Below are positions 1-64,000 of a DNA stretch of 64,000 nt, piece after piece. Source of the stretch: a virus (taxonomy: Duplodnaviria > Heunggongvirae > Uroviricota > Caudoviricetes); the IMG/VR virus record IMGVR_UViG_3300046820_002180, positions 31,821 through 95,820 of that record; one strand, written 5' to 3'. Within the stretch, counting starts at the first letter, position 1. Every line of letters starts with the position of its first letter. The position numbers were made by a program, and so were the translations under genes. The notes under the pieces were generated by a model. It had not been told where the DNA came from, did no database searches, and worked only from the letters and a program-made list of their open reading frames with translations.

Positions 1-1
1 T

Positions 2-139
2 AATGTTGAAATTGAAAGATTGAGAGAGGAGATTAGTAAACTAAAAGAAGAGAATAATAAAATGAACGAAGCGTTAAATAAATTTAACAAGGCAACGTTT
101 ATGAAAAATAGCGATTTGAATACACTTTATGGCGAATAA
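2..139 (+). CDS. Partial hypothetical protein (C-terminal coiled coil), truncated by window start
   Basis: Open frame NVEIERLREEISKLKEENNKMNEALNKFNKATFMKNSDLNTLYGE* ends at TAA 137-139 and overlaps the next start. Confidence 0.6.
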   Translation, partial: NVEIERLREEISKLKEENNKMNEALNKFNKATFMKNSDLNTLYGE

Positions 140-1370
140 GTTTAACATTGGATTTATTGGTTTAGGTAAATTAGGTTTACCCTGTGCATTAGCAATTGAT
201 AACAAAGGTCACCAAGTATGGGGATATGATATTGATAAAAATGTTGTTGAAATACTCGAAAAAAAGAAATTAACATACCTTGAGGAGGGTGCAGATGAAT
301 TATTAAAAACACATAACATTAACTTCGGTGGTATTAGTGAAGTCGTTAAAAATAGTGATATCATATTTGTACCAATTCAAACCCCACACGATTATAAATT
401 TGAAGGGTGTACAAGAATACCCGAAGAAAGAGCTGATTTTGATTACGAACCTTTAAAAAGAGGTATTGAATCACTATCAACCGAGATACGAAAACAATCT
501 AATGAAAAGATTGTGGTAATAATATCAACGGTTTTACCTGGTACAATCGAAAGAGAAATTTATCCAATCATTAAAGATAATTTCAACTTTATATTATGTT
601 ATAATCCATATTTTATTGCTATGGGTACCACCATTCAAGACTTCTTAAATCCTGAATTTATTTTGTTTGGTTCTGAAGATAAAAGAGCATCGAAATTACT
701 TAAGAATTTTTATGAAACTATACACGATAAACCTTTTTATCAGACATCTATTAAAAATGCGGAATTAATTAAAGTTTCATATAATACTTTTATTGGTATG
801 AAGATAGTCTTCACCAATACCATTATGGAAATATGTCACAAAACGGGAGCAAATGTGGATGAAGTGATGGGTGGATTGAAGTTGGCAAATAACAGATTAA
901 TTTCTACCAAATATTTAAATGGAGGAATGGGAGATGGAGGAGGATGTCACCCAAGAGACAATATTGCAATGAGTTGGTTGGCGAATAAATTAAATCTATC
1001 CCACAATTTTTTTGAAGACATTATGGAAGCAAGAGAAGAACAAACAGAATTCTTAATTGAATTATTAACACAACAACCAGGACCTTATACCATCTTGGGT
1101 AAAACATTTAAAGAAAATACGAATTTAATATTGGGTTCACCTTCGATGTTGTTAGCAAATATGTTAACAGAGCAAGGAATTAAATTTAATCATTACGACC
1201 CATTCGTTGATGAGGTTGAACCATATTTTGAAAAGGGTACCTACATAGTTACAGTTCCACACGAACAATTCAGAACCTTTGGTTTTCCTGATGGGTCAAT
1301 CGTTATTGATGTGTGGAGAGTAATGGAAATTAATAACCCTAATGTTACACACATTAAAGTAGGTAATTAA
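129..1370 (+). CDS. ugd: UDP-glucose/GDP-mannose dehydrogenase family protein
   Basis: Rossmann GFIGLGKLG, VPIQTP, AELIKVSYN, and catalytic Cys motif GDGGGCHPRD (cf. GYGGSCFPKD). Confidence 0.9.
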   Translation: MANKFNIGFIGLGKLGLPCALAIDNKGHQVWGYDIDKNVVEILEKKKLTYLEEGADELLKTHNINFGGISEVVKNSDIIFVPIQTPHDYKFEGCTRIPEERADFDYEPLKRGIESLSTEIRKQSNEKIVVIISTVLPGTIEREIYPIIKDNFNFILCYNPYFIAMGTTIQDFLNPEFILFGSEDKRASKLLKNFYETIHDKPFYQTSIKNAELIKVSYNTFIGMKIVFTNTIMEICHKTGANVDEVMGGLKLANNRLISTKYLNGGMGDGGGCHPRDNIAMSWLANKLNLSHNFFEDIMEAREEQTEFLIELLTQQPGPYTILGKTFKENTNLILGSPSMLLANMLTEQGIKFNHYDPFVDEVEPYFEKGTYIVTVPHEQFRTFGFPDGSIVIDVWRVMEINNPNVTHIKVGN

Positions 1371-1371
1371 T

Positions 1372-1401
1372 TTTGATTTATCCATTTTTTTAGTTATATT
1401 T
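1372..1401 (+). promoter_or_regulatory. Putative Bacteroidota-type sigma70 promoter (-33 TTTG / -7 TAnnTTT)
   Basis: TTTG 1372-1375, 19-nt spacer, TATATTT 1395-1401, upstream of ATG 1422. Confidence 0.5.
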
Positions 1402-1421
1402 TTATAACAAAGAAAATCATT

Positions 1422-1733
1422 ATGGATAAACTTATTTTATGGGCTTTCGCGGCATATGGAATGACCTCAATCTTAGTTTGGGGTTCAATATTTGAATCAA
1501 CAAGAGAATTCATTAAAAGAAAATCTAAATTTTTTGGAGACCTAATCAGTTGTACATTATGTACAAGCACTTGGGTAGGTTTCTTTATGTCAATTGTATT
1601 AGGTGGACTAATCGGACCTATTTTCGGAATAGATTGGTTTGTCGGGATTTTTTTTGACGGTATGTTTACCGCAGGTATTGTATGGGCAATTAACTCAATT
1701 ATCGAATTCTTCGAAGAGAGTAGATTAAAGTAA
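1422..1733 (+). CDS. Small membrane protein, DUF1360-like
   Basis: Three hydrophobic segments with a CTLCTSTWVG (CxxC..W) motif. Confidence 0.55.
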   Translation: MDKLILWAFAAYGMTSILVWGSIFESTREFIKRKSKFFGDLISCTLCTSTWVGFFMSIVLGGLIGPIFGIDWFVGIFFDGMFTAGIVWAINSIIEFFEESRLK

Positions 1734-1736
1734 TCT

Positions 1737-2696
1737 ATGAATTTAAAAAAAGTTGGTTATAGGGTTTTTGATTATTCGGTACCCAAGGAATTATATTACT
1801 ACGTAACTAAAGAATATTATTTACGAGAACCAAAACTATTTGAATCTTTAAAAATCAAAAGTGGTAACGATAAAAAGAATGCTACCTATGTTGAAGTTAT
1901 TAAAGGTGATAAAGATAGTTTCTTTGATTTAACACCAACCAGAAAAGAGGAGTGGGATAATGTTGTTGAGTACTTAAATGAAAAGTACGAATCACATATA
2001 AAACCACCGAAAGAAGATAAGGTTGGTGATGAAGACAAAAGAGTAAAGTTTTTTAAGAACTTAGAAAAAAACGCCAAATCAAATTCTATCTTAGGTAGAC
2101 TCCTACATTTTAATCCAATCAATGAAGAAGGTGTTAGTGAATTAATAACTTTTGATGAGATTAAAAAACATCCTGATTTCGGTAAAACCAATAAAGACGA
2201 TAGTTGTATCCCAAACAACGGTACAGGTTGGAACAGAACAGTTGAGAAGTATTTTAAATTTACATTAGTTAGAGATAAAGGGAAAACGGTAGCATTTAAA
2301 TTTGATGGATATAATTTCGACTATTCACATAAAAATCGATATATTCGTAAAGATATTAGAAAGGCGTTAGAACACGGTAGATGTTCTCATTGTGGTGTGA
2401 AGGGAAAGAAAATGGAGATAGACCACAAAAATGGTAGGTACAATGACGAGAATGTTTTGAGTTCTGACACACAAAACCTATCCGACTTTCAACCATTATG
2501 TGGTAATTGTAATAAATTAAAAAGAAGTGCTTGTAAAAAGTGCAAAGAGACAGGACTTAGGTATGATGCACAATTCTTAGGTTATCCGTTCTCACAATTG
2601 GAAGGTGACGCAGTTTATAACGATGAGTTAGGTTGTTCAGGATGTTACCTTTTTGATTGTATGGTTTGGAAATTCAATTGTGTAAAAAATAATTAA
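1737..2696 (+). CDS. HNH nuclease resembling NlaIII/IceA1-type restriction endonucleases, with an extra N-terminal ~110 aa
   Basis: NNGTGWNR, IRKDIR, CSHC, EIDHKNGRYND, QNLSDFQPL, KRSACKKCKETGLRYDAQFLGYP and GCSGCYLFD match the motif order I recall for NlaIII/IceA1. Confidence 0.75.
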   Translation: MNLKKVGYRVFDYSVPKELYYYVTKEYYLREPKLFESLKIKSGNDKKNATYVEVIKGDKDSFFDLTPTRKEEWDNVVEYLNEKYESHIKPPKEDKVGDEDKRVKFFKNLEKNAKSNSILGRLLHFNPINEEGVSELITFDEIKKHPDFGKTNKDDSCIPNNGTGWNRTVEKYFKFTLVRDKGKTVAFKFDGYNFDYSHKNRYIRKDIRKALEHGRCSHCGVKGKKMEIDHKNGRYNDENVLSSDTQNLSDFQPLCGNCNKLKRSACKKCKETGLRYDAQFLGYPFSQLEGDAVYNDELGCSGCYLFDCMVWKFNCVKNN

Positions 2697-2697
2697 T

Positions 2698-5034
2698 ATG
2701 GCAAATCCGTTTATTAAAGTAGAGTGGGAAGACACACCAGAAAATCTTACCCAAGAAAGAATCAAGAGAGTTAAAAGTTATTTCGAAAAGAAATACAACT
2801 CCACTAATGTTAAGATTGTAACAAAGATTGTTTCGAACGTTCTCCATACACAATTGAGGACACTCGAAGCAACAGATAGTATTTTGGACCATCAATATCA
2901 AAAGAATATTGTTAAAGAGTTCGTTACTGAGAATGACCTTAACGTTAAGTGGGATTTACTTAATAGGTTAGATGATAAGGTAAATGCTGAAGTAGATAAG
3001 TCAAATCAAAACAAAGTACGTTATAATAAGTGGTTCATTAAAAAAGTAGAGTTCTCTAACTTTTTATCTTTTGGTGAAGATAATGTAATTGAATTCGATA
3101 ACTTAGATGGAATCACAGTAATCGAATCAACACCGAGAAACTTTGGAGGTAAATCTACGGCAACTGTCGATTTATTAATGTTCTTATTTTTTAACACAAC
3201 AACTAAGACTAAAACTAATATTGAAGTATTCAATAAATTTAGTGACAAGGACGAAGTAAAAGTAAAAGGTTATGTAACTATCGATGGTGAAAATTATATA
3301 ATTTCAAGAAGTGTAACAAGAAAGAAAACTAAAGCGGGTGAGTACACAGTTAAGAGTGATTTGGAATTCTTTAAAGTAAGTGAAGATGGAACGGTATCGA
3401 ATTTAGCTGGTGAACAAAGAAGAGAAACAGAAACATTTATATCCTCGGCAATTGGAAGTCAGGAAGATTTCCTATCAACAATATTAACGACAGGATATAA
3501 CTTAGAAGAATTAATCGAATCTAAACCAACTGCTAGAGGTCAAATCCTTACAAAGTTTTTAGGGTTGGAGAGTTTAAAACAGAAAGAAGATATCTGTAAA
3601 GAAATGTACAGTGATTGGTCTAAGAAATTAGTATCAAACACATACAACGTAAAAGATTTGGAAGATACGAATGTTACATTACAGGAAAGTATTTCTAATT
3701 CAGAGAATGAAATTGTAAGGTTAACAACTTTTTTAGAGGAAACAGAAAAGTCACTGAAAAAATTAGAAGAGAAACGTGACGAAAAATTAAGTTCTAAGAA
3801 TAACGACGTTGACCAAGAACTAATAAGAACGAATCCTACTTTACTAAGAGGTGAAATCGACGCATTAGTTCTTAAAAGAAATCAAAGTCAATCAGGTGCC
3901 GATGGTGTAGACGTAAAAGAACCGTCAACATATTATCACGAAGACCAACATAAGGAACTTAAGAGTGAAATGTCCAAACTTCAAGGAGTTGAATTTGCTC
4001 TCAAGTATGAGAAATCAGAAAAAGAAAAGTTAATTAAACAATTAACTGAAGGAACCATTTGTCCAACCTGTAAAAGAGCATTGGATGAAGTTGACCATAC
4101 TGACGAGATTGAAGAAATTAAAAAACAAATTGAACAAATTGATAAAGACCTCGAAACCAATCAAACTGAGTTTACAACACTGAAAGAACAATCAGATGGT
4201 TTAGAATCTCTTAAAAATGAATTTGACAATTACGAAAGAAATAAACTTCGTAAAGCGAGATTTGAATTGGAAGTTGAACAAAGACAACTTGAAATTGATT
4301 CAAAACAAGCGAAGTTGAATAACTACGATAACAACAAAAAGAAGTTAGACGAGAATCAAAGAATTGATATTGAGGTTACAGGATTAAGAACTAAAATTGA
4401 AACAGCAAATGCAGACATTAGAGTTACCAATCAATCAATTGAAAGACATAATGGAAACATCACATTATCTACCGAGAAGATTGGGGTTAACAACGAACTA
4501 ATCAAAAAGATTAAAAGTGAAGAGGAATTAATCTATGTGTTTAAAACTTACTTAACTATATTTGGTAAGAACGGAATTTCAAAAGTGATTATTAAAAATA
4601 TGATTCCATTATTGAATCAAGAACTTTATAGATTACTATCTGATAGTTGTTACTTCACTTTAGAATTAAACATCAATGATAAGAATGAATTGGAGTTCTT
4701 AATGATTGATAATGAAACAAGAGTGGTTAAACCATTATCAAGTGGTTCAGGATATGAAAGAACAATATCGTCTTTGGCCATTAGAAGTGTATTGACCAAA
4801 ATATCATCATTACCTAAACCTAATATTGTAGTAATGGACGAGGTGTTTGGTAAGATAGCGGATGACAACCTCGAGATGGTAGGGGAATTCTTCAAGAAAA
4901 TCAAAAATTATTTTGAACATATATTAGTTATTTCTCATAACCCACTGATAAGGAACTGGTCTGACAATATCATTATGGTTAAAAAAGATGACAATATATC
5001 CTCTGTTGAATTTATCACCACTAAAATTTCTTAA
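2698..5034 (+). CDS. sbcC: SbcC/Rad50/gp46-like SMC ATPase (recombination nuclease subunit)
   Basis: FLSFG, Walker A NFGGKST, long coiled coil, zinc hook CPTC, signature LSSGSGYE, Walker B IVVMDE, and ISH. Confidence 0.88.
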   Translation: MANPFIKVEWEDTPENLTQERIKRVKSYFEKKYNSTNVKIVTKIVSNVLHTQLRTLEATDSILDHQYQKNIVKEFVTENDLNVKWDLLNRLDDKVNAEVDKSNQNKVRYNKWFIKKVEFSNFLSFGEDNVIEFDNLDGITVIESTPRNFGGKSTATVDLLMFLFFNTTTKTKTNIEVFNKFSDKDEVKVKGYVTIDGENYIISRSVTRKKTKAGEYTVKSDLEFFKVSEDGTVSNLAGEQRRETETFISSAIGSQEDFLSTILTTGYNLEELIESKPTARGQILTKFLGLESLKQKEDICKEMYSDWSKKLVSNTYNVKDLEDTNVTLQESISNSENEIVRLTTFLEETEKSLKKLEEKRDEKLSSKNNDVDQELIRTNPTLLRGEIDALVLKRNQSQSGADGVDVKEPSTYYHEDQHKELKSEMSKLQGVEFALKYEKSEKEKLIKQLTEGTICPTCKRALDEVDHTDEIEEIKKQIEQIDKDLETNQTEFTTLKEQSDGLESLKNEFDNYERNKLRKARFELEVEQRQLEIDSKQAKLNNYDNNKKKLDENQRIDIEVTGLRTKIETANADIRVTNQSIERHNGNITLSTEKIGVNNELIKKIKSEEELIYVFKTYLTIFGKNGISKVIIKNMIPLLNQELYRLLSDSCYFTLELNINDKNELEFLMIDNETRVVKPLSSGSGYERTISSLAIRSVLTKISSLPKPNIVVMDEVFGKIADDNLEMVGEFFKKIKNYFEHILVISHNPLIRNWSDNIIMVKKDDNISSVEFITTKIS

Positions 5035-5072
5035 TTTCGTTTAAATTTCTTAATTTTATAAAAAAACTTATT

Positions 5073-5750
5073 ATGACTCCGAAGGAATACAACAGCTTTG
5101 GTCTATACGCAAAAGACCGTGGGATTAGCTCACTAACATTACACAATTTCAATAAAGGAATTGAAAACAGTTTAACTCCTTATATTTTGGAGGAGAGACA
5201 AATGAACGTAACCGCTATGGATGTGTTCTCTCGTTTAATGATGGAACGTATCATTTGGGTAGCTGGAGAGGTAAATGACCATATGTCAACCGTTGTACAA
5301 GCTCAATTAATGTTCTTGGACAGTATCGACCACAATGACATCACAATGCACATTGACAGTCCTGGTGGGTCTGTAAAGTCAGGTTTATCAATGGTAAACG
5401 TTATGGATTATATTAAGTCAGATATTAGAACTATTTGTACGGGTATGGCTGCGTCTATGGGTTCAGTTCTATTAGGTGCTGGTACTAAAGGTAAACGTAG
5501 TTCATTGGAAGATTCTGAGATTATGTTACACCAATCATCAGGAGGTGCTGTTGGGAACATCCAAGACGCTGAAATCACTATGGTTTGGTGGAAAAGAAAA
5601 AATGATAGATTATTTGAACTCTTGGGTCAATATTGTGGTAAAACCACAGAACAGGTTAAAACCGATGCCACAAGGGATTTATGGTTATCGGCTCAAGAAG
5701 CACTAGATTACGGACTAATCGATGAGGTAGTCAAAAAGAAACAAAAGTAA
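5073..5750 (+). CDS. clpP: ATP-dependent Clp protease proteolytic subunit
   Basis: DVFSRLMMERII, IDSPGGSV, GMAASMG (Ser nucleophile), IMLHQ (His), RDLWLSAQEALDYGLID. Confidence 0.95.
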   Translation: MTPKEYNSFGLYAKDRGISSLTLHNFNKGIENSLTPYILEERQMNVTAMDVFSRLMMERIIWVAGEVNDHMSTVVQAQLMFLDSIDHNDITMHIDSPGGSVKSGLSMVNVMDYIKSDIRTICTGMAASMGSVLLGAGTKGKRSSLEDSEIMLHQSSGGAVGNIQDAEITMVWWKRKNDRLFELLGQYCGKTTEQVKTDATRDLWLSAQEALDYGLIDEVVKKKQK

Positions 5751-5755
5751 TGTAA

Positions 5756-5780
5756 AAGGGGACTAATAGTCCCCTTCTTC
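5756..5780 (+). terminator. Putative intrinsic terminator after clpP
   Basis: 9-bp stem AAGGGGACT-aat-AGTCCCCTT with a weak pyrimidine tail. Confidence 0.55.
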
Positions 5781-5781
5781 A

Positions 5782-5789
5782 TATTTATA
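5782..5789 (+). promoter_or_regulatory. TATTTATA motif (putative phage late promoter)
   Basis: Lies directly after a terminator and 14 nt before ATG 5803; the motif recurs before many genes. Confidence 0.5.
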
Positions 5790-5802
5790 GTAAAAGAATA
5801 AT

Positions 5803-6147
5803 ATGAAGATTAATAAGACCGACATTCTATTGATTTTAATCGTAATTCTGGCGGGTTATAGTATCTTTCAAATGAAAGGGATTAAAACTGACGTTGCAGG
5901 GTATAACGCTAAAATCGATTCAATCCAAAATGAGATTGATTCCGTTCAGTTAGAAAATGTAAAAATATCTGAACAAATTGTTACCATCGATAAGGAAATC
6001 GACGTGGTTGACAAGAACATAAACAATGTTACAAAAAACATAACAATCATTAAAAAACAAACCGATGAAAAAATTGATTCTGTTAACAATTATAACTTTA
6101 GTGACCTTGAAAAGTTTTTCACAGACCGTTACAAAGACAAATATTGA
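5803..6147 (+). CDS. Membrane-anchored coiled-coil protein (i-spanin-like topology)
   Basis: N-terminal TM ILLILIVILAGYSIF followed by heptad-rich helix; overlaps the next gene by 83 nt. Confidence 0.6.
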   Translation: MKINKTDILLILIVILAGYSIFQMKGIKTDVAGYNAKIDSIQNEIDSVQLENVKISEQIVTIDKEIDVVDKNINNVTKNITIIKKQTDEKIDSVNNYNFSDLEKFFTDRYKDKY

Positions 6148-6481
6148 TACTTTGGTACCTTTAAAAGTACCCGTGGCTAAACTTGTAATTAAAGACCTAA
6201 TCAAAGGTGACGGTGCTGCTATTGAAATAAACGAACTCAACAAGGTTATCGGACTTAAAGATGAACAAATCAATTTGTTTAAACAAAAAGATACTCTTAA
6301 AGACCAAAAGATTTCTAATCTTGAATTAATAATAACCAAAAAAGACCAACAATTCGATTTGGAACGTGCGAAATCTGAAAGTCTATTAAAAGAACTTAAA
6401 GGTCAAAGAAGAAAGACATTTCTTTTTAAAGTCGGTTCATTTGTTGGTGTAATAGCAACATCGATGCTTTTATTAAAGTAA
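6065..6481 (+). CDS. Secreted coiled-coil protein with C-terminal hydrophobic anchor
   Basis: Signal peptide MKKLILLTIITLVTLKSFS|Q and C-terminal KVGSFVGVIATSMLLLK. Confidence 0.6.
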   Translation: MKKLILLTIITLVTLKSFSQTVTKTNIDTLVPLKVPVAKLVIKDLIKGDGAAIEINELNKVIGLKDEQINLFKQKDTLKDQKISNLELIITKKDQQFDLERAKSESLLKELKGQRRKTFLFKVGSFVGVIATSMLLLK

Positions 6482-6482
6482 A

Positions 6483-7124
6483 ATGAAGAAACATCTTAAC
6501 GCCAAGAATTTTATAATTGTTATTCTAATAATTTTATTATTCTTGGCATTTTTTAATCCCGGCGGACATCTACCCAACAGAACAGTTTTAAAATTAGACT
6601 CAATACCCTATGCGGTTTCTGATACAGTTACCATTGATAGTTTAGTTGAAGTTGAGGTAGAGATAGAAGTTCCTGTTGAGATTGAAGTCGAGAAAAGAAT
6701 TGAAGTACCTGTTTTAACACCGGTAGACACAAATGAAATATTGAAAGTATATTTTGCAAAAATAGAACACAAAGAAGTTTTAACATTACCAAATAACGTA
6801 GGTACAGTAACCATAACCGATACCATCTCAAAAAATAGTATTGTAAACCGAAAATTCATTAGTGATATAAAGCAAATGATTGTTAAGGATACCATTTATA
6901 CTAAGGAACCTAAGAAAGGTCAAATGTTTTTTGGATTTAATGGTGGTTTAAATAAGAGTAATGTGGTATCACACATTGGGACAGGGTTAATGTACAAAAC
7001 AAAAGAAGATAAGATATTCCACGTTGGGTTAGGAGTTGCTAATCGACTTTTAGATGGTACAAGTGGTCAATTCACACCTTACGTAGACGGTGGAGTTTAT
7101 TGGAAAATTAAATTAAAAAAGTAA
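6483..7124 (+). CDS. Membrane-anchored envelope protein with EV-repeat stalk and beta-rich C-terminus
   Basis: N-terminal TM, VEVEVEIEVPVEIEVEKRIEVP low-complexity segment, and beta-strand end YVDGGVYWKIKLKK. Confidence 0.55.
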   Translation: MKKHLNAKNFIIVILIILLFLAFFNPGGHLPNRTVLKLDSIPYAVSDTVTIDSLVEVEVEIEVPVEIEVEKRIEVPVLTPVDTNEILKVYFAKIEHKEVLTLPNNVGTVTITDTISKNSIVNRKFISDIKQMIVKDTIYTKEPKKGQMFFGFNGGLNKSNVVSHIGTGLMYKTKEDKIFHVGLGVANRLLDGTSGQFTPYVDGGVYWKIKLKK

Positions 7125-7142
7125 AACTTTTATTTGTTTATA

Positions 7143-7598
7143 ATGAATACCTATATTTTATTTGTATATGGTAATTTTGAGGACCGCGAAGATATTGAGT
7201 TCTTCTGTTCCGACGTATTCCCAAGTGAATCAATCCTTTCAGTAAAATATATTATAGAAAATAATCAAAATATTATTATTATTTTTGATTCATATAAAGA
7301 AAAATTAGAATTAGCTAAAGAATTATATTCCTTTTTAACTCCAGAATTTGTTAAGTTTTATTTTCTTTTTGAGAGAGAAAAATTGGTAACTGCACACATA
7401 CCTGAGAGTATGAAGGATTTTATCTTTAAACCCGTGGAAAACGAGGAAATTAACATTATGAAGGTGGATTTCTATAGACCCAAAAAAGACGAAACCCCCT
7501 CCTTTACATTAGACGATATATTGGACAAAATTGAAAAAATGGGTGTATCCTCATTAACACCCGAGGAAAAAAACTTTCTAGATAATTTTGAAAATTAA
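7143..7598 (+). CDS. Hypothetical protein with C-terminal DUF6576-like helix pair
   Basis: C-terminus LDDILDKIEKMGVSSLTPEEKNFLD resembles the DUF6576 tail of Bacteroidota proteins. ATG 7143 preferred to TTG 7134. Confidence 0.5.
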   Translation: MNTYILFVYGNFEDREDIEFFCSDVFPSESILSVKYIIENNQNIIIIFDSYKEKLELAKELYSFLTPEFVKFYFLFEREKLVTAHIPESMKDFIFKPVENEEINIMKVDFYRPKKDETPSFTLDDILDKIEKMGVSSLTPEEKNFLDNFEN

Positions 7599-7616
7599 AA
7601 TATTTTAGTTATCTTT
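7587..7616 (+). promoter_or_regulatory. Putative Bacteroidota-type promoter upstream of the phage sigma factor
   Basis: TTTG 7587-7590, 19-nt spacer, TATCTTT 7610-7616. Confidence 0.5.
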
Positions 7617-7637
7617 AGAGTATCTAAACTTACTCTA

Positions 7638-8447
7638 ATGGCCAAAAAACACATCATCATTAACACCGAGGAAATCCAACAGTATCTTAAAGATTTAAAA
7701 AAGATACCAGTAATTACACACCAAAGACAAGACGAAATTTTTGAACAACTAATAAAGAAAGAACTTCCCAAAGAAGAACTTGAGGCTATGAAAGAAGAGT
7801 TAGTTGTTGGTAATTTACGATTCGTCGTTTCAGTTTCTAAATCGTATCAAAATCAAGGATTAGATTTATTAGACATTATTTCTGAAGGAAATATTGGACT
7901 ATTGAAAGCAATTGAAAGATTTGACCCCACATCAGGAGTTAAGTTTATTTCGTATGCCGTATGGTGGGTAAAACAATCCATTATGGCGTCCTTAAATGAG
8001 AATGCAAGAACTATTAGAATTCCTTCTAACCTTGTTCAGGAAGCACAAAAAGCTAAGAAAGAATATAATGACGAAGAAAGTTATTATATCAAATATACAG
8101 ATGAACCAACAAGTAGTAGTCTACCATATTGTGTTGGGTTATATGACGAAATTAATGATGAGGGTGACCAATTAATTGATGTAATTAAAAATCCGAATCA
8201 AGATAACCCCGAAGACATTCTTAACACTAAAGAAGAAATTAGAAAAAGGGTTGAAAGAGTATTGAGTGTTTTAGATGATAGAGAGAAAGTAATTATTGAA
8301 AAATATTTTGGTTTAAACGGTATTGAATCCAATTTAGAAGACCTTGGAGAAGAGTTTAATTGTACTAAAGAAAGAATTAGACAACTTAAAGACAAGGCCA
8401 TAAAGAAACTCAGAAACGAGAGTTATTCGTTAATAAACTATTTATAA
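7638..8447 (+). CDS. RNA polymerase sigma70-family factor (RpoD/RpoS-like, no region 1.1)
   Basis: Region 2 NLRFVVSVSKSYQNQGLDLLDIISEGNIGL and KFISYAVWWVKQSI; region 4 LEDLGEEFNCTKERIRQLKDKAIKKLR. Confidence 0.92.
   Translation: MAKKHIIINTEEIQQYLKDLKKIPVITHQRQDEIFEQLIKKELPKEELEAMKEELVVGNLRFVVSVSKSYQNQGLDLLDIISEGNIGLLKAIERFDPTSGVKFISYAVWWVKQSIMASLNENARTIRIPSNLVQEAQKAKKEYNDEESYYIKYTDEPTSSSLPYCVGLYDEINDEGDQLIDVIKNPNQDNPEDILNTKEEIRKRVERVLSVLDDREKVIIEKYFGLNGIESNLEDLGEEFNCTKERIRQLKDKAIKKLRNESYSLINYL
8439..8446 (+). promoter_or_regulatory. TATTTATA motif
   Basis: Overlaps the end of the sigma gene, 11 nt before ATG 8458. Confidence 0.45.
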
Positions 8448-8457
8448 ATTATAAAAA

Positions 8458-8739
8458 ATGAAAAAGTTCGTAGAAAATAATTTCACTGTTATTGTGTTAG
8501 TAATTGCATTATTGACATTTTTTAAAGGTTGTAGTGATAGTCGTGAATTGTCAAAAACAAGAAAAGACATCCAATCAATTAAAGATTCGACATACACAAA
8601 ACAGGAATTGAATGTAGAATTAAAAATTATGGGTTTAGAGGCTGAAAAGAGAATGATTCAAGCCACAGATAGAAAAATGTTAGATGTACAAAGACAAACT
8701 CAAATTGAGGAAGAAATAAAAAAACTTAGACAACGATAA
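8458..8739 (+). CDS. Small membrane or lipoprotein-like coiled-coil protein
   Basis: Hydrophobic N-terminus ending FFKGC (lipobox-like), then a charged helix. Confidence 0.55.
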   Translation: MKKFVENNFTVIVLVIALLTFFKGCSDSRELSKTRKDIQSIKDSTYTKQELNVELKIMGLEAEKRMIQATDRKMLDVQRQTQIEEEIKKLRQR

Positions 8740-10164
8740 ATGAAACATTGGATTAATAAAAATTATAAGACATTAATTATTACTGCGTTTTTAATACCAA
8801 TTATTACCGTGGCGATTGTTTCAATCTCCCACGTAACTAAATGGTACGGAATTTCAAATCCGGTAACTTGGTCGGTTTACTTATCAATTGGTATTGAAAT
8901 TGCTGCATTATCAGCATTAGCTGCTATTTCGGCTAATATGGGAAAGAAGGTTTATTTTCCTTTCTTAATCGTTACCATAATCCAATTTATCGGTAACATA
9001 TTTTTTGCATACTCATACATCGACATCAACAGTCAACCATTTAAAGATTGGGTTGGTTTAGTTTCACCACTTGTGGAATTTATGGGAGTAGAACCAACTG
9101 ATTTTGTTGGACACAAAAGATTTTTAGCATTTTTTGCTGGTGGTATGTTACCAATCATATCTTTATCATTCTTACATATGTTGGTTAAATTCACCGAAGA
9201 AGATAGACTTAAAGAAGTTAAAGAAGATGTTAAAGATACCATCGACCCAAGTGAAATTGCAAGAGTACATTTATCAGATGCAGATTTAAAAATTTTGGAG
9301 GAGGCGTTATTAAAACCACAAGAACCAAATGAAAAATTAAAAGAAGCCGCTAAAAGATATAGTGAAAAAGTTAGAGAAAACCACACACACATCCAAGATT
9401 TCGATGTTGAGGTCAAAGTTGAAAATCCGTCAATATTTCCTAAAGAGGTTGAATATGATGAGGAATATACTCGTCCCGTTTACACTAATGAATTTAAAGA
9501 ACAACAAAAGGATATTTTGGAGGAAATGATGAAGAATGACCAAGAGTTAGGTTTATATGATGAACCATTCGATAACCCAATGATTAAAGAACCTGTTGTT
9601 AGTGATGATTTTACAATTGGACCTGACGGGGCATTTGAAATGACTGAAGAATTACCTGATGATAATATTTCAGATTGGGATGTGACCCTAATGGACGGAT
9701 TGGAAGACGAAGAAATTTTCCAAGAAGAACCAACAGAAGAAGATATTCAGGAAAATTTTTCCACTATAACCCCTGAAACGGAGAATATTTTCCAACAAGA
9801 TGAATATATTCCATCATTATCTGATGAAGAAATTATGGAAATGAATCAAAATGAGTACGAGAGACTTTTAGATAGTGATGAGTTTTTAACAGACGCAATA
9901 AATGAGTTCAATCAACAATCAATTGAAGATGAGGTTGAGGAATCATTTGACATTTCGGTAAATGTGGTAAGTGATGAACCTGTTTATCAATCTGATAATA
10001 AAGAAATTGACGACATAAATAAGATAATGGAAGACGCAATGTCTTTAATTAATGTCCCTCCTTTAATTGAAGAGGTACAAGTTTCCAACGATTGGATTGA
10101 ACCAACTCCCGAAATCCCTTCTCAAGATGAAGAGGAGTTAAAAAAAAAAGTTCAGGAGAGTTAG
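8740..10164 (+). CDS. Multi-pass membrane protein with long acidic C-terminal tail; probable -1 frameshift extension to 10406
   Basis: About four N-terminal TM helices, then a Glu/Asp-rich region; ends LKKKVQES* right after an A10 run. Confidence 0.7.
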   Translation: MKHWINKNYKTLIITAFLIPIITVAIVSISHVTKWYGISNPVTWSVYLSIGIEIAALSALAAISANMGKKVYFPFLIVTIIQFIGNIFFAYSYIDINSQPFKDWVGLVSPLVEFMGVEPTDFVGHKRFLAFFAGGMLPIISLSFLHMLVKFTEEDRLKEVKEDVKDTIDPSEIARVHLSDADLKILEEALLKPQEPNEKLKEAAKRYSEKVRENHTHIQDFDVEVKVENPSIFPKEVEYDEEYTRPVYTNEFKEQQKDILEEMMKNDQELGLYDEPFDNPMIKEPVVSDDFTIGPDGAFEMTEELPDDNISDWDVTLMDGLEDEEIFQEEPTEEDIQENFSTITPETENIFQQDEYIPSLSDEEIMEMNQNEYERLLDSDEFLTDAINEFNQQSIEDEVEESFDISVNVVSDEPVYQSDNKEIDDINKIMEDAMSLINVPPLIEEVQVSNDWIEPTPEIPSQDEEELKKKVQES

Positions 10165-10406
10165 AAGAAGAGTCGGAAACCACATTTTTATCGACACCAT
10201 CCCCTACGACCTCGGAGGAATTTGATGAACTCTATTTAGAGTCGGATGAGACCAACCCTCTCCAAATAATATATGATTTAGATAACGATAGAGTAATTGT
10301 CCCAACATCAGACGATGATTCAATTATTGAAGAACAGACCCTAAATCCTGCTAGAAAAACATTCAGAAGAAATGTCGGAAATTCAAGACGTAGAAATTCT
10401 CGATAA
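10138..10406 (+). other. A10 slippery site and -1 frame extension (85 aa)
   Basis: TTA AAA AAA AAA G at 10138-10150. The -1 frame from 10149 reads SSGELEEESETTFLSTPSPTTSEEFDELYLE...RRNVGNSRRRNSR* with TAA at 10404-10406. Confidence 0.6.
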
Positions 10407-10989
10407 GAGTAAGTTAAACATTGTAAGAAAACGTAGTAAAAAAACACAAATTCTATTATACGACACCAAAAGAAGAGTGGACAATTTCATTTTGAAATTA
10501 AAACACAGGAAAAATGGTAAGTATGAAGACATCCCACACTTCATTATAACCAAAATGGGGGTAGTTTATCAGTTGTTTGATACAAAGTATAGCTCAAACA
10601 CTTTTAACGACTCTAACGTCGATAAGAAACAGATTAAGATAGCAATGGAGAATCTCGGATGGTTGAACAAAAACACCATCACGGGATTTCTTAATAATTG
10701 GATTGGTGACCCATACAGAACCGACCCTCATATAAGAAATTGGAGAAACCATTATTTTTGGGATAAGTACACCGAAGAACAAAAATCGGCACTTGTTAAC
10801 CTATGTTCAGTACTATGTGACGAACATAACATCCCCTACCATACCGTACCATCGCAGGGTTATATCGAAAACTTAACAAAATTCAAAGGAATTGTATGTA
10901 AATCCAACTTTCTGAATATTTATACAGATATAAACCCATCATTCGATTTTAGAATATTTTATAGCGATGCAAAAGAAACCAACAAATAG
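10372..10989 (+). CDS. Amidase_2-like (N-acetylmuramoyl-L-alanine amidase fold) protein with degenerate Zn ligands
   Basis: PHFIITKMGVVYQ, IAMENLG, YTEEQKSAL and DINPSFDF; the usual HHT reads YDT and the usual GH reads CK. Confidence 0.65.
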   Translation: MSEIQDVEILDKSKLNIVRKRSKKTQILLYDTKRRVDNFILKLKHRKNGKYEDIPHFIITKMGVVYQLFDTKYSSNTFNDSNVDKKQIKIAMENLGWLNKNTITGFLNNWIGDPYRTDPHIRNWRNHYFWDKYTEEQKSALVNLCSVLCDEHNIPYHTVPSQGYIENLTKFKGIVCKSNFLNIYTDINPSFDFRIFYSDAKETNK

Positions 10990-11506
10990 TTACGATGAGA
11001 TAAAAGGTATGTTGAATACTATGAGAAAATTCAACAACCCAACCTCAAATAGAAACCTTAGAGAACAAGCCGAATTAGGTACTAACCCTACCCCAACCAA
11101 TCCGCAACCACAACAAGGTGGGGGTGATGAGAAGAAGGACTTCACAATTGTGAATGGTGTCGAAGTACGTTTCAATTCTACCGATACCCAAGATTTACAA
11201 ATGAAAGATGATGAGAAGACCAAAGTTTCTGCTCTTATCGATGCGTTTCGTAATGAGGTTTCAGAAATTGCTGAACTTGGTCAAATGATGGTTTATCCTG
11301 ATAGTGTAAAATTAGAAGGTGTTATTGGTAATTTCAATATAAATTTCACATTGTCAGCCGGTGACGATAATGGTGTATACGTTTCAAATGCTTCATTATT
11401 GAAGTTAAGTGATGAGGTTATGGAGATTTTAAATAAACTCAAGAGGTTTGAAATGAAATTCACCGATGAAATGAATAACTTAATTTTAACAAGAAGACAA
11501 AACTAA
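10967..11506 (+). CDS. Hypothetical protein (possible virion/head protein)
   Basis: 179-aa ORF preceded by TATTTATA 10917-10924; contains an LRE|Q motif and a Pro/Gln linker. Confidence 0.6.
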   Translation: MQKKPTNSYDEIKGMLNTMRKFNNPTSNRNLREQAELGTNPTPTNPQPQQGGGDEKKDFTIVNGVEVRFNSTDTQDLQMKDDEKTKVSALIDAFRNEVSEIAELGQMMVYPDSVKLEGVIGNFNINFTLSAGDDNGVYVSNASLLKLSDEVMEILNKLKRFEMKFTDEMNNLILTRRQN

Positions 11507-11507
11507 T

Positions 11508-11747
11508 ATGCCACTTACAGCAGCAGACAAGGCCGAAGTAGAAAGAATTGCGAGAAAAGAGATGAAAGACTTTCTTGATACGACTCAGGCTCACAATATA
11601 GTTATCAAAGTCATCCAAAAAGAATTGGGTACCAAAAAAATTGACGATAAAATCGTCGACCTATCAACTAAGGTTGTGGTTGAATTATTCAAGACTCTAT
11701 GGCAAAGAAAGTCTTTTTGGGAATCATCATTAAAAAATGTTAGATAA
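11508..11747 (+). CDS. Hypothetical protein
   Basis: 79-aa ORF in a tight operon. Confidence 0.6.
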   Translation: MPLTAADKAEVERIARKEMKDFLDTTQAHNIVIKVIQKELGTKKIDDKIVDLSTKVVVELFKTLWQRKSFWESSLKNVR

Positions 11748-12807
11748 ATTAAAATATAGAAAACCCAACTTCAACCGAGAATGGTTAGAAGCTAACAGAT
11801 ATCCGGAATTTCAAGATATTGGGAAATCAGGATGGTTAGAACTTGCACCAAATGGAAGTGTTGTAAGATATTCAAACATTAAGGATGTTCTAGGGAATGT
11901 TAATTTAGATTTTGATTCATTAGAAAAAGATAAAAAACAGAGATTTATTGAGGATTATAAAACAGGTGTAATTGAAGTACCTATTGCCGTTAAATTTAAT
12001 GATTTTGAATATGATTTATTGGGTGGTAACACCAGATTAGCGGGATTAATTAGAATAGGTCACGACCCTAAGATTTGGGTAGTCCAAGCACCCGGTTGGG
12101 ATTATAATGATACGGAAGAGTTAAGTGAAGATTTGAGAAGATGGTTTAAAGAGAAATGGGTAGATGTTAGTAAAAAGGTAGACGGTAAACACCCACCTTG
12201 TGGTAGAAAAGATGCTGACGGTAAATCATATCCAAAATGTAGACCATCGAAAAAGGTTTCTAAAGACACCCCTAAAGTTGCGTCTTCATATGATAAAGAT
12301 GAAAAGAAAGCAATGACCCAACAAAAAAGAAGAGCTGAGAAAGAAGAACCTAAAGTTGGAAAGGGTAACAAACCTACAATGACTCACTTTGATGAAATGA
12401 CGGGAGCAGCATCAGCAGGAGCATTTTCAGCACCAATGTCTTTTACTAAAAAAGACGTTCAAGAAGCTATGGACGCAGGTATCTCAGCAGCGGCGGCTTT
12501 CGATGTACCATTGTTTGGTGCAACAACCAAAGGTGGTAGAAAGGACCCACTTAAGATTGATGGCCCTGAAAGTATTGGTAAGAGTAGAGCGGTTAAGGAT
12601 AAATCATTCCCGAAGTTCGGAGGACCTGGTGGAATTTTTATAAAAATTAAGGATAAGTGTAAAAAGTTTCCATATTGTAATCAAGGAGACATAAATGCAA
12701 TTGAAATACTGAGAGAAACTATAGAAGATACCGCAAAAAAACACGGATTACCTATCGGTGAGGTTGAAAAAATTGTATTAAAAGGAATTAAAGATATATT
12801 TATTTAG
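11737..12807 (+). CDS. Mosaic protein: ParB/Srx-like N-terminal part plus short basic modules (putative head-associated protein)
   Basis: PIAV...YDLLGGNTRLAG is ParB-like; module DLRRWFKEKWVD...PCGR...YPKCRP; modules separated by xxE motifs. Confidence 0.55.
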   Translation: MLDKLKYRKPNFNREWLEANRYPEFQDIGKSGWLELAPNGSVVRYSNIKDVLGNVNLDFDSLEKDKKQRFIEDYKTGVIEVPIAVKFNDFEYDLLGGNTRLAGLIRIGHDPKIWVVQAPGWDYNDTEELSEDLRRWFKEKWVDVSKKVDGKHPPCGRKDADGKSYPKCRPSKKVSKDTPKVASSYDKDEKKAMTQQKRRAEKEEPKVGKGNKPTMTHFDEMTGAASAGAFSAPMSFTKKDVQEAMDAGISAAAAFDVPLFGATTKGGRKDPLKIDGPESIGKSRAVKDKSFPKFGGPGGIFIKIKDKCKKFPYCNQGDINAIEILRETIEDTAKKHGLPIGEVEKIVLKGIKDIFI

Positions 12808-12808
12808 T

Positions 12809-14365
12809 ATGAAAACAACAGAAATTAGAAATATCATTGATGAGGTTTTAAACGAAGAAGTTAAAAACGCCATCACAAACGAAGGAGGAACAACTAAAAG
12901 AGTAAAATACCACGTTACTTGTGAAGGTGAACCATTAGCAACATTCGATACCCTCGATGAAGCTAAGGACTATTGTGAAAAGAATAAAGATGGTGAGCTA
13001 AAAGGTAAAAAGAAATTACTTATTGATAAAAAAACTTACGGGTCATATCAAGAGATGATAGACCATCTTGATGAAATTGCACAATCATTAGAAGAAAAAG
13101 AAAGTTCTGAAGAATCTCTTGATGAAGAAATTGCAATTGAAGAGGATTGTTGGGATGGATATAAACAAGTTGGTGGTAAAATGAAGAACGGTAAAATGGT
13201 TCCTAATTGTGTTCCGACTAATGAGGCAAGTAGTCCTGCACAACAGGCGGCAATTGCTATTAATATGAAAGAGAAAGGAATTGAACCTAAGAACGAATCC
13301 ACAGAAGAAATAAATGAAGGTGAAAACCAACCAACAAACCCATCATTATGGTCAAGAGCAAAATCTTTAGCCAAATCAAAATTTGATGTGTATCCAAGTG
13401 CTTACGCTAACGGATGGGCTGCTAAATGGTATAAATCAAAAGGCGGAGGATGGAAGAAGAAAAAGAAAACCAAGAACGAATCTACAGAATTAAAAGAAAC
13501 AGAAAATATGGAAAATCAACAACCAATGGAAGGTAATGGATACATCAAAGCAATGTTAGATGCAAAAGAAAAGGGAGAAGACACATTTGATTTTGATGGA
13601 GAAACTCACGACGTTAAAGAAGTGTATAGTCAATTAGAGGAAGAAGAAGGTATGTGTGAAGGAAGTGGATGTTCGGGCGAAATAAATGAAGGTTCAGAAA
13701 TATGTGAACAATGTGGAAATACATTAATGGAAGATGGTAGTTGTAATGAATGTTCAAAGCAAATGAATGAATCAAAAAAGAAAAAAGTAAGATTAACTGA
13801 AAAAGAATTAACCGACTTAATTGGTAAATTAGTTTTAGAATCAATACCAGGTTTAGAAGCGTTGAAAAAGTCACACGGACAAGCATCGGGACAAGATTTA
13901 AAAGATAGCACAAAAAAGATTGCCGATTATTTAAAGTTTTCAGGTAACACAAATCCTGAATTCCCTAATCAAATGGGTGTTGAAGAAGATAAAGAAGCGT
14001 ACAGAAACACTAGTGATGAAGAAGAATTTGTTGACACTTACAGAGGTAAGGGTTTACAAGATTTAGATTACGATAACAAACCTTCTAAAGAGTTTATCGA
14101 TAGATTGAGAATGGCGTTGGAAGGTGATTCTAAAATGGGTAATGGTCAAAAAGACACAGCAAACACCACACCAAGTAAAGTTGGTGAGAAAATTTTTAAA
14201 TCAATAGATAAAGAAAAGAAAACAAGAAAGGCAGAACCTATGTATAAAAAGGACCCTGCACCGACTACTGAAGTAAACGAATCTAAAAAAATGTCAAAAA
14301 GTTTAGTATCTGAAGAAATTCAGAGAATGAAAAATATGACAAACTACAATAAGAAAACTCAGTAA
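12809..14365 (+). CDS. Mosaic Glu-punctuated protein (putative internal head protein)
   Basis: Modules DCWDGYKQVGGKMKNGKMVPNCVP, PTNPSLWSRAKSLAKSKFDVYPSAYANGWAAKWYKSKGGGW and CEQC...CNEC, separated by NE|S, NE|G or EE|D. Confidence 0.6.
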   Translation: MKTTEIRNIIDEVLNEEVKNAITNEGGTTKRVKYHVTCEGEPLATFDTLDEAKDYCEKNKDGELKGKKKLLIDKKTYGSYQEMIDHLDEIAQSLEEKESSEESLDEEIAIEEDCWDGYKQVGGKMKNGKMVPNCVPTNEASSPAQQAAIAINMKEKGIEPKNESTEEINEGENQPTNPSLWSRAKSLAKSKFDVYPSAYANGWAAKWYKSKGGGWKKKKKTKNESTELKETENMENQQPMEGNGYIKAMLDAKEKGEDTFDFDGETHDVKEVYSQLEEEEGMCEGSGCSGEINEGSEICEQCGNTLMEDGSCNECSKQMNESKKKKVRLTEKELTDLIGKLVLESIPGLEALKKSHGQASGQDLKDSTKKIADYLKFSGNTNPEFPNQMGVEEDKEAYRNTSDEEEFVDTYRGKGLQDLDYDNKPSKEFIDRLRMALEGDSKMGNGQKDTANTTPSKVGEKIFKSIDKEKKTRKAEPMYKKDPAPTTEVNESKKMSKSLVSEEIQRMKNMTNYNKKTQ

Positions 14366-14415
14366 TTTACTTTTTTTTCTATTCTTTTATCTTTATATTT
14401 TAATGTAGTAAAGAT

Positions 14416-14871
14416 ATGGAGAATACAGAAGGGTATATTGAGTTTGTCACATCTGAAAGTAACAAGAATCAATTAGATATTTGGTATAAAGCTTATAATA
14501 TAACTCTGGAAAAAACAGAGTTATATTATGATTTTTTAATATCGTTATTAGATATAATTGAAGAAACTTATTTGGGTAATGATGTCTTATTATCACAACA
14601 AGACATACAGAATCACTTCACTTGGTGTTTCGATAAACTCATAACAAATTTCCAAAAAGAAAATATTATTTTTAAAGAAAGAGGTCCTCACTATGAATAC
14701 CTATGGTTATTCTTTTATGAGGCGTTCTATATCACTGATTCTGAAGGTGGTATAATAAGAATACGTGAATACTTTTATAAGTTATTCAATTTTAACTACA
14801 GAAAAACAAGGTCGGAATTAGATATGTTGACCGAGTTTTATAAAATGTTAGACCAAAACTTGAAAAAGTGA
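14416..14871 (+). CDS. Hypothetical protein
   Basis: 151-aa helical ORF preceded by TATCTTT/TATATTT 14388-14400. Confidence 0.65.
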   Translation: MENTEGYIEFVTSESNKNQLDIWYKAYNITLEKTELYYDFLISLLDIIEETYLGNDVLLSQQDIQNHFTWCFDKLITNFQKENIIFKERGPHYEYLWLFFYEAFYITDSEGGIIRIREYFYKLFNFNYRKTRSELDMLTEFYKMLDQNLKK

Positions 14872-14911
14872 ATTTTTTCCTCTATATTAGTATTAAAAAC
14901 CGAATAATAAT

Positions 14912-15100
14912 ATGGAGACTTTAAAAAAAATCAAAGACTTGGTTGAAAAAATGTCTGTTGATACCCAAAAAGTTTACGAAAAGGGTAATCGAAGTGCGTC
15001 TATTCGAGCAAGGAAATATGCACAAGAAATCAAACAATTGATTGGTGTGTATAGAAGAGAAGTTTTAGAAGAAATTAAAAAGTATGATGATAAAAATTGA
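14912..15100 (+). CDS. Histone H1-like (Hc1 family) DNA-binding protein
   Basis: GNRSASIRARK resembles the GNKAAGTRARK core of small Hc1-family proteins found in Bacteroidota. Confidence 0.7.
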   Translation: METLKKIKDLVEKMSVDTQKVYEKGNRSASIRARKYAQEIKQLIGVYRREVLEEIKKYDDKN

Positions 15101-15275
15101 GTTATTTCTCCTCGTGTTAAGTTTGGTGTTCACTTTAAAATTTGTGTTTGAGTTTATCTTAACACTTAAAGAGGATGACCCTGAACCGATGAACATTTCT
15201 AAAACAAATCAAGTGTTTTTATATTTTGCTGTGTCATATATACTAACATCGATAATAAACATTTTCATAAATTAA
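15084..15275 (+). CDS. Small two-TM membrane protein
   Basis: Two hydrophobic helices separated by KEDDPEPMNISK. Confidence 0.6.
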   Translation: MMIKIELFLLVLSLVFTLKFVFEFILTLKEDDPEPMNISKTNQVFLYFAVSYILTSIINIFIN

Positions 15276-15281
15276 AATTTA

Positions 15282-15737
15282 GTGTACGAAAATATAAAAG
15301 GATTAAGACCGTATTTCTTTTCACTACGTGAAATTGATAATAACGTTAGTTTAGATATTAAATTTCCACTAAGTTGGAAGTATGAACAAATTATATCACA
15401 ATATAAGTTGGTAAAGGCAAAGGTACAAGATAAAAATGATAAGTTTCATTTGGTATCTTTGATTTCCACAGCAACGCAAGAAGGGTATGATGTGGTTTTT
15501 GCTTGCGCAAATGAGGTTGTTGTAATTAACAAAGAGGAAGAGGAAAAACAAAGACTATTCCATTCAAAAGTAAAAGAACTACAGGCGTTATTCCAAAATC
15601 AATCATTAGATAAATTAAAAGAAATAAGCTTTATTGATACTTATGGACAAGAAGATTCAACAGGGATTAGAGTGGTTGGAGAAAGAGCAGACGAAGGACT
15701 TGAAGGAGATACAGGAGCACAAGAAGAAGATGATTAA
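15282..15737 (+). CDS. Hypothetical protein (GTG start)
   Basis: 151-aa ORF in an operon. Confidence 0.6.
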   Translation: MYENIKGLRPYFFSLREIDNNVSLDIKFPLSWKYEQIISQYKLVKAKVQDKNDKFHLVSLISTATQEGYDVVFACANEVVVINKEEEEKQRLFHSKVKELQALFQNQSLDKLKEISFIDTYGQEDSTGIRVVGERADEGLEGDTGAQEEDD

Positions 15738-15846
15738 GGAAATAACATCTTTCGATAAGTCCAAAATGTTCGAACCGAAACCAAAAAATAAAACATCGTT
15801 CTTTAAAAAAATACTAACGGTATTAGGTTATGGAAAAAAAAGGTAA
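15643..15846 (+). CDS. Small basic hypothetical protein
   Basis: ATG 15643 (MDKKIQQGLEWLEKE...) overlaps the upstream gene by 95 nt; both frames look coding. Confidence 0.5.
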   Translation: MDKKIQQGLEWLEKEQTKDLKEIQEHKKKMIKEITSFDKSKMFEPKPKNKTSFFKKILTVLGYGKKR

Positions 15847-16063
15847 TTTTTTTAATCAAATTGCGATAATATCAGACTTATTAGAAAAAATAAATTTAGA
15901 ATCGGAATCAAGAACAGTAATCTTTGAATTAAAAGAAGATGAGTTCAATAGAATATTTAACTTAAACGTAGAGAAAACAAAACAAAAAATTAGTCCTGTC
16001 ACTAATAAATTCTCAATTAAAATCGGTGATGTAGATGTTGTGTTTAGTAAGAGTAATGTCTAA
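15830..16063 (+). CDS. Hypothetical protein
   Basis: 77-aa ORF ending convergently with the minus-strand gene. Confidence 0.55.
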   Translation: MEKKGNFFNQIAIISDLLEKINLESESRTVIFELKEDEFNRIFNLNVEKTKQKISPVTNKFSIKIGDVDVVFSKSNV

Positions 16064-16682
16064 ACAGCTCGGTTCTTTTATAACCTTTAGCCACTAACAA
16101 ATCATATAACATCCTTCTTTGGTGTGTTGTAACGTCCTTAACGAAAATAAAATTATTTTTCTTTCTTTTCAACAAATCTTCACGAATAATATTAAATAAA
16201 CGAATCGAATCGTCTATATTTTTATTCCCAAACATTCTCACATCATTATCAACCTGAACAAATATTTTATTATTCAGTGTGAATACCTGTGCAACGTCAG
16301 TTACTTTTAAAACGTACTCAATCATCTCGTGATAACGAATTCTTTTTTTGTTGTCAAAGTCGTATATCAACTCCTCAATCCAATATGGGATTATCTCTTT
16401 AACTCTCTCTTTGTCGTTACTTAAAATAACTTCCTCGTTTCTACCTAATTCATCTTTAACATAGGTCTTTGTTGACCATCTAGTCTTAGGATAAATTAAC
16501 GCCAATTCATATTTGGTATTGGTTCTTTTTTTCCCCGAGTTGGTCTTTATGTACGGTGGTTTTTTCTGAGTTTTTAACTCCTGCCAAATTTCGGTGATTG
16601 TACTTCTCTTTGCAGATTTGTGTATTAGTTTTTTTCTCTTTCTATTACAAAAAAGTACTATGAAGTATTTGTAATTAATCAT
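16044..16682 (-). CDS. Basic hypothetical protein
   Basis: 212-aa ORF; TATTTATG lies on the minus strand at 16711-16718, upstream. Confidence 0.7.
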   Translation of the reverse strand: MINYKYFIVLFCNRKRKKLIHKSAKRSTITEIWQELKTQKKPPYIKTNSGKKRTNTKYELALIYPKTRWSTKTYVKDELGRNEEVILSNDKERVKEIIPYWIEELIYDFDNKKRIRYHEMIEYVLKVTDVAQVFTLNNKIFVQVDNDVRMFGNKNIDDSIRLFNIIREDLLKRKKNNFIFVKDVTTHQRRMLYDLLVAKGYKRTELFRHYSY

Positions 16683-16831
16683 AACAAGAATCTGATTAAG
16701 GACACCAACCCATAAATAGCAAGACCTCCTACTATGATTAAACCAATAAAAACCGTCTTAGCGATTTTATCAGTTTCATCATAATACTTTTTATCCTCCT
16801 CACGTATTTTTTTACATTCTGAACAAGCCAT
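16679..16831 (-). CDS. Small CxxC + TM protein (50 aa; not in ORF track)
   Basis: MACSECKKIREEDKKYYDETDKIAKTVFIGLIIVGGLAIYGLVSLIRFLL*; ATGA overlap with the next gene. Confidence 0.6.
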   Translation of the reverse strand: MACSECKKIREEDKKYYDETDKIAKTVFIGLIIVGGLAIYGLVSLIRFLL

Positions 16832-16921
16832 ATTAAAATATAACTATTTCCAAGATAAAAATCAAACCCATTTCTTTTTCTCATTTTTTTTATTTATATT
16901 TTTTTTATAACCTAAATTTTT

Positions 16922-17758
16922 ATGATATCGTATATTGGAGGAAAAGCAAGAATTGGTAAGTGGATAAAGGAATACATCCCAAAGGACATTGAAACCTATG
17001 TAGAGGGGTTTTCAGGTATGTTTTGGGTGTTTTTTAATATGGACTTAAAAGAGTACCCTAACCTTAAGACTGTCGTTTATAATGACTATAACAGGTTAAA
17101 TTATAACTTGATGAAATGGGCCAAGAACTACGATGTTCTATGGAATGCGTTGTCACAATACCCTTGTCAACAATTAGGTGTTGTTGATACTCCTGTTGAA
17201 TATGGACAAATGTTTGCTCAATATCAACAAGAGATATTCGATGAGAACTTATTCATCACAGATGAGAATAGTTTGGAGATTGCGTGTAAGTACGTTTATG
17301 TATTGGGACAAGTATTCTCAGGCTCAAAACCTGAAACCGCGTCTTATATGGATTACAAAGGAAAATATCGTTGTAAGGTATTAGTCTTTATGGATAAGTT
17401 AAAGAATCCAAAATATAGAGAACATTTCGATAAAATTACTTTTGTTGAGAATACCGATTTCCAACAAGTAGTCGAAAAATACGACTCACCAACAACATAT
17501 TTCTATATGGACCCACCATATTGGAAAACTGAAAATTACTATTCAAATCACGATTTCGATGTGAATGACCATTTGAGATTAGCAGATTGTATTAAAGGTA
17601 TACAAGGTAAATTTAGTCTATCATATTACGATTTTCCGCAATTATCAGAGTGGTTCCCAAAAGAAGATTATCGTTGGGAACAGAAAGATTTCAGTAAAGC
17701 GGCGTCCACCAAGAAAGAAAAGAACGTGGGAACTGAACTCCTAATAATGAACTATTAG
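16922..17758 (+). CDS. Dam-family (D12 class) N6-adenine DNA methyltransferase, specificity unknown
   Basis: SYIGGK, VEGFSG (motif I variant), VYND, and catalytic FYMDPPY. Confidence 0.88.
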   Translation: MISYIGGKARIGKWIKEYIPKDIETYVEGFSGMFWVFFNMDLKEYPNLKTVVYNDYNRLNYNLMKWAKNYDVLWNALSQYPCQQLGVVDTPVEYGQMFAQYQQEIFDENLFITDENSLEIACKYVYVLGQVFSGSKPETASYMDYKGKYRCKVLVFMDKLKNPKYREHFDKITFVENTDFQQVVEKYDSPTTYFYMDPPYWKTENYYSNHDFDVNDHLRLADCIKGIQGKFSLSYYDFPQLSEWFPKEDYRWEQKDFSKAASTKKEKNVGTELLIMNY

Positions 17759-17762
17759 TTCA

Positions 17763-17770
17763 TATTTATA
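17763..17770 (+). promoter_or_regulatory. TATTTATA motif
   Basis: Intergenic, 14 nt before the nusG ATG. Confidence 0.45.
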
Positions 17771-17784
17771 AAAATAATTTAATT

Positions 17785-18309
17785 ATGAGTACAAGTTGGT
17801 ATGTGGTAAAAGTTTTACCGGGTAAGGAAAGACAATTAACCGAACAATATAATAAGGAAATTTCTTTGGGTAGTATTAAAAACATCCTTAGATTTGTGTG
17901 TCCTCTTGAGAAAAACTTAGTTGTTGTAAAAAACAAAAAAGTAATTAGAGAAAAAGTTCTTTACAGTGGATATCTTTATTTCGAAACCAAACAAAAATTG
18001 AATGATGATGACCTTAAAGTGATTGCTCATCAACAATCAATTATGGGAATACTTGGGGATAAAACACCTATACTTTTAAGAGAAAGTGATGTTGCAAGAA
18101 TTTTAAAAGATGAAGTTCTTGATGAACATATACAATCTAAAAAAATTACATTAAACAGCGGCGACATTGTTTCAATATCTGACGGTGCATTTAATGGATT
18201 TAATGGTGTGATATCATCAGTTAAAGGAGACAAAGTGGATGTTGAGGTTAAGATATTTGGTAGAGGAACGATTGTTACCGTTGGTATTGAGCACGTAGAA
18301 AAAGTATAA
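17785..18309 (+). CDS. nusG: NusG-family transcription elongation factor (NGN + KOW)
   Basis: WYVVKVLPGKE, LYSGYLYF, and KOW GDIVSISDGAFNGFNG...VKIFGR. Confidence 0.88.
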   Translation: MSTSWYVVKVLPGKERQLTEQYNKEISLGSIKNILRFVCPLEKNLVVVKNKKVIREKVLYSGYLYFETKQKLNDDDLKVIAHQQSIMGILGDKTPILLRESDVARILKDEVLDEHIQSKKITLNSGDIVSISDGAFNGFNGVISSVKGDKVDVEVKIFGRGTIVTVGIEHVEKV

Positions 18310-18590
18310 TGAATTATAAACCTGAAGTTTTAATTTATTTAAATCAAATCAAATCCTTTTTATCAAAAAATGAAGAGGCTCGTTCTTATTTTATGTCAAG
18401 TGTAAACCCTGACATTTTTTATGATGAGCTGTGTAAAATATCCGAAAAAAATTTCGATTCCCTCGGTGAACCAAACTTAACACAAGAACAGTTTGAGGAA
18501 TTGAAAAAAAATATTATCACCAAACAAACAGAAAGAAAAGTACTCAACCCAATTGTATCTACAAAATTCGGTACTTACTCTTTGAATTAA
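18309..18590 (+). CDS. Hypothetical protein
   Basis: 93-aa ORF translationally coupled to nusG. Confidence 0.6.
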   Translation: MNYKPEVLIYLNQIKSFLSKNEEARSYFMSSVNPDIFYDELCKISEKNFDSLGEPNLTQEQFEELKKNIITKQTERKVLNPIVSTKFGTYSLN

Positions 18591-18626
18591 CTTTTCTATT
18601 AAACAATTTTTAATTATCTTTCTATT

Positions 18627-19697
18627 ATGAAAAGAATCCTACCTTCAGAACTGAAGTTATATGACTCAGTATATTCGAACGACTTCCCCGATAGTCAATA
18701 CTTCATTGTGTTGTTTGGTGATATGCCGTCGAAGTATAGTAATAGAACATATTACGACCCTAAAGTTCTTGAATATTTTAAACGAGAAGGTTATTTGGTA
18801 ACTCATAAGATTGAGAATACAAAAAAGAACTATGATATTGCGATTGAGAGTCTATTAATCCATAATGAAAAACAAATTATGGTTCGAGCTGACCTTTCAA
18901 CCGAGAAAAAAACTGAAATCATAACTCTTGATATTCTTTACAACTTAAAGAATGGTGAAATAAATGCTCAAATTGATTTTGATGAAATAAATAAATTCGT
19001 CAAAGAAAAGAAGAGAGCAAACATTCAATTAGTTAAAAGTGAAATGGGTCACTTGGATACTGAAGAATATGATTTACCGGTTCCTGATATGGATTTAGAA
19101 TTAAATTACGGTTCTGAATTTAAAAAGATTCACGATATCATTATTAAAAGACTAAATAAAACTAACGATAAGGGAATTATTTTATTACACGGAGACCCTG
19201 GTACAGGTAAGACCTCCTACTTAAAATATTTGACCAAATACGTTCAAGACAAAGATATTTTATTCATCCCACCATCAATGGCTGAGATGTTATCTGAACC
19301 ATCGATTATACCATTCTTGATGGAAAAGAAAAATAGTATTTTAATTATTGAAGATGCTGAACGTGTTATATCAGATAGAGAAGGTAATGGTTCACCTGCA
19401 GGTGTGTCAAATATTTTAAACCTAACTGATGGTATATTAGGTGATTGTTTAAATATACAAGTAATTGCCACCTTCAATATGAAAAGAGAAAGAATCGACC
19501 AAGCGTTACTTCGAAAAGGTAGATTAATCGCCGAACATAAGTTTGAAAAACTACCATTGGACGAAACAAATAAATTGTTAGACCATTTAGGTAAAAATCA
19601 TAAATCAAATGAACCAATGAGTTTGGCTGATATATATAATGTAGACTCCGATGAAGTCAGAATAACAAAAGAAAAAAAATCAATAGGATTCCAATGA
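18627..19697 (+). CDS. AAA+ family ATPase
   Basis: Walker A HGDPGTGKT, Walker B IIEDAE, sensor TFN, Arg finger LLRKGR. Confidence 0.88.
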   Translation: MKRILPSELKLYDSVYSNDFPDSQYFIVLFGDMPSKYSNRTYYDPKVLEYFKREGYLVTHKIENTKKNYDIAIESLLIHNEKQIMVRADLSTEKKTEIITLDILYNLKNGEINAQIDFDEINKFVKEKKRANIQLVKSEMGHLDTEEYDLPVPDMDLELNYGSEFKKIHDIIIKRLNKTNDKGIILLHGDPGTGKTSYLKYLTKYVQDKDILFIPPSMAEMLSEPSIIPFLMEKKNSILIIEDAERVISDREGNGSPAGVSNILNLTDGILGDCLNIQVIATFNMKRERIDQALLRKGRLIAEHKFEKLPLDETNKLLDHLGKNHKSNEPMSLADIYNVDSDEVRITKEKKSIGFQ

Positions 19698-20008
19698 GAC
19701 AATTAACAACAGAACAATTAACAGAAAAATTAAATAATAATGAGAAAGTATTGGTAGACTTTTTTGCCACTTGGTGTGGACCTTGTAAGGCTTTAGTACC
19801 AACTTTAGAATCAATTCAAAACAATTACGAGGGAGTTGAATTTGTAAAGTTAGATGTTGACCAAAATACGGACTTAGCAATGCAGATGGGAGTTAGAAGT
19901 GTTCCTACGGTTATTTTATTTGAGGGTAAGAAAGAGGTATTCAGAGCAACAGGAGCAAACACTAAAAATTTCTATGATAAAGTGATAACTGAATCATTTA
20001 ATTTGTAG
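19694..20008 (+). CDS. trxA: Thioredoxin
   Basis: DFFATWCGPC and VRSVPT. Confidence 0.93.
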   Translation: MRQLTTEQLTEKLNNNEKVLVDFFATWCGPCKALVPTLESIQNNYEGVEFVKLDVDQNTDLAMQMGVRSVPTVILFEGKKEVFRATGANTKNFYDKVITESFNL

Positions 20009-20009
20009 T

Positions 20010-20282
20010 ATGAGTAACACAATTATTATTTTTACTTTAAAAACTTGTGGACATTGTGCTAGTTTAAAAGAAAAATTAACAGAATTATCAATTCCGTATG
20101 AAGAATTGGAAATAAATCAGAATCGACCTATATGGGACCAAGTAGTTAGTCAAACAGGTCATAATTTATTACCTACGATATTCATAAAGAAGGAAAACGA
20201 TGACACAGGACCTATTTTTATACCCGGCCGTGACTTCCAAAATCACGATGAAGCGGTTGAAATAATCAAAAATTACGTTTAA
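20010..20282 (+). CDS. Glutaredoxin-like protein
   Basis: CGHC active site and cis-Pro motif LLPTIF. Confidence 0.85.
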   Translation: MSNTIIIFTLKTCGHCASLKEKLTELSIPYEELEINQNRPIWDQVVSQTGHNLLPTIFIKKENDDTGPIFIPGRDFQNHDEAVEIIKNYV

Positions 20283-20285
20283 AAT

Positions 20286-20314
20286 AAAAAGGGATTAAAA
20301 AAATCCCTTTTTTT
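20286..20314 (+). terminator. Intrinsic terminator
   Basis: AAAAAGGGATT-loop-AATCCCTTTTTTT. Confidence 0.75.
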
Positions 20315-20337
20315 ATGCTGACATCTGAAATAAAAAG

Positions 20338-20345
20338 TATTTATG
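20338..20345 (+). promoter_or_regulatory. TATTTATG motif
   Basis: Between the terminator and the first tail-fibre-module gene. Confidence 0.45.
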
Positions 20346-20364
20346 TAAAAGACTTTACATTTCA

Positions 20365-21135
20365 ATGGCGTTACAACGGATTAATTGGTTACAAATTGAC
20401 ACAGAGTACGTTCCTTCAGGTTCTGAAGTGAACTTAGGTGCCGTCTCAGGTTCTCTAAATTCAATTTATGCCGACCATATATACATTTCTGGACAATTAT
20501 TATCAAATAGTGATGAGTTAAATTATTGGTCAGCGTCGATTAAAGAAGCAATTGAGACCACAGGTTCAAATCTAACCGTAAAGGGTAATTTAATTGTTAA
20601 AGGTACAACAACAGCAGTAGAATCGAATGTTGTTACTATTGGTGACAATATTGTTGAATTAAACGGAACTGCAGCGGCGTTTGGTGGTTTATTAGTTAAA
20701 GACCCTACAGCTCCAAATACTATTTCAGGTTCATTACTTTGGGACACACTCAATGATAAGTGGATTGGAGGTCCTTTAGGTGACGAGGAAGGGTTTATAC
20801 AAGACACACAATTCACAAATTTTTCTAGTTCAGTTGCAATAGCAATCGAGGAGAGTGGTATATGGAGACCAACAGGTTCATATTATGCAACAACAAACGA
20901 TTTACAGGTTACAGGTTCTATGAGAATTAAGGGTGATTTATTAGTCGAAGGTAAAACAACATTAGTTCAAAAATTGGACCCAAATGTCGAGTCACTTGTG
21001 GTTTCTGGTGCTATGAACGTTGTTCAAAATCAAATAAATGCACAGGTTATCGCTGCATCTCTTAAAATAAAAGGATTGGGTGAAATGGCGGACGTAAGCA
21101 AATTTGCTGTTATTGACTGTGGTGGATTTTTCTAA
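20365..21135 (+). CDS. Tail fibre/baseplate-associated structural protein
   Basis: VKGNLIVKG beta-repeats, a GDNIVELN...SGSLLWD...W module shared with the other fibres, and C-terminal IDCGGFF. Confidence 0.6.
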   Translation: MALQRINWLQIDTEYVPSGSEVNLGAVSGSLNSIYADHIYISGQLLSNSDELNYWSASIKEAIETTGSNLTVKGNLIVKGTTTAVESNVVTIGDNIVELNGTAAAFGGLLVKDPTAPNTISGSLLWDTLNDKWIGGPLGDEEGFIQDTQFTNFSSSVAIAIEESGIWRPTGSYYATTNDLQVTGSMRIKGDLLVEGKTTLVQKLDPNVESLVVSGAMNVVQNQINAQVIAASLKIKGLGEMADVSKFAVIDCGGFF

Positions 21136-21147
21136 TTAAAAATAAAG

Positions 21148-21155
21148 TATTTATA
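21148..21155 (+). promoter_or_regulatory. TATTTATA motif
   Basis: Intergenic, 21 nt before ATG 21177. Confidence 0.5.
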
Positions 21156-21176
21156 TAAAAGAATTAAAATTACAAT

Positions 21177-23165
21177 ATGGCACAAATTATTAAACACAGA
21201 AGAGGTGGTATCGGGACACTAAAAGATGTAACCGCTAGAGTCGGTGAATTAGTGATGACCACAGGTTCGATTAGCGACCTAAACGGACCGATGGTATTCA
21301 TTGGTGAAACTGAAGGTGTTGCAGGAGCTTATAGACCCGTATCTAAGATATTCCAAGGTTCTGTTGCTCCAACAATATCAGTTGGTTCTTACGGCTCGGT
21401 AATCGATGGTACACCGTTCTACGCTTCAGGTAATAAATCTCTTTACGTTTTAAGTAAAGATGGTAATAATAGACTTGATTTAACAGGTAATATTGAAGGA
21501 AACACAATCAGTGGATTAACCATTAACAGATTAAATGGTAATTTAGGACTTAATGGTGACCTTTCAATTACAGGTAACACAAGTCAAACAGGTTCTATTG
21601 ATTTAACAGGAAATGTAACTTTAGGTGGAAACATATTCATTGGTAATCAAACAAGTGATTTGGTTGTCTTCCAAGGTGAAGTTAGTTCATCAATTTTACC
21701 TGAAGTTAATAATGCATTTGATATAGGTTCGGGAGCACAATCTTGGAGAAATTTATATGTTTCAGGAACTGCGAATGTTGGTATATTAAACGCGGGAACA
21801 ATTAGTTTGAGTGGTATCACAGTATTTGAAGATTTAGTAGTTCAAGGAGACACTTATTTAGGTAATGGTGCTGGTGATGAAGTTTTTATCACAGGTAACA
21901 CATATATAGGTAACTTAACACAAAATAGAGTTACAGTTGCAGGTGCTAACGGATTATTAACAGATTATAGTGGATTAACATTTGACTCACAAAGATTAAA
22001 AGTTGGTGCGGGTAATTTCGAAGTTGGCATCGATGGAGGTACTAGAACTTCAGGTTCACTACAAGTTGGTGCGGGTAATTTCGAAGTTACTGGTAATAAT
22101 GGAAATGTTAGAGCTTCGGGTTCCTTAACAGTTAAAGGTGGTGGAAATATTAACGGTAACACATATATAGGTGGAGACACTAAGGTTACAGGTTCATTAG
22201 AAACCGTGGGAGGAGTTAGTTTTTATAATACACTTGACGTAACTGGTTCTACAAGATTCCGCTCAACAATTGATGTTGACTCAACTGCAACAGTTTCATC
22301 TTCAATAGTTGAAGATTTGAATCAAAATAGAATTGTCTTTGTTGCTCCAGGCGGTAGATTGACTGATGATATTAATTTCCAATATAATGGTTCAGAATTA
22401 AAAATTGGACAAGGTGCATTTGAAGTTGATGATAATGATGGAGACATTAGAGCGTCGGGTTCACTCTTAGTTCAAGGTTCTACAACTATTAACGATAAAT
22501 TAGACGTTACAGGTGATTTAACAATCACAGGAAATACAAGTTTATTATCTAACCTTTATGTATCAGGAACGTTAGAAGTTCTTGGTTCATTAACTCAAGT
22601 TAATATTCAATCAACAACAGTAAACATTGATGATAATATTATCAGATTAAATGCTTATTCACCATTTGAAAGATATGCAGGTTTCGAAGTTATGGATTCT
22701 GGTTCTGCAGGTGTGTCAGCATCTATGGTATGGGATTCATTAAATGATTATTGGATGTTTGTTTCGGCAAGTGGACAATCAAGTAAATTTGTAGGAACAA
22801 CACCTGGAACATACGGTTCTGAAGTTAGTTTAACTACAAACACAATACCAAAAGCGACAGGGTTAAATAACATTGGGAATAGTTTATTAACTGATAACGG
22901 TACAACTTTATCATATAACACAAATAAATTCCAAGTTACAGCATCGAATGGTAATACCACAATTGCGGGTAATGTAACATTATCTTTCTCAGGTGGTACA
23001 GATAACGGAACTAAAACATCTGCGGTAGTTTTTAAAAATAACTCAAATGTTTTAGGTTATGTTTCAACAACAGAATCAACTGATGTTCTTGATGGTATAT
23101 TAGGTTATAAAAATTCTGATGGTACATTGAAATTCTCTACTGTCATCGATGGTGGGGTATATTAA
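21177..23165 (+). CDS. Tail fibre protein (triple beta-helix-like repeats)
   Basis: MAQIIKHRR N-terminus, many L-x-V-x-G repeats, shared DNIIRLN...DSGS...WD module, C-terminal VIDGGVY. Confidence 0.7.
   Translation: MAQIIKHRRGGIGTLKDVTARVGELVMTTGSISDLNGPMVFIGETEGVAGAYRPVSKIFQGSVAPTISVGSYGSVIDGTPFYASGNKSLYVLSKDGNNRLDLTGNIEGNTISGLTINRLNGNLGLNGDLSITGNTSQTGSIDLTGNVTLGGNIFIGNQTSDLVVFQGEVSSSILPEVNNAFDIGSGAQSWRNLYVSGTANVGILNAGTISLSGITVFEDLVVQGDTYLGNGAGDEVFITGNTYIGNLTQNRVTVAGANGLLTDYSGLTFDSQRLKVGAGNFEVGIDGGTRTSGSLQVGAGNFEVTGNNGNVRASGSLTVKGGGNINGNTYIGGDTKVTGSLETVGGVSFYNTLDVTGSTRFRSTIDVDSTATVSSSIVEDLNQNRIVFVAPGGRLTDDINFQYNGSELKIGQGAFEVDDNDGDIRASGSLLVQGSTTINDKLDVTGDLTITGNTSLLSNLYVSGTLEVLGSLTQVNIQSTTVNIDDNIIRLNAYSPFERYAGFEVMDSGSAGVSASMVWDSLNDYWMFVSASGQSSKFVGTTPGTYGSEVSLTTNTIPKATGLNNIGNSLLTDNGTTLSYNTNKFQVTASNGNTTIAGNVTLSFSGGTDNGTKTSAVVFKNNSNVLGYVSTTESTDVLDGILGYKNSDGTLKFSTVIDGGVY
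22000..22088 (+). repeat. 26-nt perfect direct repeat in tail fibre gene
   Basis: AAGTTGGTGCGGGTAATTTCGAAGTT at 22000-22025 and 22063-22088 (encodes VGAGNFEV). Confidence 0.85.
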
Positions 23166-23184
23166 ACAAATTGAACATAATATT

Positions 23185-23213
23185 AAAGGGAACTCACAAG
23201 GTTCCCTTTTTTT
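23185..23213 (+). terminator. Intrinsic terminator
   Basis: AAAGGGAAC-tcacaag-GTTCCCTTTTTTT, followed by TATTTATA 23217-23224. Confidence 0.75.
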
Positions 23214-23227
23214 ATGTATTTATAGAT

Positions 23228-23350
23228 ATGGCGATAACAATGACCGAAGGATTTATTTTAACAATAACAGAAGTTAACGGATTATTATTAACCGAAGATA
23301 ATGTTATTATAATAAGTCAAGATGATGAACAATTACAACCTAACGAATAA
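23228..23350 (+). CDS. 40-aa acidic peptide (not in ORF track)
   Basis: MAITMTEGFILTITEVNGLLLTEDNVIIISQDDEQLQPNE*; TAATG coupling to the next gene. Confidence 0.5.
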   Translation: MAITMTEGFILTITEVNGLLLTEDNVIIISQDDEQLQPNE

Positions 23351-24450
23351 TGGGAAATAGAAAAATAGACCAATTACCACAATTTAGTGGAGACACCAGT
23401 GGTGTTCACATTGTGATTAATAACCCAAGTAACACAACAACACATACAGTAACAAAAGAAATTTTACTTGATGGTAATAATACATTTCACGGTAACCAAG
23501 TGATTAGTGGTTCTTTAGAAATTACGGGAACAACCACATTGGGTGGAAATATTGTTCCAAAAACAGCAAGAGGAGCAACATTGGGAACTTTATCAAATCC
23601 ATTTGCGGATATATATGTTTCATCAGGTTCTATTAATATTGCGGGTGTTCCGGGGCAACCAAATACAACATTATCAAACGTAAGTGGAAACATCTTAATA
23701 TCTGCGGGTGGTATGCAATTGGTTGGTTCAGGTGCGTTCAATGCGGCAACAGGTTCATTCCAATTTATTTCAGGTAGTATGGAACAGATTGGTAATTACA
23801 CACAAACGGGTAATTACGTAATGAATGGTAATAAAACTATTACAGGTTCGTTAAAAATCACAGGTAGTGGATTTATTAATTCACACAGAATATTAACAGA
23901 TTTAGATAGTGGCTCATTTAATGTAACAATTAGTGGAAATACAAATGATAATGTATTAACCGCAACTGGCCAGGCTAATACACTACAAGGAGAATCAAAT
24001 TTAAAATTTGATGGTACAAACTTAAATTTAACGGGTTCTGCAATTGTTAATGGTAATGTAAATGTAACAGGTTCAGCAATTGTCAATGGTAATGTAATTG
24101 TTACGGGTTCTCTTATTATGGACAGTACCTTACAAACAAACATTTCACACACGGTGACAAACCCTTCAAACTATGTGTTACATCAATTTTTAACATCATC
24201 ATATCACGGAGCAACATATGCATTTTCAGCACACAATGATAGTACGGGTAAAGTGACGGTTTATAGTAATTACATAGTTGCTCAGGGAGCAAATTCAATC
24301 AATTCAAATATTGGAGGTGATTCAAAAGTTACTTCGGGTGGTGGTGCACCAAATCCGGCATTTGCTGTGGGTTTTAGTGGGAGTTATGCACAATTTAAAG
24401 TGACAGACACTGGAACGTTTACATATAGAGGAATAGTTCAACTATATTAA
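23350..24450 (+). CDS. Tail fibre/spike-like protein
   Basis: RKIDQLP N-terminal motif, NTFHGNQVISGSL module, and TGSAIVNGNV repeats. Confidence 0.65.
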   Translation: MGNRKIDQLPQFSGDTSGVHIVINNPSNTTTHTVTKEILLDGNNTFHGNQVISGSLEITGTTTLGGNIVPKTARGATLGTLSNPFADIYVSSGSINIAGVPGQPNTTLSNVSGNILISAGGMQLVGSGAFNAATGSFQFISGSMEQIGNYTQTGNYVMNGNKTITGSLKITGSGFINSHRILTDLDSGSFNVTISGNTNDNVLTATGQANTLQGESNLKFDGTNLNLTGSAIVNGNVNVTGSAIVNGNVIVTGSLIMDSTLQTNISHTVTNPSNYVLHQFLTSSYHGATYAFSAHNDSTGKVTVYSNYIVAQGANSINSNIGGDSKVTSGGGAPNPAFAVGFSGSYAQFKVTDTGTFTYRGIVQLY

Positions 24451-24489
24451 ATTTATTTCTTTTTCGTTTATTTAATCTTAATTTTTATG

Positions 24490-24566
24490 TATTTATAAGA
24501 AGACCTACATAGGTCTAATTAACCGTGGTATATACCACAAAACATAGGAGAGAACCATATATATGG
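24490..24566 (+). promoter_or_regulatory. Structured leader: TATTTATA plus three inverted repeats
   Basis: AGACCT-acat-AGGTCT 24501-24516; perfect palindrome GTGGTATATACCAC 24525-24538; palindrome CCATATATATGG 24555-24566 containing the ATG. Confidence 0.55.
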
Positions 24567-27500
24567 CACAAATAGTAAAACTGCGTAGGAGTAGTGTATC
24601 CGGTCAAAAACCCACTAACTCAAATTTACAATTAGGTGAATTAGCATTAAACACTACCGATGGTAAGGTTTATATGGCAGTTTCAGGTTCTCTCGGACCA
24701 TCAGTTGAGGAATTAATATCAACAAACACGGTTAATACAGGTTCAATACATCTTGTTGGTAATGTAACAGCATCACATTTTTCAGGTTCATTTATTGGTG
24801 ATGGTACAAATCTATATAACATACCTGCAAGTGGTGTTACGGGATTAAATTTAACAAGAATTGCTGACGGTAATGCGACCGCATCGATATCAAATTCCCA
24901 AGGTTTAAAAATTAACACAAATACCGAAATCACGGGTTCGTTAATTGTGTCTTCAGGTTCTGCGGTGTTTGATGCCTCTTTACAATTAACAGAAAATAGT
25001 TCATTAATATTAAACAGTGGTAGTAATCTCTATGTTTATGACGGTGGTATTATTAGTGGAACATTTAAAGGTAATGGTGCATTATTAACTGACTTACCTT
25101 ACGCGACTACCGGGTCAAATCAATTTAATGGTAACCAAACAATCACAGGTTCCCTTACCATCACTCAAAATTTAAGAGTATTAGGGTCATCTTCAATTGT
25201 TTATTCAACTGCATCACAATTAATTGTTGAAGATAACATTATCGTAGTGAATGCTTCATATCCTGCTGCAAGATTTTCAGGTTTGGAGGTACACGATTCG
25301 GGTTCAAATGGAAACATTACCGCTTCGTTTTTATGGGACGGATTACATAATAGATGGATTTATCAAAATAGTTCGGAAGCCCATTATGGTGGTGCGATGT
25401 TTATTGCGGGACCAAGAAATACAGGTTCATTAGGTGATGAACAAACATTAACAAGTGGTAGAATACCAAAATCAATTGGTGGTGACCACATAGGTGATTC
25501 ATTAATATCTGAAACAGGCACAACAATTACAATTGCTGGTAATTTAATTGTAAATTCACTAACTGGTTCGATTAATTATAATAACCTAACAAATGTACCA
25601 ACATTGGTATCAGGTTCACCACAAATTGAAATCACGGGAACAACAGGATATTCAGATTATAGTTCAAGTATATCAACATCAATAGGTTCTTTAAGTTCAT
25701 CAATTGCAACAACAACAAACGATTTAGATGGTAGATTAGATTCAATAGAATTAACGACGGGTTCGTTAAATACTTACACTAGTTCTAACACCACTAATAT
25801 CAATGCGATTCATACCGCAACGAGTAGTTTAAATTCATTTACCACATCATATAGTACGGGTTCATTTACAGGTTCATTTATTGGTAATGGTATTGGTTTA
25901 TATAATATTCCTGCGACAGGTGTTACAGGATTACAATTAGATAAAATTGTTAGTGGTAATGCAAGTGCTTCCATTAATAATAATGGTTTTTATGTTAATA
26001 GAGATGTTTATGTTGATGGTACAATTACAGCAAAAGAAATTCATACAGATTATGTAACATCTTCAGTTTTATTCCAAAGTGGTAGTACTAAATTTGGTAA
26101 CACAAGTGACGACACACATCAATTTACAGGTTCAGTATATATTACAGGCTCTATTGTTTCTAGTGATACACCATTAGTGTCAGGCTCATCACAAATAGAC
26201 ATCACCAACACCACAGGATACTCAACATTTAGTAGTTCGATAAAAAATAGTATTGATGATGTAACAGGCTCAATTGCTAATTTATCTTCCTCAGTAAAGG
26301 TTAGAATAGATGATGTTACGGGTTCTATCACAGCATTATCATCTTCAGTAAAAGTTAGAATTGATGATGTGACCGGTTCAATTACCGCATTGTCTTCGTC
26401 TGTGAAGGTTAGAATTGATGATGTTACAGGTTCTATAACAGCATTATCTTCCTCAGTAAAGGTTAGAATAGATGATGTCACTGGTTCTATAACAACATTA
26501 TCTTCCTCAGTAAAAAATAGTCTAGATACTGTAACAGGTTCTATCACAGTATTATCTTCCTCAGTAAAAAATAGTATAGATACTGTAACAGGTTCTATCA
26601 CTAGTTTATCATCATCTGTTAAGAATAGTTTTGATACCATCACAGGGTCAATTACAAGTCTATCTTCATCAGTAAAAGTTAGAATAGATAGTTTAACAGG
26701 TTCGATTGATTCATTAAATACATTTAGCTCAAGTGTTGTATTAACATCACAAACATCTTCAATGTCGGTATTAAGTGCGTCATATGCTGTAACCGCAGCA
26801 TTTGCATTAAATGCGGGTGGAGGTGGTGGTCAAGGTACCACATATGTTCATACACAATCATCCGCTTCAACAACTTGGACAGTAACACACAATTTAGGTG
26901 AGAGATATCCTGCAATTGTTGTATTCGACTCATCAGGTAATGTAATTATACCAACAAACATATCAGCACAATCAACAAGTACATTAGTTGTAACATTCTC
27001 ATCTGCACAAACAGGTAAAGTTAGTGCAACTGTTGGTGGTGGACTACCACACATTAGTGCAAGTTATGAAGGAAGAGTTTTAGCGGTTTATAATGATGAA
27101 CCAATATGGAAAGCAGGTATTATTTCAGGTTCACAACAACTTGGTAATTTAGGTTTTGCAACCACAGGTTCAAATACATTTTACGGTAACCAAACCATAA
27201 GTGGAACAACAACTATTAACATTGCAACATTAGGTTCAAAATGTGTGACAATATCAAGTAACACTGCAATATTTGATTTAGGCGACTTTGACGGTGCCAA
27301 TTTTGATTATGTGGTTAAAAACGGCTCAAATATGAGAGCGGGTATGATAATGTCAGCTTGGGACGGTTCAAACTCGGTTTATAATGAAACCTCAACAATG
27401 GATATGGGTTCAACAACGGGAGTTACTTTTACAGTTTCAGGATTAGGTGTGTTAAATGTTAATATCTCTTCAGGAACTTGGGCGGTGGAAGTTTTATATA

Positions 27501-27790
27501 GAGCACTTGGTTGTTCAACAATTAACCCACCATCATCCTCATCATCAACGAATTATCTAATCAGTACAGGGTTTACGGCACCTGATTATTGTAATGGTTT
27601 ATTTGGTACCGACCAAACAGTTTATGGTGATGATTCGGCTTGGACATCCGTTACAAGATTCTATACCAATAGTGGAATGACGACACCATTTAATGGTGGA
27701 AGTTTATGGTACGGAGACTCAACGGCGTACTTTGGAACCACACTACAAATTGATAGTGATGGATATGTAATTGATAGTTATGCTTGTTAA
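24563..27790 (+). CDS. Long tail fibre protein (Mtd_N-like N-terminus, coiled-coil stalk)
   Basis: MAQIVKLRRS...LQLGELALNTTDGK, 18-aa tandem repeats, a WTVTHNLG module, very Ser/Thr-rich. Confidence 0.75.
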   Translation: MAQIVKLRRSSVSGQKPTNSNLQLGELALNTTDGKVYMAVSGSLGPSVEELISTNTVNTGSIHLVGNVTASHFSGSFIGDGTNLYNIPASGVTGLNLTRIADGNATASISNSQGLKINTNTEITGSLIVSSGSAVFDASLQLTENSSLILNSGSNLYVYDGGIISGTFKGNGALLTDLPYATTGSNQFNGNQTITGSLTITQNLRVLGSSSIVYSTASQLIVEDNIIVVNASYPAARFSGLEVHDSGSNGNITASFLWDGLHNRWIYQNSSEAHYGGAMFIAGPRNTGSLGDEQTLTSGRIPKSIGGDHIGDSLISETGTTITIAGNLIVNSLTGSINYNNLTNVPTLVSGSPQIEITGTTGYSDYSSSISTSIGSLSSSIATTTNDLDGRLDSIELTTGSLNTYTSSNTTNINAIHTATSSLNSFTTSYSTGSFTGSFIGNGIGLYNIPATGVTGLQLDKIVSGNASASINNNGFYVNRDVYVDGTITAKEIHTDYVTSSVLFQSGSTKFGNTSDDTHQFTGSVYITGSIVSSDTPLVSGSSQIDITNTTGYSTFSSSIKNSIDDVTGSIANLSSSVKVRIDDVTGSITALSSSVKVRIDDVTGSITALSSSVKVRIDDVTGSITALSSSVKVRIDDVTGSITTLSSSVKNSLDTVTGSITVLSSSVKNSIDTVTGSITSLSSSVKNSFDTITGSITSLSSSVKVRIDSLTGSIDSLNTFSSSVVLTSQTSSMSVLSASYAVTAAFALNAGGGGGQGTTYVHTQSSASTTWTVTHNLGERYPAIVVFDSSGNVIIPTNISAQSTSTLVVTFSSAQTGKVSATVGGGLPHISASYEGRVLAVYNDEPIWKAGIISGSQQLGNLGFATTGSNTFYGNQTISGTTTINIATLGSKCVTISSNTAIFDLGDFDGANFDYVVKNGSNMRAGMIMSAWDGSNSVYNETSTMDMGSTTGVTFTVSGLGVLNVNISSGTWAVEVLYRALGCSTINPPSSSSSTNYLISTGFTAPDYCNGLFGTDQTVYGDDSAWTSVTRFYTNSGMTTPFNGGSLWYGDSTAYFGTTLQIDSDGYVIDSYAC
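26228..26713 (+). repeat. Nine tandem 54-nt (18-aa) coding repeats
   Basis: Consensus LSSSVKVRIDDVTGSITA; units are synonymously diverged. Confidence 0.9.
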
Positions 27791-27810
27791 AATATAATCA
27801 CAATTTATAG

Positions 27811-27848
27811 TATTTATTAGTAACACATTAGTGGACAGTGAAACTAAT
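27811..27848 (+). promoter_or_regulatory. TATTTATT motif plus leader hairpin
   Basis: TATTTATT 27811-27818; stem ATTAGT 27827-27832 / ACTAAT 27843-27848 with loop GGACAGTGAA, 5 nt before the ATG. Confidence 0.5.
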
Positions 27849-27853
27849 AAATT

Positions 27854-30800
27854 ATGGCAAACGAATTTAAAATCAAGAATGGTCTTGTCGTGTCAGGCTC
27901 AGCCGACTTTGAACAAGACCTAACCGTCCGAGGGAGACTTACCGCAGATGAATTACACATATCAATTGTTAGTTCTTCAGTCCTTTTCGAGTCAGGTTCT
28001 ACCCAATTTGGTAACTCAATAACAGATACCCACAAAGTTACGGGTTCGTTATCTATAACAGGTTCGATGAGCCTGAACGGTCAACCTATCGGTACGGGTA
28101 AGTTGGATGAAACAACTTTCCAATTGTATACTGCTAGTATCGACCCAAGAATCGCTAATTTGGAGACAAGTACGGGTAGTATTAATGGTTTCACGTCAAG
28201 TACTAATTTAAGATTAACATCGTTAGAAACTTCCACAGGAAGTATCAATACATATACAGCATCCAATACCACAAATATTGATGCAATTCACACATCCACA
28301 TCAAGTTTAAACACATTCACATCAAGTGCTAATGGACGTTTAAATTCAATAGAAGGTGTAACAGGTTCCATATCTTCTTTGAACACTTACACAGGTTCAA
28401 ACAACACAATTATCGGAACTTTACAAACTTCGACAGGTAGTTTAAATACATTTACTTCAAGTGCTGCCGGTAGATTAAATTCTATTGAAACATCGACTGG
28501 TAGTTTGAATTCATATACTGCATCTAATACTACCAATATCAACGCAATTCATACCTCAACTTCAAGTTTGAATACGTTTACTTCAAGTGCAAATGGTAGA
28601 CTAAGTTCCATCGAAACATCGACTGGTAGTTTAAATTTATATACAAGTTCTAATACTACGAATATAAATGCAATTCACACAGCAACAAGTTCGTTAAATT
28701 CGTACACAAGTAGTAACACGACTGCGGTAAATGCGTTGAATACCTCAACCGCGAGTTTGAATTCTTATACGAGTAGTAACAACACAGTAATTAATGCATT
28801 AAATTCGTATACAAGTAGTAACACGACAAACATAAGTGCTATTCATACTGCAACAAGTTCGTTAAATTCGTACACAAGTAGTAACACGACTGCGGTAAAT
28901 GCGTTGAATACCTCAACAGCAAGTTTAAATTCATATACAAGTTCTAATACTACGAATATAAATGCTATTCATACCACAACAGGTAGTTTAAATTCATATA
29001 CAAGTTCTAATACTACGAATATAAATGCTATTCATACTGCAACAGGTAGTTTAAATGCATTCACTTCAAGTGCATCTGGTAGGTTAACATCATTAGAATC
29101 TGCTAGTTCGAGTATTAGAACAGATTTTAATAGTTTTACAAGTTCTAACAATACTGTTGAGTCTACACAAAACAGTAGGTTAACTTCATTAGAAACAACT
29201 ACAGGTAGTTTGAATTCATATACATCATCTAATACCACAAATATTAATGCAATTCATACTGCTACTGGTAGTTTAAATTCCTATACGTCTAGTAATAATA
29301 CTAGATTGGGTATTATTGAAACTGCGACATCAAGTTTAAATTCTTATACGTCTAGTAATAATACCAAATTAGGTATTATAGAAACTGCAACAAGTAGTTT
29401 GAATAGCTTTACATCTTCTATTAATACAACAATTAAGAATAGATTAAACACCGAAGGTGTTGTTTCAGGGTCAGTACAGGTTACATTATCTAGTACGACT
29501 GGTTATAGTACTTTTAGTTCATCATTAGCAACCACAGACTTAGGTCAAGACAATAGATTAACATCTTTAGAAGGTAAAACAGGTAGTTATGCAACAACAG
29601 GAAGTAATGTCTTCCAAGGTAGTCAAATAATAACAGGTTCATTATTTATTTCACAGGATTTAATAGTTGCCGGTTCATCATCTATTCAACACATTAGTTC
29701 ATCAGTAGTAAACATCGCCGATAATATTATCACAGTTAACGCACAAAACCCAAGTATTAGATTTGGTGGTCTTGCAGTAATTGATAGTGGTTCATCACCA
29801 CAAATATCGGGGTCTATATTATTTGACTCGGTAAATGACCAATGGATATTTGTTCACCAAAATCAAACAACGGTTACATCGTCAATATTGTTGATGGGAC
29901 CTCAAACTTTTAATAACTTAGGTAACGAGACGTCCCCAACAAATAACAGATTACTTAAGTCTGTTAATGCGGAACATTTAGGTGATAGTAACATTAGTGA
30001 CACAGGAACGAAAGTAAGTGTTAATTCAAATACCGAAATTACAGGTTCATTAATTGTTGCGGGTGGAAATAAAATAACAGTAAACGCAACAGGTGGAGAT
30101 GAAGGAGGTGAAATTTTATTAGGTAAAGCGGTAACCAACACAACACTTTCAGGTGAAGGTGTCACAATTGATGTTTGGCAAAATAGACTAAGAATTTTCG
30201 AACAAGGAGGAAATGCAAGAGGTGCGTATCTCGATATATCAACATTAGCAAATGGTGTTGGAACTAATTTATTGGGTACCGTAGCAACAGCATCATATGT
30301 TGAGTTTTCTAATGTTGCAAATAAACCTTCATTAGTTTCAGGTTCATCACAAATATCATTCAATGGTATAACAGATAAACCAACATTAGTTTCAGGTTCT
30401 GCACAAATTTCATTTAATAGTATAACAGATAAACCAACATTAGTTTCAGGTTCGTCACAAATTACTTTCTTAAGTATTAGTAGTATACCCGCAGGACTTG
30501 TTTCAGGTTCTTCACAAGTATTAAATGGAAGTGGAGTATGGTCAGGTTCCGCACAATTACCTGCAGGAACAGTGTCAGGTTCTTCACAAGTATTAAATGG
30601 AAGTGGTGTTTGGAGTGGTAGTGCACAATTACCATCAGGTGTTGTATCGGGCTCAAGTCAAATTACATATTCATCTATTAGTAGTATTCCCGCGGGTATC
30701 GTGTCAGGTTCCGCACAAGTAATATCACTTTTACCTTCAGGTACTGTTTCGGGTAGTTCTCAAGTACTTGCAGGAACAACAATACACTCAGGTGCATTCT

Positions 30801-32917
30801 TCAATGGTATAAGTGTTGTTTCAGGTTCCGCACAGATTTCATTCAATGGTATAACGGATAAACCGGCATTAGTGTCTGGTTCATCTCAAATCACATTTGG
30901 TAGCATTACTGGTGTTCCTTCAGGTTTAGTATCTGGCTCTTCACAAATCACTTTCTTAAGTATTAGTAGTATACCGAGTGGTTTAGTATCAGGTTCGTCA
31001 CAAGTTGCATTTAGTTCATTGAGTGGACTTCCTTCAGGTATTGTATCGGGTTCATCACAAATATCTTTCGGTAGTATTAGTGGAGTACCTTCAGGATTAG
31101 TATCGGGCTCCTCTCAAATAACATATGGTTCGTTAAGTGGAATTCCGTCAGGTATTGTTTCTGGTTCATCACAAATATCATTTGGTTCAATATCAGGAAT
31201 TCCTTCAGGTTTAGTATCTGGTTCATCTCAAATTACATTTAGTGGAATATCATCAAAACCTACTACAATTAGTGGTTATGGTATAACAGATGCTATCACA
31301 ACAGGTAATATTGGTTCACAAACGGTGGCATCTGCCGGCAACTCAACAACGGTTGGAGGTTTAACACCTATTCAGTTCTTTAATAATATGGGTGATAATC
31401 ACTCAACAAGAACTAGTTTTGATGCGTCAACACCATCATATGGTTTTGGATTTAGATTTGTACAAGGAAATACAAATGGACCTGCAACAGGAGGTGGAGG
31501 TCAGTTTTATTCTTGGTATATTGGTCTTGGTAATGATTATCCGGCTACCGGTGGTGGTTCATATGGTATGCAAGTTGCAATTCCTAGAACGGCAACGACT
31601 CCATATATGAGTATAAGATATAATGAAAATAATAGCTTAGGCTCTTGGTTAAAAATTGCGGCAGGATATGCGGATACCGCTGGTAGTGCCACCACTGCAG
31701 GTTCATTAAGTAGTATGAACATATCTCAGTTCACAAATAACACTGGTTATATAACAGGTATATCTTTTGCAAACGTTTCATCGAAACCAACAACAATATC
31801 GGGATATGGAATCACGGATGCTATTACAACTGGTAATATTGGTTCACAATCTGTATCGTACGCAACAACAGCAGGTTCATTAACATCAATGAATATATCT
31901 CAATTCACTAATAACAGTGGATATATAACAGGTATAGCATTCTCAAGCGTTTCATCAAAACCAACAACACTTAGTGGATACGGAATTACCGATTCATTAT
32001 ATCAAGATAGAGCAACAGTTGATGTTAACGCATTTAACACCACAGGATTATATAGAGGTTCAACATCAGGTTGGTCTAATAGACCAACAGTTGTTCACAA
32101 CGGTGGTGCATTATTACAAATAGACACCCATCCAGGAAACTATCACTCACAATTATTTTTTGATACGGGTGGTAACAGATTATATATGAGGTCGGCAGAT
32201 GCTGGTTCTTGGGGTAGTTGGGTGACGATGTATCATTCAGGTAATTTAACTAACCTTAACCAATTAACAAACGGTCCTGGTTACATTACAGGTATATCTT
32301 TCGCAAACGTTTCATCGAAACCAACAACAATATCGGGGTATGGAATTACAGATGCAATTACCACGAGTAATATTGGTTCACAATCTGTATCATATGCATC
32401 AAGTGCGGGAAGTGCACCTAACGGAACTAATCAAAATTCGGTCTATAACGTAACACCTGGTGAAGGTAATGGATTGAGATTTTGGTCTGAAGACAACTAT
32501 AAAATTAGTATGGGTGTTAGTAGTGTTTACCAATATGGAACTGTTAACGATTATTCAATTAAAACCCAAATGAATTCCGGAGATGCGGGAAGAGGATTTA
32601 CTTGGGGAAGAATTGGTGTTGTTCCAATTGCATCATTAAACGCAACGTCAGGTAATATGCAACTTGCGGGGTCATTAACAACAGGTGGAAGTATATTACC
32701 ATTAAGTAATAATTCAGTGAATTTAGGTTCGGTATCTTTAGGTTGGGCAAACGTTTATACGAACGACTTACATTTAAGTAATATGAATAAACCTGAAGGA
32801 AATGATATTGATGGAACAAAAGGCACGTGGACTATTCAGGAAGGTGAAGAAAATTTGTATATTATCAATAATAATAACGGAAAGAAATTTAAGATTAGTT
32901 TAGAAGAGATTATATAA
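27854..32917 (+). CDS. Very long tail fibre protein (1687 aa)
   Basis: 21-aa coiled-coil repeats, VSGSSQI repeats, knob-like inserts, and C-terminal WANVYTNDLHLSN...WTIQEGEENL...KKFKISLEEI end motif typical of phage fibres. Confidence 0.8.
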   Translation: MANEFKIKNGLVVSGSADFEQDLTVRGRLTADELHISIVSSSVLFESGSTQFGNSITDTHKVTGSLSITGSMSLNGQPIGTGKLDETTFQLYTASIDPRIANLETSTGSINGFTSSTNLRLTSLETSTGSINTYTASNTTNIDAIHTSTSSLNTFTSSANGRLNSIEGVTGSISSLNTYTGSNNTIIGTLQTSTGSLNTFTSSAAGRLNSIETSTGSLNSYTASNTTNINAIHTSTSSLNTFTSSANGRLSSIETSTGSLNLYTSSNTTNINAIHTATSSLNSYTSSNTTAVNALNTSTASLNSYTSSNNTVINALNSYTSSNTTNISAIHTATSSLNSYTSSNTTAVNALNTSTASLNSYTSSNTTNINAIHTTTGSLNSYTSSNTTNINAIHTATGSLNAFTSSASGRLTSLESASSSIRTDFNSFTSSNNTVESTQNSRLTSLETTTGSLNSYTSSNTTNINAIHTATGSLNSYTSSNNTRLGIIETATSSLNSYTSSNNTKLGIIETATSSLNSFTSSINTTIKNRLNTEGVVSGSVQVTLSSTTGYSTFSSSLATTDLGQDNRLTSLEGKTGSYATTGSNVFQGSQIITGSLFISQDLIVAGSSSIQHISSSVVNIADNIITVNAQNPSIRFGGLAVIDSGSSPQISGSILFDSVNDQWIFVHQNQTTVTSSILLMGPQTFNNLGNETSPTNNRLLKSVNAEHLGDSNISDTGTKVSVNSNTEITGSLIVAGGNKITVNATGGDEGGEILLGKAVTNTTLSGEGVTIDVWQNRLRIFEQGGNARGAYLDISTLANGVGTNLLGTVATASYVEFSNVANKPSLVSGSSQISFNGITDKPTLVSGSAQISFNSITDKPTLVSGSSQITFLSISSIPAGLVSGSSQVLNGSGVWSGSAQLPAGTVSGSSQVLNGSGVWSGSAQLPSGVVSGSSQITYSSISSIPAGIVSGSAQVISLLPSGTVSGSSQVLAGTTIHSGAFFNGISVVSGSAQISFNGITDKPALVSGSSQITFGSITGVPSGLVSGSSQITFLSISSIPSGLVSGSSQVAFSSLSGLPSGIVSGSSQISFGSISGVPSGLVSGSSQITYGSLSGIPSGIVSGSSQISFGSISGIPSGLVSGSSQITFSGISSKPTTISGYGITDAITTGNIGSQTVASAGNSTTVGGLTPIQFFNNMGDNHSTRTSFDASTPSYGFGFRFVQGNTNGPATGGGGQFYSWYIGLGNDYPATGGGSYGMQVAIPRTATTPYMSIRYNENNSLGSWLKIAAGYADTAGSATTAGSLSSMNISQFTNNTGYITGISFANVSSKPTTISGYGITDAITTGNIGSQSVSYATTAGSLTSMNISQFTNNSGYITGIAFSSVSSKPTTLSGYGITDSLYQDRATVDVNAFNTTGLYRGSTSGWSNRPTVVHNGGALLQIDTHPGNYHSQLFFDTGGNRLYMRSADAGSWGSWVTMYHSGNLTNLNQLTNGPGYITGISFANVSSKPTTISGYGITDAITTSNIGSQSVSYASSAGSAPNGTNQNSVYNVTPGEGNGLRFWSEDNYKISMGVSSVYQYGTVNDYSIKTQMNSGDAGRGFTWGRIGVVPIASLNATSGNMQLAGSLTTGGSILPLSNNSVNLGSVSLGWANVYTNDLHLSNMNKPEGNDIDGTKGTWTIQEGEENLYIINNNNGKKFKISLEEII
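28160..29420 (+). repeat. Degenerate 63-nt (21-aa) coding repeats containing perfect DNA duplications
   Basis: Unit SLNSYTSSNTTNINAIHTATG; 68-nt exact repeat 28682-28749 = 28850-28917; 53-nt exact repeat 28922-28974 = 28985-29037. Confidence 0.88.
30324..31240 (+). repeat. About 16 copies of VSGS(S/A)Q, mostly with a 17-aa period
   Basis: Example unit GLVSGSSQITFLSISSIP. Confidence 0.85.
31232..32398 (+). repeat. Four SSKPTT(I/L)SGYGITD spacer modules flanking variable inserts
   Basis: Copies near 31250, 31780, 31950 and 32310; 31754-31803 and 32288-32337 are 49/50 nt identical. Confidence 0.8.
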
Positions 32918-32918
32918 G

Positions 32919-33692
32919 ATGCCATTAAATGTAAAGAATCACATAATAAGTTCAAATGACATCACGAGTGCAGGAATTTTTAGAACAAAAATAAATCGTG
33001 ATAGTCTAATATTACATTTAGATGCTGGTGATGTTGATTCATATCCGGGCAGTGGTTCTGATTGGTATGATTTAAGTGGTAATGGTTATAACTTTGTTAT
33101 AAACGCTTCCGCATATAATTCGTCAGGACCAAAATATATGGATTTTAATGGTTCATATGGTTGTGCAAAGAAAACGAGTACTGATGTCCCATTATCGGGT
33201 AATGTCACGTGTATTTGTTGGACAAGAGTTAAGAATAGTACATCTGAATGGAGAACATTATTAAGAGGTTTAAGTTCAGGAGCTGACCACCAAGTTATTA
33301 TTCAATCGGGTGCTTGGGGTATGGGTATGTACGATAATACGAATGGTACAGGATTTAATAGTAGTGGATTTAGTCAACAAAGTTTACCCGCTTATGGTAC
33401 GTCAAATTGGGATATGTTAGTATGGAGATGGTATAATACGGCATCACCATATCATTTATTTGGATATAATGACACCGCAGGATTATTAAGAGGTCAGATT
33501 GCTAGCATCAATTCAAGATTTAAACACGGGTTTTGTTCAATTGGTGCTTATAATAACGGAGACCAAAATAATCCAAATGCTTCGAGTCAACCTTGGGGGG
33601 ACATTGGATTAATAAGTTTGTATAATAGAGTTTTAAATCCTTTTGAAATCTCAGAATATTATCAAGCAACAAGAAATAGATTTGGTAGATAA
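32919..33692 (+). CDS. LamG/concanavalin A-like domain tail protein
   Basis: LILHLDAGDVDSYPGSGSDWYDLSGNG, GDIGLISLYNRVL, YQATRNRFG. Confidence 0.8.
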   Translation: MPLNVKNHIISSNDITSAGIFRTKINRDSLILHLDAGDVDSYPGSGSDWYDLSGNGYNFVINASAYNSSGPKYMDFNGSYGCAKKTSTDVPLSGNVTCICWTRVKNSTSEWRTLLRGLSSGADHQVIIQSGAWGMGMYDNTNGTGFNSSGFSQQSLPAYGTSNWDMLVWRWYNTASPYHLFGYNDTAGLLRGQIASINSRFKHGFCSIGAYNNGDQNNPNASSQPWGDIGLISLYNRVLNPFEISEYYQATRNRFGR

Positions 33693-33701
33693 AATAATTT
33701 T

Positions 33702-34475
33702 ATGGGAATAATATTAGGAGGAAATAATTTATCGGGAACAAATTTCAACACACAAGGAGAAATCCCAACAACACCAACCGTAGTAACAGATGGGTTAGTG
33801 TTGTGGTTGGATGCAGGAAATTTGGATTCTTTTATAAACACATCCGCCAACTATTATGATTGTGGATACGGATATCAATATTACGTTTCAAATCCTGGTT
33901 GTACTGTTGCAAGTACAAAATGGTTTGATATTAGTGGATATGGTAATGATTGGTCAGCGGTAGGAACTTTTGAGGGTGATTATTTTAGATTTAATAGTCA
34001 ACAATCATCAAGAGGGTACTCAAGTGATTGGGCGACTACATCTGAAAGAACAATAGATACTTGGTTTTATCCACCATCTGGTGGAATTCATACTGGATGT
34101 TGTGAAACTATATTTGGTCAATATTGGTTCAGATTTTTTATGATTGGGCAAAGCATTTATACTATGATTGGTTTTGCAACTGGAGGCACATACACCTATC
34201 AACACCCAGCATATTCAATATCATATGACACTTGGCATCATATTGTTGGTATGAGAAGAAATAATCGATATATTATATGGATTAATGGTGTTGAAATGTA
34301 TAATACGGATTTTGGTACAGGTTTAAACCTTTATGACCCAACAGGGACTTATTATATAAGTGCGACTTCACATACTAATGTTCGAGTTTCGAGCGTAAAA
34401 ATATATAATAGAGGATTAACAGATGCAGAAATCCTTAATAATTTTAATGTTGGTAGACAAAGATTTGGAGTATGA
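33702..34475 (+). CDS. LamG/concanavalin A-like domain tail protein
   Basis: DGLVLWLDAGN, WFDISGYGN, WHHIVG, VKIYNRGLTDAEILNNFNVGRQRFGV. Confidence 0.8.
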   Translation: MGIILGGNNLSGTNFNTQGEIPTTPTVVTDGLVLWLDAGNLDSFINTSANYYDCGYGYQYYVSNPGCTVASTKWFDISGYGNDWSAVGTFEGDYFRFNSQQSSRGYSSDWATTSERTIDTWFYPPSGGIHTGCCETIFGQYWFRFFMIGQSIYTMIGFATGGTYTYQHPAYSISYDTWHHIVGMRRNNRYIIWINGVEMYNTDFGTGLNLYDPTGTYYISATSHTNVRVSSVKIYNRGLTDAEILNNFNVGRQRFGV

Positions 34476-34648
34476 TTAATTTAACAATTGTTGAAATCCC
34501 CACAGATGAAATTAATGTAGATGACCCAACTTGCATTTTAAATGCTTTTCCATTTATGGTGGAAGATGAAAATGGTGCTAGGTGGTTTGGTGCACAAACA
34601 TTTAAAGAATGTGAAGAATACATAACAAAACATTTAACTCAAGAGTAA
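34472..34648 (+). CDS. 58-aa hypothetical protein (not in ORF track)
   Basis: MINLTIVEIPTDEINVDDPTCILNAFPFMVEDENGARWFGAQTFKECEEYITKHLTQE*; coupled to neighbours at both ends. Confidence 0.6.
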   Translation: MINLTIVEIPTDEINVDDPTCILNAFPFMVEDENGARWFGAQTFKECEEYITKHLTQE

Positions 34649-36306
34649 TGCCGATATTATTTAGAAAAACAAATATTTTAGACCCATATTCTTGGACCAC
34701 AGGTTCGGGTGGTATTGGTTCATTTAGTCAAAATGGTAGTACTGATGAGAATGAAAGAGTAATTGGTACAGACCCTTTTGGTAATAGTTCTGTTTTATGG
34801 GAAACAAGAGCAAACGGTTCCGCGGCTGATGACGGTGGTTGGAATCATAGTTCCTTTTCTGTTGATAATACTAAATTATATAGAATGTCTGTTTGGGTTA
34901 GAAGGACATCAAGCTCCGCAGGTGGAACGTTTTATTTAGGTACAAATGGTGGAGGACAATGTGTACTTAGGTTATCTGATTTTGGTGAAGAATGTAATCC
35001 GTATTGGGACTGTGTCGGTACTGGTGCGCTTACACAAAACGTATGGTATTTAGTTGTTGGTCACGTTTTTCCACACACTTATCCAAATTCTAATCAACAC
35101 GCAGATACGGGCAGGTGGACAATTAGTGGTGGAAAAGTTGCAGGAATTAATGGTTGTAATGTTGGAAATGATATGAAATTCGGACCTAGTACAACGTCAT
35201 TAAATCATAGAACATATCATTATTATTGTGGTGATAACACTACAAGATTACAATTTTTTGAACCGAGAGTTGATTTATGTGACGGTTCAGAACCGAGAAT
35301 TACTGATTTATTAAATAACACAAGGAACAAATTAGATTCAACATCGGCAACCATTGAAGGTGCTTCATTTCGAAATCAAAAAATTATTGCAACAGGTGGT
35401 GTTATAACAGAATCGGGAGATTGGAGAATTCATCGTTTTAATAGTTCAGGTACATTTACATTATCATCATTAATTGGTTCATCACTACACGTTGAATATT
35501 TGATTGTAGGTGGTGGCGGTGGTGGTGGAATGGATATGGGTGGCGGTGGAGGGGGCGGTGGTTTCCTAAGTGGGAAACACGTATTAACACCCGGTTCATA
35601 TACAATTACTGTAGGTGCGGGTGGAACAGGTGCTCCTGCTGCAGGAACAAACGGACAACCGGGAGGTCACCAATACACAATACCCGCAACTGCAGGTGGT
35701 AACTCATCATTTAATGGATTAACATCTATAGGTGGTGGTTTTGGTGGTAGTTCTTATAGAGGATATACGCCAGGTATTGCCGGTGGTAGTGGAGGTTCAG
35801 GAGGGGGTGCTAGTGGTTATAATGACAACGCAGGAACATTTAACGGAGGTTCAGGTACTTCAGGTCAAGGATTTAGAGGAGGAAACTCAACAGCAGCATA
35901 TTATTCGGGCGGAGGTGGAGGTGCGGCAGCACAAGGAACTGATTCAACAGCAAGAGCAAATGGTGGTGCGGGTAAACTATCAACAATATTAGGTAGACCA
36001 TTTTATTGGGCAGGTGGTGGAGGTGGTGCGGGTTATTCCACATTTGGTGGTTCGGGAGGAAGAGGCGGTGGAGGTGCAGGTGCACCAAATGAATTTGCAA
36101 ACAACTACGCAACAGGAGGAAGAGATTCTATTGAGTGGGGTAGAGATACTTTAAATGGTTGTACAGGATGTTGGACTAATCTACCTGGTGGAGACGGAGG
36201 AACGAACACAGGTGGTGGAGGTGGAGGAGGAGCTCACTACAATTCAAATAATAAAGGAGGTAACGGTGGTTCAGGTATCGTTATCATTAGATATAAAAAG
36301 AAATAA
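34648..36306 (+). CDS. Tail protein with N-terminal beta-sandwich and glycine-rich C-terminal domain
   Basis: HRFNSSGTF, VEYLIVGGGGGGG, YTITVGAGG, and terminal GGSGIVIIRY. Confidence 0.8.
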   Translation: MPILFRKTNILDPYSWTTGSGGIGSFSQNGSTDENERVIGTDPFGNSSVLWETRANGSAADDGGWNHSSFSVDNTKLYRMSVWVRRTSSSAGGTFYLGTNGGGQCVLRLSDFGEECNPYWDCVGTGALTQNVWYLVVGHVFPHTYPNSNQHADTGRWTISGGKVAGINGCNVGNDMKFGPSTTSLNHRTYHYYCGDNTTRLQFFEPRVDLCDGSEPRITDLLNNTRNKLDSTSATIEGASFRNQKIIATGGVITESGDWRIHRFNSSGTFTLSSLIGSSLHVEYLIVGGGGGGGMDMGGGGGGGGFLSGKHVLTPGSYTITVGAGGTGAPAAGTNGQPGGHQYTIPATAGGNSSFNGLTSIGGGFGGSSYRGYTPGIAGGSGGSGGGASGYNDNAGTFNGGSGTSGQGFRGGNSTAAYYSGGGGGAAAQGTDSTARANGGAGKLSTILGRPFYWAGGGGGAGYSTFGGSGGRGGGGAGAPNEFANNYATGGRDSIEWGRDTLNGCTGCWTNLPGGDGGTNTGGGGGGGAHYNSNNKGGNGGSGIVIIRYKKK

Positions 36307-36307
36307 G

Positions 36308-36682
36308 ATGGCACATTTTGCACAAATAGACGAAAATAATATTGTACAACAAATATTAGTTGTTCCCGACGACCAACAACACAGAGGTAATAATTACCTA
36401 TCAATAGATTTAGGATTGGGAGGTGAATGGATTCAAACATCCTATAATGGCAATATTAGAAAAATGTTTGCAGGTTTGGGATACTCCTATAACAGAGAAC
36501 TTGACATTTTTTTACCGCCTAAACCATTCAATTCTTGGGTTTTAAATGAGACATTAGGACAATGGGACCCACCTGTTGAACGACCTGAAGTTGAAGAAGG
36601 TATGGTTGCAATTTGGAATGAAGAATCATTAGGTTGGAATATCGAAGAATTACCAAAAATAGAAGGTTATGACAACAATTAG
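36308..36682 (+). CDS. Conserved small phage protein following Gly-rich tail proteins (possible fibre assembly factor)
   Basis: MAHFAQIDENN...WIQTSYNGNIRKMFAGLGYSY...PPKPFNSWVLNE...W; ATG 36308 preferred to the track start 36155. Confidence 0.7.
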   Translation: MAHFAQIDENNIVQQILVVPDDQQHRGNNYLSIDLGLGGEWIQTSYNGNIRKMFAGLGYSYNRELDIFLPPKPFNSWVLNETLGQWDPPVERPEVEEGMVAIWNEESLGWNIEELPKIEGYDNN

Positions 36683-36815
36683 TGATATAGAAATTTACAT
36701 AGAAAACACTTGCTGGTATGTAAAATACATACAGGATGGTGAAACAATTGTGAGTAATCCATTTATGGAAGAACAACACGCAATTAATTATAGTAATAAT
36801 TTAAAAAAGATTTAA
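36669..36815 (+). CDS. 48-aa hypothetical protein (not in ORF track)
   Basis: MTTISDIEIYIENTCWYVKYIQDGETIVSNPFMEEQHAINYSNNLKKI*. Confidence 0.5.
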   Translation: MTTISDIEIYIENTCWYVKYIQDGETIVSNPFMEEQHAINYSNNLKKI

Positions 36816-36852
36816 ACTCCACAATCTTAAGATTTTTATTTAAATTTTACCT

Positions 36853-37596
36853 ATGAATAACATAGGTTTTGGAATTTTTTGTTTTGGTGAAGAGTACTAT
36901 TTTAATGGTACATTTGATAAAATACGAAATATACTTAATGAGGGGTATCATTGTTACATCTTAACAGATATCCCTGAAAAATTTACAACAAAATATTCAT
37001 CATCACTTTTACATATAATCCAATACGATAGAACATTTAAATCGTACGCGGATAAGATGATATTACCAAAATATATTTTAGATAAACACAACATTTCAAT
37101 ACTACTTGACGCCGATACACACGTTACAGATTTTTCATTTTTGAAAGATTTAAAAACGTATGAATTTAACGACGGCATTAGTTATATTGACACATTGTTA
37201 AACCATAAATCAAAGAGAAAATACATTAAAGAATTAATTAGTATTGATAGAGATGAGTGGAACAAGTATTATGGTTACGCAAATAAAATATGTCCTAATT
37301 TCACAGAGTATGAAACGATTTGGGAATATTTTTTAATTATAAATAAGAATGGATTTAACCAAGAAAGATTTTACCATTATTATGAAAAATTACAAATAGC
37401 AAAAGAATTTTGTGACATCGGTTTAAATAAAGAAGTCAATGGTGCGGGTGAAGGTATATCAGTAAGAATTAGTGCTAAACTATCTGAAACTAAAATCGAG
37501 CAAGATTTAACATTGTATGAAATGTTAAAAGATAAAATGATAAGTGTTAGTAAAAGATATACACCAAAACCACTTTGGCCTGATTGGATGAAATGA
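36853..37596 (+). CDS. Putative GT-A fold glycosyltransferase-like protein (paralogue of 60784-61410)
   Basis: GEEYY, ILTD, SYADK, DxD-type LLDAD, GAGEG. Confidence 0.45.
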   Translation: MNNIGFGIFCFGEEYYFNGTFDKIRNILNEGYHCYILTDIPEKFTTKYSSSLLHIIQYDRTFKSYADKMILPKYILDKHNISILLDADTHVTDFSFLKDLKTYEFNDGISYIDTLLNHKSKRKYIKELISIDRDEWNKYYGYANKICPNFTEYETIWEYFLIINKNGFNQERFYHYYEKLQIAKEFCDIGLNKEVNGAGEGISVRISAKLSETKIEQDLTLYEMLKDKMISVSKRYTPKPLWPDWMK

Positions 37597-38324
37597 TAAG
37601 TAACAACGACTATATTAAAAAATTCATTACCAACAATGACGATACACCAGTTCCATATCGATGGACACACGGTGCAACTGATTTACATATAGGAGATGGA
37701 ATTCTTGTTTACTCAATCATCCAACATATGAGAGCCAAGAATTGTGTCTGTATTGGTTCGGGAGGTGGATTTATTCCACGTATTATGACACAAGCAAGAA
37801 TTGATTTACATAAACAAAATATATTTGAAGGAAATGGAGACTATAATTGGGGTGACATTGGTGTTACTTACGTTGTCGATGCTTGTAATGGTGTTGGCGG
37901 GCCTAACGATTTGGATAATGAAGAGTCATTCTATCGTAAGAATTTTTATCCGAGATTTATTAAATCGACTTCTTTCGACGCGTATTATGATTTTTTTGTT
38001 AGACAGGATATTAAAATAGACGTTCTCTTCATTGATGGTGACCATTCATATGAAGGTGTTAAACAAGACTTTGAACTTTATTCACAAATATTATCTGATA
38101 ATGGTATAATCTTTATACACGACACAGACAGCAGTTACGAAGAAACTTTAATCGTTTCTGAAGATTCTAAAAAAGACCATTATCGATTCGATGGTCCGGC
38201 AAAATTCATTAAAGAACTACAAGAAAATCCCGAGTGGAACTTGATTAATCTTTTTAATTTTCGTATATTATCAACAAAACCATCCTCTAGTGGGATAACG
38301 TTGATAAATCGAAAAAATGATTAG
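37593..38324 (+). CDS. Class I SAM-dependent methyltransferase (Methyltransf_24-like)
   Basis: VCIGSGGG, IDVLFIDGDHSYEGVKQDF, GIIFIHD. ATG 37593 preferred to TTG 37584. Confidence 0.85.
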   Translation: MISNNDYIKKFITNNDDTPVPYRWTHGATDLHIGDGILVYSIIQHMRAKNCVCIGSGGGFIPRIMTQARIDLHKQNIFEGNGDYNWGDIGVTYVVDACNGVGGPNDLDNEESFYRKNFYPRFIKSTSFDAYYDFFVRQDIKIDVLFIDGDHSYEGVKQDFELYSQILSDNGIIFIHDTDSSYEETLIVSEDSKKDHYRFDGPAKFIKELQENPEWNLINLFNFRILSTKPSSSGITLINRKND

Positions 38325-39174
38325 ATTACTAACAGTTATAGGTCACGGGACAAATCTCATTGTGCATCACATCAAACATTATTCTAAGTATGTTGATGAG
38401 ATAAACTATATTGTATACAATACAGACGAAAGACCAAAACTACACGAAGAAGTACAAGACATTATCAAAGGTTATGACAATGTTAAAATTGTTAAAACAC
38501 AATATGATAGAATATTTGATTGGGAAAGAGTTACACAACTTTACAATTTTGTCAAATCAAAAAAACCGAATGATTGGTGGGTGATTGCAGATATTGATGA
38601 ATTTCATTTATATCCTGAAGATACTTTAAATTTACTAATATCTGATTGTGATAGAAATAATTGGGATATTGTTAGAGGTGGGTTTATTGATAGGATAGGG
38701 AGAGGAGGTGATTTTGTAGAATTAAAATCAAACGAAAGTATTTGGGAACAGTTCCCAAACGCAGGATTTTTTAGATATCCAATGAGTAATGCTTGTCCTA
38801 ATAAAATATGTGTTGTGAAAGGTTATGTTGAAATAACAAGTGGCCAACATTATGCTAAAATAAATGGTCAAACAACTTGGAGATGGCAAGGATGGAACCA
38901 CCCATTAATTGCACCAATTGAAACACATTCAGTCCAAGTCCATCATTTTAAATGGGACTCATCATCAATAAAAAGAATTAAAAGTGTTGCTGATTTAAAA
39001 CAAGATTATTCATATTCAACTGAGTATGAATTAATGTATAATGAATTGAAAAAAACCAAATTCAAAATAAACGTAACTAAGGAGGAATTTCATTTTGAAT
39101 TAGGAATGATTCAACCCGAATATCAAGGATACCGTAATTGGAATAAATTAATAAAACAAATAATATCAATATGA
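38317..39174 (+). CDS. GT2-like glycosyltransferase (Glyco_tranf_2_4 / GT92-like)
   Basis: WWVIADIDEF (DxDE) and VHHFKW. Confidence 0.65.
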   Translation: MIRLLTVIGHGTNLIVHHIKHYSKYVDEINYIVYNTDERPKLHEEVQDIIKGYDNVKIVKTQYDRIFDWERVTQLYNFVKSKKPNDWWVIADIDEFHLYPEDTLNLLISDCDRNNWDIVRGGFIDRIGRGGDFVELKSNESIWEQFPNAGFFRYPMSNACPNKICVVKGYVEITSGQHYAKINGQTTWRWQGWNHPLIAPIETHSVQVHHFKWDSSSIKRIKSVADLKQDYSYSTEYELMYNELKKTKFKINVTKEEFHFELGMIQPEYQGYRNWNKLIKQIISI

Positions 39175-39383
39175 GCGAAACAACAAAAAAAGACAACCAA
39201 CAAGAAATGTTGGACCTTGAAAAAAAGAAAGTTAAAGCACTTGAAAAAATTGCAAACTCACTTGACGCATTAACCATTTGGTTTGAAGAAGTGGATAAAG
39301 AAGAATGGAGTAATAGAATTCAATATTACTTAACTGAATTCCATAATAAGTTTGTTAAGTCTAACGATGTCGAAAAAAAGTAA
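39171..39383 (+). CDS. Small hypothetical protein
   Basis: 70-aa helical ORF in an operon. Confidence 0.55.
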   Translation: MSETTKKDNQQEMLDLEKKKVKALEKIANSLDALTIWFEEVDKEEWSNRIQYYLTEFHNKFVKSNDVEKK

Positions 39384-40791
39384 AAAACTTGGTATAATAG
39401 TTCCGTATAGAAACAGACCGGAACAACTTGAATTATTCAAAAAGAGAATAACGAAATATCTTAATAGACATTCAATTCCTTTTGAATTAATCATCGTTAA
39501 TCAAGACGATGCGAAGTTGTTTAATAGAGGTATGCTTTTAAACATCGGATTCAAATATGCTGAGGAACTTGATTGTGATTATGTGGTATTTCACGATATA
39601 GATATGATACCACTTCACGTCGACTATTCGTATTCCGATTTTCCTGTCCATTTAGCGACAGGATTTAAAGAAAATAAAGACGAAAAACCAAGAGATATTT
39701 TTGATGAATATTTCGGAGGAGTTACATTATTCCCAATGAAAGATTTCAAGAAAATTAATGGTTATTCAAACAAGTATTGGGGTTGGGGATATGAGGATGA
39801 TGACTTAAGACTTCGTTGTATTAAGAAAGAAATTGACCTTGACGAGTTAGTAATTAAGAATGTCGGTATTGATGGACAAAAACTAAAATTCAATGGAGTT
39901 GATGCATACGTTGAATGTCCTAACTTAATTAACACAAATCAAATACTAACGATTTTCGTTTCATTCTTCCCCGATGAATTAACGTGTAATCACGAAAAAG
40001 AAACCGATGATTATACTATATTCTCGATACCTGGTTACGACTTCTCAATTTCTTACAATTCGTTCTCAAGATATAATGTTTGTTTCTTTGATAAAGACAA
40101 ACAAGCGTTATATGTTAACTCAAATATTAAACCGAATTATCAAACCAATATTTGTGTAACGATTGACCCAACAGAACGAATTATTAATGTTTATCAAGAC
40201 GGAGAATATATTGGTTCACCTGACACCTTTGGTAAGTTACACCCATACGCAAAAGAAAAACATTTTTACATAGGTGCTGCGAACCCAAAAAGAGAAGAGA
40301 AACAAAATTTTTTTAAAGGTTACTTCGACAAATTCGTTGTCTTTAATGACATACTAACTGAAGAAGAAATCTATAGAATTTCAAACCATCATAATGAAGG
40401 AATTATGAAAGATTTTGGAAAAAATAATAATATGGTGCTTTATTATAATTCTAAATTTATTGACGGATACAGATTGGCAGATTTGACTGGTTCACAAAAC
40501 TATGGTATGATAAGTAATTGTGAGATAGTTGACTTGGAATTGAATAAATCAAGAAAAGTAAAAGTACCACACAGAAAAGAATCGACATTTATTTCTTTAC
40601 CACACGAAGAGAATGGATTCTATCAAAATAAATGGAAACACCAAGCAACAAGGTGGAACCAATTAAGATTCTATAACGAAGTTTCAAAAAATGATGAACT
40701 ACTCGAAAACGACGGTTTATCGGATTTAGATTTTATTCTTTATGGAAAAATAGTAGAAAATAATATAACACACATTAACGTTGGAATATGA
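39367..40791 (+). CDS. GT7 (beta-1,4-galactosyltransferase-like) glycosyltransferase with inserted LamG-like domain
   Basis: PYRNR, FNRGMLLNIGF, FHDIDM, YFGGV, NGYSNKYWGWGYEDDDL, then LamG strands, then SLPH...NQLRF...DGL. ATG 39367 preferred. Confidence 0.8.
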   Translation: MSKKSKKLGIIVPYRNRPEQLELFKKRITKYLNRHSIPFELIIVNQDDAKLFNRGMLLNIGFKYAEELDCDYVVFHDIDMIPLHVDYSYSDFPVHLATGFKENKDEKPRDIFDEYFGGVTLFPMKDFKKINGYSNKYWGWGYEDDDLRLRCIKKEIDLDELVIKNVGIDGQKLKFNGVDAYVECPNLINTNQILTIFVSFFPDELTCNHEKETDDYTIFSIPGYDFSISYNSFSRYNVCFFDKDKQALYVNSNIKPNYQTNICVTIDPTERIINVYQDGEYIGSPDTFGKLHPYAKEKHFYIGAANPKREEKQNFFKGYFDKFVVFNDILTEEEIYRISNHHNEGIMKDFGKNNNMVLYYNSKFIDGYRLADLTGSQNYGMISNCEIVDLELNKSRKVKVPHRKESTFISLPHEENGFYQNKWKHQATRWNQLRFYNEVSKNDELLENDGLSDLDFILYGKIVENNITHINVGI

Positions 40792-42233
40792 GTCACAAAT
40801 TAGGAATTTGTATCCCTTATCGAAATAGAAAGGAACACATTGAAAGATTAATCCCTCACTTATCAAAGTATCTAACAAGTCAAAATATTGACCACAAATT
40901 TTATGTCGGTCATCAGGTTGATGATAAACTTTTTAATAGAGGTGCAATGAAAAACATTGCCGCTCATTACGCGTTCAATGATGGATGTGATTACATTGCT
41001 TGGCACGATGTGGATATGTTGGTATATGATAAAGACGGTGTGTTCGCGGACTATTCATATCCTGAAGACAATCCGATGCACATTGCAACTAAGTTATCCA
41101 AATACAATTATGGATTGGGATATGACCAATACTTTGGTGGTGTTGTGTTATTCACGAAAGAACAAGCATATCAAACCAATGGTTACTCAAATGATTATTG
41201 GGATTGGGGACAAGAAGATGATGACTTATTTTGGAGATGTTATTTTGAAGGTTTAACCACTGGTAAAATCATTCAAAAATATGAAAGTAAAAAGTATGCT
41301 AAATTTAACGGAAAAACATCTGCGGTTGAAATACCAACAAGTAGAGAAATAAGTTCTTGTTTTACATCAGACCACACCATTTCAATATTGTTTAATGCCG
41401 AACAACAACAAGATGTGGTTCCTATTTGGTTAGTTGGTGACCAACAAAATAGATTCTTAGAATACCCAATATTAAGAAAAGAAGGTATGTGGACTTGGGG
41501 TGTTTCATTTAACAATTCAAGAGCAGTATCGATGGTTGTCTTCGATAGAAATAGCCAACATCATTATTTTTGGGCGAAACGATTTGAGAACTTATGGACT
41601 TGGGTAACAATTTCTTACTCACAAGAGGAAAATAAATTGTACCTTTATATTAATGATGAATTGGAGAGAAACGTTAGAGGTATTAGAGAAAAATTACCTT
41701 TTGATGCAAAATATGAAATTGCCAGAATGGATGCGGTAAAACCATTTGTTTTAGGTAATTGTCCTCACCAAAGAACATACTATAAAGGTAAAATCGGTGA
41801 AGTGAAAATTTTTAAAAAGTGTTTCAAACCAAATGAAATCAATCAAGTGTTTACAACCACAGAAGATGAAGATTTGGTTTTACATTATGACTTCGAAGAT
41901 GGGTTCACTAACAAGGTAAATGGTTCAATGGCAGTTGTTAAAGATTCAACGATTGGTGAAGAAGATATTGAAATTGTTAAAAACGTTTTACCATTTAGAA
42001 AAGAAGGTCAATTCTATTGTTTACCACACATCGATGAAGGTTTTGTGAATGGTAAATGGGCTAAAGGTGAAACTACCGCAAGAAATGAAAAACGATTTGT
42101 TACCGAAATGCAACAAAAGAAAATAAATTACAAAGACGAGGGTCTTAACAAAATAACCGAGGTAACTGAGATTGTTAATTTAGATGAGACGTTGTATCCT
42201 AAAACGATGTTCATCAATACAAAAATGAAATGA
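40788..42233 (+). CDS. GT7 glycosyltransferase with inserted LamG-like domain (paralogue)
   Basis: PYRNR, FNRGAMKNI, WHDVDM, YFGGV, NGYSNDYWDWGQEDDDL, LamG (YINDE, YKGKIGEVKIF, LVLHYDF), then CLPH...NEKRF. Confidence 0.8.
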   Translation: MSHKLGICIPYRNRKEHIERLIPHLSKYLTSQNIDHKFYVGHQVDDKLFNRGAMKNIAAHYAFNDGCDYIAWHDVDMLVYDKDGVFADYSYPEDNPMHIATKLSKYNYGLGYDQYFGGVVLFTKEQAYQTNGYSNDYWDWGQEDDDLFWRCYFEGLTTGKIIQKYESKKYAKFNGKTSAVEIPTSREISSCFTSDHTISILFNAEQQQDVVPIWLVGDQQNRFLEYPILRKEGMWTWGVSFNNSRAVSMVVFDRNSQHHYFWAKRFENLWTWVTISYSQEENKLYLYINDELERNVRGIREKLPFDAKYEIARMDAVKPFVLGNCPHQRTYYKGKIGEVKIFKKCFKPNEINQVFTTTEDEDLVLHYDFEDGFTNKVNGSMAVVKDSTIGEEDIEIVKNVLPFRKEGQFYCLPHIDEGFVNGKWAKGETTARNEKRFVTEMQQKKINYKDEGLNKITEVTEIVNLDETLYPKTMFINTKMK

Positions 42234-43648
42234 TAGATTTTAACATAACAAAAGATAAGTTAAATGGTGTTGGTTGTGGTTTCTGTTTGGCAAAATGGAC
42301 ACAAGTGACAATGCATTTACACAATGGTACAACTCACTCTTGTCACCACCCTTCTCCACACAAAGTACCTTTAGAGGAGATTGAAAGAAACTACACGGCA
42401 TTACATAATAGTAATGTTAAAAAGTATGCAAGGAAGGAAATGTTAAACGGTCAACGACCAAAGGAGTGTGGATATTGTTGGAATGTTGAAGATAATTCTA
42501 ATTCATTTTCAGATAGAATTTTTAAAAGTGCTGAACCTTGGTCAGAACCATATTTTGATGAAATATCAAAGTCACATTGGAGAGCAGATTTTAATCCAAA
42601 GTATGTTGAGGTAAACTTTTCAAACACTTGTAATTTCAAATGTGCCTATTGTGGTCCCGAATATTCAACCAAATGGATGGAGGAGATTAATCAGTTTGGA
42701 GGATATAAACTATCAACCGAATACAATAGTACTCATCAAATGGATGAGAATAAAACAAGACCGTATAAACAAACCGAACACAACCCTTATGTTGCAGCAT
42801 TTTGGGAATGGTGGCCTGAATTATACACCACATTAGATACGTTTAGAATTACTGGTGGAGAACCCCTATTATCAAAAGATACTTGGAGAGTATTAGAAAA
42901 TATCATTGAAACGGAAGAACCCAACCGACAATTAAAACTATCAATCAATAGTAATCTTGGAGTTAACGATGAATTGATTGATAAATTAATTGTAAAATTA
43001 GAAAAGATTATTAGTGAAGAAAGAGTAAAAGAAGTTATCATATTCACGTCTTGCGATGCTTATGGTAAACAAGCAGAATATGTTAGATACGGATTAGAAT
43101 TCGACAGACTATTCAGTAACATTGATAAAATTCTAACAGTACTCCCTAAAGTAACTGTCGTCATAATGTCGACGTTTAACATATTCAGTATCTTCTCATA
43201 TGAGTCTTTAATTAAAAAAGTCTATGATTTAAAACTTAAACATTTTAACACTGAACGATATTGGAATTCAGCACTCATATTAGACACATCGTATCTAAGA
43301 TATCCTGACTTTTTAGGGTTCAGAGTATTGAAAGATTATTTGGATGTAGAATACTTTAATCGATGTGAGAAGTTTATGAAATTCTATTCAACATATAGGA
43401 GTTTAAATTTCTATGAACAACAATCAATCGAAGATGTTGGATTCTCAACCAAGGAGATTGAAAAAATAACAAGAATAAAAGAAATATTCATAACAGACTC
43501 CAATTCTGATATCTCATTCGAAAAAGAGAAAAAAGATTTTGTTAAGTTTATTGACGAATATAAAATAAGAAGAGGGATGGATTGCGAAGAATACTATCCT
43601 GAATTAACTCAATTTATAAAAAACATCAGAGATGAGAATAAAGTATAA
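42230..43648 (+). CDS. Radical SAM protein with N-terminal twitch-like domain
   Basis: CLAKW...HSCHH...ECGYCW, then CNFKCAYC and GGEP. Confidence 0.88.
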   Translation: MIDFNITKDKLNGVGCGFCLAKWTQVTMHLHNGTTHSCHHPSPHKVPLEEIERNYTALHNSNVKKYARKEMLNGQRPKECGYCWNVEDNSNSFSDRIFKSAEPWSEPYFDEISKSHWRADFNPKYVEVNFSNTCNFKCAYCGPEYSTKWMEEINQFGGYKLSTEYNSTHQMDENKTRPYKQTEHNPYVAAFWEWWPELYTTLDTFRITGGEPLLSKDTWRVLENIIETEEPNRQLKLSINSNLGVNDELIDKLIVKLEKIISEERVKEVIIFTSCDAYGKQAEYVRYGLEFDRLFSNIDKILTVLPKVTVVIMSTFNIFSIFSYESLIKKVYDLKLKHFNTERYWNSALILDTSYLRYPDFLGFRVLKDYLDVEYFNRCEKFMKFYSTYRSLNFYEQQSIEDVGFSTKEIEKITRIKEIFITDSNSDISFEKEKKDFVKFIDEYKIRRGMDCEEYYPELTQFIKNIRDENKV

Positions 43649-44375
43649 AGAACCTTATTGGGTAATGTATAAGTGGGATTTAGATACTCACCACGATAAT
43701 CAATATGTAACTCAATTCAACAAAACTGACATCGAGGAAATAAAAACTTTTCTCTATGAGGATTCGTACATAATTACCGCAGAAATTAGATTATTAGACC
43801 TTTATAGAAGAGACCCCATTTGTACTTTATTTGGTAAACCCGGTAAAAACATAGGTGTAACTTATAATAATGAAAGTAAAATTCTTGCATTTGAATTTTG
43901 GACAAAGGGTGATGATGATACTTGGGATGATTTTAATTTTGTATCATTCAACGGATTAAATCATACCGACTTAAACAGACCGGTTAAAATCTCAATCGCA
44001 AGACAAGGAAACACATTTACTTTATATGTTAATTTCGAAGTATCAAATAAAATTAAATTTAAGAATAATTTAATCGACGACTACCAACATAGTGGTTTAT
44101 TCTTAGGATGTGCAAACCCTGGTTCACCTGTAGAAGAACATAGACATCACGGAGAATATGACATATATCATTTTTCAATTGTAAGAGGAACTTCAGACAT
44201 TAAAGTGGCGAAATCAATTTATGAAACTCAAGGAGAGAAACTAATATCTAATCCAAATTACAAAGACATTCTTTGTTTGTACAACTTTAATACTATTAAT
44301 AACATCGGAATTATTTTCGATGAATCTAAAAATAATAATTTCTTGGAAAAAGTACCTGAAAAATTCGTTTTATAA
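43632..44375 (+). CDS. Stand-alone LamG-like domain protein
   Basis: FTLYVN, LFLGCANP, CLYNF...DESKNNN; similar to the GT7 inserts. Confidence 0.55.
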   Translation: MRIKYKEPYWVMYKWDLDTHHDNQYVTQFNKTDIEEIKTFLYEDSYIITAEIRLLDLYRRDPICTLFGKPGKNIGVTYNNESKILAFEFWTKGDDDTWDDFNFVSFNGLNHTDLNRPVKISIARQGNTFTLYVNFEVSNKIKFKNNLIDDYQHSGLFLGCANPGSPVEEHRHHGEYDIYHFSIVRGTSDIKVAKSIYETQGEKLISNPNYKDILCLYNFNTINNIGIIFDESKNNNFLEKVPEKFVL

Positions 44376-44411
44376 GATTTTTTCCGTATATTATAATTAA
44401 AAACCAAAAAT

Positions 44412-45866
44412 ATGTCCGACGAACTAAGAGAATGGAGGAATAAAAATCTAAACTGTATTAGTAAAAGTTTTTGTGCTGCTAAGTGGTACAACGCTAGTTT
44501 ACATTTAGGACACGGATACACAAATTCCTGTCACCTTCCTTTACCACACCCAATTGATTTAGAAGAGATTAAAACAAATCCTTCAGCACTACATAATACT
44601 CGACACAAGAAGATTGCAAGACGAATGATGTTAACAGGTATTAGACCTGCTGAATGTTCATATTGTTGGAAGATTGAAGATATTGGTCGTGATAACATTT
44701 CTGATAGAGTTTATAAGAGTTTAATTTACACCGAAGAAGAAATTGCAGCACTTAAGGATGTTCCTTGGGAAGAAGATATATTATTAAAAACTGTTGAGGT
44801 TAGTTTTGACCGTACTTGTAATTTTGCTTGTAGTTACTGTAACTCAGGTTATAGTACAACTTGGGCAAAAGACATCAAAGATAACGGAGCATATCAAAAA
44901 TTCAAGACGAGTAGTGCAGGTGCGTATTATGCCGATGGTTCTTGGTCTGAAAAATTTGGTAAACACAATGAAAACAATCCATACGTACAAGCATTTTTAG
45001 AATGGTGGCCTGAATTATCTAAAACACTACAAGAGATTAGAGTTACTGGTGGTGAACCATCACAAAGTCGTAACTTTTGGAATTTCATTGAAGTAATGAA
45101 ACAATACCCATCAGAAAACTTAAGACTTGCGGTTAACTCAAATCTTGGATTAAATGAAGCAACATTGTTTAAGTTAATTAGTATCTCTCACGAATTACCA
45201 ATTAAAGAATTTGATTTGTACACAAGTAATGAATCATTTGGTGTTCACGCTGACTACATCAGAGACGGTTTAAAATATGACATTTGGAGAGCTAATATGG
45301 TTAAGTTCATTGAGAATGCTAAGTTCCGTTCATTAACCATTATGATGACAATTAATAGTCTTTGTTTGTTCAGTATAACTGAATTCTTAGATGATATGAT
45401 AGTATTAAAAGAGAAGTACGGACCAAATAGACCAAACGTTGATTTCAATATCCTAAGATGGCCATCATTTATGTCACCATTATCATTACCTGATAATATC
45501 AAATCTAAGTTACATCTTAAGTTAAAGAATTGGTACACTGAACATAAAGAGAGTCCTTTATTTAGTATTCACGAGAAGGCACAAATCGAAAGATTGATTG
45601 ACTATATCGAAGTTGTTGAAAGAGGTCATAATCAAACAGAATTGGATAAAGACAAACAATGGCACGACTTCAAGAGTTTCTACGAACAATATGATGTTAG
45701 AAGAAATAAAGATTTCAGAGCAACGTTCAATGACCCTGAACTAATCGAATGGTACGATTCAATCAAAGTCGATTATTCAATACCTAATGTTCAAGTTACG
45801 GATGGTGCAATAACACACTTCGAACCTGGTGAGTACGTTTCAGATGTTAAACCCAATATTATTTAA
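44412..45866 (+). CDS. Radical SAM protein with N-terminal twitch-like domain (paralogue)
   Basis: CAAKW...NSCHLP...ECSYCW, then CNFACSYC and GGEP. Confidence 0.88.
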   Translation: MSDELREWRNKNLNCISKSFCAAKWYNASLHLGHGYTNSCHLPLPHPIDLEEIKTNPSALHNTRHKKIARRMMLTGIRPAECSYCWKIEDIGRDNISDRVYKSLIYTEEEIAALKDVPWEEDILLKTVEVSFDRTCNFACSYCNSGYSTTWAKDIKDNGAYQKFKTSSAGAYYADGSWSEKFGKHNENNPYVQAFLEWWPELSKTLQEIRVTGGEPSQSRNFWNFIEVMKQYPSENLRLAVNSNLGLNEATLFKLISISHELPIKEFDLYTSNESFGVHADYIRDGLKYDIWRANMVKFIENAKFRSLTIMMTINSLCLFSITEFLDDMIVLKEKYGPNRPNVDFNILRWPSFMSPLSLPDNIKSKLHLKLKNWYTEHKESPLFSIHEKAQIERLIDYIEVVERGHNQTELDKDKQWHDFKSFYEQYDVRRNKDFRATFNDPELIEWYDSIKVDYSIPNVQVTDGAITHFEPGEYVSDVKPNII

Positions 45867-47149
45867 TGAAATTAGTTTTTGAAGATATTGAAAACTTACA
45901 CAACTTTACAAGTTGTCCTGATGTAAATCCGTCAGGTATAAAGAGATTTACATATGCTCCGTTGATTAATGCAACGAATATGTATTTTGGGTTTACACAT
46001 AAAGAATCCTTTTTACAATTTTTGAAATTGAATAACGATGTGGAAAACTATGTTATTCCTGCAGCAGTTAATCACAGTCCTGAAGATTGGACAGGATACA
46101 CATCAAGGGTTAAGAGTTTGTTTGAATATCTTAACCCAAAATACTTGAGTGATTTAAGAAACAAGAAAGCATTACTTTTATTAGACCAAAGTTTCGAAGG
46201 GTACCAATCAAGATGGTTATGGGATTTTTTCCATACACATTGTAAGAAGTATAAAGTACCACCATCAAGTATTGTATATGTCACTGGTAATATGATTGCC
46301 GATGAGATTTATGATAAGTGGTGTATTGAAAATAAAATTAAAGAAAAATTAAAAGTAATCCCATACGCACATTTTGAATTAGATGTTGGGATGACCTGTT
46401 ACCATTTTGATAGAGAAGGAAAACTACCAGATTTCGATACTCATTTAGAATACAAGAAAAAGAACAAAAAGAATATTAAAAGTTTTTCTTGTTTGAATAA
46501 AAGAATAAGACCACATAGAGTTTGGTTTTATCGTTATATGTTTGATAATGATATTCTAAAAGATGGTTTGGTTAGTATGAATCAATTTCCTAAACATCAG
46601 TATCCATTTGAAGGTGAATATATGTCAGATGAGGTTGTTGATAAAATATATGAACCATTACCATTGTTAATATATGAGAAACCCAATAATGAATTTGACG
46701 ACAACTACTACATTAGGAGATTAAATGAACAGATTTGTTTAGATAGTTGGGTTAGTGTTGTAAGTGAAGCACATTGTGGTGATGGTGACGAAACGATGTT
46801 CTTAAGTGAAAAACTTTATAAACCGATTGCTTGTAGACATCCTTGGATGGTGATGGGTAATAAAGATAGTCTTGCAATGATGAAGAAAATGGGATATAAA
46901 ACATTCTCTGAATTCTTAGACGAAGACTACGATAGTTTACCAACACACGAGAGAATGAAAGCAATTATTGAAAGTGTTAAAAAGACAATTTCAGTTAAAA
47001 ATAAAATGGAATGGTTCAAGTCAATGAGAGAAGTTGTTGAACATAACCATTCAAATCTAATAAATAAATTATATCGATTACCTGATTCCTTTGTAGAATT
47101 TCAAAAGTATCATAATCAATATTTTAACATCAAACAGAATTTAATATGA
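45866..47149 (+). CDS. Putative GT-B glycosyltransferase-like protein (family of three in window)
   Basis: CLNKRIRPHR, VSVVSE, FLSEKLYKPI, GYKTF...DEDYD; shared with 52502-53785 and 55996-57267. Confidence 0.5.
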   Translation: MKLVFEDIENLHNFTSCPDVNPSGIKRFTYAPLINATNMYFGFTHKESFLQFLKLNNDVENYVIPAAVNHSPEDWTGYTSRVKSLFEYLNPKYLSDLRNKKALLLLDQSFEGYQSRWLWDFFHTHCKKYKVPPSSIVYVTGNMIADEIYDKWCIENKIKEKLKVIPYAHFELDVGMTCYHFDREGKLPDFDTHLEYKKKNKKNIKSFSCLNKRIRPHRVWFYRYMFDNDILKDGLVSMNQFPKHQYPFEGEYMSDEVVDKIYEPLPLLIYEKPNNEFDDNYYIRRLNEQICLDSWVSVVSEAHCGDGDETMFLSEKLYKPIACRHPWMVMGNKDSLAMMKKMGYKTFSEFLDEDYDSLPTHERMKAIIESVKKTISVKNKMEWFKSMREVVEHNHSNLINKLYRLPDSFVEFQKYHNQYFNIKQNLI

Positions 47150-47550
47150 GTGAAAGAAAATATCTACCAACATTGGCGGAATTAGTCGACAGGTTGAGTA
47201 TATCACAATTAAAAGAAGTTTTTATTACGGAGCACAAAGAAGAATATGGTCAGGAAATTAGTGACATTTTACACGACATTCAATTACTACTTGATGACAA
47301 TGATGGGAAAATTACCGCCGAAACTATTAGAGCTATTGTTGTTTTATCTCAGATGAATTTACATATTTGGCACAACGAATCAAACTATCGTAAAGGAATA
47401 AAAGAAGGTAATCAATTAGAACTAACACACGGATTGAATGGTATTAGAAATACCGCTAAAAACAAAATACAAGAAATTGTAGGTGGTAGAAAAGATTACA
47501 AAATTGATTGTTTAGCTGCGGAATTTAAAGATTGGGAAATTAGTTGGTAA
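47146..47550 (+). CDS. Hypothetical helical protein
   Basis: 134-aa ORF starting with TLAELVDRLSI. Confidence 0.6.
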   Translation: MSERKYLPTLAELVDRLSISQLKEVFITEHKEEYGQEISDILHDIQLLLDDNDGKITAETIRAIVVLSQMNLHIWHNESNYRKGIKEGNQLELTHGLNGIRNTAKNKIQEIVGGRKDYKIDCLAAEFKDWEISW

Positions 47551-47597
47551 CATTTACTAATAGATAAAAAATAAATAAATTATACAAAAAGAAAACT

Positions 47598-48374
47598 ATG
47601 TTCAAACATTTAACAGAATTAGAAATCCAACAAATGACATTTGATTGGAGATACAAAGGTTGGACAGTATTGGAATTGTTAACCGAAGACGAATGTGATG
47701 CGGTTAATGATGAATTGGACCGATTAAGAAATGAAAGGTCTAAAACTACAACTGAAGATGGTAAAGAGTGGGGTGAGTGGGACCCATTTGCCTACCCACA
47801 TAAAATTTCACCAATGATTGAAAAATTATTCTGTCATCCTAAAGTATTAGAAGCTTGTGAGTTTCTTATGGAAGGTAGAACAGTGGGATTACAAACTTGG
47901 TGTTATTTCAAACCACCGGGACAATTAGGTAGAGATATGCACCAAAACGCATTCTACACTGGTTGTAAACACAATGAGATTATTAACACTGCTATTGCGT
48001 TAGATAACCACGACCCTGAGAACGGTGCGGTATGGAATTACGAAGGTTCACATAGATTACCTACATTAGGAATTGAAGTTGACGAAGAAAGAACTAAAAC
48101 CAATCCAACATTTTGGAGAAACGAAAGAGGTAAACCTTGTGTAATGCCTGAAGGACACGATTTCAAAAAAGTTGAAGGTTTTTTAAGAAAAGGTCAAGTA
48201 GTGTTGTTACACTCACACGTTGTTCACGGCTCTGAACCTAACAATTCAAATAGAATGAGAAGAAACTTATTGGGTGGATATCTTAAACAAGGTGCACACT
48301 TCAATCAAGGAGGTCATATGAAAAGAGAACCAATTGATTTACAAGAATTACGTAAAAAACATTGGGGAGAGTAA
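47598..48374 (+). CDS. Phytanoyl-CoA dioxygenase (PhyH) family 2OG-Fe(II) enzyme
   Basis: YFKPPG, MHQN (HxD variant), IALD...ENGAV...GSH, HGSEPNNSNRMRR. Confidence 0.85.
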   Translation: MFKHLTELEIQQMTFDWRYKGWTVLELLTEDECDAVNDELDRLRNERSKTTTEDGKEWGEWDPFAYPHKISPMIEKLFCHPKVLEACEFLMEGRTVGLQTWCYFKPPGQLGRDMHQNAFYTGCKHNEIINTAIALDNHDPENGAVWNYEGSHRLPTLGIEVDEERTKTNPTFWRNERGKPCVMPEGHDFKKVEGFLRKGQVVLLHSHVVHGSEPNNSNRMRRNLLGGYLKQGAHFNQGGHMKREPIDLQELRKKHWGE

Positions 48375-48377
48375 AAT

Positions 48378-48405
48378 AAAAAAGGGACTTATGGTCCCTT
48401 TTTTT
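48378..48405. terminator. Bidirectional intrinsic terminator between convergent operons
   Basis: AAAAAAGGGAC-ttatg-GTCCCTTTTTTT. Confidence 0.8.
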
Positions 48406-48952
48406 ATGCTTCGTAATATAATTCAGGATATTCTACAATAACGGATATTCCACCCTTTTCATATACCGTTTTGTAGGTCTCTTCAATATCTTTCCACGAC
48501 CTTAAATCATAGAATTTAATATTTGGACACATCATCTCATATGATGCTAAATAACTACCTCTATGTTGATGACCAGGGTCTAATGGTTTATCGGAACCCT
48601 TACCTAATCGAATAATCATATTAGGATTCCATTCGTGGTTACTCATCAGTTTAATCTTATCTACGTGATTTACCAATTGATTAGTTGCACAAATTAAAAA
48701 ATCCCATCGAGGATAAAATGTAATAACAGTTTTACCAGCCATTGACATACCTAAACTCATTCCCATTTGTGATTCTTCCATAACAGGAAGTTCAATTAAC
48801 TTATCTTTTGGAACTTCTCCGATAGTTGTACTCATTGGATTACCGTGCCAAAGGATTTGCTGACCCAAGAAGACTGTATCTTCTTGTTGACCAAGGTAAG
48901 TCATTGATTTAGTTAAAGCGTCCTTATATGGGGTGTATTGTGGTGAACTCAT
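48404..48952 (-). CDS. TPP-enzyme E1 beta/transketolase pyrimidine-binding domain (short)
   Basis: ELPVMEESQMGMSLGMSMAG, NQLVN, GHQH; lacks the usual C-terminal domain. Confidence 0.8.
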   Translation of the reverse strand: MSSPQYTPYKDALTKSMTYLGQQEDTVFLGQQILWHGNPMSTTIGEVPKDKLIELPVMEESQMGMSLGMSMAGKTVITFYPRWDFLICATNQLVNHVDKIKLMSNHEWNPNMIIRLGKGSDKPLDPGHQHRGSYLASYEMMCPNIKFYDLRSWKDIEETYKTVYEKGGISVIVEYPELYYEA

Positions 48953-49758
48953 AATGATTCTATTTTTTTGATTACAGCATCTGCAATTATTCTATGACAT
49001 TTTTTGGATGGGTGAGAATCTTTCGGTGGATGTTCTCCTAATTCGTCAAAATCATCTCTAACGGTTAAACCATTATTAAGTCTCATCATATAATCGATAT
49101 TTGTATATTCAGTACCGTTATAATTTAGATAGACCATTCTGTCGTGTAAATAAGGGTCTTCCTTAACATACTTAACATAGTCATCTTGCCAATTAACAAT
49201 TATACATTTGATACCCTTACTCTCCAAAAGTTCAAACATTTCTTTAATTTTTTTAACTTGTTGTTTACAATGTTCAACATACCATTCAGGAAAACCACCA
49301 ATACCATTTTCTTCCATCCACTCAAAGAAGATTCTTTGGATTCCTTGAGATGAACCAATCCAATTCATTTTGTGGTCATTTCCCTTATGTGTAAATGTAA
49401 ACGAACATCTACCTGGTTGACTGGTTTGAAAAACTGCATATCCTATCTCTTCATATGAAAATTTCTCCTCAAGTAAGTGTGTTAATCCGTTTCTATTGGT
49501 AAAAATGTAATCTAAAAACAATAACGATTCATCCTCACTACCACCATTTTCTTTTTTAACAATTTCAAATGTTTCAAAATGATTTGCAACTAATCTTGGA
49601 AATCTTAAAGTTGCCATAAAACGTTTGTGAGCATCCGTTACTAATTTTTGTTCATATTGTTCGGGTGCCGGTTCCTTAACAGTCTCCATTTTTGAATAAT
49701 AATAAAGACCTTGACCCCAAGTAAATGAACAACCAGCAAATACTATTCCCTTTTTCAT
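48949..49758 (-). CDS. SGNH/GDSL-like hydrolase or acyltransferase
   Basis: FAGCSFTWG block I and DSHP block V. Confidence 0.55.
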   Translation of the reverse strand: MKKGIVFAGCSFTWGQGLYYYSKMETVKEPAPEQYEQKLVTDAHKRFMATLRFPRLVANHFETFEIVKKENGGSEDESLLFLDYIFTNRNGLTHLLEEKFSYEEIGYAVFQTSQPGRCSFTFTHKGNDHKMNWIGSSQGIQRIFFEWMEENGIGGFPEWYVEHCKQQVKKIKEMFELLESKGIKCIIVNWQDDYVKYVKEDPYLHDRMVYLNYNGTEYTNIDYMMRLNNGLTVRDDFDELGEHPPKDSHPSKKCHRIIADAVIKKIESL

Positions 49759-50732
49759 TAATTAAATTCGTTTTTGTTTTCGTTATACCATTCATAGGCT
49801 TTTTCTAAACCTTCAGATAATGAAGTTTTAGCCTCCCAACCTAATTTATCTTTTATTTTATTTGAATCAATTTTTCTTGTTGGAATCATTGAAGGTTTCC
49901 CACTAATAAACTCAGTAGGGGCATCATAGTTTGCAATTTTCTTCATCTCATCTAAAACCTCAAGTACCGAATAAACTTTATTTGAACCAACGTTATATAC
50001 TTGGAACATTTCAGTTTCATTTTCCATCACAACTTGTAACGACTCAACAAAATCTTCAACATATAGTAAGTCTCTTAATTCAGTACCATCACCCCAAACA
50101 GGAATTGGATTTAATTGGTCGGCAACTTTACGAATAGTTGCAGGTGTTACGTGACACTTATTGAAATCGTACTTATCGTGAGGGCCAAACAAATTGGCTG
50201 GTCTGATGACCGTGCATTTCATTGTTCGTGGTAAGTATTTTGCATACAATTCACATTGAACCTCAGCGTATCGTTTCATCCAACCAACGGGGAAATAAAC
50301 GGGGTAAGGTTCATCAAATAAGAAATCAGTCTCAACTACAGGTTCATCACCTTTAGGTGGATACACAGTGTTCGATGAAATAAATACATAATGTTTAACG
50401 TTATTTCTCCAAGCAGCATCAATTAAAAAATTATTCATTGCAACATTTGGAGTTACGTGAGCTAATGGGTCATTGACAGTATCAACAGCGTTTGAAGTAG
50501 ATGCGGCACAATGAAAAACAACATCAACATCTTTGGTAATAGTTTTACAACCCTCTTGTGTTTGTAAATCAGAATACCAATACTCTACATCCATATGTTT
50601 TATTCTTGGTTCTCTAGCGTGTAAAGAAACTCTTATGTTGTTGTATCCTTCGGACACTAATCTATTTGTTAAGTTTTGCCCAACCAAACCAGAACCACCG
50701 GTTATTAAAATTTTTGAATTTTTATTTATCAT
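49758..50732 (-). CDS. GDP-L-fucose synthase-like NAD(P)-dependent epimerase/reductase
   Basis: TGGSGLVG, HCAA, SSNTVYP, RPANLFGPHD, VWGDGTELRDLLYVED. Confidence 0.82.
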   Translation of the reverse strand: MINKNSKILITGGSGLVGQNLTNRLVSEGYNNIRVSLHAREPRIKHMDVEYWYSDLQTQEGCKTITKDVDVVFHCAASTSNAVDTVNDPLAHVTPNVAMNNFLIDAAWRNNVKHYVFISSNTVYPPKGDEPVVETDFLFDEPYPVYFPVGWMKRYAEVQCELYAKYLPRTMKCTVIRPANLFGPHDKYDFNKCHVTPATIRKVADQLNPIPVWGDGTELRDLLYVEDFVESLQVVMENETEMFQVYNVGSNKVYSVLEVLDEMKKIANYDAPTEFISGKPSMIPTRKIDSNKIKDKLGWEAKTSLSEGLEKAYEWYNENKNEFN

Positions 50733-52501
50733 ATTAAACTTTTTTTAATTTTTTTTACATCATTAGTTTGTGGTATATGAAATGGGTTACCATAACATAC
50801 ATCGGTATCTGGTTCCCACACTTCTTCTATTTTTTCAGTACCATTATATCTTGCAGGTGGTGAATACGGTCTAACTTGAATGAAATTAATGTATGTAAAT
50901 CTTTTAAAATCATTCTTAACCATTTCAACTGCGTGATTTGAATTATTTTTTGAGAAATCTAACATTGCAAAATTTAAATGGATTGGAATTACTTCATCAT
51001 AATACCCCTTATCTTGTAATATTAATTTTCCTCCACCATCAATATAGTCTTTTTCGTGTGATAAGTAAATTAATACCACACAATATCTATCAGGATTTTG
51101 ACCATCAATATGAGGTTCAATAAAGTCACCATTTTCATAAATGGTTATACCGTCATTATGCCCAATATTCCATTCTTTTACTTCAGGATATATCTTATGA
51201 ACAAATCTTGATACCTTATCTCTAAAATAGAATATATCATCATTGAAATTTCCATCACTATCCCTCAACTCCCACCAACGTTGAACAATGTCCCAACCTT
51301 TTTCGGCAACGAATTTTTCTCTTTCTTCTATCTCATCTGCAGGTATTGTCCTAACGTAATCAAATCCTTTTTCGGAGTAATCATTTGGTACTCTAAATTC
51401 AAAACGATATCCATAACCTTTCTTATCTTCAGATTTTTTTCTAATATTTTCTAATCTTTTTAGATAATCATCCCACTCGTGTTTTTTGATGAATTCTTTA
51501 ACTTTACCAACATAAAATCCTTTTTCAAGAAACTCATCAATGTCCATATCCAATTCAAGTTTACCATAATGTTTTTCATAGTAACTATATGTTCTTCTAA
51601 GTGCTTCTTTAAATCCTACAAAAGGTAATAGTTGGTAACCGTTCTGAAGACTCGTATCCATTTGTCTACGCATATCTCCATTTGGTTTAGTTTTATCCCA
51701 TTTAATGGTTAAATTTTTACCACTAATTTTAATAACCTCTTCAATCATTGATTGAATCGTTATTGTTTCGCCAGAACCTAAATTAACAACATCATTTACC
51801 CTATTCTTATAACAATTTAAAATTGCAACTGCAACATCATTAGCATAAATAAAATCTCTAACAGGTGTACCATCCCCCCAAGCTTCAATCTCACCACCAT
51901 CCTCAGCTTCATATACTTTCTTAATGATACTTGAGATTACTGTACCATTACCACTCCAATCATCATATTCACCAAATATGTTAGCGGGTCTAACAATGGT
52001 CCATTTCTTATATCCATATTGTTTTCTATACGCACCTACCAATAACTCACCAATTCTTTTTGACCAAGCAGGAAACCAATCATTTTCAGAAGGTAATGTC
52101 TTCCACACATCAGTCTCTAAGAATTTCTCAGCAGGAGAGTAAACACCAACAGAACTTACAAAAACTAACCAAACGTTATTTTTGGCACATTGGTGAATTA
52201 TTTCAGTATTGATTTTTTGTGATGGATATAGAAAGTCCACCGGTTGAGTTTTAGCTTTTAATGGTGAACCCTTAACACCGAAGCAGTTGAATACTGCATC
52301 TGGTTTTTCTTCCTCAAAAAGTTTTGTGACATTCTCCTCATTCATAAGGTCTAACTCATAAAACTTAAACCTATCAGATTCTGGTAAATGGTCCGATTTT
52401 ACTTTGTCGACACCAATAACTAAATGGTTTCTCATAATCGATTCCTTAACCAAATGAACACCGACTAAACCTGAACAACCTGTAATTAAAATTTTTTTCA
52501 T
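50729..52501 (-). CDS. Fusion of Fcl-like NDP-sugar epimerase/reductase and C-terminal 2OG-Fe(II) oxygenase
   Basis: TGCSGLVG, SSVGVY, RPANIFG, WGDGTPVRDFIYAND; then IEPHIDG, VVLIYLS, GGKLIL, HAVEMV...R. Confidence 0.8.
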   Translation of the reverse strand: MKKILITGCSGLVGVHLVKESIMRNHLVIGVDKVKSDHLPESDRFKFYELDLMNEENVTKLFEEEKPDAVFNCFGVKGSPLKAKTQPVDFLYPSQKINTEIIHQCAKNNVWLVFVSSVGVYSPAEKFLETDVWKTLPSENDWFPAWSKRIGELLVGAYRKQYGYKKWTIVRPANIFGEYDDWSGNGTVISSIIKKVYEAEDGGEIEAWGDGTPVRDFIYANDVAVAILNCYKNRVNDVVNLGSGETITIQSMIEEVIKISGKNLTIKWDKTKPNGDMRRQMDTSLQNGYQLLPFVGFKEALRRTYSYYEKHYGKLELDMDIDEFLEKGFYVGKVKEFIKKHEWDDYLKRLENIRKKSEDKKGYGYRFEFRVPNDYSEKGFDYVRTIPADEIEEREKFVAEKGWDIVQRWWELRDSDGNFNDDIFYFRDKVSRFVHKIYPEVKEWNIGHNDGITIYENGDFIEPHIDGQNPDRYCVVLIYLSHEKDYIDGGGKLILQDKGYYDEVIPIHLNFAMLDFSKNNSNHAVEMVKNDFKRFTYINFIQVRPYSPPARYNGTEKIEEVWEPDTDVCYGNPFHIPQTNDVKKIKKSLI

Positions 52502-53785
52502 TTATTTTTTCTTATTTTCGATTAGTGATGTGAAAAATTCCACATCATCTTTGTTATTTAATAATTCTATCACTAACTTTTTATTATTCTCAAATCTATC
52601 TTTTAGATTGATATAATTTGAAATGAAATTATCTTTATTTTTATATATCCTTTTTACCTCATCAAACAGTTTAAATAATCGTTTTCTTTGGTCCAATTCA
52701 GAATCGTATGAATGGTCTAATATATCTTCAAACACATCAAACCCATAAACATTTTTAACCGTTTTTACGTGGTCCATACTTGCAACATAAAGTGGATATT
52801 GATTAAAGAAAAGAGGTTTGAATGTTTTCTCACTTAAATGGACAACATTATCTCTCTTAAAACAAGATTCCGTAGTTATGTTAACATATGAGTTCTCATA
52901 TGTTTGCTTCTCATAAACTCGATTCCATTCAATGTGAAACGGAAGACTCTTTACGTGACTATCCCAATCCTTGTCAAACCAATCAATATTATCCTCATAT
53001 CTACTTTTTTTAATATCAATCTCTTCAAAAAAATCAATCTCAGATTTCATTTTTTGAATTTCCTTTTCAGTGAATAATTCGTGATAAAAAGTGGTTATGG
53101 TTGTATGTTTCATATCCATTTTATGATTCCACCCCATCACCAAAGACCAATCAACCTCTTGTAATAATTTGTTCTTTTTAAGTAAAACTAAAAGCGCGTA
53201 TCTATGAACTTTTGGAGTCCTATTATGTGAAACAAAAAATTCAGATTGTTTATCAGTTATGAAATCAGTATCGTGCATATCTAATTCCTTAGCAACTTTG
53301 ATTGGTAAGAATTTAATTGTATGAACGTTCAAACTTAAATTGTTATCCTCTTTGTACTTCTTTAAATTGTAATTGTTGTTGATAACATATATTTGTTTTG
53401 GGTCTATTCCTTTATCTATTACCCATTTCTCAATTCCAATAACGGTTTCTTCGGTTTCCACCTCGTGTTCATTTAAAAAAATAACATAGAGGTTTGGATT
53501 TTCTTTCAGATGTTTAATTACCTTGGTTGGTAATGGTAATATGTTATGTGCTTTTAGTGCGTGACCAATCTCGTGAATATGACCGATGATATAATAGAAA
53601 TTTTCATCAGGATAATTCTTAACCTCAGTTATCCTAAATCTTTTGAAATTTTTAAATTCATAAAAATTCAATAAACCATCGAATCTTCTGAAATTATTTG
53701 CGCCAAATTCTTTCTCACCATTAATATTTGGATGAGTTGCATTGTGATGCCAATCGTCATAAACTAAATTTAAAAAATTACCCAT
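52502..53785 (-). CDS. Putative GT-B glycosyltransferase-like protein (paralogue)
   Basis: SHNRTPKVHR, VNITTES, LSEKTFKP, GFDVFEDILDHSYD. Confidence 0.5.
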   Translation of the reverse strand: MGNFLNLVYDDWHHNATHPNINGEKEFGANNFRRFDGLLNFYEFKNFKRFRITEVKNYPDENFYYIIGHIHEIGHALKAHNILPLPTKVIKHLKENPNLYVIFLNEHEVETEETVIGIEKWVIDKGIDPKQIYVINNNYNLKKYKEDNNLSLNVHTIKFLPIKVAKELDMHDTDFITDKQSEFFVSHNRTPKVHRYALLVLLKKNKLLQEVDWSLVMGWNHKMDMKHTTITTFYHELFTEKEIQKMKSEIDFFEEIDIKKSRYEDNIDWFDKDWDSHVKSLPFHIEWNRVYEKQTYENSYVNITTESCFKRDNVVHLSEKTFKPLFFNQYPLYVASMDHVKTVKNVYGFDVFEDILDHSYDSELDQRKRLFKLFDEVKRIYKNKDNFISNYINLKDRFENNKKLVIELLNNKDDVEFFTSLIENKKK

Positions 53786-54402
53786 TTACCTGTTCCGTAG
53801 TGCGGCCATTGTTTAATATAATTATACCAAATTACACCCTCAGGCGCTTCAGTTTTTACTTTCCAAGTTTCAATTGTTGGAGTATTAGTTGATACACCAT
53901 TATCCTCAACCACAAATTGAATTGGGAGGTCAAAGTTCTTGGCATATTTGTAGTTTTCCATAAAACCACCAGTCTCGAAAGCCATATCACCAACGAAACA
54001 CCACACCTTATCAGTACTACCTTGTTGTTTCAAAGCCATTGCAACACCAACAGCAATTGGTATAGTACCACCAACAATTGCTGATGAATAAAACTTCTCC
54101 TCTTTATTCACAATTGTAATTGACCTACCTGCTAATATCTCCTCTTCTAACCATTCAGAAGGTACACCTTTTAATAATGCGTGATAATGAGACCTCCAAG
54201 TTGAGAAAACCCAATCTGTTGTTTTAACTCTTTTGAAAATTTCAATTAATTCATCCTCATTACCACCACTTAAATGGATTGGTCCACGAACTCTACCAGC
54301 TTCCCAATGGTCGGCCATTTTTCTTTCAAACTGTATAAGTCCTTCTTTATCCCATAACATCTCCCTAACAATTGGTAGATGGTCATCTAAATTTTTTATC
54401 AT
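53770..54402 (-). CDS. TPP-dependent dehydrogenase E1 alpha-like subunit (short)
   Basis: HLSGGNE, STWRSHYH, SAIVGG, and TPP motif GDMAFETG...VVEDN. Confidence 0.85.
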   Translation of the reverse strand: MIKNLDDHLPIVREMLWDKEGLIQFERKMADHWEAGRVRGPIHLSGGNEDELIEIFKRVKTTDWVFSTWRSHYHALLKGVPSEWLEEEILAGRSITIVNKEEKFYSSAIVGGTIPIAVGVAMALKQQGSTDKVWCFVGDMAFETGGFMENYKYAKNFDLPIQFVVEDNGVSTNTPTIETWKVKTEAPEGVIWYNYIKQWPHYGTGKWVIF

Positions 54403-54944
54403 CTGTCTCTTTTTTGTAATATTGGTTTATCTGTCGGCCATTCCATTTGATACTCAGGGTCATTCCATTTAACTACACCTTGTTCATTTGCATCTACATA
54501 ACCATCTTTATAGAATAGATTATAGTGAAACATACAATCAGTTAGTGCGTAATGTCCGTTTGCAAAACCTGGTGGAACTAATACTTGGTTTCTATCTTTC
54601 TCAGTAATCATAAATGATTCCCAATCACCATATGTCGGTGATGATGGTCTCATATCTAATACAACCAAGTAAATGTCACCAACAGCCGCCTGAACTAATT
54701 TCCAAGTTTTAGTATCGTAATGTAATCCTCTTAGAACACCCTTATATGATTTTGAAAATCTTCCGTGAATTGAGATTTCACTTTTATCATAATGAATGTG
54801 TCTCATCACAGGATGTTCTTCACTATGAAATGTTGTAAAAATTTCACCCCTATATTCTCTATAAATCGAAGGAGTGAAAATTGGTACTTGATAACCAAAA
54901 ACTTTTGATGGAGTTTCAACAAACTCATCCCATTTATTACTCAT
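54399..54944 (-). CDS. rmlC: dTDP-4-dehydrorhamnose 3,5-epimerase
   Basis: SYKGVLRGLHY, KLVQAAVGDIYLVVLDMR, VPPGFANGH, WNDPEY..EWP. Confidence 0.88.
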   Translation of the reverse strand: MSNKWDEFVETPSKVFGYQVPIFTPSIYREYRGEIFTTFHSEEHPVMRHIHYDKSEISIHGRFSKSYKGVLRGLHYDTKTWKLVQAAVGDIYLVVLDMRPSSPTYGDWESFMITEKDRNQVLVPPGFANGHYALTDCMFHYNLFYKDGYVDANEQGVVKWNDPEYQMEWPTDKPILQKRDR

Positions 54945-54945
54945 A

Positions 54946-55914
54946 TTATGTATTGTTTGCGTATCCTAATGGGAATCCATTTCTAAATTCCGATGTCATT
55001 TTTGGTATTAGTACTTGGTATGTTTTCATTAGTTCTTTAATACCATCATCCAAAGACCACTTTGGTTTCCATCCTGTCTTTTCAATCTTTTCATTTGAAA
55101 CTATGTAATCTCTTTTGTCAGGGTCTTCATAGAAATCTGAGTAAGTAATTGCAAAATCAGGAATGTATAATTTTATTTTTTCTAATAATTCTTGTTTACT
55201 TAAGTTAGCATCACTTAACCCGACATTGTAAACGTTCTCTTTCATTGTTTCATAATTTTCGAGAGCGAATGTAAACACATCACCAACATCTTGAATATGA
55301 ATGAAGTTACGTTTGAAATGTTTTTCAAATACAACAATGTATTTGTCGGTCATTGCTTTATAAACAAACTCATTTACCAACAAATCAGTTCTCATTCTTG
55401 GAGAAGAACCAAATACGGTTGCTAATCTAAAACAAGTTGCATTGGTGTAATTAAGTAAATGTCTTTCCGCTGCACATTTAGTTTCACCATATACCGATAT
55501 TGGATTTAATGGTGATTCTTCAGTACAAAATTTATCATCTTTACCAACACCATATCCACTATTTGTATTTGGATAGATAATCATTTGATTTGGACTAATG
55601 AAGTTCATCAAATTAATGATTTGATTATAGTTGATTTGTGTTGCTAATTCAGGGTCTTTTTTACAAGCAGGGAACCCGACAATTGCTGCTAATGGAATTA
55701 TAACATCGTGAGATTTAACTTCCCTTTCGAACAGGGTTAGATTTCTAACGTCACCATAAATGAAGTTATAATTTGGATTGTAAGTAAATTGGAGTGGGGA
55801 AATCTGATTGAACAATAACGTGTCAATTACAGTCACTTTATGACCCAAATCGAGTAGTTTTTTTGTTATCACTGAACCTAAGTATCCAGCACCTCCTGTG
55901 ATTAAAATTTTCAT
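54946..55914 (-). CDS. NAD-dependent NDP-sugar epimerase/dehydratase (extended SDR)
   Basis: TGGAGYLGS, LAAIVG, YGETK, FRLATVFG, RNFIHIQD. ATG 55914 preferred to the track start. Confidence 0.88.
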   Translation of the reverse strand: MKILITGGAGYLGSVITKKLLDLGHKVTVIDTLLFNQISPLQFTYNPNYNFIYGDVRNLTLFEREVKSHDVIIPLAAIVGFPACKKDPELATQINYNQIINLMNFISPNQMIIYPNTNSGYGVGKDDKFCTEESPLNPISVYGETKCAAERHLLNYTNATCFRLATVFGSSPRMRTDLLVNEFVYKAMTDKYIVVFEKHFKRNFIHIQDVGDVFTFALENYETMKENVYNVGLSDANLSKQELLEKIKLYIPDFAITYSDFYEDPDKRDYIVSNEKIEKTGWKPKWSLDDGIKELMKTYQVLIPKMTSEFRNGFPLGYANNT

Positions 55915-55960
55915 ATCTGTAAACACTAATTTAAATAATTTTTTATCAATAGTCAACCAC

Positions 55961-55990
55961 TTTAAATTTAAGAAAAAATTTTTTATATTT
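55961..55990 (+). promoter_or_regulatory. Putative promoter in divergent intergenic region
   Basis: TTTA 55961-55964, 19-nt spacer, TATATTT 55984-55990, before GTG 55996. Confidence 0.4.
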
Positions 55991-55995
55991 AAACT

Positions 55996-57267
55996 GTGGA
56001 AGAAAAAATTATTTGCAGTTTAGAGGATTGGGACAGTATTCTAAACTATTATAGACCAAACGGTTCGTCCAAAACCTGGTACATTAAGGAGTTAAAAAGA
56101 TTGGCAATACCACATATGTGGGGTCAATGGAATGTGTACACCGAACAAGGTGAGATGTTCCAAGACGGACATATGAGAAATTCCATCACTCCAACCCATA
56201 GTAGTCTGATAAAATATACCCCAAAAGAGGAGATTGGTGATTCCAAACACATATACATAATCAATGTGTATAGTCACGATTTTTTCACACTTAACAATGA
56301 GATTGGGTTAAAGTGTATATCTCCCGAGTACATCGAAGATATTAGAAATGGTAAGTGTAAAATATTGATGTTCTTCATTTATGAGGGATACTCAGGCATC
56401 CAAAACAACTATGATTTTGAAATGATTGAAAAGTGGAGATTACAGATGAATTTTCCTGTAAATTCAATTTACTATGTCTGCGGTAATCTTTTATCTGAAC
56501 AAATTGTTAAAAACAAAGGTCTTGGATACCAAGCTAGAGGTATTCACTATTTTGAACCGTGGAACCAATATAAAGGACCAATGGTGGACTTTAAACCAAG
56601 TGATGACAAATACCTATTTCTATCCTATAATCGTCAACCTAGACACCATAGATTACGTTTTATGATTGATTTATATGAAAAGGGGTTGATATATGATGGT
56701 TTAATAAGTTTAGATAAAATCGTACATCCATTACCTTATTCCGTACCACCTGAAGTCTATCACTTTTTTTACAACAACACACCATTTATGATTGATAGTA
56801 TGCCAGAACTACGATTCAATCTTGCGTGTAACATAACCACTGAAGATTTTGAAAGAACTTTTGTTTCAGTTGTTACTGAAACATTGGTAGATACGGGTAC
56901 ATTATTCTTTTCAGAAAAGATATGGAAACCAATTATGGTTGGACATCCATTCTTATTATATGGTAATGAAGGTTCATTAAAGTATTTAAAATCAATTGGT
57001 TACAAAACTTTTGATAGATGGTGGGATGAAAGTTATGATAGTGAACCTGATAGAGATAAGAGAAGTAAAATGATAGTTGATGAGCTATTAAAATTGAAGC
57101 AGAAATCAAAAGAAGAGTTAATTAAAATTAGAGAGGAGATACAAGAGGTATTGGTTCACAATAAAGAAAACTATAATCGAATTTATAAAGAGAAGTATAG
57201 TGAAAGTGACCAATCATCAACAATAAGGGAAGTTTTATTAGAAATGTGGAATGAATTAAATGGGTAG
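55996..57267 (+). CDS. Putative GT-B glycosyltransferase-like protein (paralogue; GTG start)
   Basis: LSYNRQPRHHR, VSVVTET, FSEKIWKPI, GYKTFDRWWDESYD. Confidence 0.5.
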   Translation: MEEKIICSLEDWDSILNYYRPNGSSKTWYIKELKRLAIPHMWGQWNVYTEQGEMFQDGHMRNSITPTHSSLIKYTPKEEIGDSKHIYIINVYSHDFFTLNNEIGLKCISPEYIEDIRNGKCKILMFFIYEGYSGIQNNYDFEMIEKWRLQMNFPVNSIYYVCGNLLSEQIVKNKGLGYQARGIHYFEPWNQYKGPMVDFKPSDDKYLFLSYNRQPRHHRLRFMIDLYEKGLIYDGLISLDKIVHPLPYSVPPEVYHFFYNNTPFMIDSMPELRFNLACNITTEDFERTFVSVVTETLVDTGTLFFSEKIWKPIMVGHPFLLYGNEGSLKYLKSIGYKTFDRWWDESYDSEPDRDKRSKMIVDELLKLKQKSKEELIKIREEIQEVLVHNKENYNRIYKEKYSESDQSSTIREVLLEMWNELNG

Positions 57268-58000
57268 ACTTTTTACATTTGGTTGTAGTTTCACGAGTTA
57301 TATTTGGCCTACGTGGGCAGATTTTGTTGCTCTAAATTTTGACATTCATCAAAATTGGGCAAATGCTGGTGCCGGTAACTACTTTATATCATCAAGATTA
57401 TACGAATGTAATTCCGTAAATAAATTAACGAAGGATGATACTGTATTATTGATGTTTAGTCAATATTTCAGAAATGATATGATTGACAAAAATTCCAATT
57501 GGATAAACGCGGGTAATCTCTACAATCAAACTTTATATGGTCACGATTTTGTTACCAAATATTGGACCGATGAACACGGATATTTTATGAGTTGGTACAA
57601 CATATTGAGTGTGAAGTACTTATTAGATAGTATTGGTTGTAAGTATAAGTTTATGTCTGCATTTGACATATCATTACAAAAAGGGTCGTTAGAAAACACA
57701 CCAAAAAGAATGGTTAATTGTAGTAACGAACTACAAAAAATACTAACCGTCGATAATTTAATGGATTTTAATGAAGGTAAACCACAATATAACTTTATTG
57801 ATGAGTTTGATTCACACCCAACAATAACAACCCATTTGAATTGGGTAAAGACAAGGTTACCTGAGTATTATACTGAAAGTATGGATATGGTTGCGGAAAA
57901 ATGGGAGTCATTGGTTGAAAAAGACAAAAAAAATACATATATTAACTTCAAACAAATAGTTGAAAAAAGTAGAGATTTCTCTGACTTTAAAAGTATATGA
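57260..58000 (+). CDS. SGNH/GDSL-like protein (paralogue of 48949-49758)
   Basis: FTFGCSFT, NAGAGN, DSHP. Confidence 0.55.
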   Translation: MGRLFTFGCSFTSYIWPTWADFVALNFDIHQNWANAGAGNYFISSRLYECNSVNKLTKDDTVLLMFSQYFRNDMIDKNSNWINAGNLYNQTLYGHDFVTKYWTDEHGYFMSWYNILSVKYLLDSIGCKYKFMSAFDISLQKGSLENTPKRMVNCSNELQKILTVDNLMDFNEGKPQYNFIDEFDSHPTITTHLNWVKTRLPEYYTESMDMVAEKWESLVEKDKKNTYINFKQIVEKSRDFSDFKSI

Positions 58001-59022
58001 AAATAGTACACACATACATACAAACAGGAAATAGCGGTCCATTAAATAAGAATATATTTTATTTAATGTCATTATCTCTATTGTTAGCTAAAAGACATTA
58101 TGGGTATGTTGTGTTGTATACAAATCAAGAGGTAGGTGATATCGTTAAAAAGATAGGTTTACCTTATGATGAAATCAATACTGATGTTTTAAAAGACGTA
58201 AACGTTAAAACCTTTTCGGTGCCTAAATTAGTTGTTTATTCACAACAAACCGAACCTTACATTCACATTGATTTAGATACTTTTATTTTTAAAAAGATAT
58301 TCTTCAACGATTTTGAAAACATTTACTCCACCTTTGCTGAAGGTAGCGGAGACATACTTAACTTTGAAAGAACAAATACTTCTTTTTATACAACGTACGT
58401 TAAAAGAAGTTTTGAAATTCAAAGTAAATTACCCGAAGAGTTTTTAAAATACGTTAAGTTCAATAATGTTCCGAATATGTCAGTATTTGGTGGACATAAC
58501 TTTGAATTGATTAAAGAATCTTCAAAATATTGTTTAGAACTATACCAAAACCATACTGACTTTTTCGATTCAAATTATTATAACGCTTGTATCATTGAAC
58601 AACTATTCATTCCTGCAGCGATGAGAATGATAAAGGGTGACCACAATTTAGAAAACTTCAAATTCCTATTCGAACATAATCCAACATATATTGAGTTTAG
58701 TAAAGGTAAAGATTGGGATTTTCCTTTTGGGATAAGGTCTGGTGAAGATTTAACTATGGTTGATGATTATCACAATTTATTTAAAAGAGTAATGTTTGAC
58801 TTCAATGGATTTTTACATTTGAATGGATATAAAAATTTTGAGGAGATTATTTTCTTAATAAAAGAACGTATCATTGAAGATTTTAATGGTCTAAACTACA
58901 TTGCGATTATTGATAATATGTTTCCTAAACAGACAAAGTCTGATGAAATTAGTTTAATGTACTATAAGTACTTATTATCATTAACCAACAGACTTAATGG
59001 TCTAATAATGAAAACTAAATAA
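57997..59022 (+). CDS. DUF6734-like (GT-A/DxD) protein
   Basis: LYTN, PKLVVY, PYIHIDLD, PNMSVFGG, IIEQ. Confidence 0.55.
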   Translation: MKIVHTYIQTGNSGPLNKNIFYLMSLSLLLAKRHYGYVVLYTNQEVGDIVKKIGLPYDEINTDVLKDVNVKTFSVPKLVVYSQQTEPYIHIDLDTFIFKKIFFNDFENIYSTFAEGSGDILNFERTNTSFYTTYVKRSFEIQSKLPEEFLKYVKFNNVPNMSVFGGHNFELIKESSKYCLELYQNHTDFFDSNYYNACIIEQLFIPAAMRMIKGDHNLENFKFLFEHNPTYIEFSKGKDWDFPFGIRSGEDLTMVDDYHNLFKRVMFDFNGFLHLNGYKNFEEIIFLIKERIIEDFNGLNYIAIIDNMFPKQTKSDEISLMYYKYLLSLTNRLNGLIMKTK

Positions 59023-59031
59023 TTATAATAG

Positions 59032-60669
59032 ATGTATATTATTGGAGTATCCGCATATTATCACGATTCTTCTGCTTGTCTTTTTAAAGATGGGGAATTA
59101 GTCTTTGCTTGTGAGGAAGAAAAGTTCACTGGAATCAAACACGATAGTTCATTTCCTGAAAAGACTATAGAATACATTTTTAACCACTTCAATTTAAAAA
59201 AATCGGACATCGAGGCGGTTTGTTATTATGAGAATCCAAAACTCAGGTTCAAAAGAAGGAAGTCGTTTTTCACTTCATTAAAAACTAACATCAAAGTTTG
59301 GTGGAATTTAAGAAAGATATCTGATAAGATACATTATACCTCACATCATATGTCACATATGGCTTATTCGTATTTATCATCGAATTTTGATAAGGCGGTT
59401 ATAGTATCTGTTGACGGTGTTGGTGAAACCTCAACAGTTTCATTCGGTAAAGGTATCAATGGGGTGGTTCACAATATTAAGACAATCGAATACCCTGATT
59501 CATTAGGGTTATACTATTCAGCAATGACTGCCTTTCTTGGTTTTAAACCAAACGAAGGTGAGTATAAAGTAATGGGTTTGGCTGCATATGGTGACCCCGA
59601 AAGATTTAGAAGTAAAGTTGCTCAGTTAATTAATTTTGATGGATATAAATTATCCTGTAATATGGATTGTTTCATATGGAATAAATCCGATGACACAATG
59701 TTTAATTACAAATTAGCTGATTTATTAGGTATTGAAAATAGATTACCAAATACCCCTCTTACTGAAGACCACAAAGATTTAGCGGCGTCAGTACAAGAAA
59801 GATATGAAGAGTTGTTTTTCCAATTAATAAAAGATGCGAAATTGTTTTATCATTCAGATAACATTTGTATTGGGGGAGGTTGTGCGTATAATGGATGTGC
59901 TAATGGTAAAATAATTAAAAATGGAATTTTTAAAAAGGTATGGGTACCACCAGCACCTTCTGATGCGGGTTCTTGTATTGGTTCTTGTTTAGATTATTTA
60001 TCTAAAGTTAAAGGTCTTAATGTAAGAGTTACACCAACACCATTTTTAGGTCCTTCTTATAGTCATAATGAAATTCAAAATACATTAAACAAATACGGAC
60101 ATAAAATATTTTATAGAAAACACACAAAAGAAAGATTATATAAAAGGACTGCACAATATCTAAGTATGGGGTTAGTTGTTGGATGGTTTCAAGATAAGAT
60201 TGAATTTGGTGCAAGGGCTTTAGGTAATAGGTCAATATTAGCGAATCCAACAGTGCCAGATATGCAAGAAAGAATTAATAAAGTAATTAAAAAAAGAGAA
60301 GGGTTTAGACCATTTGCACCTATGGTGACGTTCGAACGTCAAAGTGAATTCTTTGATTCAAAAGAATATATCCCATATATGAATCAAGTGGTTAATGTGT
60401 TGAAAAAATATAGAGATAAATTACCGGCAGTTACTCACGTTGATGGTAGTGCGAGAGTACAATCTGTAACACCACACAACCCAATTTACTCATTATTAAA
60501 AGAATTTGAAGAAAGAACTGATTACCCAATATTATTGAATACATCTTTTAATGTTAAAGATAAAACAATGGTTTTAACACCGGAAGATGCTATATTAACA
60601 TATTTGGACACAGCTATGGACATATTGGTGATTGGTGATTATATTATCTATAAAAACGGAAACAAATGA
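59032..60669 (+). CDS. O-carbamoyltransferase (NodU/CmcH family)
   Basis: YHDSSAC, HHMSH, DGVGE, EYKVMGLAAYG, GARALGNRSILA, REGFRPFAP, HVDGSAR, LLNTSFN. Confidence 0.95.
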   Translation: MYIIGVSAYYHDSSACLFKDGELVFACEEEKFTGIKHDSSFPEKTIEYIFNHFNLKKSDIEAVCYYENPKLRFKRRKSFFTSLKTNIKVWWNLRKISDKIHYTSHHMSHMAYSYLSSNFDKAVIVSVDGVGETSTVSFGKGINGVVHNIKTIEYPDSLGLYYSAMTAFLGFKPNEGEYKVMGLAAYGDPERFRSKVAQLINFDGYKLSCNMDCFIWNKSDDTMFNYKLADLLGIENRLPNTPLTEDHKDLAASVQERYEELFFQLIKDAKLFYHSDNICIGGGCAYNGCANGKIIKNGIFKKVWVPPAPSDAGSCIGSCLDYLSKVKGLNVRVTPTPFLGPSYSHNEIQNTLNKYGHKIFYRKHTKERLYKRTAQYLSMGLVVGWFQDKIEFGARALGNRSILANPTVPDMQERINKVIKKREGFRPFAPMVTFERQSEFFDSKEYIPYMNQVVNVLKKYRDKLPAVTHVDGSARVQSVTPHNPIYSLLKEFEERTDYPILLNTSFNVKDKTMVLTPEDAILTYLDTAMDILVIGDYIIYKNGNK

Positions 60670-60782
60670 AAACATTTATTGGATGGTTAACCCACAAATG
60701 GGTTGAATGGAAAAAGAAAAGAGAATTTAAAAAGAAATTAGCTGAACTTAAAAAAAGAGACCCATTCATTTATAAACACTAA
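60666..60782 (+). CDS. 38-aa basic peptide ending RDPFIYKH (not in ORF track)
   Basis: MKTFIGWLTHKWVEWKKKREFKKKLAELKKRDPFIYKH*; ATGA-coupled to the carbamoyltransferase. Confidence 0.6.
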   Translation: MKTFIGWLTHKWVEWKKKREFKKKLAELKKRDPFIYKH

Positions 60783-60783
60783 A

Positions 60784-61410
60784 ATGGACGACATTATTGT
60801 ATTAGTGGCGGTTGGTGAGTATTATAACCAAGAAATAAAAGATTATTATTGGGACTTAAAAAACTCAGGTTTTACTATCAAAGTACTAACAGACGAACCA
60901 TCACATTATGATATAAATGATATATCATTATATAATAGACCAATTTTTAATTATTTTGATAAAATACATTTTTCATTAAAAATAGTTGAAGAATATGGTA
61001 ATAATGTCATTTATATGGACGGTACATCTGCATTACCTAAACATATTCTTACAAACATATCATCTCGTTCTGAATCCGACTTCATATACACGTCGAATTG
61101 GCCAAAGGGTAATTTTTATGGATATGAAGACGACCCTTGTTTTAGGTATTTGTTTGAGTATTTTCGTTACAAAAACATACCCATTATCAATTACCCAACA
61201 ATTTTAGAACAGGTTATGGTCTTTAAAAAGACCATTAATTATAAACTGATTAATAAAGAATTACAAATCCTACAAACCGTATTTGATTACATTTCTGTAA
61301 TGAATGATAATACATATATAAGACCATTTGTATTAGGTTCTGCGGAAGGGTTAGCACTTTCAATAGTCTTAACTAATAACGATATTCCATTTACAAAAAT
61401 TGATATATAA
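60784..61410 (+). CDS. Putative GT-A-like protein (paralogue of 36853-37596)
   Basis: VGEYY, VLTD, FNYFDK, IYMD, GSAEG. Confidence 0.45.
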   Translation: MDDIIVLVAVGEYYNQEIKDYYWDLKNSGFTIKVLTDEPSHYDINDISLYNRPIFNYFDKIHFSLKIVEEYGNNVIYMDGTSALPKHILTNISSRSESDFIYTSNWPKGNFYGYEDDPCFRYLFEYFRYKNIPIINYPTILEQVMVFKKTINYKLINKELQILQTVFDYISVMNDNTYIRPFVLGSAEGLALSIVLTNNDIPFTKIDI

Positions 61411-62354
61411 TGAAAATAATTTTTGTAAATTGGACAAAACCATTTTTCCATCGAGACAAATTTAATGGTTACAAAAAAGACATAACAATTGCAGACGAAA
61501 CGGATGATTATAAATTACAACCATACGAGTTGTATATGCAATTAGCGGCAATAACCAGTGCTAAGAAATATGGAGGAGTCCCTATTAAACTGTATACTGA
61601 TACCGTTGGTTATGAATACTACAAGAAGGTAGGGTTTATCGATTTATTTGATGAAATTGATGTTGATGTATTGAATAAATTAGATAAGACATTAATCAAT
61701 CCTGCACAATTTTGGACTAGTGGTAAAATATTTTCAATTTGTCACGAAAAACCACCATTTGTATTTTTAGATTTAGATTTAATAATTAAGACACCATTAC
61801 CTAAGTGGTTATTTAATTATGATGTTGTTCATACACATTGGGAAATGTTGAGGGGACATATGTACATCCACGACTATCAATTAAATGATGTTAAGTTACA
61901 TATGCCTGAGTTTGAGGAAAGGATGGCAATACCAAATACATCATTCTTATTTGTTAATAATAAGTTGTTACTTAACAAGTATCGTGAACTTCATATGAGA
62001 ATTGTAAATAAAACTTATGACAATGTTTTAGATTGGTTATGGTTAATGTCGGACCAAAATATTTTAGGATACACAATCAGACATTTAGACTTGAAGGTAG
62101 GTGATATTGAGAACAGACTTTTCATACAATTTGCCGACCCATACGACAACAGGTTTAAACAAGGGTACATTTCCGATTGGATGGAATATGAAGGTACTGT
62201 AAGGAATACACCCAAAATAGAATATGACCACATATGGTTGAAAAAATCACACATCGTTAATAATGAGGAATATAGGACAGAAAGAATTAACGAATGGACA
62301 CATATTGTGATTACAAACGGATATGAGGACTATTTGAATCTTTTACGGATTTGA
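61410..62354 (+). CDS. DUF6734-like (GT-A/DxD) protein (paralogue)
   Basis: LYTD, GKIF, PFVFLDLD, PNTSFLF, SDQ. Confidence 0.55.
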   Translation: MKIIFVNWTKPFFHRDKFNGYKKDITIADETDDYKLQPYELYMQLAAITSAKKYGGVPIKLYTDTVGYEYYKKVGFIDLFDEIDVDVLNKLDKTLINPAQFWTSGKIFSICHEKPPFVFLDLDLIIKTPLPKWLFNYDVVHTHWEMLRGHMYIHDYQLNDVKLHMPEFEERMAIPNTSFLFVNNKLLLNKYRELHMRIVNKTYDNVLDWLWLMSDQNILGYTIRHLDLKVGDIENRLFIQFADPYDNRFKQGYISDWMEYEGTVRNTPKIEYDHIWLKKSHIVNNEEYRTERINEWTHIVITNGYEDYLNLLRI

Positions 62355-62380
62355 CTTTTTAGTTTTTTTTCTTTATATTA
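62350..62380 (+). promoter_or_regulatory. Putative Bacteroidota-type promoter
   Basis: TTTG 62350-62353, 20-nt spacer, TATATTA 62374-62380. Confidence 0.45.
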
Positions 62381-62386
62381 TATCAT

Positions 62387-62821
62387 ATGATTTATTGGTT
62401 TACAGGGCAACCTGGTGCAGGAAAAACAACCTTAGCTAAAAAGTTAGTTGAGTATTTAAATGTTGGAAACACCATTCACATTGATGGTGATGATTTAAGA
62501 GACATCTTTAAAAATAAAGATTATTCTGAAAATGGAAGACGTGCAAATATTCAAAAGGCTATGGATATTGCATATTTTCTAAATGAAAAAGGATACAATG
62601 TGGTGGCTTCATTAGTGTCACCATATAAAGATTTAAGGGACGACCTTAAAGGTAAATCCGATGCAATTGAAATATACGTTCATACAACTGACATTAGAGG
62701 TAGGGAAAACTTTCACGTTAAGGACTACGAACCCCCGACCGAAAATTATATATCAATTAACACAACTGATACCGAATTAATGGTATCGTACACGGAATTA
62801 ATCAATAAATTATTTTTATGA
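62387..62821 (+). CDS. cysC: Adenylyl-sulfate (APS) kinase
   Basis: WFTGQPGAGKTT, DGDDLR, SLVSPY, YEPP. Confidence 0.88.
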   Translation: MIYWFTGQPGAGKTTLAKKLVEYLNVGNTIHIDGDDLRDIFKNKDYSENGRRANIQKAMDIAYFLNEKGYNVVASLVSPYKDLRDDLKGKSDAIEIYVHTTDIRGRENFHVKDYEPPTENYISINTTDTELMVSYTELINKLFL

Positions 62822-63180
62822 GTAAAAAGTATGCACTGTACATCGGAAGATGGCAGAATTGGCACAAAGGACACGAATGGTTAATTAGACAACAATTAGA
62901 CCAAGGTAAAAATGTATGGGTGGCAATTAGAGATGTTGAAGTTGATGAAAACAATCCCAAAACGGCACGAGAAGTGTTTGAAGAATTAATTAAAGAACCT
63001 TTCTTTAATGACAATTTCGATAAGTTATTATTATCAATTATTCCTGACATTGAATCGGTGAATTATGGTAGAGGAGTTGGGTATGAAGTAATCTATCACG
63101 AACCACCTGCAGATGTTGCGGCAATAAGTGGTACTAAAATCCGTAATGGAGAAATAAACAACGATGGTAGTAGAACGTAA
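62818..63180 (+). CDS. Small HIGH-motif nucleotidyltransferase (cytidylyltransferase-like)
   Basis: YIGRWQNWHKGH (HxGH) and ISGTKIR (KMSKS-equivalent). Confidence 0.75.
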   Translation: MSKKYALYIGRWQNWHKGHEWLIRQQLDQGKNVWVAIRDVEVDENNPKTAREVFEELIKEPFFNDNFDKLLLSIIPDIESVNYGRGVGYEVIYHEPPADVAAISGTKIRNGEINNDGSRT

Positions 63181-63385
63181 ACGACATATAGCCAAAACTA
63201 TATCCTACAGAGTTATAAGTACATTAATCGGATTTGTAATTATGTGGTGGGTTAGTGGTGATATTAAAGTCGGAGCTGCATTTGGTATTGCTGAACTTGT
63301 ATATAAACCAATTCAATATTATATTCACGAAAGGATATGGTATAAGTGGATAAAATTTGGATTAAGAAAGGAAAATGACAAATAA
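63164..63385 (+). CDS. DUF2061-like small membrane protein
   Basis: RHIAKTISYRVIST...YYIHERIW. Confidence 0.75.
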   Translation: MVVERKRHIAKTISYRVISTLIGFVIMWWVSGDIKVGAAFGIAELVYKPIQYYIHERIWYKWIKFGLRKENDK

Positions 63386-63923
63386 TGAATTCTACATATT
63401 TGAAAACTTTTTATCAAATGATGAATGTCATTATGTGTTAAACAAGTGTCACAAAGAATTAACATTAGAAACTGCAGGAGTTGCGAACGGAAATCCGAAC
63501 GAAAGAAAATCTTCAGTATCTTGGATTAATGATTTGGGTGATGTTAATATTAGATTAAAAGAAATATTAAGAGAATCTTTTAAATTGAATGGAGCTGAGG
63601 TCACAGGTCTCGGCTCTTTTCAATTTACTGAGTATAAAGTTGGTGAGTATTATGGTTGGCACACCGATAGGGATTCAAATATATTTAAAGAAAGAATTAT
63701 ATCAACTGTTATTCTTTTAAATGATAACTACGAAGGTGGATTTTTAGAAATAAAAGATTCGAAAGGTGACATTGTACCTTCACAAAAAAGAGCAGGTACG
63801 TTATATGTTTTTGAATCAGGTTTAAGACATAGAGTTACTCCTGTTGAATCGGGTACAAGGTACTCATTAGTAAATTGGGTGTCGATTGTTAAGACTACCA
63901 CAAATAAACAAAATCTAATATGA
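63375..63923 (+). CDS. 2OG-Fe(II) oxygenase (prolyl-hydroxylase-like)
   Basis: WHTD, YEGG, HRVTPV, RYSLVNW. Confidence 0.88.
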   Translation: MTNNEFYIFENFLSNDECHYVLNKCHKELTLETAGVANGNPNERKSSVSWINDLGDVNIRLKEILRESFKLNGAEVTGLGSFQFTEYKVGEYYGWHTDRDSNIFKERIISTVILLNDNYEGGFLEIKDSKGDIVPSQKRAGTLYVFESGLRHRVTPVESGTRYSLVNWVSIVKTTTNKQNLI

Positions 63924-64000
63924 AAAAAGTTGTAATAATTGGAGGTGGTACCGCAGGTTGGTTAACCTCATTGGTGGTAAATAAATTTTGGAAAAACGTT
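63920..64000 (+). CDS. Partial flavin-dependent (tryptophan halogenase-family) protein, truncated by window end
   Basis: MKKVVIIGGGTAGW N-terminal motif. Confidence 0.6.
   Translation, partial: MKKVVIIGGGTAGWLTSLVVNKFWKNV

Follow-up and report, generated by a model that had tools for sequence, protein, structure and literature searches.

We found that an uncultured jumbo phage whose sequence contains no CATG encodes an endonuclease of the ICEA (NlaIII/IceA1) family with no methylase gene beside it, and that this protein is probably a functional, CATG-specific Type IIP restriction enzyme that works without a methylase and cuts non-self DNA. The gene lies in a 64,000-nucleotide stretch of DNA (the window), which covers positions 31,821 to 95,820 of IMG/VR record IMGVR_UViG_3300046820_002180, a 159,820-bp sequence referred to below as G000. 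The features of the window are listed in Table 1. Protein and DNA searches of a GenBank phage collection with this phage gave 0 matches.

Table 1. Features of the 64,000-nucleotide window (positions are those of the window)
Feature	Position	Strand	Basis or remark
Sequence free of CATG and GATC	1..64000	.	rest of the 159,820-bp record likewise
DUF1360-like small membrane protein gene	1422..1733	+	Pfam DUF1360; conserved left border of the slot
Solitary ICEA/NlaIII-family HNH restriction endonuclease gene	1737..2696	+	319 aa; PF05315 match
ICEA N-terminal extension, aa 1-95 (tentative)	1737..2021	+	alignment and AlphaFold2 model
ICEA middle domain, aa 97-197 (tentative)	2025..2327	+	weakly winged-helix-like
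HNH (His-Me finger) catalytic domain, two Cys4 zinc sites, aa 198-319	2328..2693	+	Pfam ICEA
SbcC/Rad50/gp46-like ATPase gene	2698..5034	+	PHROG 77; conserved right border of the slot
D12-class N6-adenine DNA methyltransferase gene, intact DPPY motif	16922..17758	+	PF02086, 75 bits

R.NlaIII of Neisseria lactamica and IceA1/R.HpyI of Helicobacter pylori belong to PF05315, His-Me finger group 27 (PMC5714182), and Xu et al. 2002, cited in PMC2816704, showed that the iceA1 enzyme acts at CATG. The phage protein matched the PF05315 (ICEA; NlaIII/IceA1) profile at 104.8 bits (E 6.4e-30; curated cut-off 24 bits), with residues 160-315 aligned to positions 36-201 of the 218 in the profile, and a six-frame PF05315 search of the genome recovered it at 105.6 bits. 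The ICEA protein of N. lactamica NS19 (232 aa), which scores 390 bits on the same profile, aligned with residues 122-317 of the phage protein, across its entire catalytic body, at 39% identity (E 2e-35, 207 alignment columns); as in the NlaIII system, the N. lactamica gene precedes one for a D12 methylase, of 334 aa. An earlier note on this DNA, made by reading the letters, had proposed an NlaIII/IceA1-like nuclease on the strength of its motifs; all of these were found in the open reading frame (NNGTGWNR, IRKDI, EIDHKNG, QNLSDFQPL, KRSACKKCK, RYDAQFLGYP and GCSGCYLFD), and the protein proved to be a full member of the family.

The catalytic DH...N and eight cysteines of ICEA were conserved in an alignment of 32 sequences, in which D229, H230, N259, C216, C266, C269, C300 and C303 were invariant, and all present in the phage protein, and C255 was nearly invariant. 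The phage enzyme shares its family, HNH core and zinc-binding cysteines with R.NlaIII and IceA1. The generic HNH Pfam profile matched weakly (16.8 bits, below the HNH cut-off); PHROG 144 (HNH endonuclease) matched the HNH domain, which resembled the HNH domains of McrA, Cap5 and GVE2 at VIA-align Z scores of 4.4-4.7. Unlike NlaIII, the phage protein begins with about 95-120 additional residues, an extension that the alignment placed in long phage forms only, the forms of 190-245 aa being without it. Residues 1-95 were folded in the AlphaFold2 model (block pLDDT about 69-95), and a family search with them recognised none. The middle domain, in which the invariant N161 and R167 of the 32-sequence alignment sit, resembled winged helices of the ArsR/BigR type (VIA-align Z 4.5-4.8), which is no more than suggestive; it is probably the DNA-reading part. 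A PDB sequence search with ICEA returned nothing relevant. Because Foldseek found nothing in the PDB that resembled the model at E <= 0.001, and no VIA-align Z score reached 5, the assignment of the N-terminal and middle parts is tentative.

To the eye of the earlier note the window held no CATG, against about 190 expected with independent bases. Computation bore out both figures: the count was zero, the independent-base expectation came to 190.7, and dinucleotide-preserving shuffles gave 239 +/- 14. In the whole record CATG was likewise absent, against 512 sites expected under a second-order Markov model. The His codons that had been singled out as CAC were found exactly at 12058, 19185 and 48006, and the rule drawn from them, that His before a G-starting codon is always CAC, held genome-wide (187 CAC, 0 CAT); in other contexts 66% of His codons were CAT. 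The same avoidance was seen for NNY codons before ATG, which ended in T 381 times and in C 0 times, and for NCA before TGN (0 of 187). Synonymous choice alone, in all three codon phases, therefore removes CATG, with amino-acid sequences preserved.

This pattern bears on whether the loss could be an artefact in which systematic errors of base calling, assembly or masking erased both CATG and GATC where they were methylated. The two words are classic m6A methylation motifs, and some long-read platforms make systematic miscalls at methylated motifs. However, because nothing but the choice among synonymous codons removes CATG, its loss is not an artefact: no single miscall could yield amino-acid-preserving avoidance in three phases. 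The genes are intact, and assemblies made independently, from other samples and other sources (contigs of IMG/VR, ENA and Logan), showed the same pattern, which makes such errors an extremely improbable explanation. Compared with its relatives, solitary ICEA showed dN/dS of 0.03-0.08 at dS of 1.0-1.8, that is, strong purifying selection with saturated synonymous sites; for the gene in the window, dN/dS against close relatives was 0.03-0.06. Because the gene has stayed under such selection while synonymous sites became saturated, active maintenance applies to it and to the CATG-free state alike, and the absence of the word is total.

As the earlier note had stated, no methylase adjoins the ICEA gene, which is flanked by the DUF1360 gene and the SbcC-like gene (Table 1); in N. 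lactamica, by contrast, a D12 methylase gene is the neighbor. The SbcC-like gene begins 1 nt past the ICEA stop codon and was assigned by PHROG 77 (E 3.8e-51), its SbcC_Walker_B Pfam match being weak. A Metallophos gene of the SbcD/Mre11 type was found at 30744-31535 of G000, a short way upstream of the window. The ICEA gene, unlike that of NlaIII, sits in a lytic-type jumbo phage and inside an SbcCD-like module, into which it is translationally packed (SbcD...SbcC, T4 gp47/gp46-like).

A D12-class methyltransferase gene that had been missed before, 15 kb downstream of ICEA, was the only methylase gene found in the record. We considered it as an unlinked partner of ICEA, and this was not supported: copies 67-98% identical to it occur in 19 of 26 related records irrespective of their ICEA, CATG or GATC status, and it shares only 25% identity over 128 aa with the N. 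lactamica NlaIII-type methylase, so that it is a conserved gene of the lineage, remote to that methylase. The methylases that partner ICEA in phage relatives are of the PF01555 (beta) class and not D12 as in NlaIII, and no PF01555 gene was present in the 159,820 bp of the record. Because these represent only about 48% of the genome, the half not covered may carry further genes that matter here, among them a methylase gene unlinked to ICEA.

The earlier note had raised the question of whether relatives without the gene avoid CATG as well. Comparison of solitary, paired and absent ICEA gave an answer mostly in favor of its reading. All nine records with solitary ICEA contained zero CATG (observed/expected: G000 0/512, G001 0/200, G002 0/208, G018 0/222, L110 0/53, L112 0/51, L115 0/43, L116 0/39 and L117 0/31). 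The five loci in which ICEA adjoins a PF01555 methylase all retained the word, at 2-36 sites per 21 kb (L108 16/55, L114 2/59, L118 6/40, L119 9/49 and L120 36/62). Among 56 distinct ICEA-less relatives, 54 retained CATG, and the median observed/expected ratio of the 56 was 0.60. CATG was the sole word missing from 9/9 solitary carriers and present in 5/5 methylase-linked carriers. The answer is not uniform, however: G029 is CATG-free (0/141) with ICEA absent both from the slot and from its 55-kb record (estimated 17% complete), and in G036, also without ICEA, CATG is strongly depleted (18/251). The absence of CATG from every solitary carrier points to CATG as the likely specificity of the phage enzyme.

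In the backbone tree the solitary carriers belong to three different clades, and the sisters without ICEA have retained CATG. Genome-wide, G018 is no nearer to G000 than is the CATG-bearing G011, and ICEA was the only gene common to the G000 clade and G018 yet missing from four large CATG-bearing genomes. Phylogenetically independent contrasts numbered three, of which two were concordant and one was a tie; with this number a sign test cannot reach significance, and formal significance is not claimed. The ICEA tree grouped the solitary forms in a single clade (83/93 support) embedded in the methylase-linked forms, and solitary ICEA appears to derive from an ICEA-methylase pair of the kind still found in relatives.

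The slot between the DUF1360 and SbcC-like genes is hypervariable and sometimes empty in related loci, and ICEA is sporadic there; the DUF1360 gene adjoins it in nearly all of 80 such loci. Many free-standing HNH genes of phages encode homing endonucleases, and a single clade of solitary ICEA spread over three backbone clades suggests transfer between phages. We weighed whether ICEA could be a selfish, mobile HNH endonuclease of the homing type that moves via the slot, with a specificity unrelated to CATG and a CATG-free genome by coincidence. Yet by its best match the protein is a full-length member of a restriction-enzyme family, PF05315, and not of the HNH families of homing endonucleases; relatives have methylases beside it, as expected of a standard restriction-modification system; and the division between solitary carriers with zero CATG and methylase-linked carriers with CATG is not expected by chance. 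We regard this origin as very unlikely.

A methylase-free CATG enzyme remains the preferred reading, and on it the phage, about 330 kb in size judging from complete relatives, would carry ICEA without a cognate methyltransferase. In favor of this reading, the contents of the slot in relatives include full restriction-modification pairs, with an EcoRI-like nuclease and a D12 methylase, and Eco57I/TaqI-type methylases. The enzyme would be tolerated through the lack of CATG in the phage genome, self being marked by the absence of a site and not by methylation. Since the phage has zero CATG, the enzyme should be able to cut the DNA of the host or of rivals and not that of the phage. In the infected cell its most likely targets would be unmethylated CATG sites of the host chromosome, of phages and plasmids that share the cell, or of both, where it would cut both strands; the ends that ICEA leaves could then be processed by the SbcCD-like exonuclease. 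We infer this cooperation with the SbcC-like protein from gene order. What points to an action on host DNA early in infection is likewise the place of the gene in the SbcD...SbcC module.

The earlier note had read the locus in this way, with self-protection by sequence purging in place of methylation, and its three supports (the NlaIII/IceA1 family, the lack of an adjacent methylase and zero CATG) stood. As an account of the purging in this genome it was supported in part. GATC, which the note had missed, is equally absent from the whole record (0 against 473 expected), and because several solitary-ICEA relatives retain GATC, its loss is beyond what ICEA can explain. A search of the phage for GATC nucleases found neither the DpnII nor the MutH/Sau3AI family, and no recognisable candidate was present among the genes common to the GATC-free G043, G011 and G000 and absent in the GATC-bearing G045 and G019. 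Those genes were fibre-like (LamG, Gly-rich), SmpB, cyclophilin and unknowns; of two genes specific to the G000 clade, one was Hint-like and one was without a recognised family. Relatives show further full purges, of AGCT (G003 and G009), ACGT (G036, 0/110) and GATC (G011 and G043), and no phage nuclease matching them was identified. As no phage nuclease was found that explains the GATC loss, ICEA is not behind every elimination of sites in this phage.

These purges, together with CATG-free G029, mean that host restriction may have started the purge of CATG. The CATG and GATC restriction systems of hosts would then have come first, and ICEA would have been acquired later or be the remnant of a captured pair, persisting only because the genome was already CATG-free and perhaps serving against rival phages. 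Phages are documented to evade host restriction by site avoidance (PMC6286503), and ICEA-family genes are common in the genomes of Bacteroidales and other Bacteroidota. As in those phages, short palindromes have been eliminated here genome-wide via synonymous changes; the known cases, however, concern a host nuclease, whereas here the matching gene is in the phage and tracks the purge among relatives. Host restriction would leave unexplained why a solitary gene was retained at such low dN/dS over dS above 1, and a CATG-methylated host would offer no target in its own DNA. G029 is the sister of ICEA-bearing G018 (support 96 in the backbone tree) and is seen through 17% of its genome; its CATG-free state can be the relic of a recent gene loss. 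Those methylase-linked relatives in which CATG has fallen to 0.03-0.3 of the expected number resemble intermediate stages of a purge that the phage enzyme itself drives. We consider a host-first order of events unlikely, although either force, host restriction or the nuclease of the phage, may have driven the purge.

Several known systems share parts of this arrangement. PacI of Pseudomonas alcaligenes is, according to PMC3488263, a solitary HNH enzyme whose site is missing from the genome of its host. It resembles phage ICEA as an HNH restriction enzyme without a methylase, for which self-protection is attributed to the absence of the site in the carrier. The PacI site (TTAATTAA) has 8 bp, however, in contrast to 4 bp in the phage. 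In a GC-rich bacterium an 8-bp site of this kind is very rarely expected, and there was therefore hardly anything, if anything at all, to purge. Here the carrier is a virus, and CATG, of which 160 kb should contain about 500 copies and a full genome about 1000, has been removed, with selection preventing its return.

Chlorovirus PBCV-1 has CviAII (CATG) and CviAI (GATC) systems, which are thought to degrade host DNA early (PMC7248222, PMC7019647). Its virus-encoded 4-bp enzymes address the same two words that are missing from the phage. PBCV-1, however, keeps its sites and methylates them by adjacent methylases, and infects a eukaryotic alga; the phage has neither sites nor a linked methylase, and a GATC nuclease was not found in it. 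T4 breaks down host DNA with endonucleases II and IV (denA and denB) and then with the gp46/47 exonuclease. The proposed likeness is that a phage endonuclease would cut non-self DNA, a co-encoded SbcCD-like nuclease would degrade the fragments and the phage's own DNA would be exempt. In T4, self is hydroxymethylcytosine in place of cytosine; here it would be the absence of a tetranucleotide.

A restriction enzyme normally needs a partner methylase to be harmless to its carrier, and here the recoding of a whole genome would stand in for that partner. A genome of several hundred kilobases recoded without a 4-bp word would be a different route to self/non-self discrimination in a virus. Both the intermediates, with enzyme, methylase and few sites, and the controls, with sites and no enzyme, are still extant in nature, which offers a testable path by which a toxic nuclease could become a methylase-free weapon. 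Unexplained solitary restriction genes have been counted in phages (PMC4176335), and a CATG-free phage with a lone ICEA offers a reason for them. Missing palindromes in phage genomes need not always indicate host restriction. Phage ICEA is also a candidate CATG cutter with an extra domain.

A broader reading takes the slot beside the SbcCD-like genes as an armoury of site-specific nucleases against hosts and rival phages, with phage-borne nucleases driving the palindrome purges. Nuclease-methylase pairs that lost their own sites stepwise would become methylase-free nucleases, as yet unrecognised phage nucleases would lie behind the GATC, AGCT and ACGT purges of relatives, and relatives armed with ICEA would, at co-infection, exert the pressure behind the shortage of CATG across the family (observed/expected about 0.6). 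We hold this generalization to be doubtful. Missing words may nevertheless be a guide to the specificity of phage nucleases of unknown kind, and the slot is a place to seek new restriction-modification systems. A 315-aa slot protein of L007 and L016, in an AGCT-free sister clade, was examined as a solitary AGCT enzyme and rejected, as it has a RecJ-like DHH fold and 46%-identical homologues in genomes with normal AGCT counts.

No CATG occurs in the 64-kb window, as the earlier note had claimed, against 239 ± 14 expected from dinucleotide-preserving shuffles; the note's expectation for independent bases was reproduced at 190.7. The whole IMG/VR record (G000; linear, 159,820 bp, ∼48% complete by CheckV, complete relatives being about 335 kb) likewise contained no CATG, where a second-order Markov model predicts 512, and no GATC (473 expected), the latter absence having been overlooked in that note. 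Codon usage was analyzed in 162 genes from a crude longest-ORF call covering 92% of the record. Histidine ahead of a codon starting with G was encoded by CAC 187 times and never by CAT, the three examples quoted previously being located correctly, and 66% of histidine codons in other contexts were CAT. Two-fold pyrimidine-ending codons ahead of ATG ended in T 381 times and never in C, NCA ahead of TGN was seen in 0 of 187 cases (such codons ending in A at 52% elsewhere), and aspartate ahead of C was GAC 227 times and never GAT. CATG has therefore been removed by synonymous choice in all three phases with the proteins unchanged, which rules out base-calling error as the source of the missing word. 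The CATG-free pattern was found again in independent assemblies (IMG/VR, ENA, and Logan). Between G000 and the related record G002, the ICEA genes (PF05315, NlaIII/IceA1 family) have diverged by roughly one substitution at each synonymous site (dS 1.03), yet both records have zero CATG and zero GATC, so selection is still acting to keep these words out.

The ICEA product of the window matched PF05315 at 104.8 bits (curated cut-off 24; residues 160–315) and a generic HNH profile weakly in the Pfam search. All of the motifs previously listed are present, and the proposed family membership is borne out by this score and by 39% identity to the ICEA protein of Neisseria lactamica NS19 (232 aa; E 2e-35, residues 122–317 aligned), so that on sequence grounds the protein is a clear PF05315 member. 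The N. lactamica protein itself scored 390 bits, and its gene is followed by one for a 334-aa D12 methylase, as in the NlaIII system. Residues invariant in a 32-sequence ICEA alignment (Asp229, His230, Asn259, and Cys216, 266, 269, 300, and 303) are all kept in the window protein. A Foldseek search with its AlphaFold2 model (mean pLDDT 82.6) found no solved relative; in VIA-align, residues 97–197 of the model weakly resembled winged-helix proteins and residues 197–319 the HNH domains of McrA, Cap5, and GVE2 (Z 4.4–4.8 for all matches). An N-terminal extension, the first 95–120 residues, occurs only in the long phage forms (317–327 aa). The solitary gene, meaning ICEA without an adjacent methylase, is under strongly purifying selection (dN/dS 0.03–0.08). 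G000 thus carries an NlaIII-family gene with its catalytic residues intact and no linked methylase, in a genome kept free of the family's site; gene and site avoidance alike are conserved.

The neighbors of the gene confirmed that no methylase lies beside it: it starts 3 nt past the stop codon of a DUF1360-like gene and ends 1 nt ahead of an SbcC/Rad50/gp46-like gene (PHROG 77, E 3.8e-51), and a gene for an SbcD/Mre11-like phosphoesterase lies just upstream of the window and is followed by ClpP. Without a linked methylase, the system lacks what defines Type II restriction-modification. We recovered 80 related virus loci with the SbcC-like protein (61–97% identity), in which the DUF1360-to-SbcC interval ranged from 11 bp to 2.6 kb. 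This slot is empty in some loci, holds one common 170–240-aa gene in 37, and in others holds complete restriction-modification pairs or candidates for such pairs (see table); therefore, ICEA sits in the group's hot spot for restriction-type genes. Upstream of the window, G000 encodes a free-standing 167-aa Hint-like protein (weak Hom_end_hint and Hint matches) adjoined by a 228-aa protein, both confined to the clade of G000, G001, and G002.

CATG content, as observed/expected under a second-order Markov model, was then compared with ICEA and methylase state among relatives (see table); the short loci (∼20 kb) have 30–75 expected sites, ample for telling zero from normal and too few for fine ratios. 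The split was strict: CATG was gone with methylase-less ICEA, and tolerated but depleted with a methylase. Such a split is expected if ICEA is active and cuts CATG, and it argues for a 4-bp specificity and against a longer word containing CATG. Relatives without ICEA had been proposed as a test of whether CATG avoidance follows the gene. Across 56 such distinct loci (L007–L084), CATG is moderately under-represented (median 0.60); 54 keep it well above zero (0.41–0.83), and the two low outliers, L054 (record G029) at 0 and L064 (G036) at 0.07, do not fit. Searched in six frames with PF05315, 46 whole related records yielded the gene in G001, G002, and G018 only, and ICEA is the sole gene common to the G000 clade and G018 and missing from four large CATG-bearing genomes. 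Several solitary carriers keep GATC (21 sites in G018, for example), and ICEA is therefore not the cause of the missing GATC. The 21-kb L108 locus has 16 CATG sites, two of which fall within its own ICEA gene.

Features of the window and of related records (G) and locus stretches (L), with CATG counts
Feature	Position or record	Strand	CATG observed/expected	Remark
ICEA-family HNH endonuclease gene	window 1737–2696	+		319 aa; PF05315 match
D12-class adenine methyltransferase	window 16922–17758	+		intact DPPY motif
EcoRI-like nuclease + D12 methylase pair in slot	L026:8207–9998
396-aa protein + two PF01555 methylases in slot	L021:7415–9329			restriction-modification pair or candidate
Eco57I/TaqI-type methylases + small proteins in slot	L035:1533–3533			restriction-modification pair or candidate
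Eco57I/TaqI-type methylases + small proteins in slot	L083:7606–9998			restriction-modification pair or candidate
Weakly RmuC-like 231-aa protein + 370-aa protein in slot	L028:8208–10005			restriction-modification candidate
Solitary ICEA	G000		0/512
Solitary ICEA	G001		0/200
Solitary ICEA	G002		0/208
Solitary ICEA	G018		0/222	ICEA just 41% identical
Solitary ICEA	L110		0/53
Solitary ICEA	L112		0/51
Solitary ICEA	L115		0/43
Solitary ICEA	L116		0/39
Solitary ICEA	L117		0/31	44% GC
ICEA + adjacent PF01555 methylase	L108		16/55
ICEA + adjacent PF01555 methylase	L114		2/59
ICEA + adjacent PF01555 methylase	L118		6/40	short-form pair
ICEA + adjacent PF01555 methylase	L119		9/49	short-form pair
ICEA + adjacent PF01555 methylase	L120		36/62	short-form pair
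CATG sites within the L108 ICEA gene	L108:10151 and L108:10807
Hint-like protein	L180:1620–2120 (G000 19620–20120)
SmpB/cyclophilin loci	L121:1100–1525 and L122:18120–18548 (record G043)

On the SbcC tree, solitary carriers form three separate clades, and the ICEA-less sisters of two of them have CATG levels normal for the family; G018 is no nearer to G000 than is the CATG-bearing G011 (about 24 shared genes). Three independent contrasts were available, two concordant and one a tie; we claim no formal significance from them, the weight lying in the effect size. The tie is between G018 and its sister G029; the 17% of the G029 genome covered contains neither CATG nor ICEA, and G029 may represent a recent loss of the gene. 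Monophyly of the long phage forms is well supported in the ICEA tree (100/99), where a moderately supported clade (83/93) contains all solitary forms, with methylase-linked long forms branching below; a methylase accompanies each short form whose context is known. These patterns suggest that an ICEA-methylase pair gave rise to the solitary state by losing its methylase, L108 (ratio 0.29) and L114 (0.03) resembling steps along the way.

Purging in this group extends to other words. GATC is absent from the related records G043 (0/975 in 311 kb) and G011 (0/590 in 203 kb), from L047, L053, L055, and L063, and from the stretches read of L117 (12 kb) and of L118 and L119 (21 kb); its median ratio is 0.27 in the 56 ICEA-less loci, GTAC, TGCA, and TCGA being near 1. 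AGCT is missing from G003 (L007; 0/87 in 60 kb) and G009 (L016; 0/68 in 55 kb), which form the sister clade of the G000 phage on the SbcC tree and keep CATG and GATC, and ACGT is missing from G036 (0/110 in 78 kb; CATG 18/251). Near-total purges were also seen in L061 and L062 (GTAC 3/40 in L061) and in L023 (TCGA 1/25). Within one phage family, the 4-bp palindrome that has been eliminated differs from lineage to lineage. The 315-aa slot protein of the AGCT-free clade was rejected as a restriction enzyme, its confident fold (pLDDT 89.9) being RecJ-like DHH (Foldseek match to Pyrococcus furiosus RecJ, E 5.5e-4), so it does not explain the AGCT purge. In the ∼48% complete G000 record, no DpnII- or MutH-family gene or other candidate nuclease was found for GATC. 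The total purges of GATC, AGCT, and ACGT thus make 4-bp palindrome purging a habit of the group, for most words most simply read as a way around restriction by the host (PMC6286503). The CATG purge, too, may therefore have begun under host restriction, leaving a genome in which a CATG enzyme could be tolerated without its methylase. This rival account and the favored one, of a phage-borne weapon, differ in the order of events and the likely target; they agree on what the ICEA gene now is and why the phage tolerates it.

In the favored reading, with ICEA as a weapon, the enzyme would be expressed along with the SbcCD-like genes and would cut unmethylated CATG in other DNA in the cell (host chromosome, co-infecting phages, or plasmids), after which the SbcCD-like nuclease might resect the cut ends, by analogy with endonucleases II and IV of T4 acting with gp46/47. 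PacI is likewise a solitary enzyme with self spared by site absence; it differs in having an 8-bp site, for which little purging would be needed, where the ICEA phage avoids a 4-bp word. This 8-bp cutter is one bacterial precedent for self-protection via a missing site (PMC3488263). The chlorovirus enzymes CviAII (CATG) and CviAI (GATC), thought to degrade host DNA (PMC7248222, PMC7019647), are analogues of the proposed attack on non-self DNA, and phage surveys have recorded a small number of solitary restriction genes but not accounted for them (PMC4176335). G000 joins three known things, phage site avoidance, virus-encoded restriction enzymes, and a solitary enzyme guarded by site absence, a combination we did not find in the literature searched.

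The D12 methylase in the window, overlooked in the earlier note, is a conserved lineage gene: of 26 related records, 19 carry it at 67–98% identity regardless of CATG or GATC content, including genomes without GATC and/or CATG. It has only remote likeness to the N. lactamica methylase. Its presence is puzzling in a genome without GATC and CATG, both classic D12 targets. LamG and Gly-rich fiber-like genes are common to the GATC-free G000, G011, and G043 and missing from the GATC-bearing G045 and G019, and may reflect a shared host type. The related jumbo phage G043 also encodes a prolyl isomerase of the cyclophilin type (PF00160, E 5e-42) and an SmpB homologue (PF01668, E 1.2e-40); G011 has both, and G045 and G019 have neither.
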